From: an uncultured Candidatus Rokubacteria bacterium
Lineage (GTDB): Bacteria; Methylomirabilota; Methylomirabilia; Rokubacteriales; DASRDR01
DNA: 64,000 bases
NCBI GenBank assembly: GCA_963826115.1
Contig: CAWGVS010000005.1
Location: 1,024,001 to 1,088,000, forward strand
Direction: 5' to 3'
Shown here: positions 1-64,000 of the stretch, one piece after another
Layout of the letters: each line of letters starts with the position of its first letter
Numbering within the stretch: the first letter of the stretch is position 1
Notes under the pieces: generated by a model
The model's input: only the letters and a program-made list of their open reading frames with translations
Databases searched by the model: none
Told to the model about the DNA's origin: nothing
Position numbers and translations under genes: made by a program

Positions 1-2
1 GC

Positions 3-158
3 CTCACCGAGGCGAGGGTCGTGACCTACCATCGTCCGCGCCAGTACCGGGCGACGATCTACTCCGCCGCGGAGCCGCCGGGTCCCACCGCCAGCCTCCC
101 GGACCTCGCGCGGATGGTCGTCTCGGGGCCCAAGTTTCTCTACCTCTGGTGGCCGTGA
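3..158 (+). CDS. C-terminal part of an unknown protein (partial, runs off window start)
   Basis: Open frame LTEARVVTYHRPRQYRATIYS...PKFLYLWWP ending TGA at 156-158, host-like codon usage, co-oriented with downstream GT2. Confidence 0.5.
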   Translation, partial: LTEARVVTYHRPRQYRATIYSAAEPPGPTASLPDLARMVVSGPKFLYLWWP

Positions 159-198
159 GCCGGACGCCGGCCGGCCCGCCCGCGGATCGACCCGGGTC

Positions 199-1152
199 GT
201 GAGCGCGGGGTCCTCCCCGGACCTCGCCGCCCCGCCCCGCGTCTCGATCCTCACCGCCACCTACAACCGCAGCAACGTCCTCCGGCTCGTCATCGAGACG
301 GTCCGCCGCCAGTCCGTCGAGGACTGGGAGTGGATCATCGTCGGTGACGCGTGCACCGACGACACCGCCGACGTGGTGGCCTCGTTCCGCGACCCCCGGA
401 TCCGCTTCCTGAATCTGGCGCGCGGCTACGGCGAGCAGTCGGGGCCCCACAACGAGGCCTTCCCTCTCGCCCGGGCCCGCTACGTCGCCTATCTGAACCA
501 CGACGACCTCTGGCTCCCGGACCACCTCGAGGTCACGCTCGCCGCGCTCGAGGTCACGGGGGCGGACTTCGTCTTCCCGCTCGTCGAGACGATCCTGCCC
601 GGAGGACGCGGTCGGCTCCTGGGGGCGAGCCCGTCGGAGCGCTACGAGCCCCACGTCTACCTGCCGCCGTCGGCGTGGGTCCTCCGTCGCGAGCTCATCG
701 AGGAGCTCGGCCCCTGGCGCTCGGCGCGGGACTGCTACGAGGGTCCGTCCGAGGATCTCCTGTTCCGGGCCTGGCGCGCCGGCAAGGACATGCGGCTGGT
801 GCCGCGGCTCACCGTGGTGGCCATCCCGGCGACCATCCGGGACCGGGTGTACCCGCGGCGCGAGTTGGCGGAGCACGAGGCCCTCGTCGCCCGCATGCAG
901 GACGAGCCCGACTTCCGGGAGCGCGAGCTCTCGGCCCTCGCCTTTCGCGCGGTGGCCGAGCAGTTCGCCTTCCGCCCGACCGTCACGCTGGCGGTCCGCA
1001 ACGCGATCCGGCGAAGGCTCGTGGGTCTCGGTCTCCGGCCCATGGCCGTCCGCCACTTCCTCAAGTACGGACGCCGCGGCGCCATGTTCAACGACCTGCG
1101 CCGGCGGCGCGGCCTTCCACCGATCGACTGGACCACGGAGAGACGCCCATGA
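199..1152 (+). CDS. Glycosyltransferase family 2
   Basis: RVSILTATYNR, IIVGDACTDDT, YVAYLNHDDLW (GT-A fold motifs). Confidence 0.9.
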   Translation: MSAGSSPDLAAPPRVSILTATYNRSNVLRLVIETVRRQSVEDWEWIIVGDACTDDTADVVASFRDPRIRFLNLARGYGEQSGPHNEAFPLARARYVAYLNHDDLWLPDHLEVTLAALEVTGADFVFPLVETILPGGRGRLLGASPSERYEPHVYLPPSAWVLRRELIEELGPWRSARDCYEGPSEDLLFRAWRAGKDMRLVPRLTVVAIPATIRDRVYPRRELAEHEALVARMQDEPDFRERELSALAFRAVAEQFAFRPTVTLAVRNAIRRRLVGLGLRPMAVRHFLKYGRRGAMFNDLRRRRGLPPIDWTTERRP

Positions 1153-1685
1153 TCGACGGTGCCGCGAAGGATCGACAGAGCATCACCTCCGACTGGGCCC
1201 CGCTGGCGAAGCTGATCGACGGGGTGAAGGTCCGGGAGGTGAAGAACGTCCCGAAGGGTAACGGCGTGCTGACGGAGATCTTCCGGCGCGACTGGGACCT
1301 CGACGCGGGAGTCATCGACCAGGTGTTCCAGACGACGGTGGTGCCGGGCGGTCTCTCGGCCTGGCACGTCCACCAGTTCACGACCGACCGGCTGTTCGTC
1401 AGCCAGGGGCTGGTCAAGATCGTGCTCTACGACGCCCGGGAGTCGGCGCCCTCGCACGGGTGCGTCAACGAGTTCCGGTTCGGCGCGCAGCGGCCGGCGC
1501 TCGTCGTCGTGCCGCCGGGCGTCTGGCACGGGGTCCAGAACATCGGCGGCGAGCCGGCGCTCCTCCTGAACCTGGTGGACCGCGCGTACCGCTACGAGGA
1601 CCCCGACCACTGGCGGCTGCCACCCGACACGTCCCGGATCCCGTACAGCTTCGCGCCGGGCTCGCTGGCCGACGGACTTCGATGA
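1149..1685 (+). CDS. dTDP-4-dehydrorhamnose 3,5-epimerase-like cupin (RmlC family)
   Basis: ATGA overlap with upstream GT2; LIDGVKVRE, SAWHVH, VLYDAR, VVPPGVWHG motifs. Confidence 0.85.
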   Translation: MIDGAAKDRQSITSDWAPLAKLIDGVKVREVKNVPKGNGVLTEIFRRDWDLDAGVIDQVFQTTVVPGGLSAWHVHQFTTDRLFVSQGLVKIVLYDARESAPSHGCVNEFRFGAQRPALVVVPPGVWHGVQNIGGEPALLLNLVDRAYRYEDPDHWRLPPDTSRIPYSFAPGSLADGLR

Positions 1686-2635
1686 CGGACGTTCCGGCGC
1701 CACGGGTCTCGATCCTCACCGCGACCTACAACCGCAGCAACGTCCTGCGCATCGTCGCCGGGGCGGTGCGCCGCCAGACCGTCGCGGACTGGGAGTGGGT
1801 CATCGTCGGCGACGCGTGCACCGACGACACGGCGGAGGTGGTGGCGTCCTTCGGGGACCCCCGGATCCGCTTCGTCAACCTCCCGGAGAGCCACGGAGAG
1901 CAGTCGGGCCCGAACAACGTCGCCCTCTCGCTCGCCCGGAGCCGGCGTCTCGCATACCTGAACCACGACGACCTGTGGCTGCCCGAGCACCTGGAGGTCA
2001 CCCTCCAGGCGCTCGAGGAGACCGGCGCACACCTCGTGTTCCCCCTGATGGACGAGGTCCTCGGCGACGGCCGGCGGTGCCTCCTCGGGGCGACGCCGAC
2101 GGGGCGCTACGTCCCGTACCTCTACGTCCCCGCATCCTCCTGGGTCCTCCGCCGCGAGTTCCACGAGGCGGTGGGGCCGTGGCGCTCCGCCGGCGAATGT
2201 TACGAGAACCCCTCCGAGGATCTCCTGTTCCGCGCCTGGCGCGACGGGCTCGACCTGCGCCTCGTTCCTCGTCTCACCCTGGTGACGATCCCGTCGGCGT
2301 GGCGTGACCGTGTCTACGCGCGGCGTGACGCCTCGGAGCACGAGGCGTTCGGGCATCGCATGGAGACCGAGCCGGACTTCCGGGAGCGTGAGCTCACGGC
2401 CCTCGCCTACACCCTGGCGGCTGGACAGTACGCGCTCCTGCCGACCCTGGGTCTCACCACCCGCAACGCGATCCGACAGGCCATCGCGGGTCTCGGCTTC
2501 CGGCCCATGGCGGTCCGGCGGTTCCTCCAGTACGGACGCCGAGGCGCGATGCTGAACGACAACCGACGCCGGCGCGGCCTGCCGCCGATCGACTGGCGCG
2601 CGAGGCGCCGCGCCGAGCGTCAGCGAGCCGGCTAG
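1682..2635 (+). CDS. Glycosyltransferase family 2 (paralogue of 199-1152)
   Basis: ATGA overlap at 1682-1685; same motifs as first GT2 with long identical stretches. Confidence 0.9.
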   Translation: MTDVPAPRVSILTATYNRSNVLRIVAGAVRRQTVADWEWVIVGDACTDDTAEVVASFGDPRIRFVNLPESHGEQSGPNNVALSLARSRRLAYLNHDDLWLPEHLEVTLQALEETGAHLVFPLMDEVLGDGRRCLLGATPTGRYVPYLYVPASSWVLRREFHEAVGPWRSAGECYENPSEDLLFRAWRDGLDLRLVPRLTLVTIPSAWRDRVYARRDASEHEAFGHRMETEPDFRERELTALAYTLAAGQYALLPTLGLTTRNAIRQAIAGLGFRPMAVRRFLQYGRRGAMLNDNRRRRGLPPIDWRARRRAERQRAG

Positions 2636-3414
2636 CGCCCCTGCCAGCGGGCCGGCCGCTTCTCCAGGAACGCCGCGATGCCTTCCTGGGCGTCCTCCGA
2701 CCGCGCCACGATCGTCAGGAGGTCGCGCAGCTGCTCGAGCGCCGGGCCGTAGGCGAGGTCGAGCGCCCGGTAGAAGGCCTCCTTGCCGAGCGCCAGCGTC
2801 GCCGGCGACAGCCCCGCCAGCGTCCGCGCCATCCCGTCGACCGCCTCGTCCAGGCCGGCGCGCGGCACCACGCGGCTGGCGAGGCCGATCTCGAGCGCCT
2901 CCCGCGCCGGCAGCTCCCGGCCGGTCAGGACGAGCTCGAGGATGCGCCTCGGCGCGGCGGTGCGGAGGATCGGCGCGAGGACCATCAGGGGCAGGAGCCC
3001 CAGCTTGATCTCCGGGAGCCCGAACACGGCGTCATCCGCCGCGATCACGACGTCGCACGCGGCGGCGAGGCCGCAGCCCCCGGCGAGGGCGTGTCCGTGG
3101 ACACGGGCGATCACCGGGAGCCGGAGGCCCGGGATCGCCGTCAGGACCTCGGCCAGCCTCGCGTACTGCTCTCGCGCCTCGAGGATCGATCCCGCGCGGA
3201 ACATCCCCTTGAGGTCCGCGCCCGCGCAGAAGGCCCGATCGCCCGCGCCCCGCAGGACCACGACCCGCGCGGCGTCGTCCGCGTCGAGCCGGCGGAGCGC
3301 GGCGGCCAGCTCCCGGATCATCGTCGCGTTCAGCGCGTTGCGCGCCTCGGGGCGGTTGAGCGTCACCGTCGCGATCCCGTCGCTCACGGACACGAGGACC
3401 GTCTCGGCGCTCAC
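2632..3414 (-). CDS. Enoyl-CoA hydratase/isomerase family protein
   Basis: TLNRPEARNAL, AFCAGADL, ALAGGCGL, FGLPEIKLG; GTG overlaps the Nudix stop. Confidence 0.9.
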   Translation of the reverse strand: MSAETVLVSVSDGIATVTLNRPEARNALNATMIRELAAALRRLDADDAARVVVLRGAGDRAFCAGADLKGMFRAGSILEAREQYARLAEVLTAIPGLRLPVIARVHGHALAGGCGLAAACDVVIAADDAVFGLPEIKLGLLPLMVLAPILRTAAPRRILELVLTGRELPAREALEIGLASRVVPRAGLDEAVDGMARTLAGLSPATLALGKEAFYRALDLAYGPALEQLRDLLTIVARSEDAQEGIAAFLEKRPARWQGR

Positions 3415-4034
3415 GCCGTCGTCCCGATCCCGATCGCCTCGGGGAAGAGCGCGTCCAGGAGCTCGCGGAGAATCCGCCCCGTGGTGCCCCACACGACGTC
3501 CTCGCCATAGTCCACGAAGAGGACGGGCCGCGTCACGCCTTCCCGCGCCCACTGCTCCACGCGAAACGCCCCGGGCCGGAGGAGATGCGGCAGCGGGATC
3601 TCGATCACACGCTCGATCTCGCGCCCGTCCGGGCGGAATACCGGCGCCCCGCGGGCGAGTCCCAGGACTGGCGTGATGACGAAGCTCGTGCCGGTGGTGA
3701 GCACGTCGTCGAAGAGCCCCAGGACCTCCACCGCCGACGCGGGGAGGCCGATCTCCTCCTCCGCCTCCCGGAGCGCGGCGTCCACCATGGATGCGTCCCC
3801 CGAACGGACGACGCCGCCCGGGAAGGAGAACTGACCCTTGTGGTGCGGGACGCCCTCCGTCTTCTTGCCGAAGACCAGCGCCGGGACGCCGTCCCGGTAG
3901 ACGAAAAGGACGAGCACCGCGGCCCGCACCCGGTTCTCGGGCGTGAGGCTTCGCCGCCCGCGGCCGACCGTCGACAGGACCCGCGCCCGGAGCGAGTCGG
4001 GCGACGGCACGGCGTCGAGCTGCGGCCTCGCCAC
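3411..4034 (-). CDS. Nudix hydrolase, CoA pyrophosphatase type
   Basis: AAVLV, HKGQFSFPGG, Nudix box AALREAEEEIG, VWGTTG; start uncertain. Confidence 0.88.
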   Translation of the reverse strand: MARPQLDAVPSPDSLRARVLSTVGRGRRSLTPENRVRAAVLVLFVYRDGVPALVFGKKTEGVPHHKGQFSFPGGVVRSGDASMVDAALREAEEEIGLPASAVEVLGLFDDVLTTGTSFVITPVLGLARGAPVFRPDGREIERVIEIPLPHLLRPGAFRVEQWAREGVTRPVLFVDYGEDVVWGTTGRILRELLDALFPEAIGIGTTA

Positions 4035-4035
4035 C

Positions 4036-4818
4036 CTACCGGGCCTTGAAGACGGGCTTCCGCTTCTCGGCGAACGCCTTCGGGCCCTCCGCGGCGTCCT
4101 CAGTCCCCCGGAGGGTCCCCGACAGGAACGCCTCCAGGCGCAGGCCGTCCGCCAGCGGCAGCGTGAGACCCCGGAGGATCGCCTCCTTCGCCGCGCGCAC
4201 CGCAAGGGGTCCCCGCTCGCAGATGGTCGCGGCCCACCGCCGCGCCGTCGGCAGGACCTCCGCGGCCGGCACGACGGCGTTGACGAGCCCGATCCGGTAC
4301 GCCTCATGGGCGGAGCAGGTCTCGCCCATCAGGATCATCTCCATCGCCTTGGCCAGCGGGACGGCCCGCGGGAGACGCTGGGTCCCGCCCGCGCCCGGCA
4401 TGATGGCCCAGCGAACCTCGGTGAGCCCGAACACCGCGTGCTCGGCCGCCACGCGGATGTCGCAGCAGAGCATGAGCTCGAGGCCGCCCGCGAGGGCGTA
4501 CCCGTTCACCGCGGCGATGACCGGCTTCCAGATCTCGAGGCCGCGCGTGATGCCCCCCAGGCCGGGGTCGTTGTGGCCGCGCCCCGCCCCGGGCTTCCCG
4601 AACGCCTGCGGGATGAGCTTCTTCAGGTCCGCACCGGCGGAGAACGCCTTCTCCCCGGCGCCGGTCAGGATCGCGACCCAAGTCTCGGGATCGTCGCGAA
4701 ACCGGGTCCATGCGTCGATCAGGTCCCGGTGCATCTCCGGGTCGATGGCGTTCATCGCCTCGGGTCGGTCGAGCGTGATGGTCACCACGCGGTCCTGCTG
4801 CTCGTAGCGGAGCCCCAT
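4036..4818 (-). CDS. Enoyl-CoA hydratase/isomerase family protein
   Basis: RBS GAGGAG; AFSAGADL, NGYALAGGLEL, PGAGGTQRLPR. Confidence 0.92.
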   Translation of the reverse strand: MGLRYEQQDRVVTITLDRPEAMNAIDPEMHRDLIDAWTRFRDDPETWVAILTGAGEKAFSAGADLKKLIPQAFGKPGAGRGHNDPGLGGITRGLEIWKPVIAAVNGYALAGGLELMLCCDIRVAAEHAVFGLTEVRWAIMPGAGGTQRLPRAVPLAKAMEMILMGETCSAHEAYRIGLVNAVVPAAEVLPTARRWAATICERGPLAVRAAKEAILRGLTLPLADGLRLEAFLSGTLRGTEDAAEGPKAFAEKRKPVFKAR

Positions 4819-4905
4819 GGATTCTCCTCGCGCGGCCTCGGCCGCGGCAGCGCCAGCGTAGCACACGGCCCGCCCGCGCCCGCCGCCGCGGGCCCCGGCG
4901 CCCCG

Positions 4906-5436
4906 TTACCTCGCGCCCAGTCGCCAGAGCGCCTTGTCGAGGGTGCGGAGGGACACGCCGTGGCGACCCGCGAGGCCCCGGAGGACCGCGGCGTACGCCG
5001 CCCATCCGTCCGCGGTCGGCGGGAACCGCCGCCGGATACCGATCCGCGGGAGGGCCGCCCGGACCCGGACGTCGTAGATGGGGTAGCGGCGCGGCTCCGC
5101 GAAGTGGAGGATCACCGAGGCCACGGCGACGCCTACTCCGCGAAGCCCCAGGAGCACGGCGAGCCGGGTCGCGTCACCTCTCGCAAGGAATGCGGCGGCG
5201 GTCACGCCCCGGACGCCCGCCTCCGTGTTGCGCGCGATCTGGGGGCGGATCCTGGGGCTCTTCCACTCGCCGATCCACCGCAGCTCGGCCCGCGTCAGGT
5301 AGAGCGCCTCCCGGCGCCGCCTCCGGGCGAGGCGCGCCTTGAGCTCGCGCTCCATCCGGGGCCACGGGCTCGTCCGCTCCTCCCGGTCGAAGCGCCGTGA
5401 GTGCGTGAGGATGCCTCGGCGGCTCAGCGCGATCAC
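4906..5436 (-). CDS. Small helix-hairpin-helix (HhH-GPD-like) protein, possible DNA glycosylase/DNA-binding protein
   Basis: LLGLRGVGVAVASVIL followed by YPIYDVR; C-terminal LRTLDKALW. Confidence 0.6.
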   Translation of the reverse strand: MIALSRRGILTHSRRFDREERTSPWPRMERELKARLARRRRREALYLTRAELRWIGEWKSPRIRPQIARNTEAGVRGVTAAAFLARGDATRLAVLLGLRGVGVAVASVILHFAEPRRYPIYDVRVRAALPRIGIRRRFPPTADGWAAYAAVLRGLAGRHGVSLRTLDKALWRLGAR

Positions 5437-5471
5437 GAGGCGCTTGACTCCGCCCGAGGGCGGATCGGACG

Positions 5472-5963
5472 ATGGAGCCCATGTCTCCGCCCCCCGTCGT
5501 CATCGAGGCGGCGCGACCCGCCGACGCGCCGGACATCATCGTGCTCATCGGCCGGGTCTTCGCCGAGTACGACTTCATCTGGAACCCGGCGACCGAGGTG
5601 CCCGACCTCTTCGACCTCGATCGCCATTACGGCGGGGACGCCGGCGCGTTCTGGGTGGCCCGCCTCGACGGCCGGCTGGTCGGGTCGGTCGGCGTCGCGC
5701 GCTTGCCCGACGGCCGCGCGGAGCTTCACCGGCTCTACCTCGACGCGTCGCTGCGCGGCCGGGGCATCGGCCGTGCGCTGGTGGAGGTCGTCCTCGAGTG
5801 GTGCCGGGGAGCCGATGTGCGACAGCTCGTCCTCTGGTCGGACACCCGGTTCGACCGCGCCCATCGGCTCTACGAGGGGATGGGCTTCAGGAAGACCGGC
5901 GAGCGCGAGATCGCGGACGACCCGAACGACACCCGCGAATTCGGGTACGCGCGCTCGGTCTAG
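5472..5963 (+). CDS. GNAT family N-acetyltransferase
   Basis: ELHRLYLDASLRGRGIG acetyl-CoA motif A; AHRLYEGMGF. Confidence 0.9.
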   Translation: MEPMSPPPVVIEAARPADAPDIIVLIGRVFAEYDFIWNPATEVPDLFDLDRHYGGDAGAFWVARLDGRLVGSVGVARLPDGRAELHRLYLDASLRGRGIGRALVEVVLEWCRGADVRQLVLWSDTRFDRAHRLYEGMGFRKTGEREIADDPNDTREFGYARSV

Positions 5964-5993
5964 GCAACCGGCGTGGACCGCGCGCCGCGCGGC

Positions 5994-6485
5994 TCAGACC
6001 CGGGGCAGCACGGGCTGAGCGGGCGCCGCGCCCTTGGCCGGCGCCGGCTGCTTGGTCAGCGGGATCGGCTTCCCGACGGTCGCCTGATGCGTGGCCGGGG
6101 TCTGATGCTTGACGGCCGCCACGTGCTTCGGCTTGGCCGCGCCCCCCTTCGCCACGTGCTTCGCCGGCGTCGCCTTCTTCACCGTCTTCTTCGCGGCGGG
6201 CTTGTGCACGACCTTCGCGGGCTTCGCGCCGTGCGTCGTCGTGGCGCCGACGTGTCCCGCCGTTCCCTTGCGAGGAGTCTGGACGGTCGTCGTCGAGCCC
6301 TGAACGACCGCGGGGATCAACTCCGGCTTCGCCGGTTCCGGGGCGCTCGCCGCGGGCGACGGCCCCGTCACCGGAACGATGCCCCGCCCCGATTCCACGG
6401 ACGGCGCCGTCGTCTGAGCCATGGCCACGCCCGCGCCCAGCAGGACACCGACCACCACCGCACCCATCGTCGTAGTCCGAGTCAC
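5994..6485 (-). CDS. Secreted Lys/Ala/Pro-rich low-complexity protein
   Basis: GAGGAG 7 nt before GTG; signal peptide ...VVVGVLLGAGVAMA-QTT; AKPAKVVHKPAAKKTVKKATPAK repeats. Confidence 0.7.
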   Translation of the reverse strand: MTRTTTMGAVVVGVLLGAGVAMAQTTAPSVESGRGIVPVTGPSPAASAPEPAKPELIPAVVQGSTTTVQTPRKGTAGHVGATTTHGAKPAKVVHKPAAKKTVKKATPAKHVAKGGAAKPKHVAAVKHQTPATHQATVGKPIPLTKQPAPAKGAAPAQPVLPRV

Positions 6486-6537
6486 TCGGCATCTCCTCGC
6501 CCGCCGGGTGCCTTCCCGGCGGGCCCCGAAGTCCGCG

Positions 6538-7329
6538 TCAGCGAACCGCCCGGGCCCCCACTCGTTCGACCAGTCCGGCCAAGATGGCTCCGGCCGGCCC
6601 GGGCAGGACGACGTCGGCGACGTGGTCGAGCCGGGTCGGTGTGAGATTGACCACCACAAGGCGCGCCCCGCTCTCGCGGGCGTAGCTCGGCATGTACGCC
6701 GCCGGGTAGACGCCGAGGGACGAGCCGACCACCAAGAAGGTCCCCGCTGCCCGGGAGCGCGCCTCGGCCCGCTCGACGGCGGGCACGGGCATCGGCTCCC
6801 CGAACAGGACGGTCAGGGGCTTGAGAATGCCCCCGCACGCCTCGCAGGCCGGGACCGTCTCACCGGCGACGAGTCGCTCCTGGATCGCGTCGCGCGCGAA
6901 CCGGCGGTCGCACGCGAGGCACCGGACGCGGGTGGCGTTGCCGTGGAGCTCGATCACCAGCTCGGGGTCCGTTCCCGCGCGCTGGTGGAGGTCGTCCACG
7001 TTCTGGGTGATCACGCAGTCGAGATGCCCGAGGCGCTCGAGCGTGACGAGGGCGCGGTGGGCCGGGTTCGGCTGCGCCGCGCGGATCGTCGCGTAGAGCT
7101 CCCGCCCCACCGCCCAGTACCGGCGGCGGGAATCCTCCGAGCGCATGAAGTTCGGGAAGGAGAAGTCCTCGGGGTCGTAGCGCGCCCAGAGGCCCGTGGG
7201 GCTCCGGAAGTCCGGGATGCCGGATTCCGTCGAGACGCCGGCGCCGGTAAAGGCCACGACGCGACCGGTCGTGGCGAGCAACTCCGCGGCCCTGTCGAGC
7301 CGGGCGTTCATCTCGAGCGTTCCCTGCAT
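6538..7329 (-). CDS. cobB: NAD-dependent protein deacylase (sirtuin)
   Basis: TGAGVSTESGIPDFRS, TQNVDDLHQRAG, ELHG, two CxxC, GSSLGVYPAA. Confidence 0.93.
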   Translation of the reverse strand: MQGTLEMNARLDRAAELLATTGRVVAFTGAGVSTESGIPDFRSPTGLWARYDPEDFSFPNFMRSEDSRRRYWAVGRELYATIRAAQPNPAHRALVTLERLGHLDCVITQNVDDLHQRAGTDPELVIELHGNATRVRCLACDRRFARDAIQERLVAGETVPACEACGGILKPLTVLFGEPMPVPAVERAEARSRAAGTFLVVGSSLGVYPAAYMPSYARESGARLVVVNLTPTRLDHVADVVLPGPAGAILAGLVERVGARAVR

Positions 7330-7428
7330 CCCGACAGGAGCGTAGCAGAGGGCCGCGCGACGCCGTGAAAGGATTCGGCCGCCGGCGTGCCGGGATTCGC
7401 CCGGACGCGACGGCTCAGCGGGCTCGGA

Positions 7429-8613
7429 TCAGGGCTGGCCGAGCACCGCGACGCACGACACGGCGCCCGGGCCGCCGAGCGTGTGCGCCAGGCCTGTCCG
7501 CGCACCGGCGACCTGCATCCGTCCGGCGCGGCCGAGGAGCTGGTCGACGACGTTGTTCACCATCCGGACCCCGGACGCGCCGACGGGGTGGCCGCAGGAC
7601 TTCAAGCCGCCCGAGGTGTTGACGGGGAGGTCGCCGCCGAGCCGCGTGACGCCGGCGGTCGCCAGCTTGTGACCCTCGCCCGGCGCCGCCAGCCCGAGAT
7701 CCTCGTAGTTGATGATCTCGGTGATGGTGAAGCAGTCGTGGACCTCCGCCACGTCGATCTCGCGAGACGGGTCGGTCACTCCCGCCATCCGGTACGCGGC
7801 CCGGGCGGCCTCGCGCGTCGCCCGGAACGACGTGAAATCCCAGGAAGGGTCGAACTGGGTATTCCAGTACCCCGCGGCCACGCTGAACGCGATCCCCCGA
7901 AGCAGGGCGTGCGGCCGGCCGCGGCGCGCCGCGAGCTCCGCGGGCATCAGCACGCAGGCCGCCGCGCCGTCGGTCGTGGGGCAGCAGTCGTAGAGCCCCA
8001 GCGGCTCGGCGACCTTCGCAGCCCGGGCGTGCTGCTCGGGGGTGATGGCCTTCTGGAAGTGGGCATTCGGGTTCAGGCTTCCGTGCCAGTGGTTCTTCAC
8101 GGCGACCGCGCCCAGCGCCGACTCGTCGATCCCGTACTCCTTGAAGTAGCGCGTCGCGAGGAGCGCGAACATCCCCGGCGCCGTCCGGCCCTTGCAGAGC
8201 ACCGGATGGCCGCGCTCCATGGCCTGGGCGACCAGGCTCCCGCGGGACGGTACCTCGCGCATCTTCTCGGCGCCCACGACGAGGACGACGTCGTACTCCC
8301 CGGAGGCCACCGCGAGCGCGCCGTTCCGCACGGCTTCCATCCCCGAGGCGCAGTAGGCGGCCACGCGCGTGATGGGGATCGGCGGGAGCCCGAGCGTGTC
8401 GCCGACGAAGGTGCCGGCGTTGCCCTCGTAGCCGTAGAGAAGCGGCTCGTAGGTGCCGAGCCACCCGGCCTGGAGCTCGCCGGGCTCGACCCCGGCGTCG
8501 GCCATGGCGAGGGTCGCGGCCTCGTACACCATGTCGGAGTACGACTGGTGGAAGTTCTCCCCGAAGCGGATCGTGCCCGTGCCGACGATCGCGACCTGGT
8601 TGGCGAGTCCCAT
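7429..8613 (-). CDS. Thiolase family protein (SCP2-thiolase/PhlC-like)
   Basis: AYCASG, GAEKM, DCCPTTDGAA, EVHDCFT, NTSGGLKSCGHPVGASG. Confidence 0.9.
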   Translation of the reverse strand: MGLANQVAIVGTGTIRFGENFHQSYSDMVYEAATLAMADAGVEPGELQAGWLGTYEPLLYGYEGNAGTFVGDTLGLPPIPITRVAAYCASGMEAVRNGALAVASGEYDVVLVVGAEKMREVPSRGSLVAQAMERGHPVLCKGRTAPGMFALLATRYFKEYGIDESALGAVAVKNHWHGSLNPNAHFQKAITPEQHARAAKVAEPLGLYDCCPTTDGAAACVLMPAELAARRGRPHALLRGIAFSVAAGYWNTQFDPSWDFTSFRATREAARAAYRMAGVTDPSREIDVAEVHDCFTITEIINYEDLGLAAPGEGHKLATAGVTRLGGDLPVNTSGGLKSCGHPVGASGVRMVNNVVDQLLGRAGRMQVAGARTGLAHTLGGPGAVSCVAVLGQP

Positions 8614-8720
8614 GCGCTGCCTCCGGCCCATAGTGCGCCGACTCGGCGGACCCTGTCCAGCATCCGGTCCCCGGGGAACCAAGCGGGATCGCCGGCTAAG
8701 ATGACTCCGGAGGTGCCCCG

Positions 8721-9353
8721 GTGACGCCCGACTTCGTCCTCGCGGACGCGGAGGTCCGCTCGCTCGGCGAGCGCGGATGGTTTCTTCGGGACGGGGTCCT
8801 CGGTCCCGCCGTCGCCGGGAAGGTCCACGCGGCCGTGGAGGCGCTCGCCGCGGCCGGGCGCCTCCGGCCCGCGGGTGTGAGCCGCGGCGCGACCTATCGC
8901 CTGGACGGGGCGGTCCGCGGGGACGCGATCGCCTGGCTCGACCCGGACCAGATCCCGCCGGCCCTCCGTCCGCTCTGCACCCTGTTCCGGGCGCTGCGCG
9001 ACGCGCTGAACGCGTCGGCCTATCTCGGGCTCGACCGGATGGAGATGCAGGTCGCCCGCTATCCGGGAGACGGCGCTGCCTACGCGCGCCACCGCGATGC
9101 GTTCTCGTCCCCGACGCCCGGGCCGCCGAACCGCCGCGTCACGGCGATCTACTACGCCAATCCCGGCTGGCGTCCCGAGGACGGAGGCGTGCTACGGCTC
9201 CACGGGGATGACGGACTGCAGGACGTCGAGCCGATTCTCGACCGCCTGCTGGTCTTCATGAGCGAGCGCGTCGAGCACGAGGTACTCCCCGCCCGGGCGC
9301 CCCGCCGTGCGGTCACCGTGTGGTTCCGGGCGCGGGATCCCCTCGCGGGCTGA
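8721..9353 (+). CDS. 2OG-Fe(II) oxygenase, prolyl-hydroxylase (EGL-9/PPHD)-like
   Basis: VRGDAIAW, YARHRD, RRVTAIYYAN, GGVLRL, EHEVLP...RRAVTVW. Confidence 0.88.
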   Translation: MTPDFVLADAEVRSLGERGWFLRDGVLGPAVAGKVHAAVEALAAAGRLRPAGVSRGATYRLDGAVRGDAIAWLDPDQIPPALRPLCTLFRALRDALNASAYLGLDRMEMQVARYPGDGAAYARHRDAFSSPTPGPPNRRVTAIYYANPGWRPEDGGVLRLHGDDGLQDVEPILDRLLVFMSERVEHEVLPARAPRRAVTVWFRARDPLAG

Positions 9354-9367
9354 CCGCGCGCGGGCGC

Positions 9368-10564
9368 TCAGACGACGTGGTCCCGCCTGAACGCCGCGAT
9401 CTCGTCGGCGGAATAGCCGAGCTGGCCCAGGACCTCGGTCGTGTGGGCGCCGAGTTTCGGCGCCACGCTCCGCACCGCGACGGAGCTCCGGGACAGGCGT
9501 ACCGGCACACGCACGTGGGGGACCTGGCCGAGCACCGGATCCTCCGCGTGCACGACCATGCCCAGGTGGCGGACCTGCGGGTCCGAGAAAAGCTGGCCGT
9601 AGGTGTTGACCGGGCCGGACGGCACCCCGGCGGCGTCGAGCGCGGCGACCCAGTGGGCCGTCGGGCGCGTCGCCAGGACGCGCTCGAGCTCACGCTCGAG
9701 GGCCTCCCGGTGCTGGAGACGGTCGGCGTTCCGCCGGAAGCGCGCGTCGTCGATCCAGTCCGGCCGTCCGAGCGCCCGGGCGCAGCGCTCCCACAGCTCC
9801 TGCGTGGCGGCGCCGATCATCAGGTAGCCGTCCTGGGTGGCGAAGCGCTGGTACGGCGCGTTCTGGCGGTGGCGGGCCCCTTGGCGCGTCGGCTCGCGCC
9901 CGTCCACGAGCCACGCGGCGCCGGTCCACCCCGAGAAGCCGAGGGCCGTCTCGAGGAGCGAGCAGTCGACCTTCTGGCCCCGGCCCGTGCGCTCGCGCTC
10001 GTAGAGGGCGGCCAGGATCCCCTGGACGCCCCACATGCCGGTCCCGAGGTCGCAGATCGGCTGGCCGACCGACGTCGGCGGGCCGTCGGGCTCGCCGGTG
10101 ACGTGCATCAGTCCGCCCATTCCCTGGGCGATCAGGTCGAGGCCACCCTTGTCCCGGTAGGGGCCGTCCGGCCCGAACCCGCTCAGCTGCGCGTAGATCA
10201 GGCGCGGATTCTCGGCCGCGAGCGCCTCGTACCCGAGCCGGGCGCGCTCCATCACCGTCGCCCGGTAGTTCTCCACGAGGACGTCGACGCTCCGCACGAG
10301 ACGGAGAAACACCTCCCGCCCCGCCGCCCCCTTGTAGTCGAGGGTCACGCTCTTCTTGTTCCGGTTGATGTACCGGAAGAAGGGATTGCGCTCGGCGCCG
10401 TCGCCCATCGCGCGGGAGGAGTCACCCTTGCCGGGCCGCTCGAGCTTCAGCACCTCGGCCCCCATGTCCGCCAGGATCATCGTGCAGAACGGGCCGGCCA
10501 TGTGCTCGGTGAGGTCGAGGACCCGGAGACCCTGGAGCGGGCCCGAGGCAGTCGATGCGCTCAC
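9368..10564 (-). CDS. Family III CoA transferase (CaiB/BaiF)
   Basis: PLQGLRVLDL, AGPFCTMILADMGAEV, NRNKKS, ENYR. Confidence 0.93.
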   Translation of the reverse strand: MSASTASGPLQGLRVLDLTEHMAGPFCTMILADMGAEVLKLERPGKGDSSRAMGDGAERNPFFRYINRNKKSVTLDYKGAAGREVFLRLVRSVDVLVENYRATVMERARLGYEALAAENPRLIYAQLSGFGPDGPYRDKGGLDLIAQGMGGLMHVTGEPDGPPTSVGQPICDLGTGMWGVQGILAALYERERTGRGQKVDCSLLETALGFSGWTGAAWLVDGREPTRQGARHRQNAPYQRFATQDGYLMIGAATQELWERCARALGRPDWIDDARFRRNADRLQHREALERELERVLATRPTAHWVAALDAAGVPSGPVNTYGQLFSDPQVRHLGMVVHAEDPVLGQVPHVRVPVRLSRSSVAVRSVAPKLGAHTTEVLGQLGYSADEIAAFRRDHVV

Positions 10565-10577
10565 GTCGCGGCTCCTC

Positions 10578-11357
10578 TCAGCGCCCGACGAACCGCGGCG
10601 TCGTCTTCGCGAGGAACGCCCGGTAGCCGATCTGGAAGTCCTCGGTGTCGAAGCACTCGTAGGCCACGTCGCGGTCGGCCTCGGTCAGGGGTCGACGCGC
10701 GACCAGGTCGTAGACAAACCGCTTGTGCCACCGGGCGGCGAGGGGGGCGCCCTCGGCGATCTTCCGGGCCACGGCGTACGCCTCCTCCTCGACCCGGTCG
10801 TCGGGCACCACCCGGTTGACGAACCCGATCCGGAGCGCCGTCTGGGCGTCGAGCAGGTCCCCCGTGAGCAGGATCTCGAGCACCGACGGTGCGCCGATCA
10901 TCCGCACGACGGCCTCGAGCTCCTCGTGGCTCTCGACCAGCCCGAGGCGCTTGACGGGGACGCCGAACCGGCTCGACTCCCCGCTGATCCGGAGGTCGCA
11001 CATCCCGGCGAGCCCGAACCCGCCACCCACGCAGAGGCCCTGAATCAGCGCGACCACGGGATGCCGGCACGCGCGGACCGCGTGGAAGGCCGGGTTCCCG
11101 AGGCGCGCGTACTCCCGCGCCTTCGCCGCCGAGCTCCGCGTGGCCTCGAACTCGGCGATGTCCGCGCCGACGGAGAAGGCGCGGCCGCCGGCGCCGCGGA
11201 CGACGACGCACCGGAGGTCCGTGTCCCGGTCGCACGCCTCGATGATCTCGCCGAGCCGCCGGTTCATGGCGACCGACATGGCGTTCAGCTTCTCGGGCCG
11301 GTTCAGGACCACCGTCGCGATGGGCCCGTCCGTCGTCACGTAGATCGGCTCGCTCAT
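10578..11357 (-). CDS. Enoyl-CoA hydratase/isomerase family protein
   Basis: LNRPEKLNAM, AFSVGADI, GLCVGGG. Confidence 0.9.
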   Translation of the reverse strand: MSEPIYVTTDGPIATVVLNRPEKLNAMSVAMNRRLGEIIEACDRDTDLRCVVVRGAGGRAFSVGADIAEFEATRSSAAKAREYARLGNPAFHAVRACRHPVVALIQGLCVGGGFGLAGMCDLRISGESSRFGVPVKRLGLVESHEELEAVVRMIGAPSVLEILLTGDLLDAQTALRIGFVNRVVPDDRVEEEAYAVARKIAEGAPLAARWHKRFVYDLVARRPLTEADRDVAYECFDTEDFQIGYRAFLAKTTPRFVGR

Positions 11358-12253
11358 GCGTCGCTCCCTCGCTGGATCAGGATCCGCCGTCCGCGCTCGC
11401 GGAGGGCGTCAGGAAAGGGCGTCGGCCTCCGGGCGTCCACGTCGAGGTGCACGCCGAACTGGTCGAGACTCGCCACCAGCGCCCCGGAGCGCGCGTTGAA
11501 CATCCGGTGCAGCACCCGGATCGACGAGTTGCCGAGGTGGAGCAGCCCGGTCCGCACGCGCACGGGGTCGCCCGCGTGAAGCTCGTCCCGGAACTCGAGC
11601 TGGAACTCGAAGGTCGACATGCCCCGCCGCTGGTCCCGCATGTAGGCCGGCGTCATCCCGAACGCGGCGAACGTCTGGATTCCGCCCGCCGAGAAGCGGT
11701 GGATGTAGAAGGGAAAGGCGCTCTGTCCGAAGACGTCGATCTCCCAGGGCTTCACGGTGTCCCGCGCCGACTCGACGAACCCCTCCGAGCCCTCGGGCTG
11801 CCAGCGCGTCTCCCGGGCGGGGCCGTCCCAGGCGGCCTGGCGGGCCTCGGCGGCCTGGCGCGCGCCGGCCGGCAGCGCGGCGGGCTCCCGCCCCCCGAGC
11901 CCGACGTGGAGCGTCCGCTGCTCCATCGTCGCGCAGAGCACGCCGGTGTCCGAGTTGAAGACGCGGTGACCCAGACGGAGCCCGGTCTCGTCCACCCCGA
12001 TCACCGCGCTCGAGATGTGGAGGACGTCGCCGACGCGGAGCTCGTGCGCGTAGCGCACGTAGCAGTCGACGGTCACGCACCCGCGGCGCTCCGTCCGCAT
12101 GTACCCGGCGCCGAGCCCCAGGCCGTCGAGGAGCGTCAGCGTGGCGTCGGCGAACCGCTCGAAGTAGTAGGCCACCGTCAGGTGCTCGACGATGTCCGTC
12201 TCCCAGGGGAACACCGTGCCGCGGTACGTGTCGACCCAGGGCGCCTCGTCCAT
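11354..12253 (-). CDS. Tandem hot-dog thioesterase family protein
   Basis: Two 4HBT-like repeats (VFPWETDIVEH... and VKPWEIDVFGQ...). Confidence 0.82.
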   Translation of the reverse strand: MDEAPWVDTYRGTVFPWETDIVEHLTVAYYFERFADATLTLLDGLGLGAGYMRTERRGCVTVDCYVRYAHELRVGDVLHISSAVIGVDETGLRLGHRVFNSDTGVLCATMEQRTLHVGLGGREPAALPAGARQAAEARQAAWDGPARETRWQPEGSEGFVESARDTVKPWEIDVFGQSAFPFYIHRFSAGGIQTFAAFGMTPAYMRDQRRGMSTFEFQLEFRDELHAGDPVRVRTGLLHLGNSSIRVLHRMFNARSGALVASLDQFGVHLDVDARRPTPFPDALRERGRRILIQRGSDA

Positions 12254-12261
12254 GGGCACGG

Positions 12262-12290
12262 ACTGTAGACGCGCGCCGGAACAGCGTCAA
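12262..12290 (-). promoter_or_regulatory. Sigma70-type promoter, probably leaderless, for thioesterase-ECH-CoA transferase operon
   Basis: TTGACG-N17-TACAGT on minus strand, 8 nt before ATG at 12253. Confidence 0.65.
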
Positions 12291-12326
12291 CACGCGCGCC
12301 GAGGGGCGAGGGCGGCCCTGTCCGGG

Positions 12327-12722
12327 CTACGAGCGCTCCTCGACGTTGGAGCCGTCCACCCGGAGCCCGCAGCTCAGACAGCGCCGCGAAAAGATGTTCG
12401 TGTTGAAACGGACACCCGGCTCGTTCCGGGTCTGGAGCCGCGTGCGCCCGCGGTGGTGGAAGGGGCCATGACACCGAGGACAGCGCCGCGCGAGCGTCAG
12501 GAGGCACAGCGCGCATCCCAGCGCGAAGACGTTGAACATCCAGTTCCAGAAGCGGTGGGTCCAGGGCGCTCCGCTCACGAGGAAGTGGGTGCTCCCGGGG
12601 AACACCTTGTTCACGAGGACCAGGATGGCCGTGAGGACCACCGGGAGCCCGGCGCAGAGCCAGGCCGTCCGGCGAAACCATCGCAGCGTCCGGAGGCCCC
12701 GGCGGATCTCGGGGGAGTCCAT
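12327..12722 (-). CDS. Hypothetical membrane protein with C-terminal zinc-ribbon-like CxxC pair
   Basis: Two hydrophobic helices, then CPRC...CLSC; TAGACT -10-like box upstream. Confidence 0.6.
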   Translation of the reverse strand: MDSPEIRRGLRTLRWFRRTAWLCAGLPVVLTAILVLVNKVFPGSTHFLVSGAPWTHRFWNWMFNVFALGCALCLLTLARRCPRCHGPFHHRGRTRLQTRNEPGVRFNTNIFSRRCLSCGLRVDGSNVEERS

Positions 12723-12807
12723 GGCGGCGCCCAGTCTACCTCAGCGACCCGAGACGCCCGGCGCTCGACCTTCGTGATCGGGCGGCGATCGGCGCTAGAA
12801 TCCCAGC

Positions 12808-14055
12808 GTGCGCTGGCTCCTCGCGCTGAACCTCTGGGCGGTCGTCTTCACCGCGGCGCCGACCGCCGCGGACACGCTCGGCGAGGTACTGCGCGCCAGC
12901 GGCGTGACCCCCCCGCCGGCCCTGGTCGACCTCGATCGTCCGCTCGCGAGCCACGCGATTGCCGCGGACGGCAGCGCGACCCTCGTCCTCTACGATCGGG
13001 GACCGGCGGCAGGTCAGCCCGAGCTGGTGCTCCTGCGCCTGGGACCGGGGAGCGTCCCGCCGCGACGCGTCCCGGCCGTCTGGTCACGCTCGGCGCCCGA
13101 TGGGCTCGACGTGCGGACCTGCGCCCGGGTCGACTCGCTCGACCGCCGGGCGGGAGTCCTGGTGGCGACGGCCCACGTGAACCCATCCGCCGCCTGCACG
13201 CTGGTGTTCGGCCCGGACCTCCGTCTCCGCGCGGTCCTGCCGGGCTGGCTGGTCGCGACCCTGCCCGATGGGCGGCTCGTCTATCACCGGAACCAGGTCC
13301 ACTTCGCCTCGTTCCACCCGCTCGCCCTCCGCCTGTTCGATCCGGGTCGAGTCACGGACGCGCCCCTCCATCCGAGGAAGCCGTACCAGGCGGTACGGCT
13401 CGACCACATCGCTCGGATGCGGCGCGTCTACACGCCGGCCTGGTGCGCCGCACACAACCATCCGTGCGACCCCCAGGTCTTCGACGAGCGCCTGACCGGC
13501 GACGTCCGGATCGATCCGAGCGGCGACGCGATCGCCTTCGTCGTGTCACTCGACAACACCGCGGGCTGGAGCGACGCCGAGCGGTGGGGCCGGCTCGAGC
13601 CGTTCCGGGAGATCCGCGCCGCAGCCCGGTCATGGGACCGCCGGGGCCCGCCGCCGCCGGACCTGGCCGAGGGCCTCGCCGCGGGGCTGTCGAGAGCGCG
13701 GAACCTGGGCGCGGAGGCGCACGTGCGCGCCGCGCTGGCGAGCGACGCCGATGTTCGAGACCTCGTGGTCGCCGTGCTGGCGTCCTTGCCTGCCCCGCCC
13801 GGCGACCGGACCCGGTGGCTCGCCGCTCTCGATCCGCGCTGGAGCGAGCCCGAGGCCTGGGTGCGACTCCTGCGCCTCGTGGACGGTCCCGACGAGCTCA
13901 CCGACGTCGTCTACGTCTACACGGGTCTGACGTCGCCCGGTTCCCTGCGGTACCGCGAGCTCGCCAAGCCCGACTTCGACGCGCGCTTCGGGTCGCTGGA
14001 GGTCGCGCTCGAGCCCGCGGCGCTCCGCGCGCTCCTCGGCACCGCCGGCAGGTAG
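12808..14055 (+). CDS. Hypothetical secreted protein
   Basis: Signal-peptide-like N-terminus; TAGAAT 6 nt before GTG; host-like codon usage. Confidence 0.65.
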   Translation: MRWLLALNLWAVVFTAAPTAADTLGEVLRASGVTPPPALVDLDRPLASHAIAADGSATLVLYDRGPAAGQPELVLLRLGPGSVPPRRVPAVWSRSAPDGLDVRTCARVDSLDRRAGVLVATAHVNPSAACTLVFGPDLRLRAVLPGWLVATLPDGRLVYHRNQVHFASFHPLALRLFDPGRVTDAPLHPRKPYQAVRLDHIARMRRVYTPAWCAAHNHPCDPQVFDERLTGDVRIDPSGDAIAFVVSLDNTAGWSDAERWGRLEPFREIRAAARSWDRRGPPPPDLAEGLAAGLSRARNLGAEAHVRAALASDADVRDLVVAVLASLPAPPGDRTRWLAALDPRWSEPEAWVRLLRLVDGPDELTDVVYVYTGLTSPGSLRYRELAKPDFDARFGSLEVALEPAALRALLGTAGR

Positions 14056-14165
14056 CACCCGCGGGCCCTCCGCTCCGGGGGCCTGTCGCGTGGGCCGTGT
14101 GCTATCCTGACCGTGACGTCCTGGAGCGCGCGCCCCGGTCGTTCACGGCGCTGGAGGGCAGAGAG

Positions 14166-16439
14166 TTGCCGTATCCCGCGCGCGCACGTCAGGCGAGCGT
14201 CGTGGGCTTCGTCCTGTCGTGCGCCGTCATCGCCGGACTCGCCTGGCTGTCCCTGGATCGCATGCACCGGTTCCAGGAGGAGACGCGGCGGGTCCGCCAC
14301 ACGCAGGCCGTTCGCGAGCAGACGGAGTCCTTCCTGTCCCTCCTGAAGGATGCCGAGACCGGGCAGCGCGGGTACATCATCACCGGCGACCCCGGTTACC
14401 TCGCCCCCTACGCGCGCGCGGTCGTGGAGATCGGAGACCACCTCGCCGCCCTCCGCCGGCTCACCCGGGACAACTCGGCGCAGGGCGCGCGCGCCGGACA
14501 GCTCGAGACTCTCGTCGCCCAGAAGCTCGCCGAGCTCGAACGGACGGTCCGGACACGGACCGAGCAGGGGTTCGACGCTGCGGCGCTCATCATCGCCACC
14601 GACCAGGGAAAGCGCCTCATGGACGAGATCCGGAGCCTCACCGCGGCGATGCTGGCCGAGGAGAACCGGCTCTACGCCGTCCGGACGGAACGAGAGGAGA
14701 GCGAGAGTCGCGCCGCCATCGGCGCGAACCTGGGCGGCCTGGCCATCGCCCTCCTCTCCGTCGGTGTGGCGATGCTCCTCCTCCACTGGGCGACGCGCGA
14801 GCGGGAGCGGGAGCAGTCTGCGCGGGTTGTCGCGGAAGCCGTCGCCGCGGCGACCGTGAGCTCCGAGGCATGGCTCCGGACCACGCTTGCCAGCATCGGC
14901 GACGCCGTCATCGCCACCGACGAGCAGGGTCGCGTGAAGACGATGAACGCCGTGGCCCAGCAGCTCACGGGCTGGACGGGCTCCGACGCCGAGGGACGGC
15001 CGCTGGAGACCGTGTTCCGCATCGCCGACGAGGACACTGGCCGTCCCGTGGAGAACCCGGTGGGTCGGGTGCTGCGCGAGGGACAGGTCGTCGGCCTCGC
15101 CAACCACACCGTCCTCCACGCGCGGGACGGCCGCGTCATCCCCATCGACGACAGCGCCGCGCCCATCCGCACCCCGGAGGGGGACATCATCGGCGCGGTC
15201 CTCGTCTTCCGCGACATCACGGCCCGGCGCCGGAGCGAGCGCGAGCAGGCGCAGGCGCTCGAGCGCGAGAAGGCGGCGCGACGCGAGTCGGAGGCGGCGG
15301 CCCGCGGCAAGGAGGAGTTCGTGGCCACGCTCTCCCACGAGCTTCGGACCCCGCTGAACGCCATCTTCGGGTGGATCCAGCTTCTCCGCTCCGGCGCCCT
15401 CGACGACGCGCACCGGGCGCATGCGCTCGAGGTGATCGAGCGCAACACGCGGACCCAGGCCCGGATGGTCGACGACCTGCTGGACGTCTCGCGCATCATG
15501 ACGGGGCACTTCCGGATCGAGCCTCGGCCGGTGGACCTCCGGGCCGTGATCGGCGCCGCGGTGGACGCGGTTCGACCGGCGGTCGACGCGAAGGGCGTTC
15601 ATCTCGTGACGGACCTCGACCCCGCCGCGGGCACCGTGACCGGAGACGCGGATCGGCTCCAGCAGGTGGTGTGGAACCTCCTCACCAACGCCGTCAAGTT
15701 CACGCCGCGCGACGGCCGCGTGGAGATCCGTCTCCAGCGCCGGGATTCCCAGGTGGAGATCCGGGTGGCCGACACCGGCCGGGGCATCGCGGCGGACTTC
15801 CTGCCCCACGTGTTCGAGCGGTTCAGCCAGGCCGATACGTCGAGCTCCCGCGCCCAGCCGGGCCTCGGCATCGGCCTCGCGCTCGTCCGTCACCTCGTCG
15901 AGCTTCACGGCGGCACCGTGGCGGTGGCGAGCGAAGGCGAGGGCCGGGGCGCGACGTTCACGGTGCGGCTACCCGTCCCGGCGACCCTGCCCCGCGGCCG
16001 GACCGATGCGCCAGTGGACGGCGGGGGCGCGACGGACGGCGACCGGCCCCGTCCGCTTGCCGGCGTCCATGTCCTGGCCGTGGACGACGACGCCGACGCC
16101 CGCGAGCTCCTGCGCGTCGCCTTCCAGCAGGCGGGGGCGCGAGTCACGGTGGCCGAGTCGGCGCGGGCGGCGCTTGCCGCGATCGAAGCCGCCGCTCCCG
16201 ACGTCCTCGTCTCGGACATCGGCATGCCGGGCGGCGACGGCTACGAGCTTCTCGAGAGCGTCCGGGCCGTCGAGCGAGGCAGCCGGCTCCCGGCGGTGGC
16301 GCTCACGGCCTACGCTCGCGTCGAGGACCGTGACCGCGCGCTCCGGGCTGGCTTCCAGCTCCACGTCGCCAAGCCGATCGACCCGGCGGCCCTGGTGCGC
16401 GCCGTCGCCCTCGTCTGCGCCCGGGCCAAGCGCGTCTGA
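14166..16439 (+). CDS. Hybrid sensor histidine kinase (CHASE3-PAS-HisKA-HATPase-REC)
   Basis: DAETGQRGYIITG (CHASE3), SIGDAVIATD (PAS), LSHELRTPL, GLGIGL, VSDIGMP receiver; start at TTG approximate. Confidence 0.92.
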   Translation: MPYPARARQASVVGFVLSCAVIAGLAWLSLDRMHRFQEETRRVRHTQAVREQTESFLSLLKDAETGQRGYIITGDPGYLAPYARAVVEIGDHLAALRRLTRDNSAQGARAGQLETLVAQKLAELERTVRTRTEQGFDAAALIIATDQGKRLMDEIRSLTAAMLAEENRLYAVRTEREESESRAAIGANLGGLAIALLSVGVAMLLLHWATREREREQSARVVAEAVAAATVSSEAWLRTTLASIGDAVIATDEQGRVKTMNAVAQQLTGWTGSDAEGRPLETVFRIADEDTGRPVENPVGRVLREGQVVGLANHTVLHARDGRVIPIDDSAAPIRTPEGDIIGAVLVFRDITARRRSEREQAQALEREKAARRESEAAARGKEEFVATLSHELRTPLNAIFGWIQLLRSGALDDAHRAHALEVIERNTRTQARMVDDLLDVSRIMTGHFRIEPRPVDLRAVIGAAVDAVRPAVDAKGVHLVTDLDPAAGTVTGDADRLQQVVWNLLTNAVKFTPRDGRVEIRLQRRDSQVEIRVADTGRGIAADFLPHVFERFSQADTSSSRAQPGLGIGLALVRHLVELHGGTVAVASEGEGRGATFTVRLPVPATLPRGRTDAPVDGGGATDGDRPRPLAGVHVLAVDDDADARELLRVAFQQAGARVTVAESARAALAAIEAAAPDVLVSDIGMPGGDGYELLESVRAVERGSRLPAVALTAYARVEDRDRALRAGFQLHVAKPIDPAALVRAVALVCARAKRV

Positions 16440-16616
16440 CGGGTCGCCGAAACGATCGACGGGCCGATCCCCCTCGAGTCGAGTCCCGCAGTCCGGCCGC
16501 GCCGAGCTGGCCCCCAGCGCGCCCCTCCGGCCCTTGACGCGGACTGCCTTTCGGTCGATTCTCGGGCGCGTCGCGCCCGCGGCGCGGCGAGGCAACCCCG
16601 GACACGCGAGGAGCTC

Positions 16617-17870
16617 ATGACGCACGTTCGACATCCCCGCGCGAGCGCGGTCTCGTCCCCCAACATCCGGTTCGTCGGCCACTCCGACCAGGGCGGGAAG
16701 AGCGACGGCGTCCAGGTCATGGTCCATCGCGGCCACGCGTTCATCGGTCACACGTTCAGCAACGGCATCACGATCGTGGACGTGCGGGACCCCGCGCGGC
16801 CGCGGACGGTCGAGTTCATCGCCTGCCCGCCCAACACGCGGGCCGTCCACATCCAGACCCACGAGGACCTGCTTCTCGCCGTCAATGGTCCGAGCGTCTG
16901 GCACATGCAGGAGTTCCAGAACCTCCAGGACTACTTCGAAGGCTCCCCGGCCGACAAGCTGAAGAATCGCGCGGGGAGCTTCGCCTCGGGCATCCGTGTC
17001 TTCGACATCTCCCGCCCGGAGAAGCCGGCGGAGATCGGCTTCATGCCGGTCGACGGCATCGGCCCGCACCGCATCTGGTACACCGGGGGCCGCTACGCCT
17101 ACGCCTCGGTCCACTTCGCCGACTTCAGCGACCACATCCTCGCCGTGATCGACATGTCGAACCCGCGGCGGCCCGAGGTCGTCGGCCGCTGGTGGCTCCC
17201 GGGGATGTGGCGCGGCGGCGCCGAGACTCCGAGTTGGAAGAAAGGCCGGCGGTACGCGCTCCACCACGCCCTGGTCTCAGGGAACCTCGCCTACGGCGCG
17301 TGGCGCGACGGCGGCCTCACGGTGCTCGACGTGGCGGATCCGACCCGGCCCAAGCTCCTGGCCCACCGAAACTGGGACCCGCCCTTCGGCGGCGGCACGC
17401 ACTCGCCCCTCCCGCTCCCCGACCGGAATCTGCTCGTGGTCGCCGACGAGCCCACGACCATGAACTGCAGCCAGGGGCTCCGGTACGTCTGGATGTTCGA
17501 CGTGCGGGAGCCGTCGAACCCGATCAGCATCGCGACGTTCCCCAGCCCGTCGGAGGCCGACTACTGCCAGAAGGGCGGGAACTTCGGGCCGCACAACCTG
17601 CACGAGAACCGGCCGGGCGCCTTCCAGAGCTCGCGCCTCGTCTTCGCGACCTACTACAACGCCGGCGTGCGCGTCTACGACATCGAGAACGCGTTCCAGC
17701 CGCGCGAGGTCGGGTTCTACGTGCCGCCCGACCCCGAGCGGCTGATCGACCCCCGGCCCAACCGTCCGCTCGTGACCCAGTCGAACGACTGTTACGTCGA
17801 CCCGAACGGGCTCATGTACGTGACCGACAGCAACGGCGGTCTGAACATCCTCGAGTTCACGGGAGCGTGA
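16617..17870 (+). CDS. LVIVD repeat (beta-propeller) protein
   Basis: Repeated GITIVDVRDP, GIRVFDISRP, LAVIDMSNP, GLTVLDVADP, GVRVYDIEN blades. Confidence 0.85.
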   Translation: MTHVRHPRASAVSSPNIRFVGHSDQGGKSDGVQVMVHRGHAFIGHTFSNGITIVDVRDPARPRTVEFIACPPNTRAVHIQTHEDLLLAVNGPSVWHMQEFQNLQDYFEGSPADKLKNRAGSFASGIRVFDISRPEKPAEIGFMPVDGIGPHRIWYTGGRYAYASVHFADFSDHILAVIDMSNPRRPEVVGRWWLPGMWRGGAETPSWKKGRRYALHHALVSGNLAYGAWRDGGLTVLDVADPTRPKLLAHRNWDPPFGGGTHSPLPLPDRNLLVVADEPTTMNCSQGLRYVWMFDVREPSNPISIATFPSPSEADYCQKGGNFGPHNLHENRPGAFQSSRLVFATYYNAGVRVYDIENAFQPREVGFYVPPDPERLIDPRPNRPLVTQSNDCYVDPNGLMYVTDSNGGLNILEFTGA

Positions 17871-17920
17871 GCCTCCCGTCGGCGACCTACGCGGGCCCGC
17901 GAGGCCCGCAGGAGGACACC

Positions 17921-19093
17921 ATGCGACGGCAACGACTCGTCTTCGTGCTCGGCGCCGCCCTGCTGGCCGCGCTCGGCTGGGCGCTGTCCGCCTCCGCCCA
18001 GGGTCCGGTCAAGCTCGCCATCGTGGCCGAGATCACCGGCGGCGGCGCGCCGTCCGGGACGATGTTCCGGGACGGCGTCATCCTCGGGGCGGAGGAGATC
18101 AACAAGAAGGGCGGCATCCTCGGGCGCCAGCTCGAGACGTTCGTGATGGACACGCAGTCGGATCCCCCCACGTCGGTGGCCGTGATCCGGCGGGCCATCA
18201 ACGAGCAGCCGTTCGCCATCATGGGCACGGTGTACAGCGGCTCGACCGTGGCGAACATGGAGTTCGCCCGCCAGGCGGGCATCCCTCAGATCAGCGGCTC
18301 CGAGTCGATCCTGGTCGTCAGCAAGGGCAACCCGAACATCTTCCTGACGTCCTTCAGCCAGCAGATCGGCTTCGCGAAGCTGGTGAAGTGGGTAGCCGAC
18401 GACCTGAAGGCCGAGAAGATCGCCCTCATCTACGTCAACGACGCGTTCGGCAAGGGCGGCCGGGACATGTTCGTCAAGTTCCTCAAGGACCGTGGCAAGA
18501 CCCTGGTGGCCGACATCTCCACCGAGGTCCAGCAGGCCGACTTCACGGCCGAGCTCACTCAGGTCCGGTCGAGCGGCGCCACGCACCTCATGATCTACAG
18601 CCACGAGGAAGAGAACGCGCGCGTCATGATCCAGATGCGCAAGCTCGGCCTCAAGGTCGAGCCGGTCGGGGACAACCTGTGCGCCCAGACGACCATCGAC
18701 GCCGGCGGCGAGGCCATGAACGGCGCGCGCTGCCACGTCCCCATGACGGCGCTCTCGCCCGTGCCCAGCATGCTGGAGATGGGGAAGCGCTTCCAGGAGC
18801 GCTTCGGCCGCGTGCCCGACCACAACGGCTTCAAGGGCTACATCGGCGCGCACCTGATCAAGGCGGCCGCCGAGCGCGTGGGCGCCCTCGACCAGGGCAA
18901 GATCCGCGACTGCCTCCACAACAACGTGTTCCTCGCGGCGGACGAGGCGGGCCTCCTGATGGACACCTACGTCTTCGATTCGGGAGACGCCGACCGTCCG
19001 AGCTTCATCGTCGAGGTCAAGAACCAGAAGTCGCAGGTGGCGAAGGTGCTCCCGCTGCTCGGAGGACCCTATACCAAGCGAGCCTGCCGCTAG
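17921..19093 (+). CDS. Branched-chain amino acid type ABC substrate-binding protein
   Basis: RBS GGAGG, signal peptide, EEINKKGGILGRQL, DTQSDP. Confidence 0.9.
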   Translation: MRRQRLVFVLGAALLAALGWALSASAQGPVKLAIVAEITGGGAPSGTMFRDGVILGAEEINKKGGILGRQLETFVMDTQSDPPTSVAVIRRAINEQPFAIMGTVYSGSTVANMEFARQAGIPQISGSESILVVSKGNPNIFLTSFSQQIGFAKLVKWVADDLKAEKIALIYVNDAFGKGGRDMFVKFLKDRGKTLVADISTEVQQADFTAELTQVRSSGATHLMIYSHEEENARVMIQMRKLGLKVEPVGDNLCAQTTIDAGGEAMNGARCHVPMTALSPVPSMLEMGKRFQERFGRVPDHNGFKGYIGAHLIKAAAERVGALDQGKIRDCLHNNVFLAADEAGLLMDTYVFDSGDADRPSFIVEVKNQKSQVAKVLPLLGGPYTKRACR

Positions 19094-19256
19094 GCGGGCT
19101 TGACCTCCTGCCCGGCACCGGCGCGCGGGCGCGGATGGGAGGCGCGGGCGGCGGCCGGCGGCCCTCTCGGGTCGCGGCCCCGCGCGCGGCCGCTCGCTTC
19201 CCGATTGGAACTCGCGGGCGTCCGCTCGCGACCGCCGCCGGGCCTGAACGCCTGAC

Positions 19257-20135
19257 GTGACGGACTTCCTCCAGCTCCTGGCGGCCGGGATCTCGATCGG
19301 CGCCATCTACGCGATGTGTGCCATCGGGTTCGTCCTGCTCTGGCAAACGTCCAACACGATCAACTTCGCTCAGGGCGAGTTCGTGGTCCTGCCGGCGTTC
19401 GCCATGGTCCTCTTCTGGACGACGCTGCGGCTGCCGTTCGCGGTGGCCCTGGTCCTGACAGTGGTCGTGTCGGCCCTCCTCCTGGGCTTCGGCGTCCGGA
19501 CGCTCCTGGTCTCCCGCCTCCTCCAGGCCGGGGTCCTGCCGCTGGTCATCGCGACCATCGGCCTGAGCCTCCTCATCCGCTACTCCCTCCAGCAGTTCTG
19601 GACCCCGCTCGCCCTGCCCTTCCCTCCCCTGTTCTCGCGGGCCCCGATGCGGCTCGGCGGCGTGATCCTCGCGTGGGAGGAGATGATGAACGTGGCCTTC
19701 GCCGCGGCCATCATCGGCGCCCTGCAGCTTTTCATCGCCCGCACGAAGCTTGGCTGGGCGATGCAGGCCGTGGCCCAGAACCGGAACCTCGCCACGGTGC
19801 TCGGCATCGACGTCGGACGGCTCGTCACGATCACGTTCGTCCTCAATGCGACCCTGACGGCGCTGGCCGCGATCCTGATCGCCCCCGTGTACCTGGTGAA
19901 GTACGACATCGGGATCGGTCTCGGGCTCAAGGCGTTCTACGCGGCGATCATCGGGGGCTTCAACCAGATGCGAGGCGCGCTGCTCGGTGGCCTGCTCGTC
20001 GGCGTGGTGGAGACCCTCTCGGCCGCCTACATCTCCGGGCCGTTCCGCGACGCGGCGGTGCTGGTGATCCTGATCGGCGTGCTTCTCCTGAAACCCGAGG
20101 GCATCTGGGGCGTCAAGGAGGAATGGGCCTCGTGA
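19257..20135 (+). CDS. livH: LIV-type ABC permease (LivH-like)
   Basis: GAIYAMCAIGF...INFAQGEF, AAIIGG. Confidence 0.88.
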   Translation: MTDFLQLLAAGISIGAIYAMCAIGFVLLWQTSNTINFAQGEFVVLPAFAMVLFWTTLRLPFAVALVLTVVVSALLLGFGVRTLLVSRLLQAGVLPLVIATIGLSLLIRYSLQQFWTPLALPFPPLFSRAPMRLGGVILAWEEMMNVAFAAAIIGALQLFIARTKLGWAMQAVAQNRNLATVLGIDVGRLVTITFVLNATLTALAAILIAPVYLVKYDIGIGLGLKAFYAAIIGGFNQMRGALLGGLLVGVVETLSAAYISGPFRDAAVLVILIGVLLLKPEGIWGVKEEWAS

Positions 20136-20153
20136 TCGGCCCGGGGGCGACGC

Positions 20154-21131
20154 GTGCGGCGCCTCCTGCCGATCGCCATCCTGGCGATCCTCGCCCTCCT
20201 CCCGCTCGGGCTCGAGCAGTACAAGCTCTACGTGGCAAGCCTCACCCTCGTGTACCTCGTCATGGCCATCGGGCTGAATCTGACGCTCGGGTACGCCGGC
20301 CAGATCTCGCTGGCCCACGGCGCGTTCATGGCGCTCGGGGCTTACGCCGTCGCCATCCTCGGCCAGCGCGGTGTCCCGTTCGAGGTCGGGCTCCTGGTCG
20401 GCGTGGCGCTCGCCTTCGCCTCGGGGCTCGTCGTCGGCTTCCCCGCGCTCCAGGTCAAGCATCACTTCCTGGCGATGGTCACGCTCGGCTTCAACATCAT
20501 GGTGTTCCTGGTGCTCCGGAACTGGGAGTCGCTGACCGGGGGGTCCTTCGGGATCTCGGGCATCGCCCGCCCGGCCTGGGGCGCGCTGACCTTCCGCTCC
20601 GACCGCGCGTACTACCTCTACATGCTCGCCTGGGCGGCACTCGTGGTGGTCTCGGCGCACTGGATCCTCGGCTCCCGGTGGGGACGGGCGTTCCGCGCCA
20701 TCCGCGAGAACGAGATGCGGGCCGAGGCGCTCGGCGTCAGCCTGCGCAACTACAAGCTGATGGCCTTCGCCATCGGCGCCGCGTACGCCGGAATCGGCGG
20801 CGCGCTCTTCGCGCCGCTCCTCGGATACATCGACGCCGGCGCCTTCACCCTCGACCGCTCGATCCAGTTCCTGATGATGGTCGTCATGGGCGGGCTCGGC
20901 CGGTTCGAGGGCCCGTTCATCGGGGCCATTCTCGTGACGGTCCTGCCCGAGGTCCTCCGCGCCTCCGAGGGGCTCTACCTCGTGTTCTACGCGGTGGCGG
21001 TGATCCTGATGATGCTCTTCATGCCGAAGGGGCTCGTCGGGGTGTGGGACTGGATCGCCCGCCGGCGGGCGCCCGGCGACGCCACGACCCCCGCCGTTCC
21101 CCTACCGCCCGATCCCGCCCGGCCGACCTGA
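20154..21131 (+). CDS. livM: LIV-type ABC permease (LivM-like)
   Basis: GYAGQISLAHGAF, GRAFRAIRENE, VMGGLG. Confidence 0.88.
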   Translation: MRRLLPIAILAILALLPLGLEQYKLYVASLTLVYLVMAIGLNLTLGYAGQISLAHGAFMALGAYAVAILGQRGVPFEVGLLVGVALAFASGLVVGFPALQVKHHFLAMVTLGFNIMVFLVLRNWESLTGGSFGISGIARPAWGALTFRSDRAYYLYMLAWAALVVVSAHWILGSRWGRAFRAIRENEMRAEALGVSLRNYKLMAFAIGAAYAGIGGALFAPLLGYIDAGAFTLDRSIQFLMMVVMGGLGRFEGPFIGAILVTVLPEVLRASEGLYLVFYAVAVILMMLFMPKGLVGVWDWIARRRAPGDATTPAVPLPPDPARPT

Positions 21132-21139
21132 GCCGCGCG

Positions 21140-21877
21140 ATGCCGCTTCTCGAGATCGACGGGCTGTCCAAGCAGTTCTTCCGGCTCCCCGCCCTGAACC
21201 GGGTGAGCCTGACCGTGGAATCGGGCGAGCTCCTGGGGATCATCGGGCCCAATGGATCCGGCAAGACCACGCTGTTCAACTGCGTCACCGGGGTCCTCCG
21301 GCCATCCGGCGGCCACGTCCGCTTCAGGGGCGAGGACATCACCGGGTTGAGCGCCGACCGGGTGCATCGGCGCGGCATTGCCCGTACCTTCCAGCTGATC
21401 CAGCTGTTCCCGGAGATGACCGTGCACGAGAACATGCTCCTGGCCGCCCAGGAGCGCCACGGCAGCCTCCTCGGGCGGCTCGTCCGGCGCGAGGGCCCGG
21501 AGCCCGCCGGCCACGCGCTCCAGCTCCTCGAGTACCTGGGGATCGTCGACCTTCGGGACCGCCTGGCGTCGAACCTCTCGTACGGCCAGCAGAAGCTCCT
21601 CGACTTCGGCATGGCCCTCATGTCGCGGCCCGAGGTGATCCTCCTCGACGAGCCCCTGGCCGGCGTGAACCCGACCATGATCAACAAGCTGGTCGGTCAC
21701 ATCCAGGCCCTCAACGCGCAGGGACACACCTTCGTGGTGATCGAGCACAACATGGAGGTGGTCATGTCGCTCTGCCGACGGATCGTCGTGCTGAGCCAGG
21801 GCGAGCGCATCGCCGAGGGGACCCCTGGCGAGGTGGCGGACAACCCGCTGGTGCTCGACGCCTACTTCGGGAGGTGA
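21140..21877 (+). CDS. livG: LIV-type ABC ATP-binding protein (LivG-like)
   Basis: GPNGSGKT, ARTFQ, LSYGQQK, LLDEP. Confidence 0.9.
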   Translation: MPLLEIDGLSKQFFRLPALNRVSLTVESGELLGIIGPNGSGKTTLFNCVTGVLRPSGGHVRFRGEDITGLSADRVHRRGIARTFQLIQLFPEMTVHENMLLAAQERHGSLLGRLVRREGPEPAGHALQLLEYLGIVDLRDRLASNLSYGQQKLLDFGMALMSRPEVILLDEPLAGVNPTMINKLVGHIQALNAQGHTFVVIEHNMEVVMSLCRRIVVLSQGERIAEGTPGEVADNPLVLDAYFGR

Positions 21878-21880
21878 CGC

Positions 21881-22591
21881 GTGGCGCTCCTCGAGGTCGA
21901 CGACATCCACGCGGGGTACGGGAAGCTCGAGATCCTCCGGGGTGTGTCCCTGCGCGTGGAAACCGGCCAGGTGGTCTCGATCATCGGGCCGAACGGCGCC
22001 GGCAAGTCGACGGTCTTCAAGACGCTCTTCGGGCTCCTCCCCGTTCGTCAGGGATGCGTGCGCCTCGACGGCGAGGACGTCACGAACCGGCCGCCCGCGG
22101 AGCTGCTCCGTCGGGGCATGACCTACGTCCCCCAGGGGCGGAACGTGTTCCCCCTCATGACGGTCGACGAGAACCTGCGACTTGGCGCGTACATCCGGCC
22201 ACGGTCGGCCGAGCTGGATCGCGACGTCGAGCGCGTGTACGACACGTTCCCCATGCTCCGCGAGGCCCAACGGAAGCGCGCGGCCGAGCTGTCCGGCGGC
22301 CAGCAACAGATGCTGGAGATGGGGCGCGCCCTCCTCCTGCGGCCCCGGCTGATGCTTCTCGACGAGCCGACGCTCGGCCTGGCGCCCCTCGTGTTCCGCG
22401 AGATCTTCCGGATCATCGAGGACCTCCGCCGCGCCGGCCAGACGATCCTGATGGTGGAGCAGAACGCCGCCAAGGCCCTCGAGATCTCGGACTACGCCTA
22501 CGTGCTCGAGCTCGGGCAGAACCGCTTCGACGGGTCGGGCGAGGCCATCCGCAGCGACGAGCGGATCCGCCGCCTCTACCTGGGGCGCTGA
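21881..22591 (+). CDS. livF: LIV-type ABC ATP-binding protein (LivF-like)
   Basis: GPNGAGKS, LSGGQQQM, LLDEPTLGLAP, VEQN. Confidence 0.9.
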   Translation: MALLEVDDIHAGYGKLEILRGVSLRVETGQVVSIIGPNGAGKSTVFKTLFGLLPVRQGCVRLDGEDVTNRPPAELLRRGMTYVPQGRNVFPLMTVDENLRLGAYIRPRSAELDRDVERVYDTFPMLREAQRKRAAELSGGQQQMLEMGRALLLRPRLMLLDEPTLGLAPLVFREIFRIIEDLRRAGQTILMVEQNAAKALEISDYAYVLELGQNRFDGSGEAIRSDERIRRLYLGR

Positions 22592-22761
22592 GTCCGGCGC
22601 GCACCCACGCGGGACCGGCGGTCCCCCGCGCGACGCGTAGCCTCGGCCCCGTCCGGGTCGCCCGCCGCGGTGGACGACCTACTCGCGTCGACCGCACTTT
22701 CCGTCGGCGTCGCTTTCCCGAGCGAGGCGACGTTCGCCAGTCCGCGCCTTCCGGTGTCTCT

Positions 22762-23814
22762 TCAGCTCTCCGCGATCTCCACCAGGATCTCGGCCGCCTG
22801 CTCGCACTCCCGCCGCGACACGTCCAGGTGGGTGACGGTCCGGATCACGCGACTCCCGATCCCGAAGAGGAGCACGCCCCGCTCCCGGGCGCGCGCCGTG
22901 AAAGCGGGCGCGTCCGGGGCGCCGTCCGCCAGGCGGAAGACGATGATGTTCGTGTGCACGGCCCGAGGGTCGAGGACGACGCGCGGGCTCCGGGCCAGAC
23001 GCTCCGCGATCCGCCGGGCGTTCTCGTGATCCTCGGCGAGACGGTCCACGTTGTGATCGAGCGCGTACAGGCACGCCGCCGCGAGGATGCCGATCTGCCG
23101 CATCACGCCGCCCATCATCCGCCGATGGCGCATGGCACGCTGCACCTCGGCCCGCGTCCCCGCCAGGATGGATCCCGCCGGCGCTCCGAGGCCCTTGGAG
23201 AAGGCCACCGCGACCATGTCGAACGGGCGGGTGAGCTCGGTGACCGATCGGCCAGTGGCCGCCGCGGTGTTCCACAGCCGCGCGCCGTCCAGATACGTCG
23301 CGACGCCGTGCTCGCGCGCCGCGGCGCAGATCTCCTCGGCGTCCGCCTGCGGGAAGATCACGCCGCCCGCGCGGTTGTGGGTGTTCTCGATCTCGACGAG
23401 CGTCGTCGGCGGATACATGGGATGCCCCATCGGCCGCCGCGCGGCGAGGAAGTCGTCCCGCGTGAAGACCCCGCCCGCGCCCACCTCGGTGAGCTGGACG
23501 GAGGCGTTGGCGGCCGACCCGCCGGCCTCGTGCCAGCCGGCGTGGGCTTCGCGGCCGACGATGACGTCGTCGCCGGGACGCGTCAGCGTCCGAAGGGCCA
23601 CCTGGTTCGCCATCGTTCCGGTCGGCATCCAGATCGCCGCCTCCTTCCCGAGGAGCGCGGCGACCCGCTCCTGGAGGCGGTTCATCGTGGGGTCCTCGCC
23701 GTACTCGTCGTTGCCCACGGGCGCCGCGGCCATCGCGGCACGCATCGGGGACGAGGGAAGCGTGACGGTGTCGGAACGGAGGTCGATGGCGGCCTGGGCG
23801 GTCACGGCCGACAC
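22762..23814 (-). CDS. ltaE: Low-specificity L-threonine aldolase
   Basis: DLRSDTVT, PTGTMANQ, ENTHN, LDGARL, SKGLGAPAG (PLP lysine). Confidence 0.92.
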   Translation of the reverse strand: MSAVTAQAAIDLRSDTVTLPSSPMRAAMAAAPVGNDEYGEDPTMNRLQERVAALLGKEAAIWMPTGTMANQVALRTLTRPGDDVIVGREAHAGWHEAGGSAANASVQLTEVGAGGVFTRDDFLAARRPMGHPMYPPTTLVEIENTHNRAGGVIFPQADAEEICAAAREHGVATYLDGARLWNTAAATGRSVTELTRPFDMVAVAFSKGLGAPAGSILAGTRAEVQRAMRHRRMMGGVMRQIGILAAACLYALDHNVDRLAEDHENARRIAERLARSPRVVLDPRAVHTNIIVFRLADGAPDAPAFTARARERGVLLFGIGSRVIRTVTHLDVSRRECEQAAEILVEIAES

Positions 23815-23987
23815 GCCCGGCGAGGGTTCCGCGTGGTCTGGCTCAACTTCCCGGGAGCATAGCTCAGGCGCCGGCTGCCGCGCCAGGCATGCGGCCCTCT
23901 GGGATGCGTGCCCTTGTCAGCCCCGGACCTCTGCGCGAGAGTATGACCATCAGGAGAACGCACGCGACGTGGCAAGTACCGCCGTCC

Positions 23988-24003
23988 GGGCACTGATCCT
24001 GCA
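23988..24003 (+). promoter_or_regulatory. Sigma54-type -24/-12 promoter upstream of dedA-ligD block
   Basis: GGGCACTGATCCTGCA, GG-N10-GC spacing. Confidence 0.55.
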
Positions 24004-24027
24004 AGGTTTCCCCCGCGGGGACCTACG

Positions 24028-24639
24028 TTGCTTGGATCGCTCGACGTGTGGCTCCGCGACCACCTCTGGGCCGTGGTGTTTCTTGGGGCACTGGTCGACG
24101 CCGTCGGCATTCCGTTCCCGGGCCGCATCATGCTCATCACCGTCGGGTCCCTATCCGGCCGGGCGCTGGACGGCGCGGGCGCCTTCCTCGTCGTCGCGCT
24201 CGCGGTCGCCGGCACGGTGGCCGGGGACCATGTGTGGTACCTCCTCGGCAGGCTTCGAGGCCGGCGCCTGTTCGAGGCCTACTGCCGCGTCATGAGGCTG
24301 TCGAGAGCCCGAGGCGCGACGGCGGACCACCTCATCCGCCGCTACGGCGCGCTCGCCCTGATGGCCGCCCGCATCGCGGCCACGCTCCGCGTCGTGCTCA
24401 TCCCGCTGGCCGTCTCACGCGGCATGTCCTACGGGCGCTTCCTGGTCCTCGACACGGTCGGCGCCGCGCTGTGGGCGGCCGGCCTCGTCGCCCTTGGTCG
24501 GGTCGCGGCCGCGCTCGGCGCCGAGGGCGGGGTCGCCGGCACTCTTGCCGTCGTTGGCGCCCTCGCCGGGGCGAGCGTCGTGATGAGTCTCCTCGCCCAC
24601 CGCTGGCTCTCGGGCCGCGCCACCGCGTCGCGGGCATGA
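24028..24639 (+). CDS. DedA family membrane protein
   Basis: GIPFPG, AGDHVWYLLGR, RYG...ARI, GMSYGRFL. Confidence 0.85.
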   Translation: MLGSLDVWLRDHLWAVVFLGALVDAVGIPFPGRIMLITVGSLSGRALDGAGAFLVVALAVAGTVAGDHVWYLLGRLRGRRLFEAYCRVMRLSRARGATADHLIRRYGALALMAARIAATLRVVLIPLAVSRGMSYGRFLVLDTVGAALWAAGLVALGRVAAALGAEGGVAGTLAVVGALAGASVVMSLLAHRWLSGRATASRA

Positions 24640-24658
24640 CCGCCTGGCGTCGCCGATC

Positions 24659-25354
24659 GTGACGCGCCAGGCCACCTCTCCGCGGCGCCGGTCCGGCGGC
24701 CCGCTTGCCACGTACCACGCGAAACGGGACTTCCGCCGGACACCCGAGCCGCGGGGGGCGCGACCGCCCCGGAGGGCCGGGGCGAGCTTCGTCGTTCAGA
24801 AGCACGACGCCACGCGCCTGCACTACGACTTCCGTCTGGAGGTCGGTGGCGTCCTCAAGAGCTGGGCCGTGCCCAAAGGCCCGAGCCTGGACCCAGCGGA
24901 CAAGCGTCTCGCCATGCAGACCGAGGATCATCCCCTGGAGTACGGAGGCTTCGAGGGCGTGATCCCGGCGGGCGAATACGGCGGCGGGCCCGTGCTGCTC
25001 TGGGACCGCGGCACGTGGACGCCCGATGGGGACCCGGAGGCCGCCCTCCGGAAGGGCGTGCTGAAGTTCACGCTGTCCGGCAAGAAGCTCCACGGAGGCT
25101 GGGCCCTCGTCCGGCTGCGCGGTCGAGACCGGCGCGACGCTGCCGGGCGGACGTGGCTCCTCGTCAAGGAGCGGGACTCGGACGCGCGACCGGGCCGGTC
25201 GGCCAGCATCACCGACCGGCGCCCCGAGAGCGTCGCGAGCGGCCGCCGCATCGAGGACGTCGGCGCGGGACGCGATCGGGCCCGCCGCCCGAAACGCGCG
25301 GCGCCGGCCGCCTCTCGGAAGCGCGCCGCACGCCCGGGACCGCGCCCGACATGA
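24659..25354 (+). CDS. ligD: LigD 3'-phosphoesterase domain protein
   Basis: YHAKRDF, FVVQKHDATRLHYDFRLE, SWAVPKGP, TEDHPLEY. Confidence 0.92.
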   Translation: MTRQATSPRRRSGGPLATYHAKRDFRRTPEPRGARPPRRAGASFVVQKHDATRLHYDFRLEVGGVLKSWAVPKGPSLDPADKRLAMQTEDHPLEYGGFEGVIPAGEYGGGPVLLWDRGTWTPDGDPEAALRKGVLKFTLSGKKLHGGWALVRLRGRDRRDAAGRTWLLVKERDSDARPGRSASITDRRPESVASGRRIEDVGAGRDRARRPKRAAPAASRKRAARPGPRPT

Positions 25355-26349
25355 CCTCCGGCGGCAAGACCGCGCCCCTCCCCAGGTTCATCGCGCCCCA
25401 GCTGGCGACCCTCGTCGCCGCGCCTCCCTCGGGGGAGGAGTGGTTCCACGAGACGAAGTTCGACGGCTACCGGATCCTGTGCCGGATCGACCGAGGGCGC
25501 GCCACGCTCTGGAGCCGGAACGCGAAGGACTGGACCACCCGTTTCCCCGAGGTGGCCGAGGCGGCGGCCGGTCTGCCCGTGCGCCAGGCGTACCTCGACG
25601 GCGAGATCGCCATGCTCCTGCCGAACGGGACGACCAGCTTCCAGTCGCTCCAGAACTCCACGTCCGCCGGCGCCGCGGGCCAGGTCGTGTACTTCGTCTT
25701 CGATCTTCTCCACCTCGACGGGCAGGACCTGGCCGGCGCCTCGCTCGCGGCGCGGAAGGCCGCGCTGAAGCGGCTCGTCGGCCGCCGACGCAACGGCGCC
25801 CTCCGCTACAGCGATCACGTCACAGGCCAGGGCGACGCGTTCTTCCGGCAGGCGTGCCGGCGGTCCCTCGAGGGGATCGTGTCGAAGCGCCGCGACGCGC
25901 CCTACGAGTCTGGACGGGGACGCAGTTGGCTCAAGGTCAAGTGCGTTCAGGAGCAGGAGTTCGTCATCGCTGGCTTCACCGAGCCCCAGGGCTCGCGCGC
26001 CGGTCTCGGCGCGCTCCTGGTCGGCGTCCACGACGGGAGCGGCAGTCTCGCGTACGCGGGCCGGGTCGGAACCGGCTTCACGGAGGCTTCGGCGCGCAGC
26101 CTCCGCGAGCGGCTCGACCGCCTGCGCGTTCCGCGCTCGCCGTTCCGCGACCGAGTACCGGGGGCCGCGGCCGCCCTCTGGGTCAAGCCGGTCCTCGTCG
26201 GCGAGGTCGCGTTCACCGAGTGGACCGCGGACGGGCGGCTCCGTCATCCCGCGTTCAAGGGGCTCCGGGAGGACAAGCCCGCCGCCGACGTCGTGCGCGA
26301 GCGGCCGGCCTCGACGGGGCGAGCGCTCCGCGAGCGGCGGTCTCGTTGA
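25351..26349 (+). CDS. ligD: LigD ATP-dependent DNA ligase domain protein
   Basis: ATGA overlap; ETKFDGYR, LDGEI, FDLL, EGIVSK, WLKVK, GRVGTG. Confidence 0.92.
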   Translation: MTSGGKTAPLPRFIAPQLATLVAAPPSGEEWFHETKFDGYRILCRIDRGRATLWSRNAKDWTTRFPEVAEAAAGLPVRQAYLDGEIAMLLPNGTTSFQSLQNSTSAGAAGQVVYFVFDLLHLDGQDLAGASLAARKAALKRLVGRRRNGALRYSDHVTGQGDAFFRQACRRSLEGIVSKRRDAPYESGRGRSWLKVKCVQEQEFVIAGFTEPQGSRAGLGALLVGVHDGSGSLAYAGRVGTGFTEASARSLRERLDRLRVPRSPFRDRVPGAAAALWVKPVLVGEVAFTEWTADGRLRHPAFKGLREDKPAADVVRERPASTGRALRERRSR

Positions 26350-27323
26350 GTCCCGGACGGAGACGGGCTGCCTCGGGAAAGACCCGGGAGCCGGCTGATA
26401 CCCAGGCGGTCGCCGGCGTCCCGATCACGCACCCGGACCGCGTCGTCTATCCGGAGGACGGGATCACGAAAATTCGCCTTGCGCGCTACTACGAGGCGGT
26501 GGCCCAGCGCCTCCTGCCCCATCTCGGGCCGCGTCCGGCCGTGCTGGTGCGCTGCCCGGACGGCATCGCCCATCCGTGCTTCTACCAGAAGCACGCGGGT
26601 CCCTGGACCCCGCGGTCGCTTCGCAGGGTCAGGATCCGAGAGAAGACGAAGACCGGCCAGTATCTAGTCGTCGAGGACGTGATCGGCCTGGTCGGGCTGG
26701 TCCAGATGGGCGCCATCGAGTTCCACACCTGGAACGCCGCCGCCGACCGGCTCGAGGCGCCCGATCGCCTCGTGTTCGACCTCGACCCGGGCCCCGACGT
26801 GCCCTGGTCGGCGGTGGTGGCCGCGGCGCGGCTCGTGCGAGCCGCCCTCGAGGCCCGCGGCCTCGCGAGCTTCGTGAAGACCACCGGCGGCAAGGGGCTC
26901 CACGTCGTCGCCCCGATCGAGCCCGCCCCCGGCTGGGACGCGTGCGTCGCCTTCGCGAGCGACGTCGCGGAGGCGCTGGTGGCCGAGGCGCCGCACGCCT
27001 TCACGACCACGATGGCCAAGGCCGCCCGACCCGGAAAGATCTTCATCGACTACTTCCGGAATCAGCGGGGTGCCACCTCGGTAGCGGCCTACTCGACCCG
27101 CGCGCGGCCCGGTGCGCCGGTCTCGACGCCCGTCAGCTGGGAGGAGCTCGCCAAGGTCCGCTCCGGAAGCCACTTCGCCATCGATACCGTCGAGCGCCGA
27201 CTCGCCAAGCTCCCCCGCGATTCGTGGGCGGGTTACGGACGTCTCGCGCAGAAGCTCCCGGCGGCCCGCTTGCGAGCCCGTCGAGCTTTACCGTCGTCAC
27301 CGCGCGACCGAACGTCGCGCTGA
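26346..27323 (+). CDS. ligD: LigD polymerase (PrimPol) domain protein
   Basis: TTGA overlap; THPDRV, RCPDG, FYQKH, FDLDP, KTTGGKGLH, FIDY. Confidence 0.9.
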   Translation: MSPGRRRAASGKTREPADTQAVAGVPITHPDRVVYPEDGITKIRLARYYEAVAQRLLPHLGPRPAVLVRCPDGIAHPCFYQKHAGPWTPRSLRRVRIREKTKTGQYLVVEDVIGLVGLVQMGAIEFHTWNAAADRLEAPDRLVFDLDPGPDVPWSAVVAAARLVRAALEARGLASFVKTTGGKGLHVVAPIEPAPGWDACVAFASDVAEALVAEAPHAFTTTMAKAARPGKIFIDYFRNQRGATSVAAYSTRARPGAPVSTPVSWEELAKVRSGSHFAIDTVERRLAKLPRDSWAGYGRLAQKLPAARLRARRALPSSPRDRTSR

Positions 27324-27399
27324 CGACACCCTGACGCGTCCAACCGTCTCGATTCGGCCCGTCGTCAGCTTCTCACCGCGCGCTCTGTCAAGTCGCCAC

Positions 27400-27415
27400 A
27401 GGCAACGCGCTTGCA
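27400..27415 (+). promoter_or_regulatory. Sigma54-type -24/-12 promoter
   Basis: AGGCAACGCGCTTGCA, GG-N10-GC with TTGC. Confidence 0.62.
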
Positions 27416-27490
27416 CGGAAATCGAGAGGGGAGCGCCACGCCGACGAGATCGACCGGTGCTCGGCTCTCTCGTCACCGAACGGAGGATCG

Positions 27491-27667
27491 ATGGCCAGGT
27501 ACAGCCGGGGCGCGGGCGAGGCCGTGAAGTCCGCCATGCGCCGTCGCAAGAAGCGCACGCTGCGAAGCGGCAGCGGGAAACGGGTCACGAGCCGAAAGCA
27601 GGCCATCGCGATCGGCCTGTCCGAGGCGCGCGAGAAGGGCGCCCGCGTCCCGAGACGGTCGAAGTGA
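27491..27667 (+). CDS. Small basic protein, DUF6496-like (58 aa, absent from ORF track)
   Basis: RBS GGAGG; MARYSRGAGEAVKSAMRRRKKRTLRSGSGKRVTSRKQAIAIGLSEAREKGARVPRRSK. Confidence 0.85.
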   Translation: MARYSRGAGEAVKSAMRRRKKRTLRSGSGKRVTSRKQAIAIGLSEAREKGARVPRRSK

Positions 27668-28950
27668 ACGTCCGTCTCCGCAGCACCGACCCCGGGCGCG
27701 CGCGCCGCCCCAGGGCCGCGGCGCTGGTGCTGCTCCTGGCCCTCGGAGCGGGCTCCTGCTCGAACGTGCCGGTTCACCGCACGCTCCCCGCGATGAACCT
27801 CGGAGAGCCCGCGTTCTTCCCCACCCTGGAGGCGCACGCGCAGGCGCCCATCGTCGGGGGCAACCGCCTGACGCTCCTGCTGAACGGCGACCAGATCTAC
27901 CCGGCGATTCTGGAGGCCATCCGAGGCGCCAAGTCGAGCATCACCTATGCCCAGTACAGCTACGAGGACGGCCCGATCTCGCGGGACCTCGCCGAGGCCA
28001 TCGCCGCGCGCTGCCAGAGCGGCGTCAGGGCCCACGTCCTCCTCGACAGCGTGGGGACGCTCCCCATGCCGCGCGAGTACGGCGAGCTGATGTCCAAGGC
28101 TGGCTGCGAGGTGGTCGCATTCCGGCCGATCGGGCCCTTCGGCCTCCGGCGCGCGAACAACCGCAACCACCGGAGGATCCTCGTGGTCGACGGGCGGATC
28201 GGCTTCACCGGCGGCTCCGGCGTCAGCGAGAAGTGGATGGGGAATGGCCGCCAGCCCGATCACTGGCGGGACACGGACGTCCAGATCGAGGGACCGGTGG
28301 TGGAGTACCTCCAGGGCGCGTTCGCGGAGAACTGGGTCGAGGCCACCGGGACGGTCCTTGGCGGGGCTGACTACTTCCCCGCCCCCACGGGCGCCAAGGG
28401 CCGGACGTACGCGCAGATCATCCGGAGCGGACCGACGGGCGGAAGCTACGCGATGTACACGACGTTCCTGCTGGCCATCTCGTCGGCTCGCCGCTCCATC
28501 AAGGTCACGAACCCGTACGTGCTGCTCGACGATCAGATGATCGAGACCCTGGTCCAGGCCGCGCGGCGCGGCGTCCGCATCAGCTTCCTGGTGCCTGGCG
28601 TGACGGACCATCCGCTCGTGCGCCACGCGGGGCGGAGGCAGTTCGGCCGGCTCCTCGAGGCGGGCATCGAGATCCACGAGTACACGGCCGCCATGCTCCA
28701 CGCCAAGACGATCATCATCGACGGCATCTGGGCGACGATCGGCAGCACGAACCTCGACTACCGCTCATTCCGGCTGAACGACGAGCTGAACGTCGTCGCC
28801 TACGACACCACGTTCGCCGCCCAGCTCGACCGGGTGTTCGAGGAGGATCTCCGCTACGCTCAGCGCATCGACCTCGAGGCCTGGCGCGACCGCAGCGTCC
28901 GGGGTCGCATGTTCGAGCTGCTGGCGATCCCGCTCGAGAGCAACCTCTGA
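27664..28950 (+). CDS. cls: Cardiolipin synthase-like phospholipase D family protein
   Basis: GTGA overlap; RNHRRILVVDG and LHAKTIIIDG...GSTNLD motifs; lipobox-like LGAGSC. Confidence 0.85.
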   Translation: MNVRLRSTDPGRARRPRAAALVLLLALGAGSCSNVPVHRTLPAMNLGEPAFFPTLEAHAQAPIVGGNRLTLLLNGDQIYPAILEAIRGAKSSITYAQYSYEDGPISRDLAEAIAARCQSGVRAHVLLDSVGTLPMPREYGELMSKAGCEVVAFRPIGPFGLRRANNRNHRRILVVDGRIGFTGGSGVSEKWMGNGRQPDHWRDTDVQIEGPVVEYLQGAFAENWVEATGTVLGGADYFPAPTGAKGRTYAQIIRSGPTGGSYAMYTTFLLAISSARRSIKVTNPYVLLDDQMIETLVQAARRGVRISFLVPGVTDHPLVRHAGRRQFGRLLEAGIEIHEYTAAMLHAKTIIIDGIWATIGSTNLDYRSFRLNDELNVVAYDTTFAAQLDRVFEEDLRYAQRIDLEAWRDRSVRGRMFELLAIPLESNL

Positions 28951-28961
28951 GCGGGACCCGG

Positions 28962-30008
28962 CTACCAGGGAATCGTCTGGCCGGGGCTGAGGATCGCGAC
29001 CTGTTCCTCGATGCCGCGCCGGAGGGCCTCCCGGAGGAGACGATCGGGCGGCTCGCGGAAGGGCTCGCGGTTCATGTCGAAGGTCCCCCAGTGCATCGGC
29101 ACCAGGAGCCGCCCCTGCACGTCCTCGAAGAGCTGCACCGCCTCCTCGGGGTTCACGTGGTTGGGGTGCCCCGTGCGGAAGGTGTCGTACCCGCCGATGG
29201 GGATCGCCGCGACGTCGAACGGTCCGAGCCTCTCCCCGACCTGGCGGAAGCGGGCGTCGTACCCCGTGTCGCCCGCGAAAAAGAACCGCTTCGACGGTCC
29301 GAGCACCGCCCACGATGACCAGAGCCGGAGGTACTGGTCGGCGAGCGTGCGGCCCGAGGAGTGCTGCGCGGGCGTGCACACGAAGGTCAGGCCCCGGTAC
29401 TCGCTCCGCTCCCACCAGTCCAGCTCCACGACGTCCACGATTCCCCGCTCACGAAGCCACGCGCGAAGCCCGAGGGGGACGAAGAAGCGGGGGCGATGCT
29501 CCCGCGCCAGCCGCTCCACGGTCTGCGCGTCCAGGTGGTCGTAGTGGTCGTGCGAGATCACCACAGCGTGGATCGGTGGGAGATCGCCGAATCCGAGGCC
29601 GGGCGGCACGAGCCGGCGCGGGCCCGCGAACGCCACGGGGCTCGCGCGGTCGCCCCAGATCGGGTCGGTGAGGATGTTCACTCCGTCGATCTGGACGAGG
29701 AAGGTGGAGTGTCCGACCCAGGTGATCGTCGGATGCGTTCCGTTGGCTCGGAGCTCCTCCCCGTCGTTGCCCAGCACCGCCAGCGCAGCTCCCCGGGGGC
29801 GATGGGGCGACAGAGCGCGCATGACGAAGTGTCGAACGCGAACACCGACGCCGTACTGATAGCCGTCGTCGAGGTTTCGGAAGCCTTGACGGAGATGGTG
29901 GACGGTCGTCCGGTCTACACCGGCGGACTCGACGTTCAGGACGGCCGTGGGAGCCAGGGCCAGCGCGAGCAGCGAGACGAGCGAGATCGCGCGAGTGACG
30001 CGGGACAT
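28962..30008 (-). CDS. MBL-fold hydrolase, NAPE-PLD/RomA-like, secreted
   Basis: TWVGHST, TDPIW, SHDHYDHLD, FAGDTGY, PMHWGTF. Confidence 0.88.
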   Translation of the reverse strand: MSRVTRAISLVSLLALALAPTAVLNVESAGVDRTTVHHLRQGFRNLDDGYQYGVGVRVRHFVMRALSPHRPRGAALAVLGNDGEELRANGTHPTITWVGHSTFLVQIDGVNILTDPIWGDRASPVAFAGPRRLVPPGLGFGDLPPIHAVVISHDHYDHLDAQTVERLAREHRPRFFVPLGLRAWLRERGIVDVVELDWWERSEYRGLTFVCTPAQHSSGRTLADQYLRLWSSWAVLGPSKRFFFAGDTGYDARFRQVGERLGPFDVAAIPIGGYDTFRTGHPNHVNPEEAVQLFEDVQGRLLVPMHWGTFDMNREPFREPPDRLLREALRRGIEEQVAILSPGQTIPW

Positions 30009-30125
30009 CGAAAGGGCGCCTCCAGCCGGGGAGCTCCGACCCTCTTGGCGAGGGTCGCTGACCAAGTCAGCGTAGCACGCGCGTCATCTGATTTCTCCGG
30101 CACCCCAGGGTGCCGGGACGCGGCC

Positions 30126-30141
30126 TGGCATTCCAGTTGCG
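30126..30141 (+). promoter_or_regulatory. Sigma54-type -24/-12 promoter
   Basis: TGGCATTCCAGTTGCG, close to TGGCA-N6-TTGC consensus. Confidence 0.65.
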
Positions 30142-30185
30142 TGAGCTAGGGCATGGTCACTCGGTCCCGAGCTTGCCGCGTGCGC

Positions 30186-30410
30186 ATGGTGGCCCCCAGA
30201 CCGGTGATGGCACGAGTCCGCGCGATCGTGGGCGTGCTCCTGCTCGTCGTCGGCCTGGTCGGGCTCGTACTCCCGATCATCCCGGGGATTCCGCTACTGC
30301 TGGCGGGAGTCGCCCTCACAGGCAAGGACCATCCCCTCGTCCGCCCCGTTCTCGTCCGGCTGAGGCGCCTCCATGCTCGCTGGCAGTCCCGTCGGGTGCC
30401 AGCCAAGTGA
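30186..30410 (+). CDS. Small membrane protein (PGPGW/DUF454-like)
   Basis: IVGVLLLVVGLVGLVLPIIPGIPLLLAG hairpin; start uncertain (30153/30186/30207). Confidence 0.7.
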   Translation: MVAPRPVMARVRAIVGVLLLVVGLVGLVLPIIPGIPLLLAGVALTGKDHPLVRPVLVRLRRLHARWQSRRVPAK

Positions 30411-30438
30411 CGGAAGGGGGCCGCACCGCCCCGCGTCG

Positions 30439-31164
30439 TCAGGCCTTCGTGGAGCCCCGAGACTGTCGGCGGCCGGCCGGACGCCGCCCCGTTTCGGCGG
30501 GAACGTCGGACGAGCGTAGCCATGGCGCGGCCTTGGCCAGGATGCCCGGCTGCGGAGTGAGCCGCGCCGGTCTCGGCCCGTGGCGGGGCGCCTTCAGCAC
30601 CGAGACGTAGTCGAGCTCGCGGCCCTCGCTCACGCAGCGAAGCAGGAGGCCGCCCCGGCTCATGTCGCCACGTCCGACGAACTCCGACGGGAAGACGAGC
30701 CGATCCCCAAAGACCTCTCCCAGGACCTCCACGTACTTCCCGCTTGCCACGCTCCCGAGGAGCACCATCTCCCACGCCGGCTGGTCCTTCAGGGACGCGG
30801 CGATCGCCCGCGCGTCCCGGAGCAGGGGCCGACGGTACCGGCCGTCCGACGGATCCACGTCGATGCTGCCGTAGCGTCGCAGGAGGGGCCGCCCGACGCG
30901 ATCGTCGGGCGAGCGGAGGCCCTGGCATGGCGTGATCACCATGACTCCGGGCAACCCGGCCGGCGGGCGCGCGAAGAACCGCGAGTACGCGAGCTTGCCC
31001 CGGAAGTAGAGCCCGCTCATGAAGCTGAATACCTCGCCGAGCGGGGCCCCGTCCCGGGTGCGCAACCGCCGGGCGAGATCGAAGCGGGCTTGCTCCCTGA
31101 GCACCAGGCGAGCCCGCTCGCCCCCGCAGTGGGCCGGAGAGAGCAGGAAGACGCGCACGCTCAT
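30439..31164 (-). CDS. Conserved-looking hypothetical protein
   Basis: ATGA-coupled to upstream oxidoreductase; FLLSPA, FSFMSGLYFRGK, LLGSVASGKY, GRGDMSRGGLLLR. Confidence 0.7.
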   Translation of the reverse strand: MSVRVFLLSPAHCGGERARLVLREQARFDLARRLRTRDGAPLGEVFSFMSGLYFRGKLAYSRFFARPPAGLPGVMVITPCQGLRSPDDRVGRPLLRRYGSIDVDPSDGRYRRPLLRDARAIAASLKDQPAWEMVLLGSVASGKYVEVLGEVFGDRLVFPSEFVGRGDMSRGGLLLRCVSEGRELDYVSVLKAPRHGPRPARLTPQPGILAKAAPWLRSSDVPAETGRRPAGRRQSRGSTKA

Positions 31165-32318
31165 CGACGCGGTGGGCGCTTGCCTGTCCGCGCTCCGCCT
31201 CGGACGCTCCTGGACCGCCGCGATGTCGCCGGAGATCGCCGCCGCACGCGGCCGGCGGGCTGCCAGCCTTCGTAGAAGGGATGGCCTGCGCGCAGCGGCA
31301 AGCTCACGGGAGCGCCCGTCCGGGCGGATTCGTAGATCGCCGTGATGAGCTCGAGCGACGCTCGCGCGTCAGCGAGGGTGACCGGCAGCTCGCTCCCCGA
31401 GGCGAGAGCCCGATGGTAGCGCGCGAACTGGCCGGCGTACCCCTCGGGGCCGGGCTCGAAGCCTCCGAGCGCCTCCGCGATCCGCGCGTCGACCTCGGGT
31501 GTGTCCCCCGTGAACGTCCACGGATCGTGAGAGCTCCGGTAGGGCGCCGTGTTGCTCTCGGCGCTCAGGTTGGCGAAGCAGAACCGCTGCCGGCTCATCT
31601 CGTGCGCCGAGCCGGTCGTCACCGAGAGCGTGGCGAGCGACCCGTCGGCCATCTCGAGCCAGATCGCCGCGCAGTCCTCGGTCTCGATCGGGTTCACGAG
31701 GGTCGTGAGCCGGGCCGAGACGGTCCGCACGGGCCCGAGGACGTAGGTCACGAGGTCGTGGCCGTGGATCGCCAGGTTCACGATGGGACCGCCGAGCTCG
31801 GTCGCCCACCGGGAGCGCCAGGGCACGGCGTAGTAGGCGGGCCGCCGCCGCCAGGCCGTCTCGGCCGTCGCCAGGTACGCCCGGCCCGCGATCCCGCGCT
31901 CCACGAGGCGCCGGAGCTTCTGGATGCCGTGGCCGAACCGGTACTGAAAGATCGGCATCACCCGGCGGCCCGACCGCTTCTCGGCGCGGATCACCCGGTC
32001 GGCGTCCCGCAAGGACCCGCAGAGCGGCTTCTCGCAGATCACGTGCTTGCCGGCGGCCAGACACTGGATCGTCTGGGCCGCGTGGAGGTGGGGCGGCGTG
32101 CAGAGGTCCACGACGTCGACGCCGGGAAGCCGGCAGAGCGCGCCGACGTCGGTCAGCACGCGGTCCACGCCGTAGGCCGTCGCGACCTCGCGGGCCTTCG
32201 CCTCGTCGAGGTCGCAGATCGCCGCGACCTCGAACAGCTCGGGCAGGCTCCGGTAGGCGTCCAGGTGCTGCCGGCCGATCCCGCAGCCGACGACCCCGAC
32301 CCGCAGAGCGCCGCTCAC
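31161..32318 (-). CDS. Gfo/Idh/MocA family oxidoreductase
   Basis: VGVVGCGIG, CTPPHLH, HVICEKP, QYRF. Confidence 0.9.
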   Translation of the reverse strand: MSGALRVGVVGCGIGRQHLDAYRSLPELFEVAAICDLDEAKAREVATAYGVDRVLTDVGALCRLPGVDVVDLCTPPHLHAAQTIQCLAAGKHVICEKPLCGSLRDADRVIRAEKRSGRRVMPIFQYRFGHGIQKLRRLVERGIAGRAYLATAETAWRRRPAYYAVPWRSRWATELGGPIVNLAIHGHDLVTYVLGPVRTVSARLTTLVNPIETEDCAAIWLEMADGSLATLSVTTGSAHEMSRQRFCFANLSAESNTAPYRSSHDPWTFTGDTPEVDARIAEALGGFEPGPEGYAGQFARYHRALASGSELPVTLADARASLELITAIYESARTGAPVSLPLRAGHPFYEGWQPAGRVRRRSPATSRRSRSVRGGARTGKRPPRR

Positions 32319-33445
32319 CGGCGGCGTCGCGGTGCGGGACGGTCCCGGACGGCCCGCGCTCGGGCTCCGGGGGCCTTGCCGCTGGTTTCGAGGCGCACCG
32401 CCTTCGCTTGCGCCTCCAGCGCGAGCCGGCAGGCCAGGAAGCAGTGGGCCTGGGGCATGGCCGTCTCCGTCCGCTCGAGGATGTCCGCGACGAGCTGACG
32501 GCCGTACGGCAGGTCTCCGCCGCTCGCGTCGACGTGGCGGGCGCCCTTCCCGTCGACCAGGAACAGGTGGCTCGCGCCCGGCCGCCCGGCGATGTCCACG
32601 TACTTGCGGAGCTCGATGTACCCCTCCGTGCCGAGCACGACGAGGCGGCCGTCCCCCCAGGTGCTGAGGCCGTCCGGCGTGTACCAGTCCACCCGCGCGT
32701 AGCCGGTGCCGCCGTTGCCCCGGAGGACCACGTCGCCGAAGTCCTCGAACTCCGGCCACTGCGGGAACCCCCAGTTCGCCACCTGCGACGCCACCACCTC
32801 CGCCTCCGTCGAGCCGGTCATGAAGAGGAACTGGTCCATCTGGTGCGAGGCGATGTCCGCGAGGATCCCGCCGCACCGCGCCCGCTCGAAGAACCACGCG
32901 GGACGCGTCGGCGCGTTCAGGCGGTGCGGGCCGAGCCCCACGGTCTGGATCACCTTCCCGATGGCGCCGGCCTTGACCAGCTCCCCCGCCCGCACGGTGG
33001 CCGCGTTCTCGAACCGCTCGCTGAAGCACACCGAGTAGATCCGCCCCGTCTCGGCCTGGACGCGCCGCGCCTCCGCGAGCTGGGCCAGCGTCGTGAACGC
33101 CGGCTTGTCGCTCATGTAGTCCTTGCCGTGGCGCATCGCCGCGACACCCAGGGGGCCCCGGTCGCTCGGGATCGCCGCGCTCACCACGAGCTGGACGCGC
33201 GAGTCCTCGAGGATCTCCCGTCGGCTCCGGGCCCGTCGCGCGGCGGGGTACCGCCGCCCGTACTCGGCTGCGAGGTCGACCTCCTCGGCAAAGAACGCGA
33301 CGATCGCCGCGCCCGCTCGGAGCAGGAGGTCCGTCTGGGCGTAGATGTGATTGTGGTTGACCCCGACCACCCCGAACCGGACCGGCGGGCCCGCCGGCGC
33401 CGTGCCCCGCCGTACGGGCGCCCCCGAGGGCACGGTCCGACCCAC
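32315..33445 (-). CDS. Gfo/Idh/MocA family oxidoreductase
   Basis: GVNHNHIY, GKDYMSDKP, FSERF, GPHR, GGILADIASHQ. Confidence 0.88.
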   Translation of the reverse strand: MGRTVPSGAPVRRGTAPAGPPVRFGVVGVNHNHIYAQTDLLLRAGAAIVAFFAEEVDLAAEYGRRYPAARRARSRREILEDSRVQLVVSAAIPSDRGPLGVAAMRHGKDYMSDKPAFTTLAQLAEARRVQAETGRIYSVCFSERFENAATVRAGELVKAGAIGKVIQTVGLGPHRLNAPTRPAWFFERARCGGILADIASHQMDQFLFMTGSTEAEVVASQVANWGFPQWPEFEDFGDVVLRGNGGTGYARVDWYTPDGLSTWGDGRLVVLGTEGYIELRKYVDIAGRPGASHLFLVDGKGARHVDASGGDLPYGRQLVADILERTETAMPQAHCFLACRLALEAQAKAVRLETSGKAPGARARAVRDRPAPRRRR

Positions 33446-34312
33446 CTAGCCCTTCATCCCGGTGGTGCTGATGCCCTGGACCAGATACCGCTGGAAGACG
33501 ATGAACACGAGGAGCACGGGCACCAGCGACAGCGCGGACATCGCGAAGATCGCGCCCCAGTCGGTGGCTCCCGAGGCGTCGGCGAACGACCGCAGCGCCA
33601 CCGAGATCGTGTAGAGCTTCGGCTCGTTCAGGTAGACGAGCGGGGTCAGGAAGTCCTCCCACGTCCAGTAGAAGGAGAAGATCGTCGCGGTGATGAGGGC
33701 GGGCCGGATCAGCGGCAGGATGATCCGGAAGAAGATCCCGAAGTGGCTGCAGCCGTCGATCTCCGCCGCCTCGTCGAGCTCCCGGGGAATCCCGCGGATG
33801 AACTGCATGATCATGAAGATGAAGAACGCCATCCCGAAGAACCGCGGCAGGAGCAGCGGGTAGAACGTGTTCACCAGGTTGAGCTTCGTGAAGAAGACGT
33901 ACTGCGGAATGATCGTCACCTGCACGGGCAGCATCAAGGTCAGCAGCATGCACGTGAACCAGAACCCCCGGCCGGCGAAGCGGACGCGCGCGAACCCGTA
34001 GGCGGCCAGCGCCGAGGACATCACCGCGGCCACCGTCCCCACCCCGGCGTAGATCAGCGAGTTCTTGTAGAACGTGGCGAAGGTGATGCCGCCGAACCCC
34101 TTCCACCCGGCGACGTAGTTCTCGGGGCTGAAGTTCCGGGGCACCAGCGACATGACGTTGGTCCAGATCTCCGACGGGCCCTTCAGCGAGCTGGCGAACA
34201 GCCAGATGATCGGGTACAGCATCACGAACCCCAGCGCGCCGACGCCCGCGTGGTAGACCACCGTCCGCAGAGCTGCCCGCGAGCGCGCCGGGCCCGACTC
34301 CGCCTGGCCCAT
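33446..34312 (-). CDS. Carbohydrate ABC transporter permease (YesQ/MalG-like)
   Basis: EAA motif IPRELDEAAEIDG; LAAYGFAR. Confidence 0.9.
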   Translation of the reverse strand: MGQAESGPARSRAALRTVVYHAGVGALGFVMLYPIIWLFASSLKGPSEIWTNVMSLVPRNFSPENYVAGWKGFGGITFATFYKNSLIYAGVGTVAAVMSSALAAYGFARVRFAGRGFWFTCMLLTLMLPVQVTIIPQYVFFTKLNLVNTFYPLLLPRFFGMAFFIFMIMQFIRGIPRELDEAAEIDGCSHFGIFFRIILPLIRPALITATIFSFYWTWEDFLTPLVYLNEPKLYTISVALRSFADASGATDWGAIFAMSALSLVPVLLVFIVFQRYLVQGISTTGMKG

Positions 34313-35283
34313 CACCGGCCCTCCTTGACCTCGTAGAACACCCACCGCCCCGACGTCTTGAACAGGAAGGCCGTGCACAGGGCCACCGCGACGAGGAGCA
34401 CCCAGGCCATCGCCGAGGCGTACCCCATCTGGAAGCTCTCGAAGGCCCGGCGGTACAGGTACAGGGCGTAGAAGAGCGTGGTGTCCATCGGCCCGCCCCC
34501 CGTCACGATGAACGCCTGAGTGAAGACCATGAAGCCCGTGATGGTCTGCATGACGAGGTTGAAGAAGGTTACCGGGGACAGGAGCGGGAGCGTGATGCGG
34601 AAGAAGCGCGACCACGGGCCCGCCCCGTCGATGGCCGCCGCCTCGTACAGCTCGGCCGGGATCTGCCGGAGCCCGGCGAGGAAGATGAGCATCGGCGAGC
34701 CGAACTGCCAGATCGCCAGCACGATCAGGGTCCAGATCGCGAAGTCCGGGTGCCCGAGCCAGCTCACCCGCGGCACTCCCAGGAAGGACAGCAGCGCGTT
34801 CACGACGCCCTCCGTCCCGAACACCTGCCGCCACATCAGGGCCACCGCCACGCTGCCCGCCACGATCGACGGGGCGTAGAAGGCCGCACGGTACACCGCG
34901 ATCCCCCGGCGCTGGGTGTTCAGGAGCATCGCGAGCGCCAGGGCGAACGCCAGACGCAGCGGCACTGCCACCGCCACGTAGAAGAGGGTCACCGTGACCG
35001 ACTGGAGATAGCGTCGGTCCTGCGTGAACATGCGGTAGAAGTTCTCGAGCCCGACCCACCGCGGTGCGGTGAGGATGTCGTAGTCCGTGAAGGCGAGGTA
35101 CAGCGAGGCGATCATCGGCAGGAGGGTGAGCCCGAAGAATCCGATCAGCCACGGCGCGATGAACGCGTAGCCGGCAAGATTGCGAGCGCGCGCCCGGGCG
35201 CGTCCGGCGGCGACGCGCGCGTCCCCCACCCCCGCGCGGAGAAGGCCCTCCCCGGGAAGGGACGAGGCGGGGGCCCGGCTCAT
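34312..35283 (-). CDS. Carbohydrate ABC transporter permease (YesP/MalF-like)
   Basis: WVGLENF, IPAELYEAAAIDG, MGYASAMAW. Confidence 0.9.
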   Translation of the reverse strand: MSRAPASSLPGEGLLRAGVGDARVAAGRARARARNLAGYAFIAPWLIGFFGLTLLPMIASLYLAFTDYDILTAPRWVGLENFYRMFTQDRRYLQSVTVTLFYVAVAVPLRLAFALALAMLLNTQRRGIAVYRAAFYAPSIVAGSVAVALMWRQVFGTEGVVNALLSFLGVPRVSWLGHPDFAIWTLIVLAIWQFGSPMLIFLAGLRQIPAELYEAAAIDGAGPWSRFFRITLPLLSPVTFFNLVMQTITGFMVFTQAFIVTGGGPMDTTLFYALYLYRRAFESFQMGYASAMAWVLLVAVALCTAFLFKTSGRWVFYEVKEGR

Positions 35284-35370
35284 CGCGCCGGGTCTCGGTC
35301 GGGATCGGGCGCGGCTGTGCGCATCCCGGCCGCCGCGCCCCGATCCCCCCCGCTCACGGAGCCCGCCGCG

Positions 35371-36705
35371 CTAGCGCTTGGCCTTCGCGAGGATGGCGTT
35401 GGCTTCCTGCCGCAAGAGCGCCGCAGCCTTGTCAGGGTCGAGCTTCCCGTACGCGACCGGGTCGACGACCTGCGGGTTGTAGACGTTCTTGACGATGTCG
35501 GCGTGGCCCGGCGGGTCCGGCGGCGGAATGGGCTGGACGTCCTTCCCCACCCGCTCGAGGTACGCGAACATCTCGGCCTGAGACTTGCCCAGCTTCGGCA
35601 TCAGCGCCTTCTGCACCTTGTTCGAGATCGGCACGCCGCGCTCGGCCAGGAGCGCGTCGTTCGCCTCGATCGAATTCGTGACGAAGTCGATGAACATGGC
35701 GGCTTCCTTGGGCTGCTTGGCCTGCGTCGTCACGCTGAAGAACTGGGACGGCTTGATGAAGTTCGCGGACTTGCCGCCAGGCACCCGCGGCAGCGGATGC
35801 AGGACGAAGTTCCGCTCGTCGCCGCCGGCCGCCTTCCAGACGGCCACGATCTGGTTGCTCCAGAAGTACGCCATCGCGGCCTTGCGCGAGACGATCGGGG
35901 TCAGCTCGACGCTCGTGTCCTGGTTGAAGCTGGCCATCTCGTCGGCGCGCGGCACCAGGGCGTTGGCCTTCTGGAGCCGGAGCAGCATGCCGAGGTAGTC
36001 GACGAACGGCTTGTCGCTCTCGTAGCCGATCTTGCTGCCGTCGGCGCTATACCGCCACTGCCCGGTCGACAGGAACACGGCCCCCCACAGCTGGTTGTCC
36101 CACGTCTGGGAGCCCATGCCCCAGACCCCCAGCTTCTGCTGGAGCGTGAGCGACACCTTCTCGAAATCGGCCCAGCTCCAGTTCGCCGCCGGCAGCTCGA
36201 CCCCGGCCTTCTTGAAGGCGTCGACGTCGAGGACCCAGCACTGGGAGTTCGACCCGAGGTTGACGGCGACCAGCTTGCCGTTCACGATCCCGCCCTTCAG
36301 GGCGGCCTCGGACACGTCGCGCACGTCGATGACGCCGCTCTTGACGTAGTCGTCGAGGGGCGCGATCAGGCCGCGCGAGGTCCACTCGCTGATGTAGGCG
36401 TAGTCCTGCTGCATCACGTCGGGCAGGTTGCGGCCCGCCGCCTGGGTGGTCATCTTCGTCCAGTAATCACCCCACCCGGCGAACTCGTAGGTGACCTTGA
36501 CGTTCGGGTACTTCTTCTGGAACAGCTCGATCGCCTTGATGGTCCGGTTGTGGCGGTCCTGTGAGCCCCACCACGCGACCCGCAGCTCGACGGGCGCGCC
36601 GGAGCTCGACTGGGCGGCGGCAGGGAGGGTGTGGACCGCGCCGGCCAGCCACAGGCCGGCGAGCACGGTCATCCAGGCGACGGTACGACCGACGTGACCA
36701 CGCAT
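35371..36705 (-). CDS. Sugar ABC substrate-binding protein (YesO-like)
   Basis: Signal peptide; LRVAWWGSQDRH, YWTKMTTQAAG, PDVMQQD. Confidence 0.9.
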   Translation of the reverse strand: MRGHVGRTVAWMTVLAGLWLAGAVHTLPAAAQSSSGAPVELRVAWWGSQDRHNRTIKAIELFQKKYPNVKVTYEFAGWGDYWTKMTTQAAGRNLPDVMQQDYAYISEWTSRGLIAPLDDYVKSGVIDVRDVSEAALKGGIVNGKLVAVNLGSNSQCWVLDVDAFKKAGVELPAANWSWADFEKVSLTLQQKLGVWGMGSQTWDNQLWGAVFLSTGQWRYSADGSKIGYESDKPFVDYLGMLLRLQKANALVPRADEMASFNQDTSVELTPIVSRKAAMAYFWSNQIVAVWKAAGGDERNFVLHPLPRVPGGKSANFIKPSQFFSVTTQAKQPKEAAMFIDFVTNSIEANDALLAERGVPISNKVQKALMPKLGKSQAEMFAYLERVGKDVQPIPPPDPPGHADIVKNVYNPQVVDPVAYGKLDPDKAAALLRQEANAILAKAKR

Positions 36706-36818
36706 GGCGGCCTCGCTTTCTGTCGGAGGTGAACGGCGCGACCAAGACGGGACCCGCAATCGCACCCCCCTACTCGGTCATCACGGCGCACGGCTGTCAA
36801 GAGCCATCCCGCCCGGTC

Positions 36819-38165
36819 TCACGCGGAAGCCGCGCCGCTCCCGCCGGGCAGCGGGAACAGCTCGTCGAGGGACACCCGCCGGCCGGTGCGGATGGACTCG
36901 TTGGCAGCGATCCCCACCAGCGCGGCCGCGGCTCCGTCGACATGGGACGCCGCGCGGTGATAGGCGTCGGGGGGCGGCGACGCTGAGAAGAGCTGCTCCA
37001 GCATGACGGGATCGGCGCCACCGTGGCCGCCCTCCCCCGGGTCCACGGGAACCTCGCGGGAAGCGCCAAACATCGGATGGACCGTGATCCTCACCGTCTT
37101 GAACGACCCCTTGCTCGCCCGGGCGCGGTCGGCGTCCTCCATGAGGTGGGTGACGTTCTCCGCCACGTCCATCTCGAGGCGTCCGCGGTCCCCGGTGACC
37201 GCGACCCGGAGGCCCTCCCACGGCGCGTACGTGACCAGGCAGTAGGAGAGGATCGCCCCGTTCCGGTATCGCGCCGTCACCGCCATGGTGTCCTCGATCG
37301 TGATCGGCTCGCCGAAGACGTTGCGGTCGCGGACGTATCCGCTCTCCGCCTCCGCCTCCAGGTACAGGCCGCGGAACGCGGCGGTCCGGTCCAGGAACAG
37401 GGCGAACGGGTCGCTCCGCGCCGCCTCGCTGCCCGTGTAGCGGGCGTAGGAGTACGACTCCCCCCGGGCCTCGGCGTTCGCGCGCCCGTAGAAGCCGAGG
37501 CCCCCCATGGCGAAGACGTCGCGGGCGTAGGACCCGATCCACCAGTTCACGAGGTCGAAGTGGTGGGTCGCCTTGTGAACGAGGAGCCCGCCGGAGCTCT
37601 CGCGCTCCCGGTGCCACCGCCGGAAGTAGTCGGCCCCGTGGCGGGTGTCGAGGAGCCACGAGAAGTCGACCAGCAGGGGCCGGCCCACGACGCCCTCCAT
37701 CAGCAGCCGACGGAAGGCGGTGTAGGCGGGCGCGTAGCGATAGTTGAACGTCACCCGGAGGGCCCGTCCGGTCCGGGCGATGGCGTCGAAGATCGCCCGC
37801 ATCTTCCCGGCGTCGGTCGTCATCGGCTTCTCGGTGATGACGTCGCAGCCGAGCTCCATCGCCCGCGTGATGTAGAGGTGATGCGTCGCGTCCACCGTGG
37901 TGACGATGACGGTGTCGGGACGTGTCTCGGCGATCATCCGGTCGAAGCTGGCGGCCGGGTACGTGGGGCGTGGCGCCCCGCCCGCCAGGGCGACGATCCG
38001 CCGGTTGTGCCAGTCCATTCGCGTCTGGCTCAGGTCGCACAGGCCGACGAGGTCGGACGTCTCCCGGTAGGTCCCGGCGAGCGCCTCGACGAACATCCCG
38101 GCGCGAGAGCCCGTCCCGACGATGGCGTAGCGGCGACGCGCTCGATCGACTGAGGAATCCAGCAT
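36819..38165 (-). CDS. Gfo/Idh/MocA family oxidoreductase (YteT-like)
   Basis: [43 protein letters not shown]. Confidence 0.88.
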
Positions 38166-38205
38166 GTATGTCGCTATGTTACGGCGGGTTCTCTCGCAGG
38201 ATGCT

Positions 38206-38865
38206 TCAGCCGGGCCGCTCTCCCGACGGCTCCCACACCAGGACGCGTATCGGCGTCGGTTCGAGCCCCGTGCAGGGGTTGTTCACCTGGGGGCAGTTCG
38301 CGATCACGGCGAGGACGTCCATCTCGGCCCGAAGGTCCACGAAGTCGCCGGGTCGCGAGAGGCCCTCCACGAAGACGGTGTCCGCGAGCCGACCATCCTC
38401 GCCCACGGGCACATTGGAGAAGAAGTTCAGGTTGGCCACGATGTCCCGGCGTCCCATCCCGTACCGGCCGAGCTGCCGGAGGAACGTCTCCCGGCATCCG
38501 GGGACGTCGCTCACGCCGTACATCAGATGGTTGCTCGGCGCGCTGCAGCATCCCCCGATCGTGTCGTGCCGCCCGCAGGTGTCCCCGACGATGGTGAGCA
38601 TCGGCCGCGCCACGTCGGAGTACAGCACGTTCCCCGTCGTGAGCCGGATGGTCCGCGCCTTCTTCATGGTGTTGGCGGCGTGGTACCGCTCTTCCGGATT
38701 CGTGGCGTGGTAGCAGAGGAAGTCGACGCCCTGCTTGCCCGCCTGATCGACGATGCGGAGGATCTGGCCACGTCTCACGACCTCGGCCCATCCCTCGCCC
38801 GGCGGGACCACGTCCTCGCGGACCACGGCGCCGGGGGGCGAGCCCGTCATCGGCGGCGCGCTCAC
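38206..38865 (-). CDS. Urea carboxylase-associated family protein (DUF1989)
   Basis: [37 protein letters not shown]. Confidence 0.88.
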
Positions 38866-38872
38866 GCTCGGG

Positions 38873-40093
38873 TCAAGAAACCTTGGTGTACTTCCGGGCG
38901 TAGGCGTTGGCGCAGGCCGCCCGCAGCGCGGCCTCGTCGAGGGGGCGGCTGCGGAAGCGCTCGATCGACATCGGCCCGAGGTCCGGCTGGCACGCGCCGT
39001 CCACGATCAGGTCGGCGAGCGCGCGGCCCACCGACGCGGAGATCGAGAGGCCGCCGACGTTGCAGGCCGACGCGATGTAGAAGCCGCCCAGCGTGGCGAC
39101 CGGCCCCACGATGTGCTGGCCGTCCGGAGAGATGGTCGGAAGCCCGCCCCGGTGCTCGCGAAGCTTCGCGCCGCGGAGCGCCGGGAAGTGCGCGGCCACC
39201 TCGGCCGCCAGCCCCCACAGGACGTTCACGTCGAGGGGCACGTCGCGAATCTGGAACCCCTCCGGCTGGCGCCGCATGTCGACCTGGAGCGGATGGTCCT
39301 CGTAGCCGCCGAGCATCAGGCCCCCCTGCTCGGGGCGCGTGTACACGCTCGGCTCGTGGATGCGCACGATCGGGTGATGGGGCTCGATCCCCGGGATCGG
39401 CTCGGTGATGAACAGCTGGTGTCGGGTCGGGATCATGGGGATCTGGACGCCGACCTCGTCGGCCAGGAGACGCGACCACGCGCCCGCGGCATCGACGACC
39501 ACCGGGCTCTCGATCACGCCCCCCGGAGTACGCACGCCCCGGATCCGGCCCCCCTCGTGGAGGAACCCCGTCACCGCCGTGCCGGGCGCGAGCGTGACGC
39601 CCATCTCCCCGGCCGCCGCCGCGAACTCCCGGGCCACCAGCGGAGGATGGAAGTAGCCGTCCTCCGGCGAGAAGAGGATCGCCCTGGCGCCGGCGGCGCG
39701 AAAGTGCGGCGCCCGCCGCTCGGCCTCTGCCGCGGAGAGGAACTCGACCTTCACGCCGAACGACTCCGCCCGCGCCGCGTCCCGCCGGAGACGGGTCTCG
39801 CCGGCCTCGCTGAGCAGCACCCGCATGGCTCCGACGCGATGGAACCGGATCGAGCGCCCGGTCACGGCCTCGAACGCCGCCAGCGTCTCCACGGCCTCGT
39901 TGACCAGCTTCACCATGAGCTCGGTCGCGGCGACCTTCGACGTGAGCCCGGCGGCCCGGGGCGAGGTCTGGGACCCGAGGTCGTACCGGTCCAGCAGGAC
40001 CACGTCCCGGACGCCCCGCCGCGCGAGATGGTAGGCGGTGCTGGCTCCGAACCCTCCCGATCCGATGATCACGACCTCGGCGCGATTCCGCAT
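38873..40093 (-). CDS. FAD-dependent oxidoreductase (DAO/sarcosine oxidase beta-like)
   Basis: VVIIGSGGFGASTAYHL, VDAAGAWS, SPDG. Confidence 0.88.
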   Translation of the reverse strand: MRNRAEVVIIGSGGFGASTAYHLARRGVRDVVLLDRYDLGSQTSPRAAGLTSKVAATELMVKLVNEAVETLAAFEAVTGRSIRFHRVGAMRVLLSEAGETRLRRDAARAESFGVKVEFLSAAEAERRAPHFRAAGARAILFSPEDGYFHPPLVAREFAAAAGEMGVTLAPGTAVTGFLHEGGRIRGVRTPGGVIESPVVVDAAGAWSRLLADEVGVQIPMIPTRHQLFITEPIPGIEPHHPIVRIHEPSVYTRPEQGGLMLGGYEDHPLQVDMRRQPEGFQIRDVPLDVNVLWGLAAEVAAHFPALRGAKLREHRGGLPTISPDGQHIVGPVATLGGFYIASACNVGGLSISASVGRALADLIVDGACQPDLGPMSIERFRSRPLDEAALRAACANAYARKYTKVS

Positions 40094-40166
40094 GCTCGCT
40101 GCTCCGTTCTCCGCGGGCCAGGCGTCGTCTTGCGATCGGTCCCCGGGCTCAGGCGGTCACCGATGA

Positions 40167-40195
40167 ATGCTAGTGACCGTGGCTCTCCGTGTCAA
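40167..40195 (-). promoter_or_regulatory. Sigma70-type promoter of the FAD oxidoreductase-DUF1989 operon
   Basis: TTGACA-N17-TAGCAT on minus strand; inverted repeat CGGTCAC/GTGACCG straddles the -10 box. Confidence 0.7.
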
Positions 40196-40310
40196 ACCGC
40201 CGGACGATCGCGGCCGGGCCGCCGAACGTTCCCCCAAATCTGGATCACCGGTCCACGGCCTCCCGATAGGCCAGCGAGCGTAGGTGCCCGCCGTGCTTGA
40301 CGTCTCCTCC

Positions 40311-40326
40311 CGGCACGCCCGTTGCT
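40311..40326 (+). promoter_or_regulatory. Sigma54-type -24/-12 promoter
   Basis: CGGCACGCCCGTTGCT, GGCACG-N4-TTGC. Confidence 0.68.
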
Positions 40327-40359
40327 CCTCCGTTGCGTAGCAAACGCGGGAGGGTGGTC

Positions 40360-40578
40360 ATGCGAGCGATGCCCGTCGCCCTGTTGTGCCTGACGCTGGG
40401 AGCCTGTGCGAGCACGTCGACCGGGCCCACCCCCAACCTTCCGCCTCGCTGCCCGGCTCCTCCGTACATCGAGGGCGGGTCGGGGTACCAGGTCCAGTCC
40501 TCGGGCGACGCCGCCTTCGCGGCCGTAGTGCTGCTGCTCGGTGTCCTGACCAGCCAGGCGGCGCCAACTTGCCCGTGA
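40360..40578 (+). CDS. Small predicted lipoprotein
   Basis: RBS GGGAGG; MRAMPVALLCLTLGAC lipobox; 72 aa. Confidence 0.65.
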   Translation: MRAMPVALLCLTLGACASTSTGPTPNLPPRCPAPPYIEGGSGYQVQSSGDAAFAAVVLLLGVLTSQAAPTCP

Positions 40579-40632
40579 GCGTTCGGGTCCCGCCGCGCGC
40601 CGCGAAGACCGGAATCCGGGCTGTTCGCGGGC

Positions 40633-41460
40633 CTACGCGCCCATCAGCGCGTTGAGGTCCGGCGTCGGGAGCGTGTGGTCGACATAGCCGAAGGTGCCGT
40701 GGTCCTTCACCTCGCGCGCGGCCGCGACGAGGCCGGTCATCGCCGCGCGGTAGAGCGAGCTGGCCAGGCTGATCCGCCGCACTCCCGCCGCCTCGAGCTC
40801 CCGCACGGTGAACGACTTCCCCTTGATGCCGGCCATGAAGTTGAACGGCCTGGAGATCGCCTGGCACACGCTCCGCACCGCCGCGAGGTCTGGGAGGCCG
40901 GGCGCGAAAAGCACGTCCGCGCCCGCCCGCTCGTACGCCTGAAGCCGTCGGATCGTGTCGTCCAGGCTCGGGTTGCCGCGGATGAAGTTCTCCGCGCGCC
41001 CGGTCAGGATGAACGGGAACGGCAGCGCCCGGGCGGCCCACACCGCGGCCGAGACCCGCTCGGTCGCGTGACCGATCTCGTAGATGCCGACCGTGGGGTC
41101 CCTCGAGAAGTCCTCGATGGAGCACCCGACGAGGCCGGCCTCGGCGGCCAGCCGGACGGTCTCCTCGGCCGCCGCCGGAGCGTCGCCGAACCCCTTCTCC
41201 AGGTCCGCGGACACCGGCAAGTCTGTCGCCTCGACGATGGCCCGCGCATGGGCGAGCGCCTCGTCCCGCGTCACGCGTCCGTCGCGCCGCCCGAGCGTCC
41301 CCGCGGAGGCGCCGCTCGAGGTCGCGAGGGCCGTGAACCCGAGCCCCGCCAGGACCCGCGCCGACCCCGCATCCCACGGATTGGGGATCACGAACGCGTG
41401 AGGCCCCTCGTGGAGCGCCCGGAACCGCGCCGCCTTCTCGGCCTGGCTCACCGTCGTCAT
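40633..41460 (-). CDS. Isocitrate lyase/PEP mutase family protein
   Basis: PNPWDAGSA, ATSSG, PVSADLEKGFG, GCSIED, GADVLFAPG. Confidence 0.9.
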   Translation of the reverse strand: MTTVSQAEKAARFRALHEGPHAFVIPNPWDAGSARVLAGLGFTALATSSGASAGTLGRRDGRVTRDEALAHARAIVEATDLPVSADLEKGFGDAPAAAEETVRLAAEAGLVGCSIEDFSRDPTVGIYEIGHATERVSAAVWAARALPFPFILTGRAENFIRGNPSLDDTIRRLQAYERAGADVLFAPGLPDLAAVRSVCQAISRPFNFMAGIKGKSFTVRELEAAGVRRISLASSLYRAAMTGLVAAAREVKDHGTFGYVDHTLPTPDLNALMGA

Positions 41461-41732
41461 GCTTGCCTCCCCGCGGACCTTGTCGCCCGCGACCCGCCAC
41501 CCGTAGCCGCGCGCCCGCTCCCTGGAGCATCCCACGCGCACGAGGACCCCGGAACCGAGCGCCGATGCTAGCCTTCGCGACACGCAGTCGTCAACGCGCG
41601 GCCCCGGTCGATCCAAAGCGCGTCATTGTTGCGCACGATGGCCTGCCCCTCGACACCCGAATGCGTCCCAAAGTGCTGGAACCGGCCATCGCCTTCGACT
41701 ATCATGGGCGCGTTCTCCGTGAGCACCCCCCC

Positions 41733-42497
41733 GTGAGCTCCCAGCGCGTCCGCGAAGACCGGATCCTCGAGAAGCTTCGCCTAGGCACCCTGCCCTCGGC
41801 CACCCGGCTGGACACGCCGGAGGCTGTCCGCGCGGCCATCGGCACGAGGCCGAGCGGAGAGGGGCGGTGCCGGGGTTGCGACGAGGTCCAGGCCGATGCG
41901 TTGGTCTCGGAGCACTCGTGGCACTACCTCTGCTTCCTGTTCTGGCAAGGACGGAGCGAGGCGGTACGCCAGACCCACCGGGCGGCCACGCCCACTCCCG
42001 CCGAGGCGCGTGGCATCGTCCCCCAGCGCGCCCGCTGGGTCGTCGTGGTGAAGGTCAACCGCCCCGATGCCTTCGCGTCCCTTCGCCGGCACTTCGCCGG
42101 CAGCCCGTGGGTCGAGGTGGTCGTCGACCGGCGCCGTGGAGAGCGGAGGCAGGCGGCGGCCAAGGCCAACACGGAGCGACGGCGCGGAGGCCGCCGGATC
42201 GCGGACAACGATCCCACCCGGATCCCGAGCTTTCGCCGGGCCCACCGCGGCGACGACTTCGACGTCTACGAGGCGATCGCCCCTCAGCCCGGCCAGTGCC
42301 CCGTGTGCGGCGTCGGCGTGACCGTCGAGCTGCCGCGGTTCGCCGAGCCGCCGGTCCGGCTGGAACTGGAGATCGTGCACGAGGCCGTCCCGCCCGACAA
42401 GGCTCGCCACGCCGTGGAGCTCCAGTCCCTGTCGCCCACCGGCCGCGTCCTTCTGGCAACGCGGCTGTTCGCCCGAGCCCAGAACGAGTCCGCCTGA
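41733..42497 (+). CDS. Hypothetical protein
   Basis: CRGC...HYLC and CPVC motifs, VVVDRRRGERR motif; start uncertain. Confidence 0.6.
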   Translation: MSSQRVREDRILEKLRLGTLPSATRLDTPEAVRAAIGTRPSGEGRCRGCDEVQADALVSEHSWHYLCFLFWQGRSEAVRQTHRAATPTPAEARGIVPQRARWVVVVKVNRPDAFASLRRHFAGSPWVEVVVDRRRGERRQAAAKANTERRRGGRRIADNDPTRIPSFRRAHRGDDFDVYEAIAPQPGQCPVCGVGVTVELPRFAEPPVRLELEIVHEAVPPDKARHAVELQSLSPTGRVLLATRLFARAQNESA

Positions 42498-42597
42498 CCC
42501 ACCTCCCGACCGCCCCGCCCCGGGCGACCGGGGAATCGGGCTGGGCTCGGAGCGCCCAACGCACTAGCATCGGGTCTCGGCGGGACCCATTTCGCTT

Positions 42598-42850
42598 TTG
42601 TCGCTCCTCAGCGTCATCTTGGTGTGCCGGAACCCAGCGCCGCGAATCCGCCTCGCCCACGAAAGCCTGTGGGCGCAGGAGCCGAACCCGCCAGAGATCG
42701 TCGTGATCGACGGCGCGTCCCAGGGCGGCACCCGGGAGTGGCTCGAGCTCGAGCGGCCGCGCCTCTCCGCGCCGGTCTCCGAGCCGGACACCGGCTTGTA
42801 TGCGGCTGTGAACCGCGGTGTCGCGTTGGCGGGCGCGGACTGGGTACCCC
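42598..42850 (+). pseudogene. Truncated glycosyltransferase family 2 (WcaE-like N-terminus only)
   Basis: LSVILVCRN, VVIDGASQGGT, SEPDTGLYAAVNRG, ADWV, then similarity is lost before the DxD-like motif. Confidence 0.7.
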
Positions 42851-42884
42851 GGGCTATGCGTACCCGACGGCGAGACGACCACGC

Positions 42885-45800
42885 TCACTCGCGCAACTGA
42901 TGCAGTACCCTCTTGGCATCATCAAGGTCCGCTAGCGGGATCTCGCCGAACCAAGCGCAGATGGGCGCCAGCAGGTCGCGGGCCTTCAAAGCGTGCCCCT
43001 GATTGCGCCACATCGCGGCCAGGGTTGTAGCGATGCGCAGCTCAAATATGCGAGCCTCCTGTCCCCTGGCCACTGTCAATCCCCTGTGGAGGGCTGCCTC
43101 CGCCTCATCAAGATTCGATGAAGATACCAAGAGCTCAGCCTGCACACGGTATAGCTCGGCCTCCACGGATCGGACCCCAGTTCGCTCGACCATCTCGAGG
43201 AGATTTCCGATCAACGCCAGGCCATCCTCGACGCGGCCAGTTCGCTGGTACGCAGTTGCCAGCATTGCACCGTGGAATGGCAAATTCCACTGAGCTCCAG
43301 CGGCCTTGGCGCCTTCAATTCCGATCTGCAGCAGCGCGATTGCCTCCGCGAACCGACCCTCGAGTGCCATTGCCCATCCGCGATAGGTCGTCGCTTGTGC
43401 CTGCCAAAACTTCAGACTGTGCTCGATCGCAAGGGCATGTAGACGGTCCACATCCTGGACGAGACCTTTATGATCGAGCAAATGGCATTTGGTTCGGCAG
43501 CTTACGCCCAATGCAAATGCGACAGTGTGAGGATCCTGCAGCGAGCGAGCGCGTGTCATCGCCTCTTGCGCGCGTTCCTCAGCTGCCGACACATGGCCCT
43601 GCAGCGCAAGACAGACCGAAAGAAATGCAAGCGCTGCGGTCCTCACGTCCTCTCCAACGATGATAGGTCGGGATTGGGGACCAAGAATCCTGAGGGCCTC
43701 CTCAAAATGCGCGCTTGCGCCCCGAAGATCTCCAACATTAAGTAGACTGTCTCCGAGCGCGCGGTGAGCCATCATTTCGCCAGCCGCATCGCGCCGCCCA
43801 CGCGCAAACGCCAATAGTTCGTTCGCGGCCAATTGTGCCTGACGTACGTCCGCCCTAACGTGGTAGTGGACGAACCGCCCCGCGAGAATCTTTGGGAGTT
43901 GCGACGCGTCCTCCGTGAGTCGTGACAACTCATATGCACGAGCATATGCCGCGCCTGTCTCGCTCGCGCCGTGCCCCTTGGACGCGATACATGCGCCGCC
44001 AAGCGCAACTTGGAACTCTAGTTCTTGGCGCATGCGCGTCATCGTCGAAGGCAGTTGCTGCAGCAGATTGACCCCATTCGTGATATGCTTGACTGCTTCC
44101 GCATACGCCGAGGTGCTGACCGCCCGCTCACCAGCCTTGTGCCAGTAGTCGATGGCCGCATCAGGCAGATCCGCCTCAGCGTAATGGTGCGCCACGATCT
44201 CCGGCTCGATGTCTGCAGTCTCGGGAAAGTGCTCTACGAGCGTGCGGCCAATGAGGCCATGCAATTGCTGGCGACGACTTCGCACCAGACTCGCATAGGC
44301 GGCGTCCTGCACAAGCGCGTGCTTGAACTGATACGTGGCGTCGGGCGGAACGCCACGCTGGAAGATCAGCTCCGCGTGGACGAGTTGCGCCAGGGCGGCA
44401 TTCAGGTCCCTCGCCGGGAGCGCGGCGACAGCGGAGATCAGGGCGTAGGAGAACTCGCGGCCGATGGCGGCGCCGATCTGCGCCACGTCCTTCGCCGATG
44501 CCAGGCGGTCCAATCGTGCGAGGAGCGACGCATGCAGTGTCGAGGGAATGGCGAGCGGCGGCAATGGGCCCGTCAGCTCATAGCGGCCATCGGCTTCACG
44601 CAGCAGGCCACTTTCCAGGACCGTCATCGTCAGCTCTTCGATGAACAGGGGAACGCCGTCCGTGCGCGCCAAGATCTGATCGAGGAGCTCACGGGGCAGC
44701 GACTTACCGGTCACTCCGGCGATCAGCGCCTCGCCCTCGATCTTGTCGAGCCGGGTCAGGCCAATGCTCGATGTGTGCCGATGACTCGGCCAGGGCGGCG
44801 TGAATTCTGGGCGGGCCGTGGCCAGCATCAAGATCCGCGCGCTCTTGATCTGATCGATGGCCAGCGACAACAGCTCCAGCGACGTCGGGTCAATCCAGTG
44901 CAGAGTCCTCGAACACCATCAGCACAGGCCGGTGCGCGGCAAGTTGCTTCAGGTGGGCCAGGAGCGAACCTAGGGTGCGTTCCTTCATGCGCTGAGGCGT
45001 GACCTTCGGCAGGGGGTAGCGGTCGCCGCCAGGGATTGACAGCAGCGCCGCAAACAGCGGCATGTCTTCTGCGGGGTCTTCGCTCGATTGCCTCAGCAAC
45101 GCTTCGAGCTTGTCCAGCTTGGTCTGTGGAGCGTCATCTCGCTCGATACCGGCCGCCCGGATGAGCTGGCCAATGATCGGATACAGAGCACTGTCTTGAT
45201 GGTAGGGCGAGCAGTGGTACAGCAGCCGCGTGTAGGGCTCCGACCTGAGACGCTCCTGCAGGGCCCGCGTCAGCCGCGACTTGCCAATACCCGGTTCACC
45301 GGTCACCAGTACGACGCGCCCTTCCCCTCGCTTGGCCTGCTCCCACCGGCGCCATAGCAGATCGAGCTCCTCATCGCGCCCCAGAAGCCGAGAGCCCATG
45401 GCGGCACGTCGTACCTCGAAGCGGTTCTCGATCTTGCTTGGCTTGATGACCTGGCGCACGAGCAAAGGCTCGCCAAATCCCTTCAGCGTCTGCGAGCCGA
45501 GATCGCGGTATTCGAACAGTGCCCCGACCAACCGATGCGTCTCGGGCGCGATGACGACTGTATTGGGCTCGGCGAGCGACTGCAGGCGGGCCGCGAGGTT
45601 GGTCGTCTCGCCAATCGCGGCGTTCTCCTGCGTCACGCCCTCGCGGCCAAGATCACCGACGACAACCACACCTGAGGCGATGCCGATGCGCGCCTGCAGG
45701 GTCACACCGGGAGCCGCTTGCACGGTTCCCACAGCATCCAGGATTGCGAGCCCGGCCCGCACCGCACGTTCCGCGTCATCCTCGTGCGCAGCGGGATATC

Positions 45801-46206
45801 CGAAGTAGGCGAGCACTCCGTCTCCGAGATACTGCGCGACCATCCCGTCCAGACTCTTGATCTCATTGGCGCAGCAGGTCTGGAATGCACTCACGACATC
45901 GCGCTGCTCCTCGGGATCGAGTCGGGTCGAGAGAGCGCTCGACCCCACCATGTCGCAGAACATGATCGTGAGCTGGCGACGTTCAGCCGAGGAGGCCGGA
46001 GTGACCGGCGCGGTTGGACGCGGGCCTGTCGACGGTGCCATCGCTGGCTTGCTTGGAGCGAGACCAACCCCGCACTCGGAACAGAACCGAGCCTGAGCTG
46101 AATTGGCATGCCCACAGGCAGGGCAAACACGCGGGAGTGGCGAGCCGCAGTGCTCGCAAAACTTGCCGCCTTCTCTCAGGCGTGAGTTACAGGTTGGGCA
46201 CTGCAT
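42885..46206 (-). pseudogene. Zinc-ribbon/class III adenylate cyclase/AAA (STAND)/TPR protein, frameshifted at 44904
   Basis: FCDMVGS, YLGDG, TNLAARL, GEPGIGKS; GAG GAC T CTG CAC TGG, removing one T restores EDLHWIDPTSLELL and joins ORFs 44890-46218 and 42885-44870. Confidence 0.85.
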
Positions 46207-46371
46207 CGCCGTTCCCACAATTGCTCCGGGTCAGCCTAGCACCATGACGACATCGTCAGGGCAGCCTGGGCGACCGCGGGCCGGGCCACGGCCGGGAGAC
46301 TGCTCACCAGAATGATTGCCGCGAAGGTGCGGAGGTCAGCATGCAGGGGTCTTCGAGAACCGTCGTCGAGG

Positions 46372-46412
46372 CCCCGCCCGCCGGGTAGAGGGTTACCTAC
46401 CGGCGGGCGGGG
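46372..46412 (-). terminator. GC-rich hairpin downstream of oppA-like gene
   Basis: CCCCGCCCGCCG...CGGCGGGCGGGG 12-bp inverted repeat just after the stop; no clear U-tract. Confidence 0.5.
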
Positions 46413-46419
46413 GCGGTCT

Positions 46420-48159
46420 TCAGCTCCGCTCGACCATGTAGAGGTGGGCCAGCATGTCGTTGTAGATGTTCCCCTCGATCACCTGCTCGCCCGCCTTGTT
46501 CTTCTCGATGCCCCGCACGGACGGCTTGGAGACCGCATAGCGCACGACCCAGGTGACCGGGACGTAGCCGCCGTCGCTCTGGAGGATCTCCTCGGCGCGG
46601 GCGTAGTTCTCGAGCCGCTTCTTCGTATCGCGCGTGTCACGGCCGGCCTCGAGCTCCTTGTCGAACGCCTCGTTCCCCCACGCCTGGCGCTTGCCCGTCG
46701 TCCGCTTCGAGTAGAACGTGTCGAAGTACTCGTTGTGGGGATCCGGGTAGTCCATGAACCAGCGGATCCAGACGAGCTGGAGATCCTGCTTCCAGAGCCG
46801 CTCCCGGAAGACGCGCTGCTCCAGCACCTCGAGCTCGGTCTTCATGTTGAGGTTTTCGAGAAGGATGGCCTGGACCGCCTCGGCCATGGGCTGGGACTGG
46901 AGCGCCTCCTGTCGCATCGACAGCACGATCTTCGGCCAGTTCTTCCCGCCCTCGTACGGCGTCCCCTTGAGCGCCGCCATCGCGAGCTTCGGGTCGAACC
47001 GCTGGACGTCGCGGATCTTCTTGTCCTCGAGATAGCCGGGAAAGCCCGGCGGAATCATGCAATGGGCGGGCAGCGCGAAGCCCTGGGCGACCTTGGCGAC
47101 GGACTCTCGATCCACCGCGTGCCCCAGCGCCTTCCGAACCTGCAAGTTGTCGAAGGGCGGCTTGGTGACCTGGGGGGTGAGGTACCACGTCCCCGGATAC
47201 GGGTAGCGGAACACCTCGCCGGCGGTCTTCGGATTGTCCCGGAAGCGCTTCAGGTCGGCGGCCTGAAGGATCGTGAGGTCGATCTCGTTGTTCTCGTAGG
47301 GCAGGACCCCGGCCGCGAACGGGATGATCGGGATGATCACCTTCTCGAGGGTGACCTCCTTGGCCCCGAAGAAGTGCGGGTTCTTCTTGAGGACCATGTG
47401 CTTGCCGTGCTCCCACGTCTCGAGGACGAACGGTCCGTTGGAGACGATGTTCCCCGGCTCGGTCCACTTGTCGCCGTGCTTCTCGATGGCGCCCTTATGA
47501 CCCGGGAACGCCGCCAGGTAGGCGGAGAGCACCGGGAAGTAGCCGCGCGGTCCCTCGAGCGTGACCTCGAGCGTCCAATCGTCCTTGGCCTTGACGCCGA
47601 CCTGCCCGGCATCGGTGACCTGCCCCTTGTTGAACGCCTCGCCGTTCTTGATGTCGTACAGGAACGCGGCGTAGGGTGCCTTCGTGGCCGGATCGAGCTG
47701 GCGCTTCCAGGAGTACTCGAAGTCGCGCGCGGTGCACGGGCTGTTGTCGGACCACTTGGAGTCCTTCCGGATCGAGAAGGTCCACATCGACCCGTCGCTG
47801 TTCGACGTGACCTTGCTCGCGACGGACGGCACCGCCTGGAAGTCCGCGTTGAACTTCATGAGCCCGGCCCAGAGGGACGAAACCCCGTTGCAGTACAGAT
47901 CCTTGTTGAAGTCGTGGCTCGAGGGATCCACCTGCGAGAACGCGAAACCGCCGCCTCCGTACCGGAACGTTTGCTCCTTGGCGAGCTTCTCGCCCGGCGC
48001 AAGCGTCGGTGCCGAGGACGCCGGCCTGGGATTGAAGCCGGCCGCCCCCATGGCGGCCAGCCCGGCGGCGATCCGGAGGAAACCGCGGCGATCGACGCCG
48101 GCGGCGCCCAGGCGCGCGGCCAGGAGATCCAGCTCTCGGTCGGGAACCGGTCGCCTCAT
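46420..48159 (-). CDS. oppA: Peptide ABC substrate-binding protein (OppA-like), Tat signal
   Basis: DRRGFL twin-arginine motif; WSDNSPCTARDFEYSWKR, SNGPF. Confidence 0.88.
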   Translation of the reverse strand: MRRPVPDRELDLLAARLGAAGVDRRGFLRIAAGLAAMGAAGFNPRPASSAPTLAPGEKLAKEQTFRYGGGGFAFSQVDPSSHDFNKDLYCNGVSSLWAGLMKFNADFQAVPSVASKVTSNSDGSMWTFSIRKDSKWSDNSPCTARDFEYSWKRQLDPATKAPYAAFLYDIKNGEAFNKGQVTDAGQVGVKAKDDWTLEVTLEGPRGYFPVLSAYLAAFPGHKGAIEKHGDKWTEPGNIVSNGPFVLETWEHGKHMVLKKNPHFFGAKEVTLEKVIIPIIPFAAGVLPYENNEIDLTILQAADLKRFRDNPKTAGEVFRYPYPGTWYLTPQVTKPPFDNLQVRKALGHAVDRESVAKVAQGFALPAHCMIPPGFPGYLEDKKIRDVQRFDPKLAMAALKGTPYEGGKNWPKIVLSMRQEALQSQPMAEAVQAILLENLNMKTELEVLEQRVFRERLWKQDLQLVWIRWFMDYPDPHNEYFDTFYSKRTTGKRQAWGNEAFDKELEAGRDTRDTKKRLENYARAEEILQSDGGYVPVTWVVRYAVSKPSVRGIEKNKAGEQVIEGNIYNDMLAHLYMVERS

Positions 48160-48316
48160 CAGGTGCCTCCTTTGTGGGAGCCAGCCCGCCTGGCACGCGC
48201 GGCGGGTGTCGGCTCGCGGTTATCCACGCCGAGGCCCGCGGCTCGCATGCCCGGGCCGGGCGGCGTCCCCCTGAACGTCCGGTTATCGGCGACCCGCCTC
48301 CCGCGAGGCGCCGCCG

Positions 48317-49249
48317 CTACTTCAGCTTGGGGTCCAGGGCGTCCCGGACCCCGTCACCCAGAAACGTGAACGACAGCATCGTGACGCCAATGGCGATGGA
48401 CGGGAACACGCAGAGGTGCCAGTACGTCCGGAGGTACTGCTGTCCCTCCCCCACCATCTGACCCCAGGACGGCGTCGGGGGATTGATACCCACGCCGATG
48501 AACGAAAGCGCGGCCTCCGTGAAGATCGCCTGGGGGATCCCGAACGTGATGGCGACGATGATCGGGGTGAGCGCGCTCGGAAGGATGTGACGCAGCAGCA
48601 CGCGACGGAACCCCCCGCCGAGGGCGCGGGCGCCCTCGACGAACTCCTTCTCCTTGATGGCAAGCACCTGGGCGCGCGTCTGCCGGGCGATGCCGACCCA
48701 CCCGGTGAGGCCGATCGCGATGAAGATGTTGACGAGGCCCGCGCCCAGCATGGACATGACGAGGATCACGAACAGCAGATTGGGAAAAGCGTACATGACG
48801 TCCACGAAGCGCATCAGCACGAGGTCCACGCGGCCCCCCAGGTAGCCGGACAGGGAGCCGATCGGCACGCCGATCAGCACGACGATCAGCTGGGCGCCCA
48901 ACCCGACCAGCATCGACACGCGAGCCCCATAGATGATCCGGGAGAGGAGGTCGCGTCCGACGTGATCGGTGCCGAGCGGGTAGTCGCGCGAGGGCCCTTC
49001 GTTCAGACGGGCGAAGTTCGTCTTCGTGTAGGGCAACGGGGCGAGGACGTCCGCCAGCAGCGCGACGAGGCACAAGATGAGGACGACGATTCCGCCCGCC
49101 ACCGCCAGCCGGTTGCGCAGGAGACGCCGGAAGGCGTCCCGCCAGAGGCTCGACGACTCGGCTCGCGCGAGGCCCGCGGCCCGCGCGGCGTCGAGGACCG
49201 CCCCGGTCCGAAGGCTACTGGTACCGGATGCGGGGGTCGAGAGTGCCAT
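48317..49249 (-). CDS. oppC: Peptide ABC permease (OppC-like)
   Basis: PLGTDHVGRDLLSR, EFVEGARALG, EAALSFIG, PSWG. Confidence 0.9.
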   Translation of the reverse strand: MALSTPASGTSSLRTGAVLDAARAAGLARAESSSLWRDAFRRLLRNRLAVAGGIVVLILCLVALLADVLAPLPYTKTNFARLNEGPSRDYPLGTDHVGRDLLSRIIYGARVSMLVGLGAQLIVVLIGVPIGSLSGYLGGRVDLVLMRFVDVMYAFPNLLFVILVMSMLGAGLVNIFIAIGLTGWVGIARQTRAQVLAIKEKEFVEGARALGGGFRRVLLRHILPSALTPIIVAITFGIPQAIFTEAALSFIGVGINPPTPSWGQMVGEGQQYLRTYWHLCVFPSIAIGVTMLSFTFLGDGVRDALDPKLK

Positions 49250-50145
49250 AGACGAGGTCGACGACGAGGTTCATCGTCGCGAGGAACGCGCCGTACACGA
49301 GAACGACGGCCATGATCATGGGATAGTCGCGGCCGGTCATCGAGAGCACGAAGAACTGTCCCATGCCTGGCACCCGGAAGATGGCCTCCACGAAGAACGA
49401 GCCGGTGCCGACGGCGGCGAACAAGGGGCCCAGGAGCGTCACGATCGGGATCAGCGCGTTCTTCAGAGCGTGCTTGAAGATCACCGGCGGCTCAGCGAGC
49501 CCCTTCGCGCGCGCGGTGAGCGTGAAATCCGACCGGATGACCTCGAGCATGCTGGCGCGCGTGTACCGGGCGACCAGGCCCATGGGGGCCAGCGACAGAG
49601 TGAGTGGTCGGCAGGACCCAGTTGCGGGGTGAGTCCCACCCCCCGGTCGGGAAGAGCGGGATGACGAACGAGAACATCACGATGGCGAAGACGGCCAGGA
49701 CGAAGTTCGGCACGGCCACGCCGAACGTCGCGACGCAGACCGACACGTAGTCCCAGGCCCGGTTCTGGTGCATGGCGGCCAGGATGCCGAGCGCCAGTCC
49801 TCCGACGACAGCCAGGACGAAGGCCATCGTGCCCAGCCAGAGCGAAACGGGGAACGTCTGGGCGATGATCTCGCTGACCGTTCGGGTCTTGTAGACAAAC
49901 GACTGGCCGAAGTCCCCTCGGGCGGCCTTGCCGACGAAGATGAGGAACTGCTGGTAGAGCGGCCGGTCGAGGCCGTAGGCCTTGGCGAGGTTTTTCTGGG
50001 CCTCGGGAGGCAGAGGATTTGCGCCTTCTGCCACGGGATCGAGCGGACTTCCTGGCGTCGCATGCATCACCAGGAAGGTCACGAGCGCCATGGCCAGGAG
50101 CGTCGGGGCCAGCCACAGGACGCGAGACGCCGCGTATTGGAGCAC
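49215..50145 (-). pseudogene. oppB: Peptide ABC permease (OppB-like), frameshifted near 49605
   Basis: YGLDRPL, GDFGQS, then CCG ACC A CTC ACT CTG; removing one base gives VLPTLTLSLAPMGLVARYTRASMLEV...ARAKGL. Confidence 0.85.
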
Positions 50146-50303
50146 CCGAATCCCCCCAGGGGTGCCCTACTATCGGGTGCGGTCCGGAGGGAGTCAAGAG
50201 GTCCGTCGCGTCGGCCACGGCCCCGGAGGTCCTCGACAGTCACGTGGCGCGCGCCTGGCGCGTCGGCGGGCGCCGTGGTAGGAGTGTCGCGAGAGGGATC
50301 TCG

Positions 50304-51125
50304 GTGAACGTCACGCTTCTCGGAACCGGATGCCCGCCGCCGAATCCGGCCCGTCGTGGCCCCGCGACCCTCGTTCGCGCCGGCGCGGAGACGCTCCTCG
50401 TGGATGCCGGATCCGGGGTGGCCGTGCAGCTGCTCCGCGCCGGGGTCCGGGCGAGCCAGCTCCAGCGTGTCCTGCTCACCCATTTGCACTCCGACCACGT
50501 CATCGACCTCGGCCATCTCGTGCTGACCCGCTGGATCGTCGGCGAGAACACGCCGCTCGAGGTGTTCGGCCCGGCCGGCACGGCCGCCCACGTGGAGCGG
50601 CTCCTCGCTCTCTGGGCCTGGGACGTCGAGGTCCGGCGCTCGCACATGCGCGAGCGCGAGCCGCCCCGCGTGCGCGTGACGGAGATCGAGGAGGGCCTGG
50701 TGTTCGAGCGGGACGGCGTGCGCGTCACCGCGTTCCTCGTGGAGCACGAGCCCGTGAAACCCGCGTTCGGGTTTCGCTTCGACGCGCCCGGCCGCCGCGT
50801 CGTGATCTCGGGGGACACGCGGCCCTCGGAGAACCTGATCCGGCACGCGCAGCAGGCGGACCTCCTGATCCACGAGTGCACCGACATGACCTTCGCGGCG
50901 TGGACGCCCGGGTGCGGCTGGCCGACGCGAGAGGCGAAGGTGCGCGACCTGCAGGCCTATCACACGGGACCGGACGAGGTCGGCGCGGTTGCAGCCGAGG
51001 CTCGCGCGCGCCATCTGGTGCTCACGCACCTGATGCCGGGCTCCGAGCCCGGTGACCTGATCGATCGAGCCCGCGCGCGCTTCGCCGGTCCGATCACGGT
51101 CGGCGAGGACCTCGCCGCGCTGTAG
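50304..51125 (+). CDS. MBL-fold hydrolase, RNase Z/AtsA-like
   Basis: LLGTGCP, LVDAG, THLHSDH, ISGDT, LIHE, LTHL. Confidence 0.88.
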   Translation: MNVTLLGTGCPPPNPARRGPATLVRAGAETLLVDAGSGVAVQLLRAGVRASQLQRVLLTHLHSDHVIDLGHLVLTRWIVGENTPLEVFGPAGTAAHVERLLALWAWDVEVRRSHMREREPPRVRVTEIEEGLVFERDGVRVTAFLVEHEPVKPAFGFRFDAPGRRVVISGDTRPSENLIRHAQQADLLIHECTDMTFAAWTPGCGWPTREAKVRDLQAYHTGPDEVGAVAAEARARHLVLTHLMPGSEPGDLIDRARARFAGPITVGEDLAAL

Positions 51126-51539
51126 GCGCGGAGGGCCTACGCCGAGCGCTCGCGGTTACGGCGCCTCCGGCCCCTCAGATGTCACGGCCAGCGCTTTGGG
51201 CCCCCCGCGCGCCCGGCCTCCGCCTCCTCGACAAAGACCCGCGCGTCCGCACGTAGGCCGTCCCAGCCACGTTTCTGTATCCCCTCCCCCGTCCCCCGCT
51301 CGCGGGCGCGCGGCATCGGCCGCGCACCCGAACAACAGCGCGGCGCAGCCGCGTCGGAGGGCGAGGGGGTCAGGACGTGAGGCCCGGAACCCGACCGACA
51401 GGTCCCGCGTGCAGAGTGCGTTCGATGAGCTAGGAGGCCGCCTAGCGTCCGACCCGTGCTTCCTGGTAGGGTCAGGCTGGCGTTCCCCTCGGAATGGCAG
51501 CCGCGTCCCACTGGCCTCAGTCGACGGAAGGATTCATCG

Positions 51540-52529
51540 ATGCTCGCCCGGCTCATGGCCGCGACCATCCTCGCCCTGGCCCTCCTCGCCGCGCCGCTCG
51601 CCGTTGCGGCACAGCCGGCGGGGAAAGGCCACCGGATCGGCTTTCTGGGCGTGGGCTCGCGCGAGGGCCGGGCGTTCTTGATTGACGGCTTTCTCCAGGG
51701 GCTGCGCGAGCACGGCTACGTCGAGGGCCGAAACATCTTCATCGAGTACCGCTTCTCCGAGGACCGCAACGATCGGCTGCCCGCGCTCGCGGCGGAACTG
51801 GTCGATCAGAAGGTGGAGCTCATCCTGGCGTCCGGTACCCCGGCGAGCTTTGCGGCCAGGCAGGCCACCCGTACGATTCCGATCGTCATGGGAAGCCTGG
51901 CCGCCAATCCGGTCGAGACCGGCCTCATCGTCAGCCTGGCGCGGCCCGGTGGCAACATCACCGGGATGACGCAGATGGCCGCGCAGCTCGGCGGGAAGCG
52001 GCTGGAGCTGCTCAAGGAGACCGTGCCGGGTCTGTCGCGCGTGGCTGTCTTCTGGAATCCCGACAACCCCGCCTACGGGCCCATCCTGAAAGAGCTCGAG
52101 GCGGCGGCCCCCGTGCTGGGGGTGGAGCTTCGCCGCGTGGAGGTGCGAGTTCCCGAGGATTTCGAGGCCGCCTTTCAGGGCGCGACCAGGCAGCGTGCCG
52201 GGGCGCTGATCGTCCCCAGCGACCCCCTGGTCACCAACCGGCCCCGCACGGTCGCGGACCTGGCGCTCAGATATCGACTGCCAACGATGTTCGAGAACAA
52301 GGAGTTCACGGAAGTCGGGGGCCTCCTGTCTCTCGGGGTTGACCTCGTCGACTCGTACCGGCGCGCCGCGAGCCATGTGGACAAGATCCTGAAGGGGGCC
52401 AAGCCCGGCGACCTGCCGATGGAGCAGCCCACGAAGTTCGACCTGTTCGTCAACCTGAAGACAGCCAAGGCCCTCGGCCTCACGATCCCGCCGTCGGTGC
52501 TCGCGCGGGCGGACGAGATACTTAAGTGA
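51540..52529 (+). CDS. Orphan ABC substrate-binding protein (ABC_sub_bind family), copy 1
   Basis: GLREHGYVEG, SLARPGGNITG, KRLELLKE, P.DLP.EQPTKF..VNLKTAKALGLTIP. Confidence 0.9.
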   Translation: MLARLMAATILALALLAAPLAVAAQPAGKGHRIGFLGVGSREGRAFLIDGFLQGLREHGYVEGRNIFIEYRFSEDRNDRLPALAAELVDQKVELILASGTPASFAARQATRTIPIVMGSLAANPVETGLIVSLARPGGNITGMTQMAAQLGGKRLELLKETVPGLSRVAVFWNPDNPAYGPILKELEAAAPVLGVELRRVEVRVPEDFEAAFQGATRQRAGALIVPSDPLVTNRPRTVADLALRYRLPTMFENKEFTEVGGLLSLGVDLVDSYRRAASHVDKILKGAKPGDLPMEQPTKFDLFVNLKTAKALGLTIPPSVLARADEILK

Positions 52530-53509
52530 TGGACCGGCGAGCCTTCGTTGCTGGCACCCTGACCCTCCTCGCCGCGCCGCTCGCCACGGAGGCGCAGCCG
52601 GCGGGTAAGGTCTTCCGGATCGGCGTGCTCAGCCCGGGCTTGGCCCAAGGCTCGTTGGTCGAGATGGCGGCCCTCCGGACCGGGCTCGGCGAGGTCGGGT
52701 ACGTCGAGGGCCAGAACATCCGCATCGACTGGCAATTTGCCGAGGGCAGCCCTCAGCGGCTGAACGAGCTCGCGGCCGAGCTCGTCCGTCTCAAGCCTGA
52801 CGTGATCTTCACGATCAACACCCCCGCCGCGGCGGCCGCCAAGAGCGCGACCAGCACGATGCCCATCGTCTTCGTGAGAGTCAGCGATCCCATCGGGGCG
52901 GGGCTGGTCCCGAGCCTGGCGCGGCCGGGAGGGAACGTGACGGGCCTGGCTTCGTTCGTGGCCGAGATGGGCCCGAAACGCCTGGAGCTTCTCAAGCAGG
53001 CCATTCCGCGCCTCTCCCGGGTCGCTGTGCTCTGGAATGCTCCGAGCAAGGGCGCGCAGCTGGTATTCACGGAGCTCAAGGCGGCGGGTCCCCGCCTCGG
53101 CGTGCAGATCCAAGACGCGGGCGTGCGAGACCCGAATGAGCTGGCGGGCGTCTTCGGCGCCGCGGCCGAGGCACGGGCCAGTGCCCTGGTCGTGATCGAT
53201 GACCTGGTGATCGATTCATACCGGACCGAGATCCTGGCCCTGGCCGCGAAGCACCGGCTCGGGGTGGCCTCCATATATCGGGAGTACACGAACGCGGGGG
53301 GTCTCATGGCCTACGGTCCCAGCCTGTCGGATACGTATCGGCGCGCCGCGACCTACGTCGACAGGATTCTCCGCGGCGCCAGGCCGGCCGATCTTCCAGT
53401 CCAGCAACCCGCAAAGTTTGACTTCGTGATCAACCTCAAGACCGCCAAGACCCTCGGCCTGACGATCCCGCCCTCACTGCTCGCGCGGGCGGATGAGGTC
53501 ATTCAGTGA
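52529..53509 (+). CDS. Orphan ABC substrate-binding protein, copy 2
   Basis: TGATG overlap; MDRRAF Tat-like start; same family motifs; ends IPPSLLARADEVIQ. Confidence 0.9.
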   Translation: MDRRAFVAGTLTLLAAPLATEAQPAGKVFRIGVLSPGLAQGSLVEMAALRTGLGEVGYVEGQNIRIDWQFAEGSPQRLNELAAELVRLKPDVIFTINTPAAAAAKSATSTMPIVFVRVSDPIGAGLVPSLARPGGNVTGLASFVAEMGPKRLELLKQAIPRLSRVAVLWNAPSKGAQLVFTELKAAGPRLGVQIQDAGVRDPNELAGVFGAAAEARASALVVIDDLVIDSYRTEILALAAKHRLGVASIYREYTNAGGLMAYGPSLSDTYRRAATYVDRILRGARPADLPVQQPAKFDFVINLKTAKTLGLTIPPSLLARADEVIQ

Positions 53510-53578
53510 CCAGCAGGGCGCGCTTCTTGCTGGGGCGATCCCATCGCAGCCAGTCTCGCCTGAGTAAGGCATTGTCTC

Positions 53579-54481
53579 GTGGAGCCTGATCGGGCGAGCT
53601 GGACCGCGAGATTGGCCGCCTACGCGCGCGCATATCACTACGCCCACGACTCACGCCGGGTATTCGAGGACTTCCTGGCGGGCGCGCTCATCACGCGAGA
53701 AGACCGGGAGACCATGGACACACAGTGGGCACCCGCGGCGGCCGACTCTCAGCCGAGACGGCCGGGCGGCGCCCACATGCTCGGCAGAGCGCGCTACAAC
53801 GAGGACAAACTCTTCGGCGCGATCGACAAAGGCATCTCACAGTACGTCATCGTCGGCGCTGGCATGGACACCTTCGCGCTACGGCGGCCCGACCTCCAGG
53901 AGCGTCTCCGGATCTTCGAGCTCGATCACCCCGCGACGCAGGCGTTGAAGCGGGACCGGCTGTCTCAGGCCGCCCTGGCTCTACCACCCCACCTCCACTT
54001 CTGCCCGACTGATTTCGAGCGCGAGAGCGTCGGATCCTCACTGTCCCGATCGCCATTCGACCCCGGGGTTCCGACGTTCTTCTCATGGCTGGGCGTCACG
54101 TACTACCTGACGCGCGAGGCGATTCGCAACACGCTCACGTCGATCTCGACCGTGGCAGCGCCGAACAGTGAACTCGTCATGGACTACGCGGATGCGGCCG
54201 CGCTTCTTCCAGACAATCAGTCTCCCCAGATCCGGGACCTCTTCTTGCGACTCCAGAGCGTGGGCGAGCCCCTGATATCCGGTTTCCACCCGTGCACACT
54301 GACTGAAGAGCTCGCAGCGCTCGGGTTCGACCTCTTGGAGGATTTGGACGCCAAGGTGCAAGAAGCACGCTACTTTGCGGGTCGAGTCGATGGGTTCCGT
54401 CCGGTTGAGTTCGCTCACTTGGCGCATGCACGTCGGATCCCGCCTCCGATGCTGGCGCGGGCGGATGAGGTGATCCAGTAG
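53579..54481 (+). CDS. SAM-dependent methyltransferase (LCM/TIGR00027-like) with SBP-derived C-terminal tail
   Basis: QYVIVGAGMDT, FELDHPATQ, WLGVTYYL; ends IPPPMLARADEVIQ. Confidence 0.85.
   Translation: MEPDRASWTARLAAYARAYHYAHDSRRVFEDFLAGALITREDRETMDTQWAPAAADSQPRRPGGAHMLGRARYNEDKLFGAIDKGISQYVIVGAGMDTFALRRPDLQERLRIFELDHPATQALKRDRLSQAALALPPHLHFCPTDFERESVGSSLSRSPFDPGVPTFFSWLGVTYYLTREAIRNTLTSISTVAAPNSELVMDYADAAALLPDNQSPQIRDLFLRLQSVGEPLISGFHPCTLTEELAALGFDLLEDLDAKVQEARYFAGRVDGFRPVEFAHLAHARRIPPPMLARADEVIQ
54436..54481 (+). repeat. Copy of the SBP 3'-terminal sequence at the end of the methyltransferase
   Basis: GATCCCGCCTCCGATGCTGGCGCGGGCGGATGAGGTGATCCAGTAG versus GATCCCGCCCTCACTGCTCGCGCGGGCGGATGAGGTCATTCAGTGA (53464-53509); related copies end SBP1 and SBP3. 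Confidence 0.85.
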
Positions 54482-55474
54482 GTGGACCGGCGCGCCTTCC
54501 TCGCCGGCTCCCTGGGCGCCCTCGCCGCGCCGGTCGCCGCGGGGGCGCAGCAGGCAGACCGCATTTGGCGGGTCGGCCTCCTCATTCCGTTCGCCGAGAG
54601 CGACGCGGAAGCGCAGACCCAGGTTGCAGCGTTCCTGGGGGCCCTGCGGACACTTGGTTGGGACGAAGGTCGAAATGTGCGCATCGATTATCGTTGGGCT
54701 GCGCGGGATACCACTCGTATTCGGGCATCTGCGAAGGAGCTGGTGGAGCTTCGGCCCGACGTGATTCTCGCCCGCACCACCCCAGTGACCGCCGCACTCC
54801 AAAGAGAGACCAGCACCATCCCGATAGTCTTCGTTGTCGTCTCTGATCCCGTTGGCGACGGCCTCGTCGCGACTGTCGCGCGTCCTGGTGGCAACATCAC
54901 GGGATTCACCAATGTGGATGCTTCGCTAGGCGGCAAATGGCTGCAGTTGCTCAAGGAGATCGCACCTCGCATCAAGAAGATCGCGTTCCTTTTCGATCCC
55001 AGGATGGCCCCCGGTGGGGGAGTGTATTACCGTCGTCTGATCGAGGACGCTGCTCCATCCATCGGGGTACAGGCGATCGAGACCGCGGTGCATGACGCCG
55101 CGGATATCAAGCGCGCCATCGAGGGGTTCGTGCGGGAACCGAACGGTGGTCTTGTTGTGCTACCCGATGTGACGACCATTAATCACCGCAGGACGACGAT
55201 TTCGCTGGCGGCCAACCATCGCCTGCCGGCCATCTATCCGACCGACTACTTCACGAAGGATGGCGGTCTAATATCCTACGGAGCCGACTATCTGGACTTG
55301 TATAGAAAGTCAGCGTCATATGTGGATCGCATCCTTCGCGGTGCGAAGCCGATTGACCTTCCAGTGCAGGGACCGATCAAGTTCCAGTTAACCGTCAACC
55401 TGAAGACCGCCAAAGCGCTCGGCCTCACGATCCCGCCCGCGGTGCTCGCACGGGCAGATGAAGTGATTCAGTGA
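54482..55474 (+). CDS. Orphan ABC substrate-binding protein, copy 3
   Basis: MDRRAFL start directly after TAG; ARPGGNITG; ends IPPAVLARADEVIQ; interior visibly more AT-rich. Confidence 0.9.
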   Translation: MDRRAFLAGSLGALAAPVAAGAQQADRIWRVGLLIPFAESDAEAQTQVAAFLGALRTLGWDEGRNVRIDYRWAARDTTRIRASAKELVELRPDVILARTTPVTAALQRETSTIPIVFVVVSDPVGDGLVATVARPGGNITGFTNVDASLGGKWLQLLKEIAPRIKKIAFLFDPRMAPGGGVYYRRLIEDAAPSIGVQAIETAVHDAADIKRAIEGFVREPNGGLVVLPDVTTINHRRTTISLAANHRLPAIYPTDYFTKDGGLISYGADYLDLYRKSASYVDRILRGAKPIDLPVQGPIKFQLTVNLKTAKALGLTIPPAVLARADEVIQ

Positions 55475-55561
55475 CGCGCCCACGCACGCGACCGGAAAGG
55501 GCCGGCAGCGCCCCTTGACGCCCCCGCCCCGACCCCAAGGGGGGGGCGGCCTCTCCTGGGT

Positions 55562-55798
55562 GTCCTGACTGCAGCCGGCGTCCGCTACCGGGAGCCCGAG
55601 CGACTCCGGCACACGTTCGCCAGCACGATGCTGTCGCGTAATGCCCCGCTGCTCTACGTGCAGAAGCAGGGTGGCTGGCGAAGCGCGGCCGTGCTCCTGC
55701 GCGTCTACAGCCGCTGGCTCCCCCCGGATATCGACGGGGGGTCGATGCAACCGTCCGCAACCCCCGCGCAACCGGCCGTGGTCGCGCCGCGGAAGTAG
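55562..55798 (+). pseudogene. C-terminal remnant of a tyrosine recombinase/integrase
   Basis: VLTAAGVRYREPERLRHTFASTMLSRNAPLLYVQKQGGWRSAAVLLRVYSRWLP (box II with catalytic Tyr); no N-terminal domain; not in ORF track. Confidence 0.82.
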
Positions 55799-55810
55799 CG
55801 GGAATCTATG

Positions 55811-55842
55811 ACCCGCCGAGCAGCGGGCGAAACTTCCAGAAG
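55811..55842. repeat. Left attachment-site repeat (duplicate of the 3' end of gene 61877-63295)
   Basis: ACCCGCCGAGCAGCGGGCGAAACTTCCAGAAG, 28/32 identical to 61879-61910; minus strand reads FWKFRPLLGGS*. Confidence 0.85.
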
Positions 55843-56059
55843 CACTTGGCCCCCACGCGCGTGCTCGAAAATCCGGCACGTTACAAGACAGCGGCCCGAA
55901 ATCTATCCCCTGGCAACATAACCACACGCGGCCTCGACCTGCGTACGTCACGACTTGCGCGACACCACCGTGAGCTCCCATTAACGCCGGGTCAGCTGGA
56001 CGCATTCCAGCGGCCCGGCGACAGGTCTCCCAGTACCACCGTGCTATCCTAGCGACACA

Positions 56060-56293
56060 ATGACCTCATCAGCTGAACACACCAATCTGCCTGAAGTGAT
56101 CTTCCTCGTCGAGGAAGCCCCCGAGGGCGGTTTCACCGCACGGGCCCTGGGAGAATCAATCTTCACCGAGGCCAACGACATGGAAGACCTCCATGCGAAG
56201 GTCCGAGACGCGGTTCACTGTCACTTCGACGAGGGCAAGACTCCGAAGGTCATCCGGCTCCATTTCGTCCGTGAGGAAGTCATCAAGGCTTGA
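56060..56293 (+). CDS. HicB-like antitoxin (short form)
   Basis: EVIFLVEEAPEGGFTARALGESIFTEA...VRDAVHCHF; TGCTATCCT extended -10 just upstream; coupled to hicA. Confidence 0.75.
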   Translation: MTSSAEHTNLPEVIFLVEEAPEGGFTARALGESIFTEANDMEDLHAKVRDAVHCHFDEGKTPKVIRLHFVREEVIKA

Positions 56294-56535
56294 GGCTGCC
56301 GCGGGACGTCTCTGGGGAGGATCTCGCGAAGGCACTCGGTGATCTCGGCTACCGGATCACTCGCCAATCCGGTAGCCATCTCAGACTGACCACGCTCGAA
56401 CGCGGCGAGCACCACGTCACCATCCCTCGCCACGCTGCGCTCCGGGTTGGGACACTGTCCGGTCTCCTCGGCGACGTGGCCCAGCATTTCGCCCTGAGCC
56501 GAGAGGAGCTGATCGAGCGGTTGTTTGGGCGATAG
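56290..56535 (+). CDS. hicA: HicA family toxin (mRNA interferase)
   Basis: LPRDVSG, LGYRITRQSGSHLRL, VTIPRH, LRVGTL; TTGA overlap. Confidence 0.88.
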   Translation: MRLPRDVSGEDLAKALGDLGYRITRQSGSHLRLTTLERGEHHVTIPRHAALRVGTLSGLLGDVAQHFALSREELIERLFGR

Positions 56536-56580
56536 ACGACCAGGAGCGAGGTCGGCTGAAGTCCCGACACTGCGCATTCG

Positions 56581-59500
56581 TCAGCCACGCTCCGTCAGCG
56601 CCGCCTCCGCCTGCGCCAGCCAGAAGCCCATCTCCATCTCTCGATACATATTCGTGGCCGCGGTCAGGTGCTCGTGGGCCTTCGGACGATCACCGGTGCG
56701 GCGATAGAGTTTGCCGAGGCCGAGGTGGCAGTGGGCGACGAGGGGGCGCATGCCGCGCGGCTCGGCGAGCTCCAGCGCCCGGCGGTAGTGGGCCTCGCCG
56801 CTGTCGGCGTCCAACCGGTCGGGATGGGTCGCGATGTCGCCGAGCAGGTGCCGCGCGTCAGCCGCGAACCCGTGCTGCCCCGGAGAGGATTCGACCGCGC
56901 GGTCGGCCAGGCGCTGCGCTTCGTCGAGCCGGCCGAGCAGCAGACCGGCGCGACCCAGCGAGTGGTAGTCCCAACTGCGATAGGCGATGAACCCCCTTGC
57001 CGCCTGACGTTCGAGAAGCCGCTCGCCCTCCCGGAGCCGGTCCAGCGCCTCACTCGCTTCGCCAAGCTGCGCCAATGCCCAGGCGGAGGAGGCGACCGCG
57101 GTGGGAAGCTGAAAGACGACGTTTCGCGGCCGCACCACCGCAATCCACTGCTCGATCAGTGTCCGCGCGTTCGGCCAGTCGCCCTTGAGGAGGCGAAGCG
57201 TGCCCGCGGCGAGGTGGGCCCAGCCGACGGTGTGCGCGTGCTGTGTCGGCTCGGCAAGCCGGATCGCGTCGGCTTCATACGTGGCCGCCTCGATGAACCG
57301 GCCAAGTTGGGCGAGGCTCATGGCCAGGTAGGAGCGGTCGAGGACCGATGGCGGGACGGCCAGGCCGAAATACTCGGAGGCCAAGTCGGCCGGCAGCGCC
57401 GCGAGGTTGCCCGTCGCCAGCTCGACCACTCGCTCGTACTCGCCCCGGTAGTAATGCCCTTCAACGAGACAGCTCGTGGCGAGAATTCGGAGCCTCACAT
57501 CCCCGAGACGCCCGGCGATCGCCAGCGCGCGAGTGCCGGTCACGAGCGCGTCGTCCAATTCGCCGAGATCGTTCAGGGCCATCGTCACGAACGCGCCGGC
57601 GCGGCCTCGCCGGCGGTCATCGTTCAACCGTTCGGCGAGGGCCTCGGCTTCGCGCAAGCGGTCCCGCACTCGCTGGACTTCACCGAGTTGGTTCAGCACT
57701 GGCCGCAGTTCGAGGCGGATCTCGAAGCTCTGCTCCAGCATGGACGGGCTCTCCGGCAGCGCCTCGAGGACCCCCAGCGCCTGCTCGAACCAGACCCGAG
57801 CATCCGAGAGCGCCGATCGCGCGGCCGCCTTGAGCCCGGCCTGCCGGGTATAGTCCACCGCCTTCTCCCGCAACTCACCCCGGACCGCGTGATGAGCGAG
57901 CCGCTCGATCTCTGCGCCAAGGCGGTCTTGGTGGAGCGTCTCGATTGCTTCGACGATCCGCGCGTGCAGCTCGCGGCGCCGCTCCTGCAGCAAGCCGCCG
58001 TACGCGACCTCGTGCGTGAGCGCGTGCCGGAACGTGTACTCGAGATCCGGGAACAGCCGCGTCTCGTAGAGGAATTCGGTCGCCTGAAGCTGGGCGAGCC
58101 CCTGGCGGAGACGGTCCTCGGGCTCGTCGGCCACAGCCTGGAGCAGCGAGAAGGGAACGTCGGTGCCGATCACCGCGGCCGCCTGCAGCAGTCGTTTGTC
58201 CTCCGGGTCCAGTCGGTCGATCCGGGCCGCCAGCATCGCCTGGGCCGTGGCCGGGACCCGGAGGCCTTGGACGATCCGGGTCACGCGATATGCTCCACGC
58301 TCCCCCGCCAGGACTCCCGTCTCGACCAGCGATCGAACGCTCTCCTCCACGAAGAACGGGTTGCCCTCGGTCCGCTCGATCACGAGCCGCTTGAGCGGGG
58401 CGAGCGCGGTGTCGTTCCCGAGCAGGGCGTCGAGCAAGGCCTCGGCGCTCTCGGGCGCCAGGGGATTGATCTGGAGCTGCCGGTAGTAGGTCTTGCTCCC
58501 CCAGCCGTGGCGGTACTCCGGGCGGTAGTTTACGAGGAGGAGCAGCCTGGCCGTGGGCAGGCTCTCCACCAGGCTGTCCAAGAAGGCCTGAGTCTCGGCG
58601 TCGATCCAGTGCAAGTCCTCGAACAGGACCACGAGCGGCTGCACCTGGCTCTCGCGCAGGAGCAGACGCTTGACGCCGTCAAGGATACGCTGGCGGCGCT
58701 GGGGCGGATCGAGGCGTGCCCAGTGCTCGTCCTCGATCGGGACGTCAAGCAGCCACAGAATCGGGAAGACGCAGGGCTCAAGCTGCCGGTCGAGAGAGAG
58801 GAGCCTGCCCGTCACCTTCTCGCCGATCTTGCGGGCATCGTCGGTGCTCTCGATCTGGAAGTACGCTCGGAGCAGCTCGATGAGGGGCAGGTAGTTCGTC
58901 GCCTTGCCGTAGGAGACGGAGCCGGACTCGAGGATCAGCCAGCCCTCGGCGCGATCGGAGTGACTGAACTCCCAAAAGAGCCGGGACTTCCCGACACCGG
59001 GCTCCCCCACGAGGGCCACCACCTGTCCGTGACCGGCTCGCGCGCGCTCGAGCGCCTGGCGGAGCTGATCCAGCTCGCTCTCTCGGCCCACGAATTGGGC
59101 CAGGCCGCGGACGGCCGCGGCCTGGAAGCGCGAGCGGACCGTGGCGGCCCGGGTCAGTTCGTAGACCTCGAGCAACATCTCCAGCCCCTTGACCCGCACC
59201 GGGCCGAGCGATTTGACCTCGACGTAGCCTTCGGCCAGCGCCAGCGTCTCGGGCGTGATCACGATCGCGCCGGGGTCGGCGAGCTGCTCCATCCGCGCGG
59301 CCAGGTGCGTCGTCTGGCCGACGGCGGTGTAGTCCATACGGAGATCGCTGCCTATGGCGCGGACGACGACCTCGCCTGAGTTCAGCCCGACGCGGATCTT
59401 GACGACGGCCGCATGAGAGCGCCGCACCTCGTCCGCGTACGTCTTCACGCGCTCCTGCATCCTGAGTGCCGCGTAGCATGCCCGCACCGCATGGTCCTCG

Positions 59501-59949
59501 TGGGCCAGCGGCGCACCGAACAGCGCCATGATCCCGTCGCCCATCACCTGGTTGACGGTGCCCTCGTAGCGGTGGACGGCCTCCATCATCCGCTCGAGCA
59601 CGGGATCCAGGAGCTTCCGTGCCTCCTCGGGGTCGCGGTCGGCGAGCAATTCCATCGAGCCCTTTAGATCGCCGAAGAGCACCGTCACCTGCTTCCGCTC
59701 GCCTTCGAGGGCACTCTTCGAGGTGAGGATCTTCTCGGCGAGGTGCTTCGGGGTGTAGGCCCCTGGTGAGCTGAAACGTGGCTGCGTCGAGGCCAGCTCG
59801 GCCAGCGGATGGGCGCACTCGGAGCAGAACTTCGCGGTCGGGGACGCCTGGGCGCCGCAATTCGCGCAGGTTCGGGCGAGAGGAGCGGCACATTCCTCGC
59901 AGAACTTCGCCTGCGGGCGATTCTCATGCTGGCACCGGGAGCATTTCAT
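56581..59949 (-). CDS. Double zinc ribbon/class III adenylate-guanylate cyclase/AAA (STAND)/TPR protein
   Basis: CxxC repeats, FGDLKGS, MGDG, HLAARME, GEPGVGKS, FEDLHWID, GNPFF, helical repeat C-terminus. Confidence 0.92.
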   Translation of the reverse strand: MKCSRCQHENRPQAKFCEECAAPLARTCANCGAQASPTAKFCSECAHPLAELASTQPRFSSPGAYTPKHLAEKILTSKSALEGERKQVTVLFGDLKGSMELLADRDPEEARKLLDPVLERMMEAVHRYEGTVNQVMGDGIMALFGAPLAHEDHAVRACYAALRMQERVKTYADEVRRSHAAVVKIRVGLNSGEVVVRAIGSDLRMDYTAVGQTTHLAARMEQLADPGAIVITPETLALAEGYVEVKSLGPVRVKGLEMLLEVYELTRAATVRSRFQAAAVRGLAQFVGRESELDQLRQALERARAGHGQVVALVGEPGVGKSRLFWEFSHSDRAEGWLILESGSVSYGKATNYLPLIELLRAYFQIESTDDARKIGEKVTGRLLSLDRQLEPCVFPILWLLDVPIEDEHWARLDPPQRRQRILDGVKRLLLRESQVQPLVVLFEDLHWIDAETQAFLDSLVESLPTARLLLLVNYRPEYRHGWGSKTYYRQLQINPLAPESAEALLDALLGNDTALAPLKRLVIERTEGNPFFVEESVRSLVETGVLAGERGAYRVTRIVQGLRVPATAQAMLAARIDRLDPEDKRLLQAAAVIGTDVPFSLLQAVADEPEDRLRQGLAQLQATEFLYETRLFPDLEYTFRHALTHEVAYGGLLQERRRELHARIVEAIETLHQDRLGAEIERLAHHAVRGELREKAVDYTRQAGLKAAARSALSDARVWFEQALGVLEALPESPSMLEQSFEIRLELRPVLNQLGEVQRVRDRLREAEALAERLNDDRRRGRAGAFVTMALNDLGELDDALVTGTRALAIAGRLGDVRLRILATSCLVEGHYYRGEYERVVELATGNLAALPADLASEYFGLAVPPSVLDRSYLAMSLAQLGRFIEAATYEADAIRLAEPTQHAHTVGWAHLAAGTLRLLKGDWPNARTLIEQWIAVVRPRNVVFQLPTAVASSAWALAQLGEASEALDRLREGERLLERQAARGFIAYRSWDYHSLGRAGLLLGRLDEAQRLADRAVESSPGQHGFAADARHLLGDIATHPDRLDADSGEAHYRRALELAEPRGMRPLVAHCHLGLGKLYRRTGDRPKAHEHLTAATNMYREMEMGFWLAQAEAALTERG

Positions 59950-60930
59950 GGGCCGGAGCTCCTCGACCGGGCAGCACTGCAAGCAGCAGAAGGCGGGGCT
60001 CCCGCTCCTTGCGGCAGGAGCTGATGACTGGAGCCAGAGAAGAACGCGGGAAGTCTGCAGCGCAAGATTAAGGAAGAGGGCCGTGTGCGAGCTAAGTCCC
60101 CGAATCCAGAAACGACCGAACGGCCCTCGCATGCATTCGTTGCCCAGTGCCTATCCAAGCCTGAGGGCCGTCGGAGGGCTGTAGTCGAAGAAGACGCCCC
60201 CGCACATCTCCTATGGCCAGGCGCCCAAACCTGTTGGCGGTCTCGACGGGCCAGGGGCAGTATCCGCGCGCATCGGATTCGACCAGGGTCTGCAGTGGCT
60301 ACGATGTTTCGGCGGGCCGACGGCAGAAGTATGGCCAGTCCGGAAGGTGGAACCTCGGCGAAAGAGACTTGATGCGACGCACGGCAAGATAAAGGCCGGG
60401 GCCTGATCCGCCTCAAGTCCGCGAATCTATGCACCATCGGAAGGCCCCGAAGCCGTTCGAGGGCGCGCCCTGTTTCGAGTGTCGGGGCCGCTCGGGGGCC
60501 GCGCTCACGGCCTAGAATCGCGTGGCGCCGAATGGCTCCATCGGCCTCGCTCGTGTGCTGCGACCTCCGCACTGCCCACACCATCGAGCCATAGCCGACC
60601 CTGTCGGCACAGGCTCTTGGCCGATGTCGCGAGAGGGTCTCGCCGAACCGCTTCACTTTGCGTCGCACCGCTGCACCTTGCCGCAGTCCGGCACCCCACC
60701 GAGGATCGTATCGACGGCGCGCTCCCCTCGCCAATCGCCGACTTGGCGCGAGGTTCGGGCACTCGCGACCGCCAAACCCACAACCTAGCATGCCTATTGG
60801 TAGCACGACCCGTACCGATATGAGTTCCGACCTGATCGCGTCCCCGGTGCCCCAGATCTCCCTTGCCTCGCGGCGGCGGCTTCGCTACCGTGCGAGGCAG
60901 CGTGGGGCTGGGCCGCGTCGGGGACATCCC

Positions 60931-61848
60931 ATGACGCTTGGACTCCCGGTCCTGTGGAGGAGGTACCTGTCCGAGTTGCGAATCGACCGAGCCGTGGCGG
61001 ACAGGACGCGCCGTGCCTACGAGACGGGCTGGAACTCCTTCGTGGCCACCTCGCGGTCGATGGGCTGGCGTCTCCGGGACGCCGGCGACATCAGCTACGA
61101 GCGGCTCCTGGAGTGGCAGCTCACCCTGAAGGAGGTGGGGAAGCAGGACTGGACCTGCCGGACGTACCTCATGGCCCTCAAGGGCTTCACCCGGTGGCTC
61201 AATACCAACGGGCACCTCGTCACCGACCCGGGCGCCCGGTTCCGCACCCCTCGGCTCAAGCGCACGATTCCGATCCTCCCTGCGTTCCACGACCTCGCCA
61301 CCCAGCTCGCCAGCGAACCGAGCCTCCGGAACCGCGCCATCCTCGCGATCGCGCTTTACGGGGGCCTTCGTGCCGCCGAGATCGCGGGGCTCCGTCGCGC
61401 CCACTTCGTGCCGGACCAGGGGCTCATCGGGTTCGTGGGCAAAGGCCAACGTCAGCGCTCGGTGGCACTTCCGCCCCAGGCGCTCGAGATCATCCAGATG
61501 TACCTGGCCACCAGCACAACGATCCATAACGGCGCCAATCGGAACGGCCACACCGTCCCTGCCGACTCGCCGCTCCTCCGCAAGGAGGACGGGAGCGGCG
61601 CCGGGCTCAGCTACCTCGTCATCAACCGCGTCATGACCCGCTGGACGCGGCGGCATCTCGGCGTCCGCCTCACCCCGCACAAGCTCCGCCACGCCTACGG
61701 CAAGCACTGCGTCGACCGCGGCGTCGACATCCGGATCATCGCCGAGGCGCTCGGTCACGAGTCGCTCGAATCGACCAAGATCTACACCCAGGTGTCCTTC
61801 GAGCGCACCCGCCGCATCGCCGAGTTATTTGCCCTCCCGGGGAGCTAA
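60931..61848 (+). CDS. Tyrosine recombinase/integrase (XerC/D-like), catalytically intact
   Basis: GGLRAAE (R), GKG (K), HKLRH, LGHES, TKIYT; start may be upstream (60820). Confidence 0.92.
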   Translation: MTLGLPVLWRRYLSELRIDRAVADRTRRAYETGWNSFVATSRSMGWRLRDAGDISYERLLEWQLTLKEVGKQDWTCRTYLMALKGFTRWLNTNGHLVTDPGARFRTPRLKRTIPILPAFHDLATQLASEPSLRNRAILAIALYGGLRAAEIAGLRRAHFVPDQGLIGFVGKGQRQRSVALPPQALEIIQMYLATSTTIHNGANRNGHTVPADSPLLRKEDGSGAGLSYLVINRVMTRWTRRHLGVRLTPHKLRHAYGKHCVDRGVDIRIIAEALGHESLESTKIYTQVSFERTRRIAELFALPGS

Positions 61849-61876
61849 ATAACCCGGTGCGAAATCGTCAACGAAA

Positions 61877-63295
61877 TCACCCGCCTAGCAAAGGGCGGAA
61901 CTTCCAGAAGTAGTTCGCGAGGCCGCCGCCCTCGTGGAAGCGGCGGAACGTGAGCTCGACCGGGACGTCGAACGTCACCGAGTCGGGGTCGGCGTCCGTC
62001 AGCTGGGTGTAGAAGCGGCCCCCGCCCTCGAGGTCCGCGGCCACCATGACCGTCGGCGGATCGGGCGACGGCACCAGGTGATCCTTGGTGAACGTGAAGA
62101 CGCGGCCGCGCCGGGAGAGCCGGTGCTCCACGAGCTCCTTGCCGGAGCAGCGCCAGCACACGCGCCGGCGGGGATACTGGATGGCCCCGCACGCCACGCA
62201 GCGCTGGCCGTAGAGGCGGAGGTCCTGGCGCTCCTCGCGCTCCATCACCGGGAGGCTCGTGAACGCCCGGATGGGATCGGTCTCGACCAACCGGCGGAAC
62301 TGGAGATACTTCCCGTAGTGCCGGAGCGGCCGCCCGGCGGCCACCTGGGCGGCGACGCCGCGGCTCCGGTCGAGGCGACGAACGGCGTCCGTCGCCTCGA
62401 AGAGGAGCGCGTCGGCGCCGGCGCCGTAGCCCACCACGAGGATCCGGTCGCCCGGCTCCGCCTCCTCGAGACACGCGGCGAGCGCCAGGATCGCCGCCGC
62501 CACGCCGGTGTTCCCGACGCGCGAGAGGAGCGAAACCCTCGGGAGCGCATCCTCGCCCAGGCCGATGCTGCGCAGGATCGGTCCGGCCAGGCGCGGGTCC
62601 GGCGCGTACACGGCCGCGCGGCGGATCTCGCGCGCCCCCACCCCGGTGTCGGCGAACAGGCGCCGCGCCGCCTCCGCCATCTGCCGCTCGTAGCCGTAGG
62701 CACGGACGAACGTGGGATCGCCCTGCTCGGGGAAGCGCGCGCCGGCAAGCCGCCAGACGTCGGAAAACTCGTGAGTGTGGGCGGCCGCGCCAACGAACCG
62801 CGCGAGTACGCCCGGCCCGGTCCCGAGCCGCACCGCAGCGGCCGCATCCCCCCAGACCGTCTCGAGCTCGCTGCCGGGGGGCGCCAGACGCATGTCGGCC
62901 GCGGCAACCATTGCCTCGCGCGCCGAGCCCGCGCGGACCGCGTCGAGGCCCAGCCGGAGTCCGGTCGTGCCGGCGCGGAGACTGCCCCCCAGGTCGGCGA
63001 CGGCGACGGAGGGCCCGCAGTCGAGCACGCTGGCGAGCACGGCGGCCGCCGATTTCTCCGCGTAGGGCGACGTCGTGCTGGCGAGCGCGACGAAGTCGAG
63101 GTGAGCGGCGCCCGCGGGCCCGAGCGCGGCGAGGCCCGCTTCCACGGCCATCGTGAGGCTGTCCTCGTCGTGGTTCGCGACCGCCCGCTCGCCCTGGCCC
63201 GGCCCGCCCCAGGCGCCGCCGAGGGTCTCGCCCGACAGCCGGTACCGCGGAACGTGCACCCCGATCCCGGTGATGCCGATCGGCGGGGCGCTCAC
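61877..63295 (-). CDS. HMG-CoA synthase/KAS III-like domain fused to DUF35 zinc-ribbon/OB-fold domain
   Basis: GVHVPRYRL, ERAVANHDEDSLTMAVEA, GDAAAA, VGNTG, GYGAGAD; CVAC...CWRC, VELTFRR...NYFWK. Confidence 0.88.
   Translation of the reverse strand: MSAPPIGITGIGVHVPRYRLSGETLGGAWGGPGQGERAVANHDEDSLTMAVEAGLAALGPAGAAHLDFVALASTTSPYAEKSAAAVLASVLDCGPSVAVADLGGSLRAGTTGLRLGLDAVRAGSAREAMVAAADMRLAPPGSELETVWGDAAAAVRLGTGPGVLARFVGAAAHTHEFSDVWRLAGARFPEQGDPTFVRAYGYERQMAEAARRLFADTGVGAREIRRAAVYAPDPRLAGPILRSIGLGEDALPRVSLLSRVGNTGVAAAILALAACLEEAEPGDRILVVGYGAGADALLFEATDAVRRLDRSRGVAAQVAAGRPLRHYGKYLQFRRLVETDPIRAFTSLPVMEREERQDLRLYGQRCVACGAIQYPRRRVCWRCSGKELVEHRLSRRGRVFTFTKDHLVPSPDPPTVMVAADLEGGGRFYTQLTDADPDSVTFDVPVELTFRRFHEGGGLANYFWKFRPLLGG
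61879..61910. repeat. Right attachment-site repeat forming the present 3' end of gene 61877-63295
   Basis: ACCCGCCTAGCAAAGGGCGGAACTTCCAGAAG; minus strand FWKFRPLLGG* with host-atypical codons CCT TTG CTA. Confidence 0.85.
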
Positions 63296-63329
63296 GGAGA
63301 CACCGGGGGAGTTCCCGCGTCGGACCGGG

Positions 63330-64000
63330 TCAGCGAGGCGGCCCCATCGTCGCGGCCGTGGCCGAGAGCGTCACGCTGACCGCGCTCTGTCGCGGCGCGG
63401 CGCCGCCCGCCTCGGGCGACTGCTTGACCACGTGGCCGTCGCGCGGTCCGATGACGGCTCCCAGGCGCAGCCCCGCCGCCTCGAGGTCGCGCGTCGCTGC
63501 GTCGAGCCGGGCTCCGACCAGGTTCGGCACGACGGCATCTCCTCGCCGCGCGGGATCCGGCGTGGGGTCCCCGCTCGCGCGCGTGGGGAGATTGGGCGGC
63601 GCCGCCCGCGCGCCCCGGGGCGCGCCCCCGCCCTCGGCCGTCGCGAGGCGCGCCTCGGCCAGGATCGCCCGGAGACGCTCCGCCTCCGTGCGCGTCCGGG
63701 CGGCCATGACCGCGGCCTCGTGGGCAGCGAGGAGCGCGTGCTGCTCGAGGGTGTCACGCCGGAGCAGGTCGGTGGTGGGCACGTCCGGGATCTTGGTCAC
63801 CTCGGCGAGGATCCCGAGCGCGTCGGTCGTGGCCGTCTGGGCGAGCCGCCGGTAGCCGCCCAGCGCCTGGTGCGCCGACTCGCTCTCGTCGAGGTACGGC
63901 TTGAGCGCGGGAGGCACCGGGTCGCGCTCGGGGGCGAGCGCCTTGATGAGGGCGAGGGTCTTCTCGCCCTCCTCGAACGCGGCGGTTGCCCCGTCGTCCG
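63330..64000 (-). CDS. PASTA-domain protein (partial, runs off window end)
   Basis: VPNLVGARLDAATRDLEAAGL...VVKQSPEAG...VSVTLS. Confidence 0.75.
   Translation of the reverse strand, partial: DDGATAAFEEGEKTLALIKALAPERDPVPPALKPYLDESESAHQALGGYRRLAQTATTDALGILAEVTKIPDVPTTDLLRRDTLEQHALLAAHEAAVMAARTRTEAERLRAILAEARLATAEGGGAPRGARAAPPNLPTRASGDPTPDPARRGDAVVPNLVGARLDAATRDLEAAGLRLGAVIGPRDGHVVKQSPEAGGAAPRQSAVSVTLSATAATMGPPR

Follow-up and report, generated by a model that had tools for sequence, protein, structure and literature searches.

Conserved gene ends in SBP arrays of soil bacteria: an orphan SBP tail on a methyltransferase gene of Candidatus Rokubacteria and its possible origin by end-anchored recombination

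The window, i.e. the whole 64,000-nt stretch of Candidatus Rokubacteria DNA analyzed here, contains four consecutive co-oriented genes, three encoding solute-binding (nutrient-binding) proteins, SBPs, and one a methyltransferase, MTase (Table 1). All three SBPs belong to the Pfam family ABC_sub_bind (170, 180 and 160 bits versus a gathering cutoff of 25.9). No permease or ATPase gene separates or immediately adjoins the units, whether in the window or in the other mapped arrays, and no tRNA was found within the window. An insensitive scan of positions 51100-56100 found no sigma-70-like site, and the integrase lies 5.4 kb off, beside its own att repeat. The GC3 of the MTase body is 0.67-0.87, compared with 0.86-0.98 in most well-scored genes of the window.

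Table 1. Features of the SBP array and its surroundings (positions in the window).
Feature	Position	Strand	Basis or remark
SBP1, first gene of the array	51540..52529	+	ABC_sub_bind (PF04392), Pfam
SBP1 tail	52484..52529	+	direct-repeat copy
SBP2	52529..53509	+	PF04392; start overlaps SBP1 stop (GTGATG)
SBP2 tail	53464..53509	+	direct-repeat copy
SBP2-MTase spacer, 69 nt	53510..53578	+	faint SBP-head likeness, not significant
MTase, whole gene	53579-54481	+	LCM (Pfam)
MTase body, LCM / TIGR00027 SAM-dependent methyltransferase	53579..54435	+	Pfam LCM; GC3
Orphan SBP tail fused in frame to MTase (IPPPMLARADEVIQ, then stop)	54436..54481	+	repeat; supplies MTase stop codon
GAGGTGATC in MTase tail, candidate SBP3 ribosome-binding site	54467..54475	+	anti-SD pairing
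SBP3, mosaic gene	54482..55474	+	ends of host type (~75 nt at the start, ~80 nt at the end); body differs
SBP3 tail	55429..55474	+	direct-repeat copy
Tyrosine recombinase C-terminal fragment	55566..55798	+	PF00589 25.5 bits, below cutoff; ends just before att-like repeat
Att-like repeat, left boundary of separate island	55811..55850	-	degenerate copy of 3' end of gene 61877-63295
Intact XerC/D-like tyrosine recombinase of separate island	60931..61848	+	beside second att copy (about 61879-61918)

The four gene ends carry copies of a 44-nt direct-repeat family, with an identity of 82-84% to the reference copy. The four copies share one orientation, and neither inverted copies on the minus strand nor shufflon-type inverted sites flanking invertible segments were found in the window. 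The last 46 nt of the MTase gene are identical to the three SBP tails at 34/46, 37/46 and 36/46 positions, and the 30 nt preceding them at 9/30, 7/30 and 9/30; given this drop, the homology sets in abruptly at 54436, as the first-pass annotation had described along with the SBP ending itself. The window has one instance of such a chimeric-tail pattern, and 100 shuffles gave none. The same annotation saw one 46-bp unit and one stop/start junction throughout. The repeat is indeed present at all four ends, but the SBPs are highly similar over ~80 nt and 68-76% identical over 176 nt; thus 46 bp is the point where the MTase homology stops and no discrete unit among the SBPs. Similarly, the tail runs through the stop codon to the next SBP, but SBP1 and SBP2 overlap whereas MTase and SBP3 abut (TAG directly followed by GTG). 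Rfam models applied to nine loci returned a cobalamin riboswitch, a tRNA and an intron domain only, with no match for the tail or the downstream repeat.

A native MTase ending, named earlier as a possible source of the tail, is rejected given the absence of an SBP-type ending from all 85 more distant MTase homologues (0/85). Tail remnants are present on 7/35 close relatives. They differ in length and occur at three places on the MTase tree, so the one-off deletion that had been offered as the simpler alternative is too narrow.

The tail also holds the Shine-Dalgarno (SD) sequence of the next SBP gene, as seen from sequence sharing and the anti-SD match: GAGGTGATC forms a 9-bp pairing (-15.5 kcal/mol) with what we take to be the anti-SD sequence of the 16S rRNA 3' end, whereas the tail of SBP1 itself pairs weakly (-5.8 kcal/mol). 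Stop and start codons at junctions overlap as TGATG/ATGA. With an SD in the upstream coding end and stop/start codons that overlap or abut, the junction appears to bear the hallmarks of translationally coupled genes, and the tail SD probably functions as a ribosome-binding site (RBS). Tail remnants precede 9/37 unselected first-in-run SBPs versus 2/355 control starts, the smallest remnants (13-16 nt) comprising the SD plus the start. The Val codon within the SD is GTG in 34/48 tails versus 78/213 in bodies. Upstream of the SD, in codons -10 to -7, synonymous sites come close to fixation within a locus (0.72-0.94 versus 0.33-0.62).

A genome scan for the tail identified at least 118 loci, or 119 matches with the window included; long flanks are present at 80/118 loci among the matches listed. 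The scan pattern combined an intact last 24 nt with non-SBP codons further upstream; therefore, it cannot detect breakpoints below 24 nt and samples too few of those beyond about 51 nt. Among the matches listed, 84/119 (window counted in) are orphan tails, the count leaving out 12 matches that end in TGG and 23 with >80 nt of SBP homology, and a few chance matches, e.g. L041, probably remain among the 84. The tail thus recurs across phyla on other non-SBP DNA, as had been expected. The 5' breakpoints of these 84 orphans among the matches listed lie 24-71 nt from the stop codon, with 39, 18, 12, 8 and 3 per 6-nt bin from 24 nt and 4 at 60-71 nt, an estimate that overshoots by about 2 nt at 24 nt in simulation. 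The shape of the distribution is unchanged once shared events are merged (n=79, matches listed). The survey covers 5' breakpoints and is blind to a crossover at the stop/start core itself. Clustering of breakpoints at GATCCCG had been named as a test. Of the breakpoints, 39/84 fall at 24-29 nt and 8/84 at 44-48 nt, with ATCCC at that register in 2/84 (matches listed), and a fixed crossover at GATCCCG is not supported. Capture into coding sequence is not the rule either, since Pfam-supported in-frame fusions are rare (2/84 orphans among the matches listed).

The ends of SBP genes appear to sort by host, and the bodies do not. Fourfold-site identity within a locus is 0.72 for tails and 0.44 for bodies, compared with 0.43 and 0.35 between groups; these pairwise values are not independent, and two arrays, L032 and L047, dominate them. 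A clade of the three window SBPs is rejected for bodies (AU p=9e-5) and not rejected for tails (p=0.50). Their tails group with a Rokubacteria tail (SH-aLRT 89) in a tree of 84 columns that has no starred branch. The SBP3 body nests among alphaproteobacterial SBPs, and its GC3 of 0.5-0.77 forms a step relative to the host-type ends, suggesting a foreign body between native-looking ends. More generally, the junction (the last ~30-80 nt and the first ~75 nt of the next gene) is the most similar DNA among paralogues that are ~50% identical. Units of L047 are 71-94% identical, as after local duplication.

The fusion could be regarded as a passive scar, in which an insertion and a deletion joined the MTase to the last 46 nt of a destroyed SBP gene, the other orphans reflect decay of a huge family with the RBS kept by selection, and the ends take no part in recombination. 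This is in line with the vast size of the family (14,241 clusters at 50% identity, E<=1e-30) and with the C-terminal motif, a native protein feature of the family that is also present in the solved relatives 3LKV and 3LFT. Among the genes upstream of orphan tails, ordinary chromosomal genes or fragments of IS predominate, and an SBP remnant further upstream marks 7/84 orphans among the matches listed as plain internal deletions. However, decay leaves unaccounted for the host-type ends on foreign bodies, the synonymous homogenisation of tails and the three separate positions of remnants on the MTase tree, and we consider it rather unlikely.

An HMM-detected SBP head is absent downstream of 71/84 orphan tails (matches listed), for which RBS selection cannot account; these tails may have been anchored by downstream repeats or regulatory DNA. 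Unselected truncated tails measure <=100 nt in 14/24 cases. Among isolated short fragments, the terminal 27-nt window is represented 13 times versus 0-4 times for each of 13 equally informative internal windows, and short fragments of heads alone and of tails alone are equally common.

The array had also been linked to the neighbouring tyrosine recombinases. The intact enzyme serves an island with its own att repeat, scores 54.7 bits with TIGR02249 versus a cutoff of 265, and matches XerC/XerD models best, all below cutoff; it is rejected as the acting enzyme. Its alignment with the adjacent fragment is not beyond chance, and the fragment is probably a remnant of an older island. Folding z-scores for an attC-like hairpin or dyad range from -1.47 to +1.38 on eight strands (both strands of four junctions). 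For tail-head pairing at 66 junctions, mean z is -0.9 (Alpha), -0.6 (Beta) and -0.3 (Rokubacteria), with no lineage-matched covariation. Thus, neither the tail itself nor tail-head pairing offers support for a hairpin.

Foreign cargo does occur in the arrays. In the long arrays L032 and L047, 5/5 gene-bearing interruptions are toxin-antitoxin (TA) loci, each with a tail remnant at its end, ahead of the following SBP (degenerate in one case), and several keep 5-10 nt of a head at their left. TA genes make up 12/81 small genes <1 kb from SBP sequence, two short hand-added ORFs being kept out of this count, versus 3/108 beyond 2.5 kb (p=0.005); the scan left out 53/161 small genes at 1-2.5 kb from an SBP segment, and the signal comes from 5 loci, two of which supply 8 of the 12 TA genes. 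The idea of a gene-capturing array holds for the cargo, TA modules above all; neither a fixed site nor a dedicated enzyme was found.

These TA loci would suit site-specific cassettes, in which the site is the core of the junction (about CGCG[CG]GACGAGGTGATC.A.TGA and some bases of the head), head-body-tail units are moved by a recombinase encoded elsewhere, and variable remnants reflect the creation of cassettes, not their movement. The synonymous fixation upstream of the SD agrees with such a site, and the combination of host-specific ends and foreign bodies parallels sedentary integrons as described in PMC8618304. The missing hairpin, dyad and covariation speak against it, as does the lack of a constant position for a recombinase (a tyrosine recombinase within 8 kb in only 6/66 loci among the matches listed), the low score and separate att repeat of the window integrase, the few loci behind the TA signal, and the non-significant head remnant in the window spacer (p about 0.36 versus random positions, with a mostly alphaproteobacterial head profile). 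We regard such cassettes as distinctly improbable. Scarcely more probable is a broader proposal that the arrays are an undescribed cross-phylum cassette platform, with the SBP coding stop/start junction as the site of a trans-encoded recombinase. Foreign bodies and unrelated genes would gain host-specific head and tail pieces, be auto-expressed via the built-in RBS, stabilised by TA modules and parasitised by a junction-homing group II intron, yielding an integron analogue for nutrient or signal sensing in soil bacteria that are abundant.

Group II introns begin exactly past the SBP stop codon in L010, L036 and L058 (twice in the last, as tandem copies), and degenerate intron starts follow the orphan tails of L014 and L112. 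The exon end and a putative EBS1 show covariation (L058, TCATTCG/CGAATGA; L036, TCACTCG/CGAGTGA), and three SBP starts lie past intron 3' ends, pointing to an intron that homes to the SBP junction. The start/stop-codon-targeting groEL clade (IIB1; PMC12584367) likewise inserts at a stop/start signal; it does so between positions 2 and 3, whereas the SBP-junction intron sits behind the complete TGA and has a multicopy family as its target. Such an intron, or its reverse transcriptase in trans, might copy junction-proximal RNA and so generate 5'-truncated tails and chimeras. However, introns occur at a handful of the 118 loci among the matches listed and none starts after a tail of the four window genes, homing makes use of a repeated target but need not create one, and head-only fragments are as frequent as tail-only ones; a retroelement origin is very unlikely.

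We favor a different reading, with a probability of about 0.58: SBP arrays would evolve by fast birth and death of units whose conserved ends serve as handles for homologous or homology-anchored illegitimate recombination with variable-length tracts, with no dedicated recombinase or fixed crossover. End-anchored recombination would duplicate units and homogenise their ends within a host, and it would also give native ends to SBP bodies of foreign origin or to unrelated cargo, the MTase being cargo that replaced an SBP body. Deletions would then erode leftover SBP sequence down to an element that is needed, namely the RBS core where an SBP follows. We propose that the 46 nt were kept at the MTase because they provide its stop codon and the RBS of SBP3, and that swapped-in genes such as the MTase acquire the same end because the ends carry the start signal of the next gene. 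Conserved ends, incongruent foreign interiors and variable, imprecise joints seem to be what homology-handle exchange would leave. Also in favor of this reading are the breakpoints, spread but skewed toward the stop, the share of short tails among the unselected truncated ones, the excess of terminal fragments, the remnants before first-in-run SBPs, the GTG preference within the SD, the similarity of L047 units and the scattered remnants on the MTase tree. Several points count against it: end homogenisation could have come after whole-gene transfer instead of accompanying capture, a protein-binding site would also account for the near-fixed synonymous sites upstream of the SD, RBS selection cannot account for the 71/84 orphan tails (matches listed) that lack a detected SBP head downstream, and the tail of SBP1 pairs only weakly with the anti-SD.

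Several known systems resemble these arrays. Polymorphic toxin orphan-cassette arrays such as Rhs, CdiA and MafB also have short conserved repeats in coding DNA, through which homologous recombination can exchange variable modules. In those arrays one expressed gene receives a new C-terminal domain, whereas SBP units are complete genes with whole bodies between conserved ends. The shufflon and Mycoplasma vsa/vpma have recombination sites in or at the edge of coding sequence and a tyrosine recombinase nearby; their fixed crossover cores, inverted orientation and linked recombinase were not seen in SBP arrays. Homology-facilitated illegitimate recombination (PMC4437187) integrates non-homologous DNA by a short homologous anchor and leaves the other joint imprecise, which fits the variable SBP-tail breakpoints. 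It concerns single events in transformation, whereas in SBP arrays the ends of many paralogous genes would carry such anchors. Sedentary chromosomal integrons and CALINs, as described in PMC8618304, share with SBP arrays the tandem co-oriented units, host-conserved repeated ends, foreign interiors and interspersed TA modules. The SBP arrays differ from that description in having no attC-like hairpin or IntI and no attI/Pc found by the insensitive promoter scan, in a protein-coding repeat that carries the presumed RBS, in variable breakpoints, and in units that are nearly all paralogues of one family. The integron-like label thus fits the architecture, and with IntI, the attC hairpin and a fixed crossover all wanting, the system is not an integron.

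Co-oriented PF04392 arrays were found in soil Rokubacteria, Alphaproteobacteria and Betaproteobacteria, and the family has its main concentration in soil Alphaproteobacteria and Rokubacteria. SBP2 and its best single-domain relative share about 55% identity, and a plasmid search returned 140 records with distant SBPs, all <60%. By sequence, C-terminal motif included, the SBPs belong with the ABC_sub_bind / TrpX-like proteins (3LKV, 3LFT, 6HNI); they differ in forming long arrays with no adjoining permease/ATPase and score 135 bits with the TrpX equivalog versus a cutoff of 390.

The SBP family is among the most diverse, and no earlier description of such arrays was found in the literature searched. 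Orphan tails produce false SBP fragments and odd C-termini in annotation. To our knowledge, how integron cassettes acquire host-specific flanking repeats is an open question; if our reading is true, cultured Bradyrhizobium would offer a tractable model for a foreign gene gaining such repeats. If the gene ends serve as handles for recombination and bring an RBS with them, this would account for the generation of the SBP repertoire and its exchange between phyla, and unrelated genes would be captured ready for expression.

In the window, three genes for ABC_sub_bind (PF04392) solute-binding proteins (SBP1, SBP2 and SBP3) and an LCM-type methyltransferase gene (MTase) form a co-oriented array, and all four end in one 44-nt repeat family. 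The final 46 nt of the MTase gene are identical to the three SBP tails (gene ends of ~30-80 nt) at 34, 37 and 36 positions, whereas just ahead of them a 30-nt stretch is identical at only 9, 7 and 9. The window has a single instance of this chimeric pattern, and 100 shuffles have none. The tail motif is native to the PF04392 fold family, being found in 3LKV and 3LFT. The window SBPs are alike at high identity over ~80 nt, far beyond 46 nt, thus the 46-nt limit marks the joint of the MTase only. The proposal of the first-pass annotation that the MTase and the SBPs end in a common tail is confirmed and, as described below, general. Elsewhere in the window, an ABC permease gene is seemingly frameshifted into two ORFs (49492-50145 and 49215-49583), possibly by a sequencing error, and tandem paralogous genes (233-532 and 1698-1997) lie 1465 nt apart with 82% identity over 300 nt.

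Features of the array and of the adjoining island in the window
Feature	Position	Description
SBP1	51540-52529	co-oriented with SBP2, MTase and SBP3
SBP2	52529-53509	co-oriented with SBP1, MTase and SBP3
MTase, LCM-type	53579-54481	co-oriented with SBP1-3
SBP3	54482-55474	co-oriented with SBP1, SBP2 and MTase
Recombinase (integrase) fragment	55566-55798	beside left att-like copy
att-like duplication	55811-55850 and 61879-61918	3' end of HMG-CoA-synthase/ChsH2-type gene; bounds 6-kb island
Island	55850-61877	HicA and small partner ORF without Pfam match, adenylate-cyclase/AAA/TPR gene, XerC/D-like integrase

A native MTase ending as the source of the tail is contradicted by the best 120 homologues, in which a tail-like ending occurs in none of 85 distant and in 7 of 35 close relatives, the window's own included. 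The endings of these relatives vary (HAR-RADE, HAR-RADVIIE, HAR-RADGIIE and the 14 residues of the window), and in the homologue P0035 a 20-residue tail lies just behind the gene and is reached through a frameshifted reading. Tail-bearing MTases occupy three places in a 38-row tree, namely the window clade (100/99), P0021, which lies near P0013, and P0035, whose sister is P0007. HARL is the ending of both neighbours, P0013 and P0007. Inner supports are low and give no polarity (ancestral or derived) for the long tail. From the varied endings and the three tree places, it follows that this MTase lineage recurs beside SBP tails with differing joints.

Species-representative genomes were scanned with the terminal 24 nt of the tail, requiring non-SBP codons upstream, which yielded at least 118 loci. 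The 119 listed matches, including the window, comprise 12 that end in TGG, mostly unrelated genes of Actinomycetota and Acidobacteriota, 23 with longer SBP homology, and 84 orphan tails of up to 80 nt on non-SBP DNA, 69 of them in Alphaproteobacteria. The tail thus does occur on other non-SBP DNA, as had been anticipated. Breakpoints of the 84 fall in successive 6-nt bins from 24 nt as 39, 18, 12, 8 and 3, and a further 4 lie at 60-71 nt; once shared events are merged, 79 tails remain and the shape is unchanged. Only 8 lie at 44-48 nt, which argues against the suggested clustering at GATCCCG. In-frame fusions with Pfam support are limited to the window and L024 among these orphans; in L011 (2753-3834), the ORF of a second, unrelated methyltransferase (Methyltransf_11) crosses an orphan tail out of frame. 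A gene end within 100 nt upstream of the tail is on the same strand in 24 cases vs. 4 on the opposite strand, and 13 of the 84 are followed by an SBP head (first ~75 nt), while 7 have an SBP remnant upstream. In unselected flanks of the listed loci, 14 of 24 truncated tails are at most 100 nt long (none in a codon-shuffled control), and the terminal window has 13 short fragments that stand alone, vs. 0-4 for internal windows with comparable information content. Short head-only fragments are similarly frequent; at several loci they cluster at 70-82 nt (SBP profile positions 1-82), the length of a twin-arginine-like signal peptide, and may be signal peptides passed to other genes.

Two further features adjoin the tails. 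A dispersed palindromic repeat (TTTGCTGCGGTGCATGAGTCCGC... and ATGTCCGC...GCGGACAT) lies 3' of alphaproteobacterial tails (e.g. L064:8066-8115, L065, L061, L075), following 22 of 75 headless orphan tails and 10 of 41 intact SBPs vs. 2.4% of random windows in the listed loci; it matches no Rfam family across the scanned loci, is absent from the window, and often carries insertions of what we take to be IS ends. In L018 (11986-14865), L048 (3002-3511 and neighbours), L093 and L110, SBP tails run directly into genes starting ...RLFxKY..., labelled, partly by inference, as sensor-kinase-like, hinting that these orphan SBPs serve signalling systems more than transporters.

The tail contains GAGGTGATC (54467-54475) a few bases ahead of the next start, with a 9-bp match (-15.5 kcal/mol) to what is presumably the 3' end of 16S rRNA. 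For Val in this core, 34 of 48 tails use GTG, a codon found at 78 of 213 conserved positions of the bodies (p=2e-5). Among the listed loci, a tail remnant is present at 9 of 37 unselected run-starting SBPs vs. 2 of 355 control gene starts. A purine-rich leader of its own precedes most of the remaining run-starting SBPs, and three begin behind the end of an intron. Remnants in L032 and L047 are as short as 14-16 nt, exactly the SD core and start. The core is thus a putative ribosome-binding site (RBS) of the next SBP, a role that leaves 71 listed orphan tails without a following SBP head unexplained. The tail of SBP1 itself pairs weakly (-5.8).

The ends of SBP genes look host-specific, and their bodies do not. 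Fourfold-degenerate identity between same-locus paralogues is 0.72 in tails and 0.44 in bodies, and between taxonomic groups 0.43 and 0.35, in pairwise counts that are not independent; window heads reach 0.88 (n=25). The tail excess also covers codons -10 to -7, which lie ahead of the SD. In SBP3, GC3 is 0.93 in the first 30 codons and 0.5-0.77 beyond, and the last 30 codons score 0.76-0.89 against SBP1/2 vs. 0.56-0.64 against the best body match, a Pseudolabrys SBP. In quick trees (24 rows for bodies; 84 nt for tails, without a starred branch), the SBP3 body is nested among alphaproteobacterial proteins (SH-aLRT 96 and 99) and a single clade of the three window bodies is rejected (AU p=9e-5), whereas the window tails are placed with a tail from Rokubacteria (89) and the test does not reject their clade (p=0.50). 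Judged by these tails, the host is probably a Rokubacterium. In L032, a betaproteobacterial gene has the same incongruence.

In L047 and L032, ~13-15 SBP units each occupy 16 kb, and no gene for a permease or an ATPase stands between them. L047 units are 71-94% identical with nearest neighbours changing along the gene, a pattern that local duplication and exchange would produce. All five gene-bearing interruptions of these arrays are toxin-antitoxin (TA) loci (PIN, DUF433, PIN, ParE with HTH, HigB with HTH), and a tail remnant comes after each, in one case a degenerate one; those of L033 and L042 are not TA and have no tail at their end. Across listed loci, 12 of the 81 small genes that lie no more than 1 kb from SBP sequence are TA genes (from five loci) vs. 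3 of 108 beyond 2.5 kb (from two; p=0.005). In L010, L036 and L058, and in degenerate form in L014 and L112, a group II intron starts precisely behind the SBP stop; its putative EBS1 covaries with the exon end. On the minus strand of L058, five intron starts lie 675 nt apart, as tandem ORF-less copies that could be an assembly artefact. From this homing, the SBP junction (tail plus next head) is a real, exploited target.

The TA interruptions, host-type ends and foreign bodies agree with the suggested integron-like array, but its other elements fail: no unusual fold was found at the SBP junction, the intact recombinase of the window scores poorly as an integron integrase (54.7 vs. 265), and a link to recombinases is missing. 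This recombinase adjoins the 3' end of the gene 61877-63295, and because of that position and the degenerate copy of the same end, the segment between reads as an ordinary island; the recombinase fragment is probably a remnant of an earlier island at this target. A tyrosine recombinase, sought with a profile from its relatives, occurs in 6 of 66 long listed loci at no constant position. Together with the scattered joints, this leaves unsupported a 46-bp site cut at GATCCCG by neighbouring recombinases. A true site-specific platform, in which a trans-encoded enzyme would recombine the stop/start core, is compatible with variable 5' joints and thus kept as a candidate reading, an unlikely one. 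A second adenylate-cyclase/AAA/TPR gene, split in two ORFs (42885-46218), has 60-65% GC and a GC3 of 0.69-0.76, values that fit a foreign origin better; on Rhizobium plasmids, members of this family also adjoin SBPs.

Polymorphic-toxin cassettes, shufflons and Mycoplasma loci are systems for comparison. Passages of published work cover the integron definition, conserved attC of sedentary integrons, CALINs and TA cassettes (PMC8618304), introns located at start or stop codons and tandem copies (PMC12584367), and integration by anchor and microhomology (PMC4437187). The literature searched, with most subscription papers outside it, contains no description of SBP arrays, orphan tails or a junction-homing intron. 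With its shared ends, SD-like core, variable joints, incongruent ends and bodies, TA interruptions and intron homing, the array system is most likely run by general recombination. Recombination within gene ends would be the route of SBP duplication, end homogenisation and capture; erosion of leftover SBP sequence would stop at an RBS or other needed DNA, and TA modules may stabilise the arrays. Such an array system, in which gene ends are host-specific and carry a putative RBS while interiors can be exchanged, is apparently undescribed.

Follow-up and report, generated by a model that had tools for sequence, protein, structure and literature searches.

How can an insertion of some 6 kb stand at the 3' end of a metabolic gene and leave that gene intact? 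This question is raised by one part of the window, the whole 64,000-nt stretch of Rokubacteria DNA analyzed here, for which the original prediction had proposed a minimal integrative element that targets and repairs the gene end. Our analysis indicates that positions 55843-61910 are very probably a 6.07-kb site-specific integrative island, inserted by its own integrase (intA) in tandem at a previously used hotspot site. With the crossover set at the right edge of the identity block, the integrated element measures 6,068 bp, and "minimal" is a fair description of this size. The proposed layout, an integrated element flanked by attL and attR with the integrase at the gene-proximal end, is upheld by sequence alignment, by an empty site in a relative, and by the association between integrase and gene.

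Direct repeats and the rebuilt gene end

A repeat search, reading of the sequence, and alignment delimited two direct repeats, attL (55808-55850) and attR (61876-61918), which extend to 43 nt, are 81% identical, and have a spacing of 6068. Reading of the 32-mer pair noted earlier (55811-55842 and 61879-61910) gave the same 28/32 identical positions, and its exact 12-mer, AACTTCCAGAAG, is indeed found at 55831-55842 and 61899-61910. The 17-mer GGCGRAACTTCCAGAAG has two exact matches in the window, compared with 0.00 expected (100 shuffles). When up to two mismatches were allowed, 6 matches were obtained in the whole 6,244,856-bp metagenome-assembled genome, as against 11 for the reversed pattern used as a control, and the only exact ones are the two copies in the window. 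Therefore, the repeat is not dispersed through the genome, which the 32-mer could have been.

The target gene (61877-63295, minus strand) is an intact ORF of 472 aa, encoding an HMG-CoA-synthase-like condensing enzyme with a ChsH2/DUF35 zinc ribbon and an OB fold (Pfam ACP_syn_III_C, zf-ChsH2, and OB_ChsH2_C; HMG-CoA synthase models are sub-threshold). Orthologues were detected in 44 of 61 genomes searched. On the minus strand, the left copy of the repeat reads TTC TGG AAG TTT CGC CCG CTG CTC GGC GGG, then TCA TAG, and the right copy reads TTC TGG AAG TTC CGC CCT TTG CTA GGC GGG, then TGA; both encode FWKFRPLLGG, and all four differences are synonymous, as had been stated. AACTTCCAGAAG corresponds to the F-W-K-F codons, ten codons ahead of the target-gene stop. 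The right copy is the working end of the gene, in agreement with the original prediction, and the gene owes its last seven codons and its stop to DNA on the element's side of the crossover (61877-61898 within attR, FRPLLGG*). In attL, AACTTCCAGAAG is flanked on its left by a displaced pseudo-end of the target gene (55807-55842, minus strand, FWKFRPLLGGS*) and on its right by the left arm of the element, whose conserved part (55843-55900, GCACTTGGCCCCCACGCGCGTGC...GCACGTTAC...) was recognized by sequence comparison.

The right copy had been described as rich in unusual codons, and the gene body bears this out, with CCT serving for 0 of 27 Pro, TTG for 1 of 46 Leu, and CTA for 0 of 46 Leu. GC content is 62-70% in the element versus 74-78% in the target gene and beyond. 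The idea of a synonymous repair holds in part: the element does supply the last codons, and the supplied tail follows the host clade (FRP[LV]LGG* in family f1 and FRPA* in f2), but positions beyond FWKFRP are variable in orthologues, and what the repair keeps is therefore a loosely constrained tail. The dyad GAACT-N9-AGTTC (61898-61916), also pointed out earlier, is present by reading; however, it has 5+5 bp only, is absent from the attB-like site of the same-genus genome G008, and carries no weight here.

Integrase and its association with the target gene

The intA gene (60931-61848, plus strand) encodes an intact 305-aa simple Xer-like tyrosine integrase with core-binding and catalytic domains (Phage_int_SAM_1, PF02899; Phage_integrase, PF00589, 1.4e-22). 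The motifs LRAAE, GKGQRQR, HKLRHAY, and LGHES..KIY, seen by reading, are presumably the expected catalytic motifs. The gene stops 28 bp before 61877, exactly as predicted, and its end is 50 bp from the identity block. Assignment as a XerC/XerD chromosome-dimer resolvase was rejected: scores of 150.5 bits against the XerC model (cut-off 335) and 130.7 bits against XerD (cut-off 329.6) are below the equivalog cut-offs, and three genes elsewhere in the genome match PF00589 more strongly.

Matches to intA at E ≤ 1e-25 occur in 18 of the 183 genomes of the order, and close relatives (at least 55% identity) in 8 of these 18. In all eight, the core lies no more than ~60 nt from the int stop. Homologues of the integrase had been expected beside the same gene, and the target adjoins in six of the eight genomes, with no adjacent intact target in two. 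This strong association recurs in metagenomes, where 23 of 30 loci were assessable: the order int, core, target was observed at 15 of the 23, and the core abuts the int stop at 20.

Recombination junctions and empty sites

A five-way alignment revealed an attB × attP pattern, in which attL combines the left half of the single site in G008 with the right half of the junction in G019:C20, and attR has the opposite composition. Immediately left of the 12-mer, an A/G difference goes with its parent flank, and so does a C/T difference immediately to the right, which would place the strand exchange inside AACTTCCAGAAG.

The empty site proposed to exist in relatives is present in G008, where both flanks are joined at one site carrying an older intB scar (see below); the region is thus not syntenic in all relatives. 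By blastn, window positions 55665-55851 match 18429-18626 of locus L042 in this genome, and 61883-63287 match 18590-19994, so that the two matches are overlapping and contiguous. The G008 target gene is split into two frames. In G002, G005, G018, and six others, integrase is absent within 1.4-1.5 kb of the gene end. G014 has the left junction in common with the window (92% over 98 nt, blastn), which could reflect an old, vertically inherited insertion. Sequence related to the left arm follows the core in G014 (L045), G019:C20 (L048), L051, and L124.

The original prediction also expected a circular attP junction joining ~61910 to 55843. Junctions of attP type do exist, but a circle and a tandem copy give the same joint. 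In a 592-nt contig of run X1, 61910 is followed by 9 other letters and then by 55850, with 9 mismatches to the window in 309 aligned bases, and a 1,515-nt contig (L124) runs from the int end through the core into the left arm; in both, circle and tandem copy are indistinguishable. The attP-type junction of G019:C20 lies within a chromosomal tandem array. An excision joint skipping 55843-61910 was absent among the 15 joints listed, out of 77, from four public runs, all of which are assembled contigs, which drop rare forms. The element may still be able to excise.

Cargo of the element

A HicA toxin of a putative toxin-antitoxin pair is encoded at 56290-56535 (plus strand; PF07927 HicA_toxin, 2.5e-09). 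Its start is overlapped by the stop of a 77-aa ORF (56060-56293, plus strand), which is HicB-like by position only: it matched nothing in Pfam, NCBIfam, PADLOC, or PDB, including any HicB model or solved structure. An 82% identical copy of this ORF accompanies hicA in G019:C20. The largest gene (56581-59949, minus strand) encodes a 1,122-aa protein with a double zinc ribbon, a class III nucleotidyl cyclase, an AAA_16 (STAND-type) ATPase, and TPR repeats (Pfam DZR, Guanylate_cyc, AAA_16, and TPR_12), which has 31 paralogue matches within its own genome. It was not assigned to the Pycsar anti-phage systems: PycC models match the generic cyclase domain only (best 1.7e-23), and the effector gene is absent. 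The following ~1 kb (59950-60930) contains no supported gene or RNA, and its conservation in relatives is limited to the final ~70 bp, upstream of int. Cargo varies within the element family, with a type I restriction-modification (R-M) system plus Mrr in G015.

Neither an excisionase nor a relaxase, replication, or transfer gene was detected in the element. The four genes and small ORFs of the 6.07 kb gave no Pfam, NCBIfam, or PADLOC match for relaxase or type IV secretion, and the element was therefore not classed as an ICE or IME. A prophage or phage satellite was also rejected, there being no structural, replication, or packaging genes in it and no intA relatives in IMG/VR contigs.

An earlier insertion at the same site

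A feature missing from the original prediction is located at ~55550-55798 (plus strand), namely the C-terminal remnant (~82 aa; PF00589, 1.3e-05) of a second, unrelated tyrosine integrase of intB type, which stops 12 bp short of the left repeat. This remnant is the scar that a previous insertion left here. The left copy is accordingly not the displaced native gene end that it had been taken for, but the end left by insertion of an element with a different type of integrase, whose remnant abuts it. Since the remnant abuts a former gene end, insertions are arrayed in tandem here, at an island hotspot. Compared with the same-genus genome G002, the window has ~19.4 kb of additional DNA (~42.5-61.9 kb; blastn). 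G113 (L137), too, is a tandem arrangement. Remnants of type A int were detected at the site in G003, G016, G097, and L130-133, and those of type B in G000, G008, G017, and G019. Two integrase lineages have used this hotspot, which is lineage-wide. Rokubacteria assemblies often break at this hotspot.

Proposed mechanism and alternative explanations

We propose that intA, the probable catalyst of the integration event, would recombine attP with attB across the 12-bp identity block AACTTCCAGAAG in the HMG-CoA-synthase-like/DUF35 gene. The attP site would bring a look-alike of the final gene codons, and hence the attR junction would recreate an intact ORF (FWKFRPLLGG*), with the previous gene end displaced 6 kb into attL. 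An intB-type element would have used the site earlier, the later insertion giving the tandem array. The cargo delivered would be the HicA toxin gene, its HicB-like partner ORF, and one member of the large cyclase/STAND-ATPase/TPR family.

It is highly improbable that the repeats are not att sites but the product of a local duplication, a gene-conversion tract, or a transposon target-site duplication, with the recombinase as an unrelated neighbor. Duplication can yield short imperfect repeats, and the intA protein is similar to housekeeping Xer proteins; however, the core abuts the int stop in 8/8 genomes with close relatives and at 20/23 assessable metagenome loci, the two halves of each repeat follow the attB × attP pattern, the XerC/XerD scores are far under cut-off with three stronger PF00589 genes elsewhere, and a target-site duplication would not show the same 12-bp block at independent insertions. 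A reading that we consider unlikely is that attP-type junctions come from tandem chromosomal copies only, the family spreading by tandem accretion and homologous recombination and not by regular excision. Tandem arrays are themselves normally built up as a reconstituted site undergoes one site-specific integration after another, and the five-way alignment pattern requires an attP at some time. On the other hand, G019:C20 does contain an array (int - core - hicBA - cyclase' - int' - core, with further cyclase copies), the window and G113 (L137) are themselves tandem, and run X1 has window-identical and ~3% divergent contigs at similar depth.

The island may also be stranded, given its lack of an excisionase, relaxase, replication, or transfer gene and its ~1 kb without a supported gene. 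In the full form of this explanation, which deserves attention although we lean against it, the element arrived by site-specific integration and is now a fixed, decaying remnant with no excision or transfer. In its favor, no Xis, relaxase, oriT-linked, or transfer gene was recognized, G014 has kept a 92%-identical left junction, and an empty-site joint was absent among the joints listed for the four runs; int remnants of both types are common at the site, so that elements there usually end by decaying where they inserted. Against it, intA retains its full length and its catalytic motifs, both 12-bp cores are identical, attP-type junctions exist, and int is more conserved between genomes than the adjacent host gene (nucleotide identity 93.0 vs 81.8% in G011, 83.4 vs 76.6% in G015, and 88.5 vs 77.9% in G003).

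Comparison with known systems

Integration that reconstitutes a gene is textbook knowledge (e14/icd and SGI1/trmE), and phage 21 likewise uses icd of E. coli. Reconstitution of target genes is common among genomic islands. The e14 element is described (PMC6379469) as a tyrosine-integrase element in the icd 3' end of E. coli that supplies a look-alike end and leaves the ORF intact. As in that description, the 3' end of a metabolic gene is rebuilt here by the element and a displaced pseudo-end stands at the far side. Unlike e14, which is prophage-derived and proteobacterial with a duplicated end of 163 bp, the present element has a duplicated end of ~32-43 bp, another target gene, and a short, Xer-like integrase. 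SGI1-type integrative mobilizable islands (trmE 3' end) and dusA islands are described as small to medium in size and as using their own tyrosine integrase at a conserved spot near the end of a housekeeping protein gene (PMC8409611, PMC6531882, and PMC2297512); tandem integration, known for SGI1, is also seen here. Those islands have mobilization functions, Xis, and IncA/C helper plasmids, whereas no mobilization gene is recognizable in the present element.

With only SAM-like core-binding and catalytic domains, best matches to Xer models, and no Xis nearby, intA is likened by domain layout to the simple tyrosine recombinases of mobile elements, such as the IntBrujita and IntKX subgroups of Smyshlyaev et al. 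2021 (PMC8138268). That paper treats Xer-related recombinases of candidate phyla as housekeeping types, in contrast to the island-borne intA. There is also a likeness to relaxase-less "iOriT" hitchers, which a preprint (bioRxiv 10.64898/2026.01.13.699239) portrays as att-delimited, with an integrase, without relaxase or mating-pair genes, and with defence-type cargo, found here in relatives; this is an analogy only, as no oriT was identified in the present element. The HMG-CoA-synthase-like/DUF35 gene was not reported as an island target in the literature searched. Novelty appears confined to the target gene, the host phylum, and the use of one site by two integrase lineages; the mechanism has long been known.

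Implications

A broader and still tentative reading, to which we give somewhat less than an even chance, is that the 11-12 bp encoding FWKF is an island hotspot of Rokubacteriales in the role played by tRNA genes, on which two unrelated recombinase lineages converged, both rebuilding the tail, and where recurrent insertion builds up tandem arrays that ferry defence-type cargo. The lineages concerned are a 305-aa Xer-like enzyme without an arm-binding domain or Xis and a ~393-aa phage-type integrase; the cargo includes type I R-M, the HicA toxin-antitoxin module, and possibly cyclase-STAND-TPR proteins. The locus offers a very small and cleanly delimited integrase/att pair from an uncultured soil phylum, a 305-aa recombinase and a 12-bp identity block, and since natural relatives provide attB-like and attP-like sequences, testing the pair on plasmids is straightforward. 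It adds a further case of a simple Xer-like recombinase serving a mobile element. If it is true that this enzyme alone integrates and excises, it would contradict the view that recombinases of mobile elements cannot do without an arm-binding domain. A conserved hotspot in a protein-coding gene could also help locate islands and their cargo in Rokubacteria MAGs.

Direct repeats at the 3' end of the target gene

The two 32-nt direct repeats originally predicted to bound the 6,068-bp element (55843-61910) were found in place, with four mismatches and an exact 12-bp core, AACTTCCAGAAG, at 55831-55842 and 61899-61910. A repeat search extended the pair to 43 nts with 81% identity (55808-55850 versus 61876-61918, spacing 6068). 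The 17-mer GGCGRAACTTCCAGAAG occurs twice in the window against 0.00 copies expected, and these two are also its only exact copies in the 6.24-Mb genome; when two mismatches were allowed, four further matches were detected genome-wide, a number not above that of the reversed-pattern control. On the minus strand, both repeat copies encode FWKFRPLLGG and, as proposed, all four differences between them are synonymous. The right copy ends in TGA, closing a 472-aa ORF (61877-63295, minus strand), here called the target gene, and the left copy reads through to Ser-TAG. Codons in the right copy had also been described as unusual, which agrees with their use in the remaining gene body (CCT 0/27, TTG 1/46, and CTA 0/46), where GC3 is 0.94. 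The target protein contains the ACP_syn_III_C, zf-ChsH2, and OB_ChsH2_C (DUF35) domains and scores 184.5 bits against HMG-CoA synthase models, under the cut-off of 244; its description as an HMG-CoA-synthase-like/DUF35 fusion is fair.

An Rfam scan of 42000-64000 returned no RNA family and a tRNA scan of the whole window returned no tRNA; a tRNA-type integration site was therefore ruled out. A terminator-like hairpin (61899-61880, minus strand; TCCGCC-CTTTGCTA-GGCGGG, then TGATTTCGTT) overlaps the element-supplied final codons and the stop codon of the target gene. Scanning of the element itself gave two terminator-like sites versus 2.5 expected, which is not significant, and no promoter-like site.

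Genes carried by the element

The element's integrase, intA (60931-61848, plus strand), contains Phage_integrase and Phage_int_SAM_1 domains. Among NCBIfam models, XerC and XerD score highest, though far under the cut-off (150.5 versus 335), and intA is a short 'simple' recombinase without an extra N-terminal domain. In addition, the element encodes HicA (PF07927) and a 1,122-aa cyclase/STAND/TPR protein with double zinc ribbon, cyclase, AAA_16, and TPR regions. For a 77-aa ORF, the HicB candidate, searches of Pfam (even at E ≤ 5), NCBIfam, and PDB sequences gave no match, and neither a gene nor an RNA is supported in about 1 kb of the element. With 31 matches in its own genome at E ≤ 1e-20, the cyclase/STAND/TPR protein belongs to a large expanded family. 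No defence system in the element was assigned by PADLOC, whose matches cover only the generic PycC cyclase domain, and a defence role for this protein is therefore only a guess. Cyclase paralogues elsewhere in the genome (L103-L105) have neither hicAB nor att homology alongside. One of them (L103; G000:C12:629404-634089) is 54% identical to the element's protein, and a tyrosine recombinase fragment about 1.1 kb from it is distantly similar (37-44%) to intB, the second integrase at the site.

Reciprocal junctions in related genomes and read data

The original prediction proposed a search of relatives for an empty site, and one was found in a genome of the same genus (G008), in which the two flanks of the element are joined. 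By blastn, window positions 55665-55851 and 61883-63287 map to 18429-18626 and 18590-19994 of its locus L042, and the overlap of the two mapped stretches is a single repeat copy. This site is 'empty' only for the 6.07-kb element: it bears a 1.3-kb intB-like (type-B) scar between two cores with the same 12-mer, and its target gene spans two reading frames. The converse junction, running from the intA end through the core into hicB/hicA, was found on contig C20 of G019. In a five-way alignment, attL (the left repeat) matches the G008 site in its left half and the G019:C20 junction in its right half, and the assignment is reversed for attR (the right repeat). We infer that strand exchange would fall within AACTTCCAGAAG, because an A/G difference just left and a C/T difference just right of the 12-mer each follow the parent flank. 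The left junction in G014 is 92% identical over 98 nts.

In the attP-type junction of G019:C20 (L048 9932-9988), the core region recurs 25 nts to the right as an imperfect inverted repeat (16 nts, 75% complementary), and a weaker one was recognized by eye in the left arm of the window element (55863-55880). Such inverted sequences may have arisen by chance or may serve as accessory binding sites.

Junctions were also sought in read data. All runs consisted of Logan contigs, no run contained half of the sampled words, and four runs were compared with the window. A 592-nt contig (depth 5.9) from one public run (X1) aligns to 61602-61910 and, nine other letters later, rejoins the window at 55850. 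The joint predicted for a circular attP is thus present. Its contig shows 9 differences from the window over 309 bases, and window-identical pieces occur in the same run at similar depth; a circular form, a tandem copy, and a second strain are all possible sources. None of the 15 joints listed of 77 skips the element, and contigs cannot show rare forms.

Association of intA with the target gene

Orthologues of the target gene were identified in 44 of the 61 genomes searched, the window's own genome (G000) and the unpublished genome G055 included. Of 21 gene ends inspected in relatives, 20 contain the exact 11-mer AACTTCCAGAA; the exception (L026) reads AAG CTG. Residues after FWKFRP vary widely across orthologue ends (LLGG, LLGSPPATNA, LLGPA, MR, RC, VLGG, GL, AL, VLGAG, VL, A, AV, LIA, and others), and element-borne tails track the host clade, family f1 having FRP[LV]LGG and family f2 FRPA.

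Matches to intA at E ≤ 1e-25 were found in 18 of the 183 genomes of the order. Eight of these 18 carry close relatives (≥55% identity; G000, G015, G093, G127, G019, G011, G003, and G097), and in all eight a core lies at most about 60 nts from the int stop codon. The target gene directly adjoins in six of them, as anticipated from the proposal that homologues of this integrase should lie beside the same gene; the other two are G127, with only a short target-like stretch, and G019:C20, a tandem junction. None of the 11 loci with 28-36% identity to intA has a neighbour of this kind. Among 30 metagenome loci, seven end ahead of the int 3' end and 23 are assessable. In counts that overstate independence because several loci are near-duplicates from different samples, 15 of these (L106-L115, L118-L120, L122, and L123) run from int through the core into the target gene, one (L124) continues from the core into sequence resembling the element's left arm, four (L130-L133) have an int with an internal deletion followed by the core and other DNA, and three (L125, L126, and L128) are without core. 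No intA relative was detected in IMG/VR viral contigs. Moreover, nucleotide identity is higher for int than for the adjoining host gene in G011 (93.0 versus 81.8%), G015 (83.4 versus 76.6%), and G003 (88.5 versus 77.9%), as would fit either a moving element or tighter constraint on int.

A second integrase lineage at the same site

Directly to the left of the left repeat, 55550-55798 (plus strand) encodes the final ~82 residues of another tyrosine recombinase, intB (LRHTFAS...GGWRS...LLRVYSRW; PF00589 at 1.3e-05), which the original prediction had missed and whose stop codon lies 12 bp short of the repeat. This remnant can hardly be aligned with intA (28% over 36 residues, E 0.06). Because it abuts the repeat, the left repeat is not a pristine gene end; it is an end installed earlier by an element of another type.

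Proteins similar to intB were found in 54 of the 183 genomes, a tally that takes in the unpublished genomes G038, G064, and G055; no individual conclusion depends on any of these. Their loci are mostly elsewhere, the target gene adjoining in four (G158, G176, G113, and G166) of the 29 fetched loci outside G000; type-B remnants at the gene end are also present in G008, G017, and G019:C19. A full type-B element of 8,993 bp lies between cores at 4057 and 13050 in G158 (L136), and its intact 393-aa integrase combines Phage_integrase, Phage_int_SAM_3, and Phage_int_M domains. In G113 (L137), cores at 530 and 6921 delimit a 6,391-bp element that sits behind another type-B end, and is thus in tandem again. 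Where the C-terminus of an orthologue is readable (21 ends), type-A (intA-like) integrases or remnants occur in six and type-B remnants in three; nine have neither integrase within 1.4-1.5 kb, and three have <150 nts of flank. Contigs of several genomes end 31-330 nts from the target stop codon (G017:C447, G023:C249, G058:C13, G054:C12, G020:C361, and G011:C81), an outcome consistent with assembly breakage at a variable hotspot that carries repeats.

Variable cargo and unusual relatives

The element of G015 (L046 1-6565) encodes HsdM, HsdS, and the HsdR N-terminus of a type I restriction-modification set together with an Mrr-type nuclease, all standing where the cyclase and HicA would be. In G019:C20, the cargo comprises hicBA and several cyclase copies. 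The corresponding region (L048 970-12800) is a chromosomal array in which two cores accompany hicBA, a disrupted intA plus another intA remnant, and three or more cyclase/STAND copies, whole or fragmentary; no target gene adjoins it, and a binding-protein gene follows the last core. Inside a related insertion in G014 (L045 13735-16427), there are three consecutive tyrosine-recombinase-like ORFs, only one of which matched intA (29%); we take this trio to resemble a recombinase-in-trio arrangement. The target gene of G014 lacks its final ~45 codons. In metagenome locus L132 (2342-8193), an intA remnant and a core are followed, after 5.85 kb, by a second core and the target gene. The 5.85 kb between its cores has no integrase and consists of scrambled metabolic fragments, including an ABC_sub_bind/AMP-binding chimera, a zinc dehydrogenase, and DUF3943.

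A possible older insertion to the left

Compared with G002 of the same genus, the window is syntenic over 32757-42483, after which only ~1.2 kb remains to the gene end in G002; in G003, an intA remnant at the gene end lies ~1 kb away from the homologue of window ~38143. Both layouts indicate that ~19.4 kb of the window (42.5-61.9 kb) is extra, and GC is 58-69% over most of it versus 72-78% in the flanks. Exactly at the end of synteny with G002, 42885-46218 (minus strand) appears to be a second copy of the element's large gene, broken in two, with 72% DNA similarity in patches. It consists of a zinc-ribbon/cyclase/AAA_16 ORF (44890-46218, minus strand) directly upstream of a separate TPR ORF (42885-44870, minus strand). 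To its right are a peptide ABC transporter (SBP_bac_5/OppC-type), a metallo-beta-lactamase-fold gene, four tandem PF04392 binding-protein paralogues (51456-55474), and then the intB remnant. Missing here from G002 and G003 and mostly of lower GC, the ~13 kb at ~42500-55800, with the intB remnant at its end, may represent an older island. No third repeat that would delimit this island was found at the left synteny break (~42.4-42.9 kb): with up to one mismatch, the 12-mer has a single extra match in the window (8050-8061, unrelated), and only chance words aligned when the attL region was compared with 41500-43200 by short-word blastn. As no left-hand repeat was found, we only infer that the whole 19.4 kb is one old island. 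What we presume by eye to be the N-terminal part of a family-2 glycosyltransferase (42600-42860, plus strand) is cut short at the synteny break.

Relation to known integrative elements

The e14/icd pair is the classic insertion into a protein-gene 3' end with a near-synonymous replacement end supplied (PMC6379469), target-gene reconstitution is common for island integrases, many attB sites lie in protein-coding genes (PMC12884075), and further examples include SGI1 at trmE, with tandem integration, and dusA islands (PMC8409611, PMC6531882, PMC2297512). Some mobile elements are known to carry simple recombinases without an arm-binding domain, and the paper describing them argues that this domain is essential for mobility functions (PMC8138268). 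Like e14 at icd, the window element hits a protein-gene 3' end and supplies a near-synonymous end. Among the papers listed for Rokubacteria integrases, for DUF35 with integrases, and for HMG-CoA synthase attB sites, none was found to name this gene as a target, the matches being unrelated, general, or to other DUF35xx names; supplementary tables of the island databases TIGER, Islander, and Integrase-On-Demand could include it. Overall, the original finding is real and its reading is correct in outline: the element is of a well-known kind, and it lies in a tandem hotspot common to two integrase lineages in an uncultured phylum.
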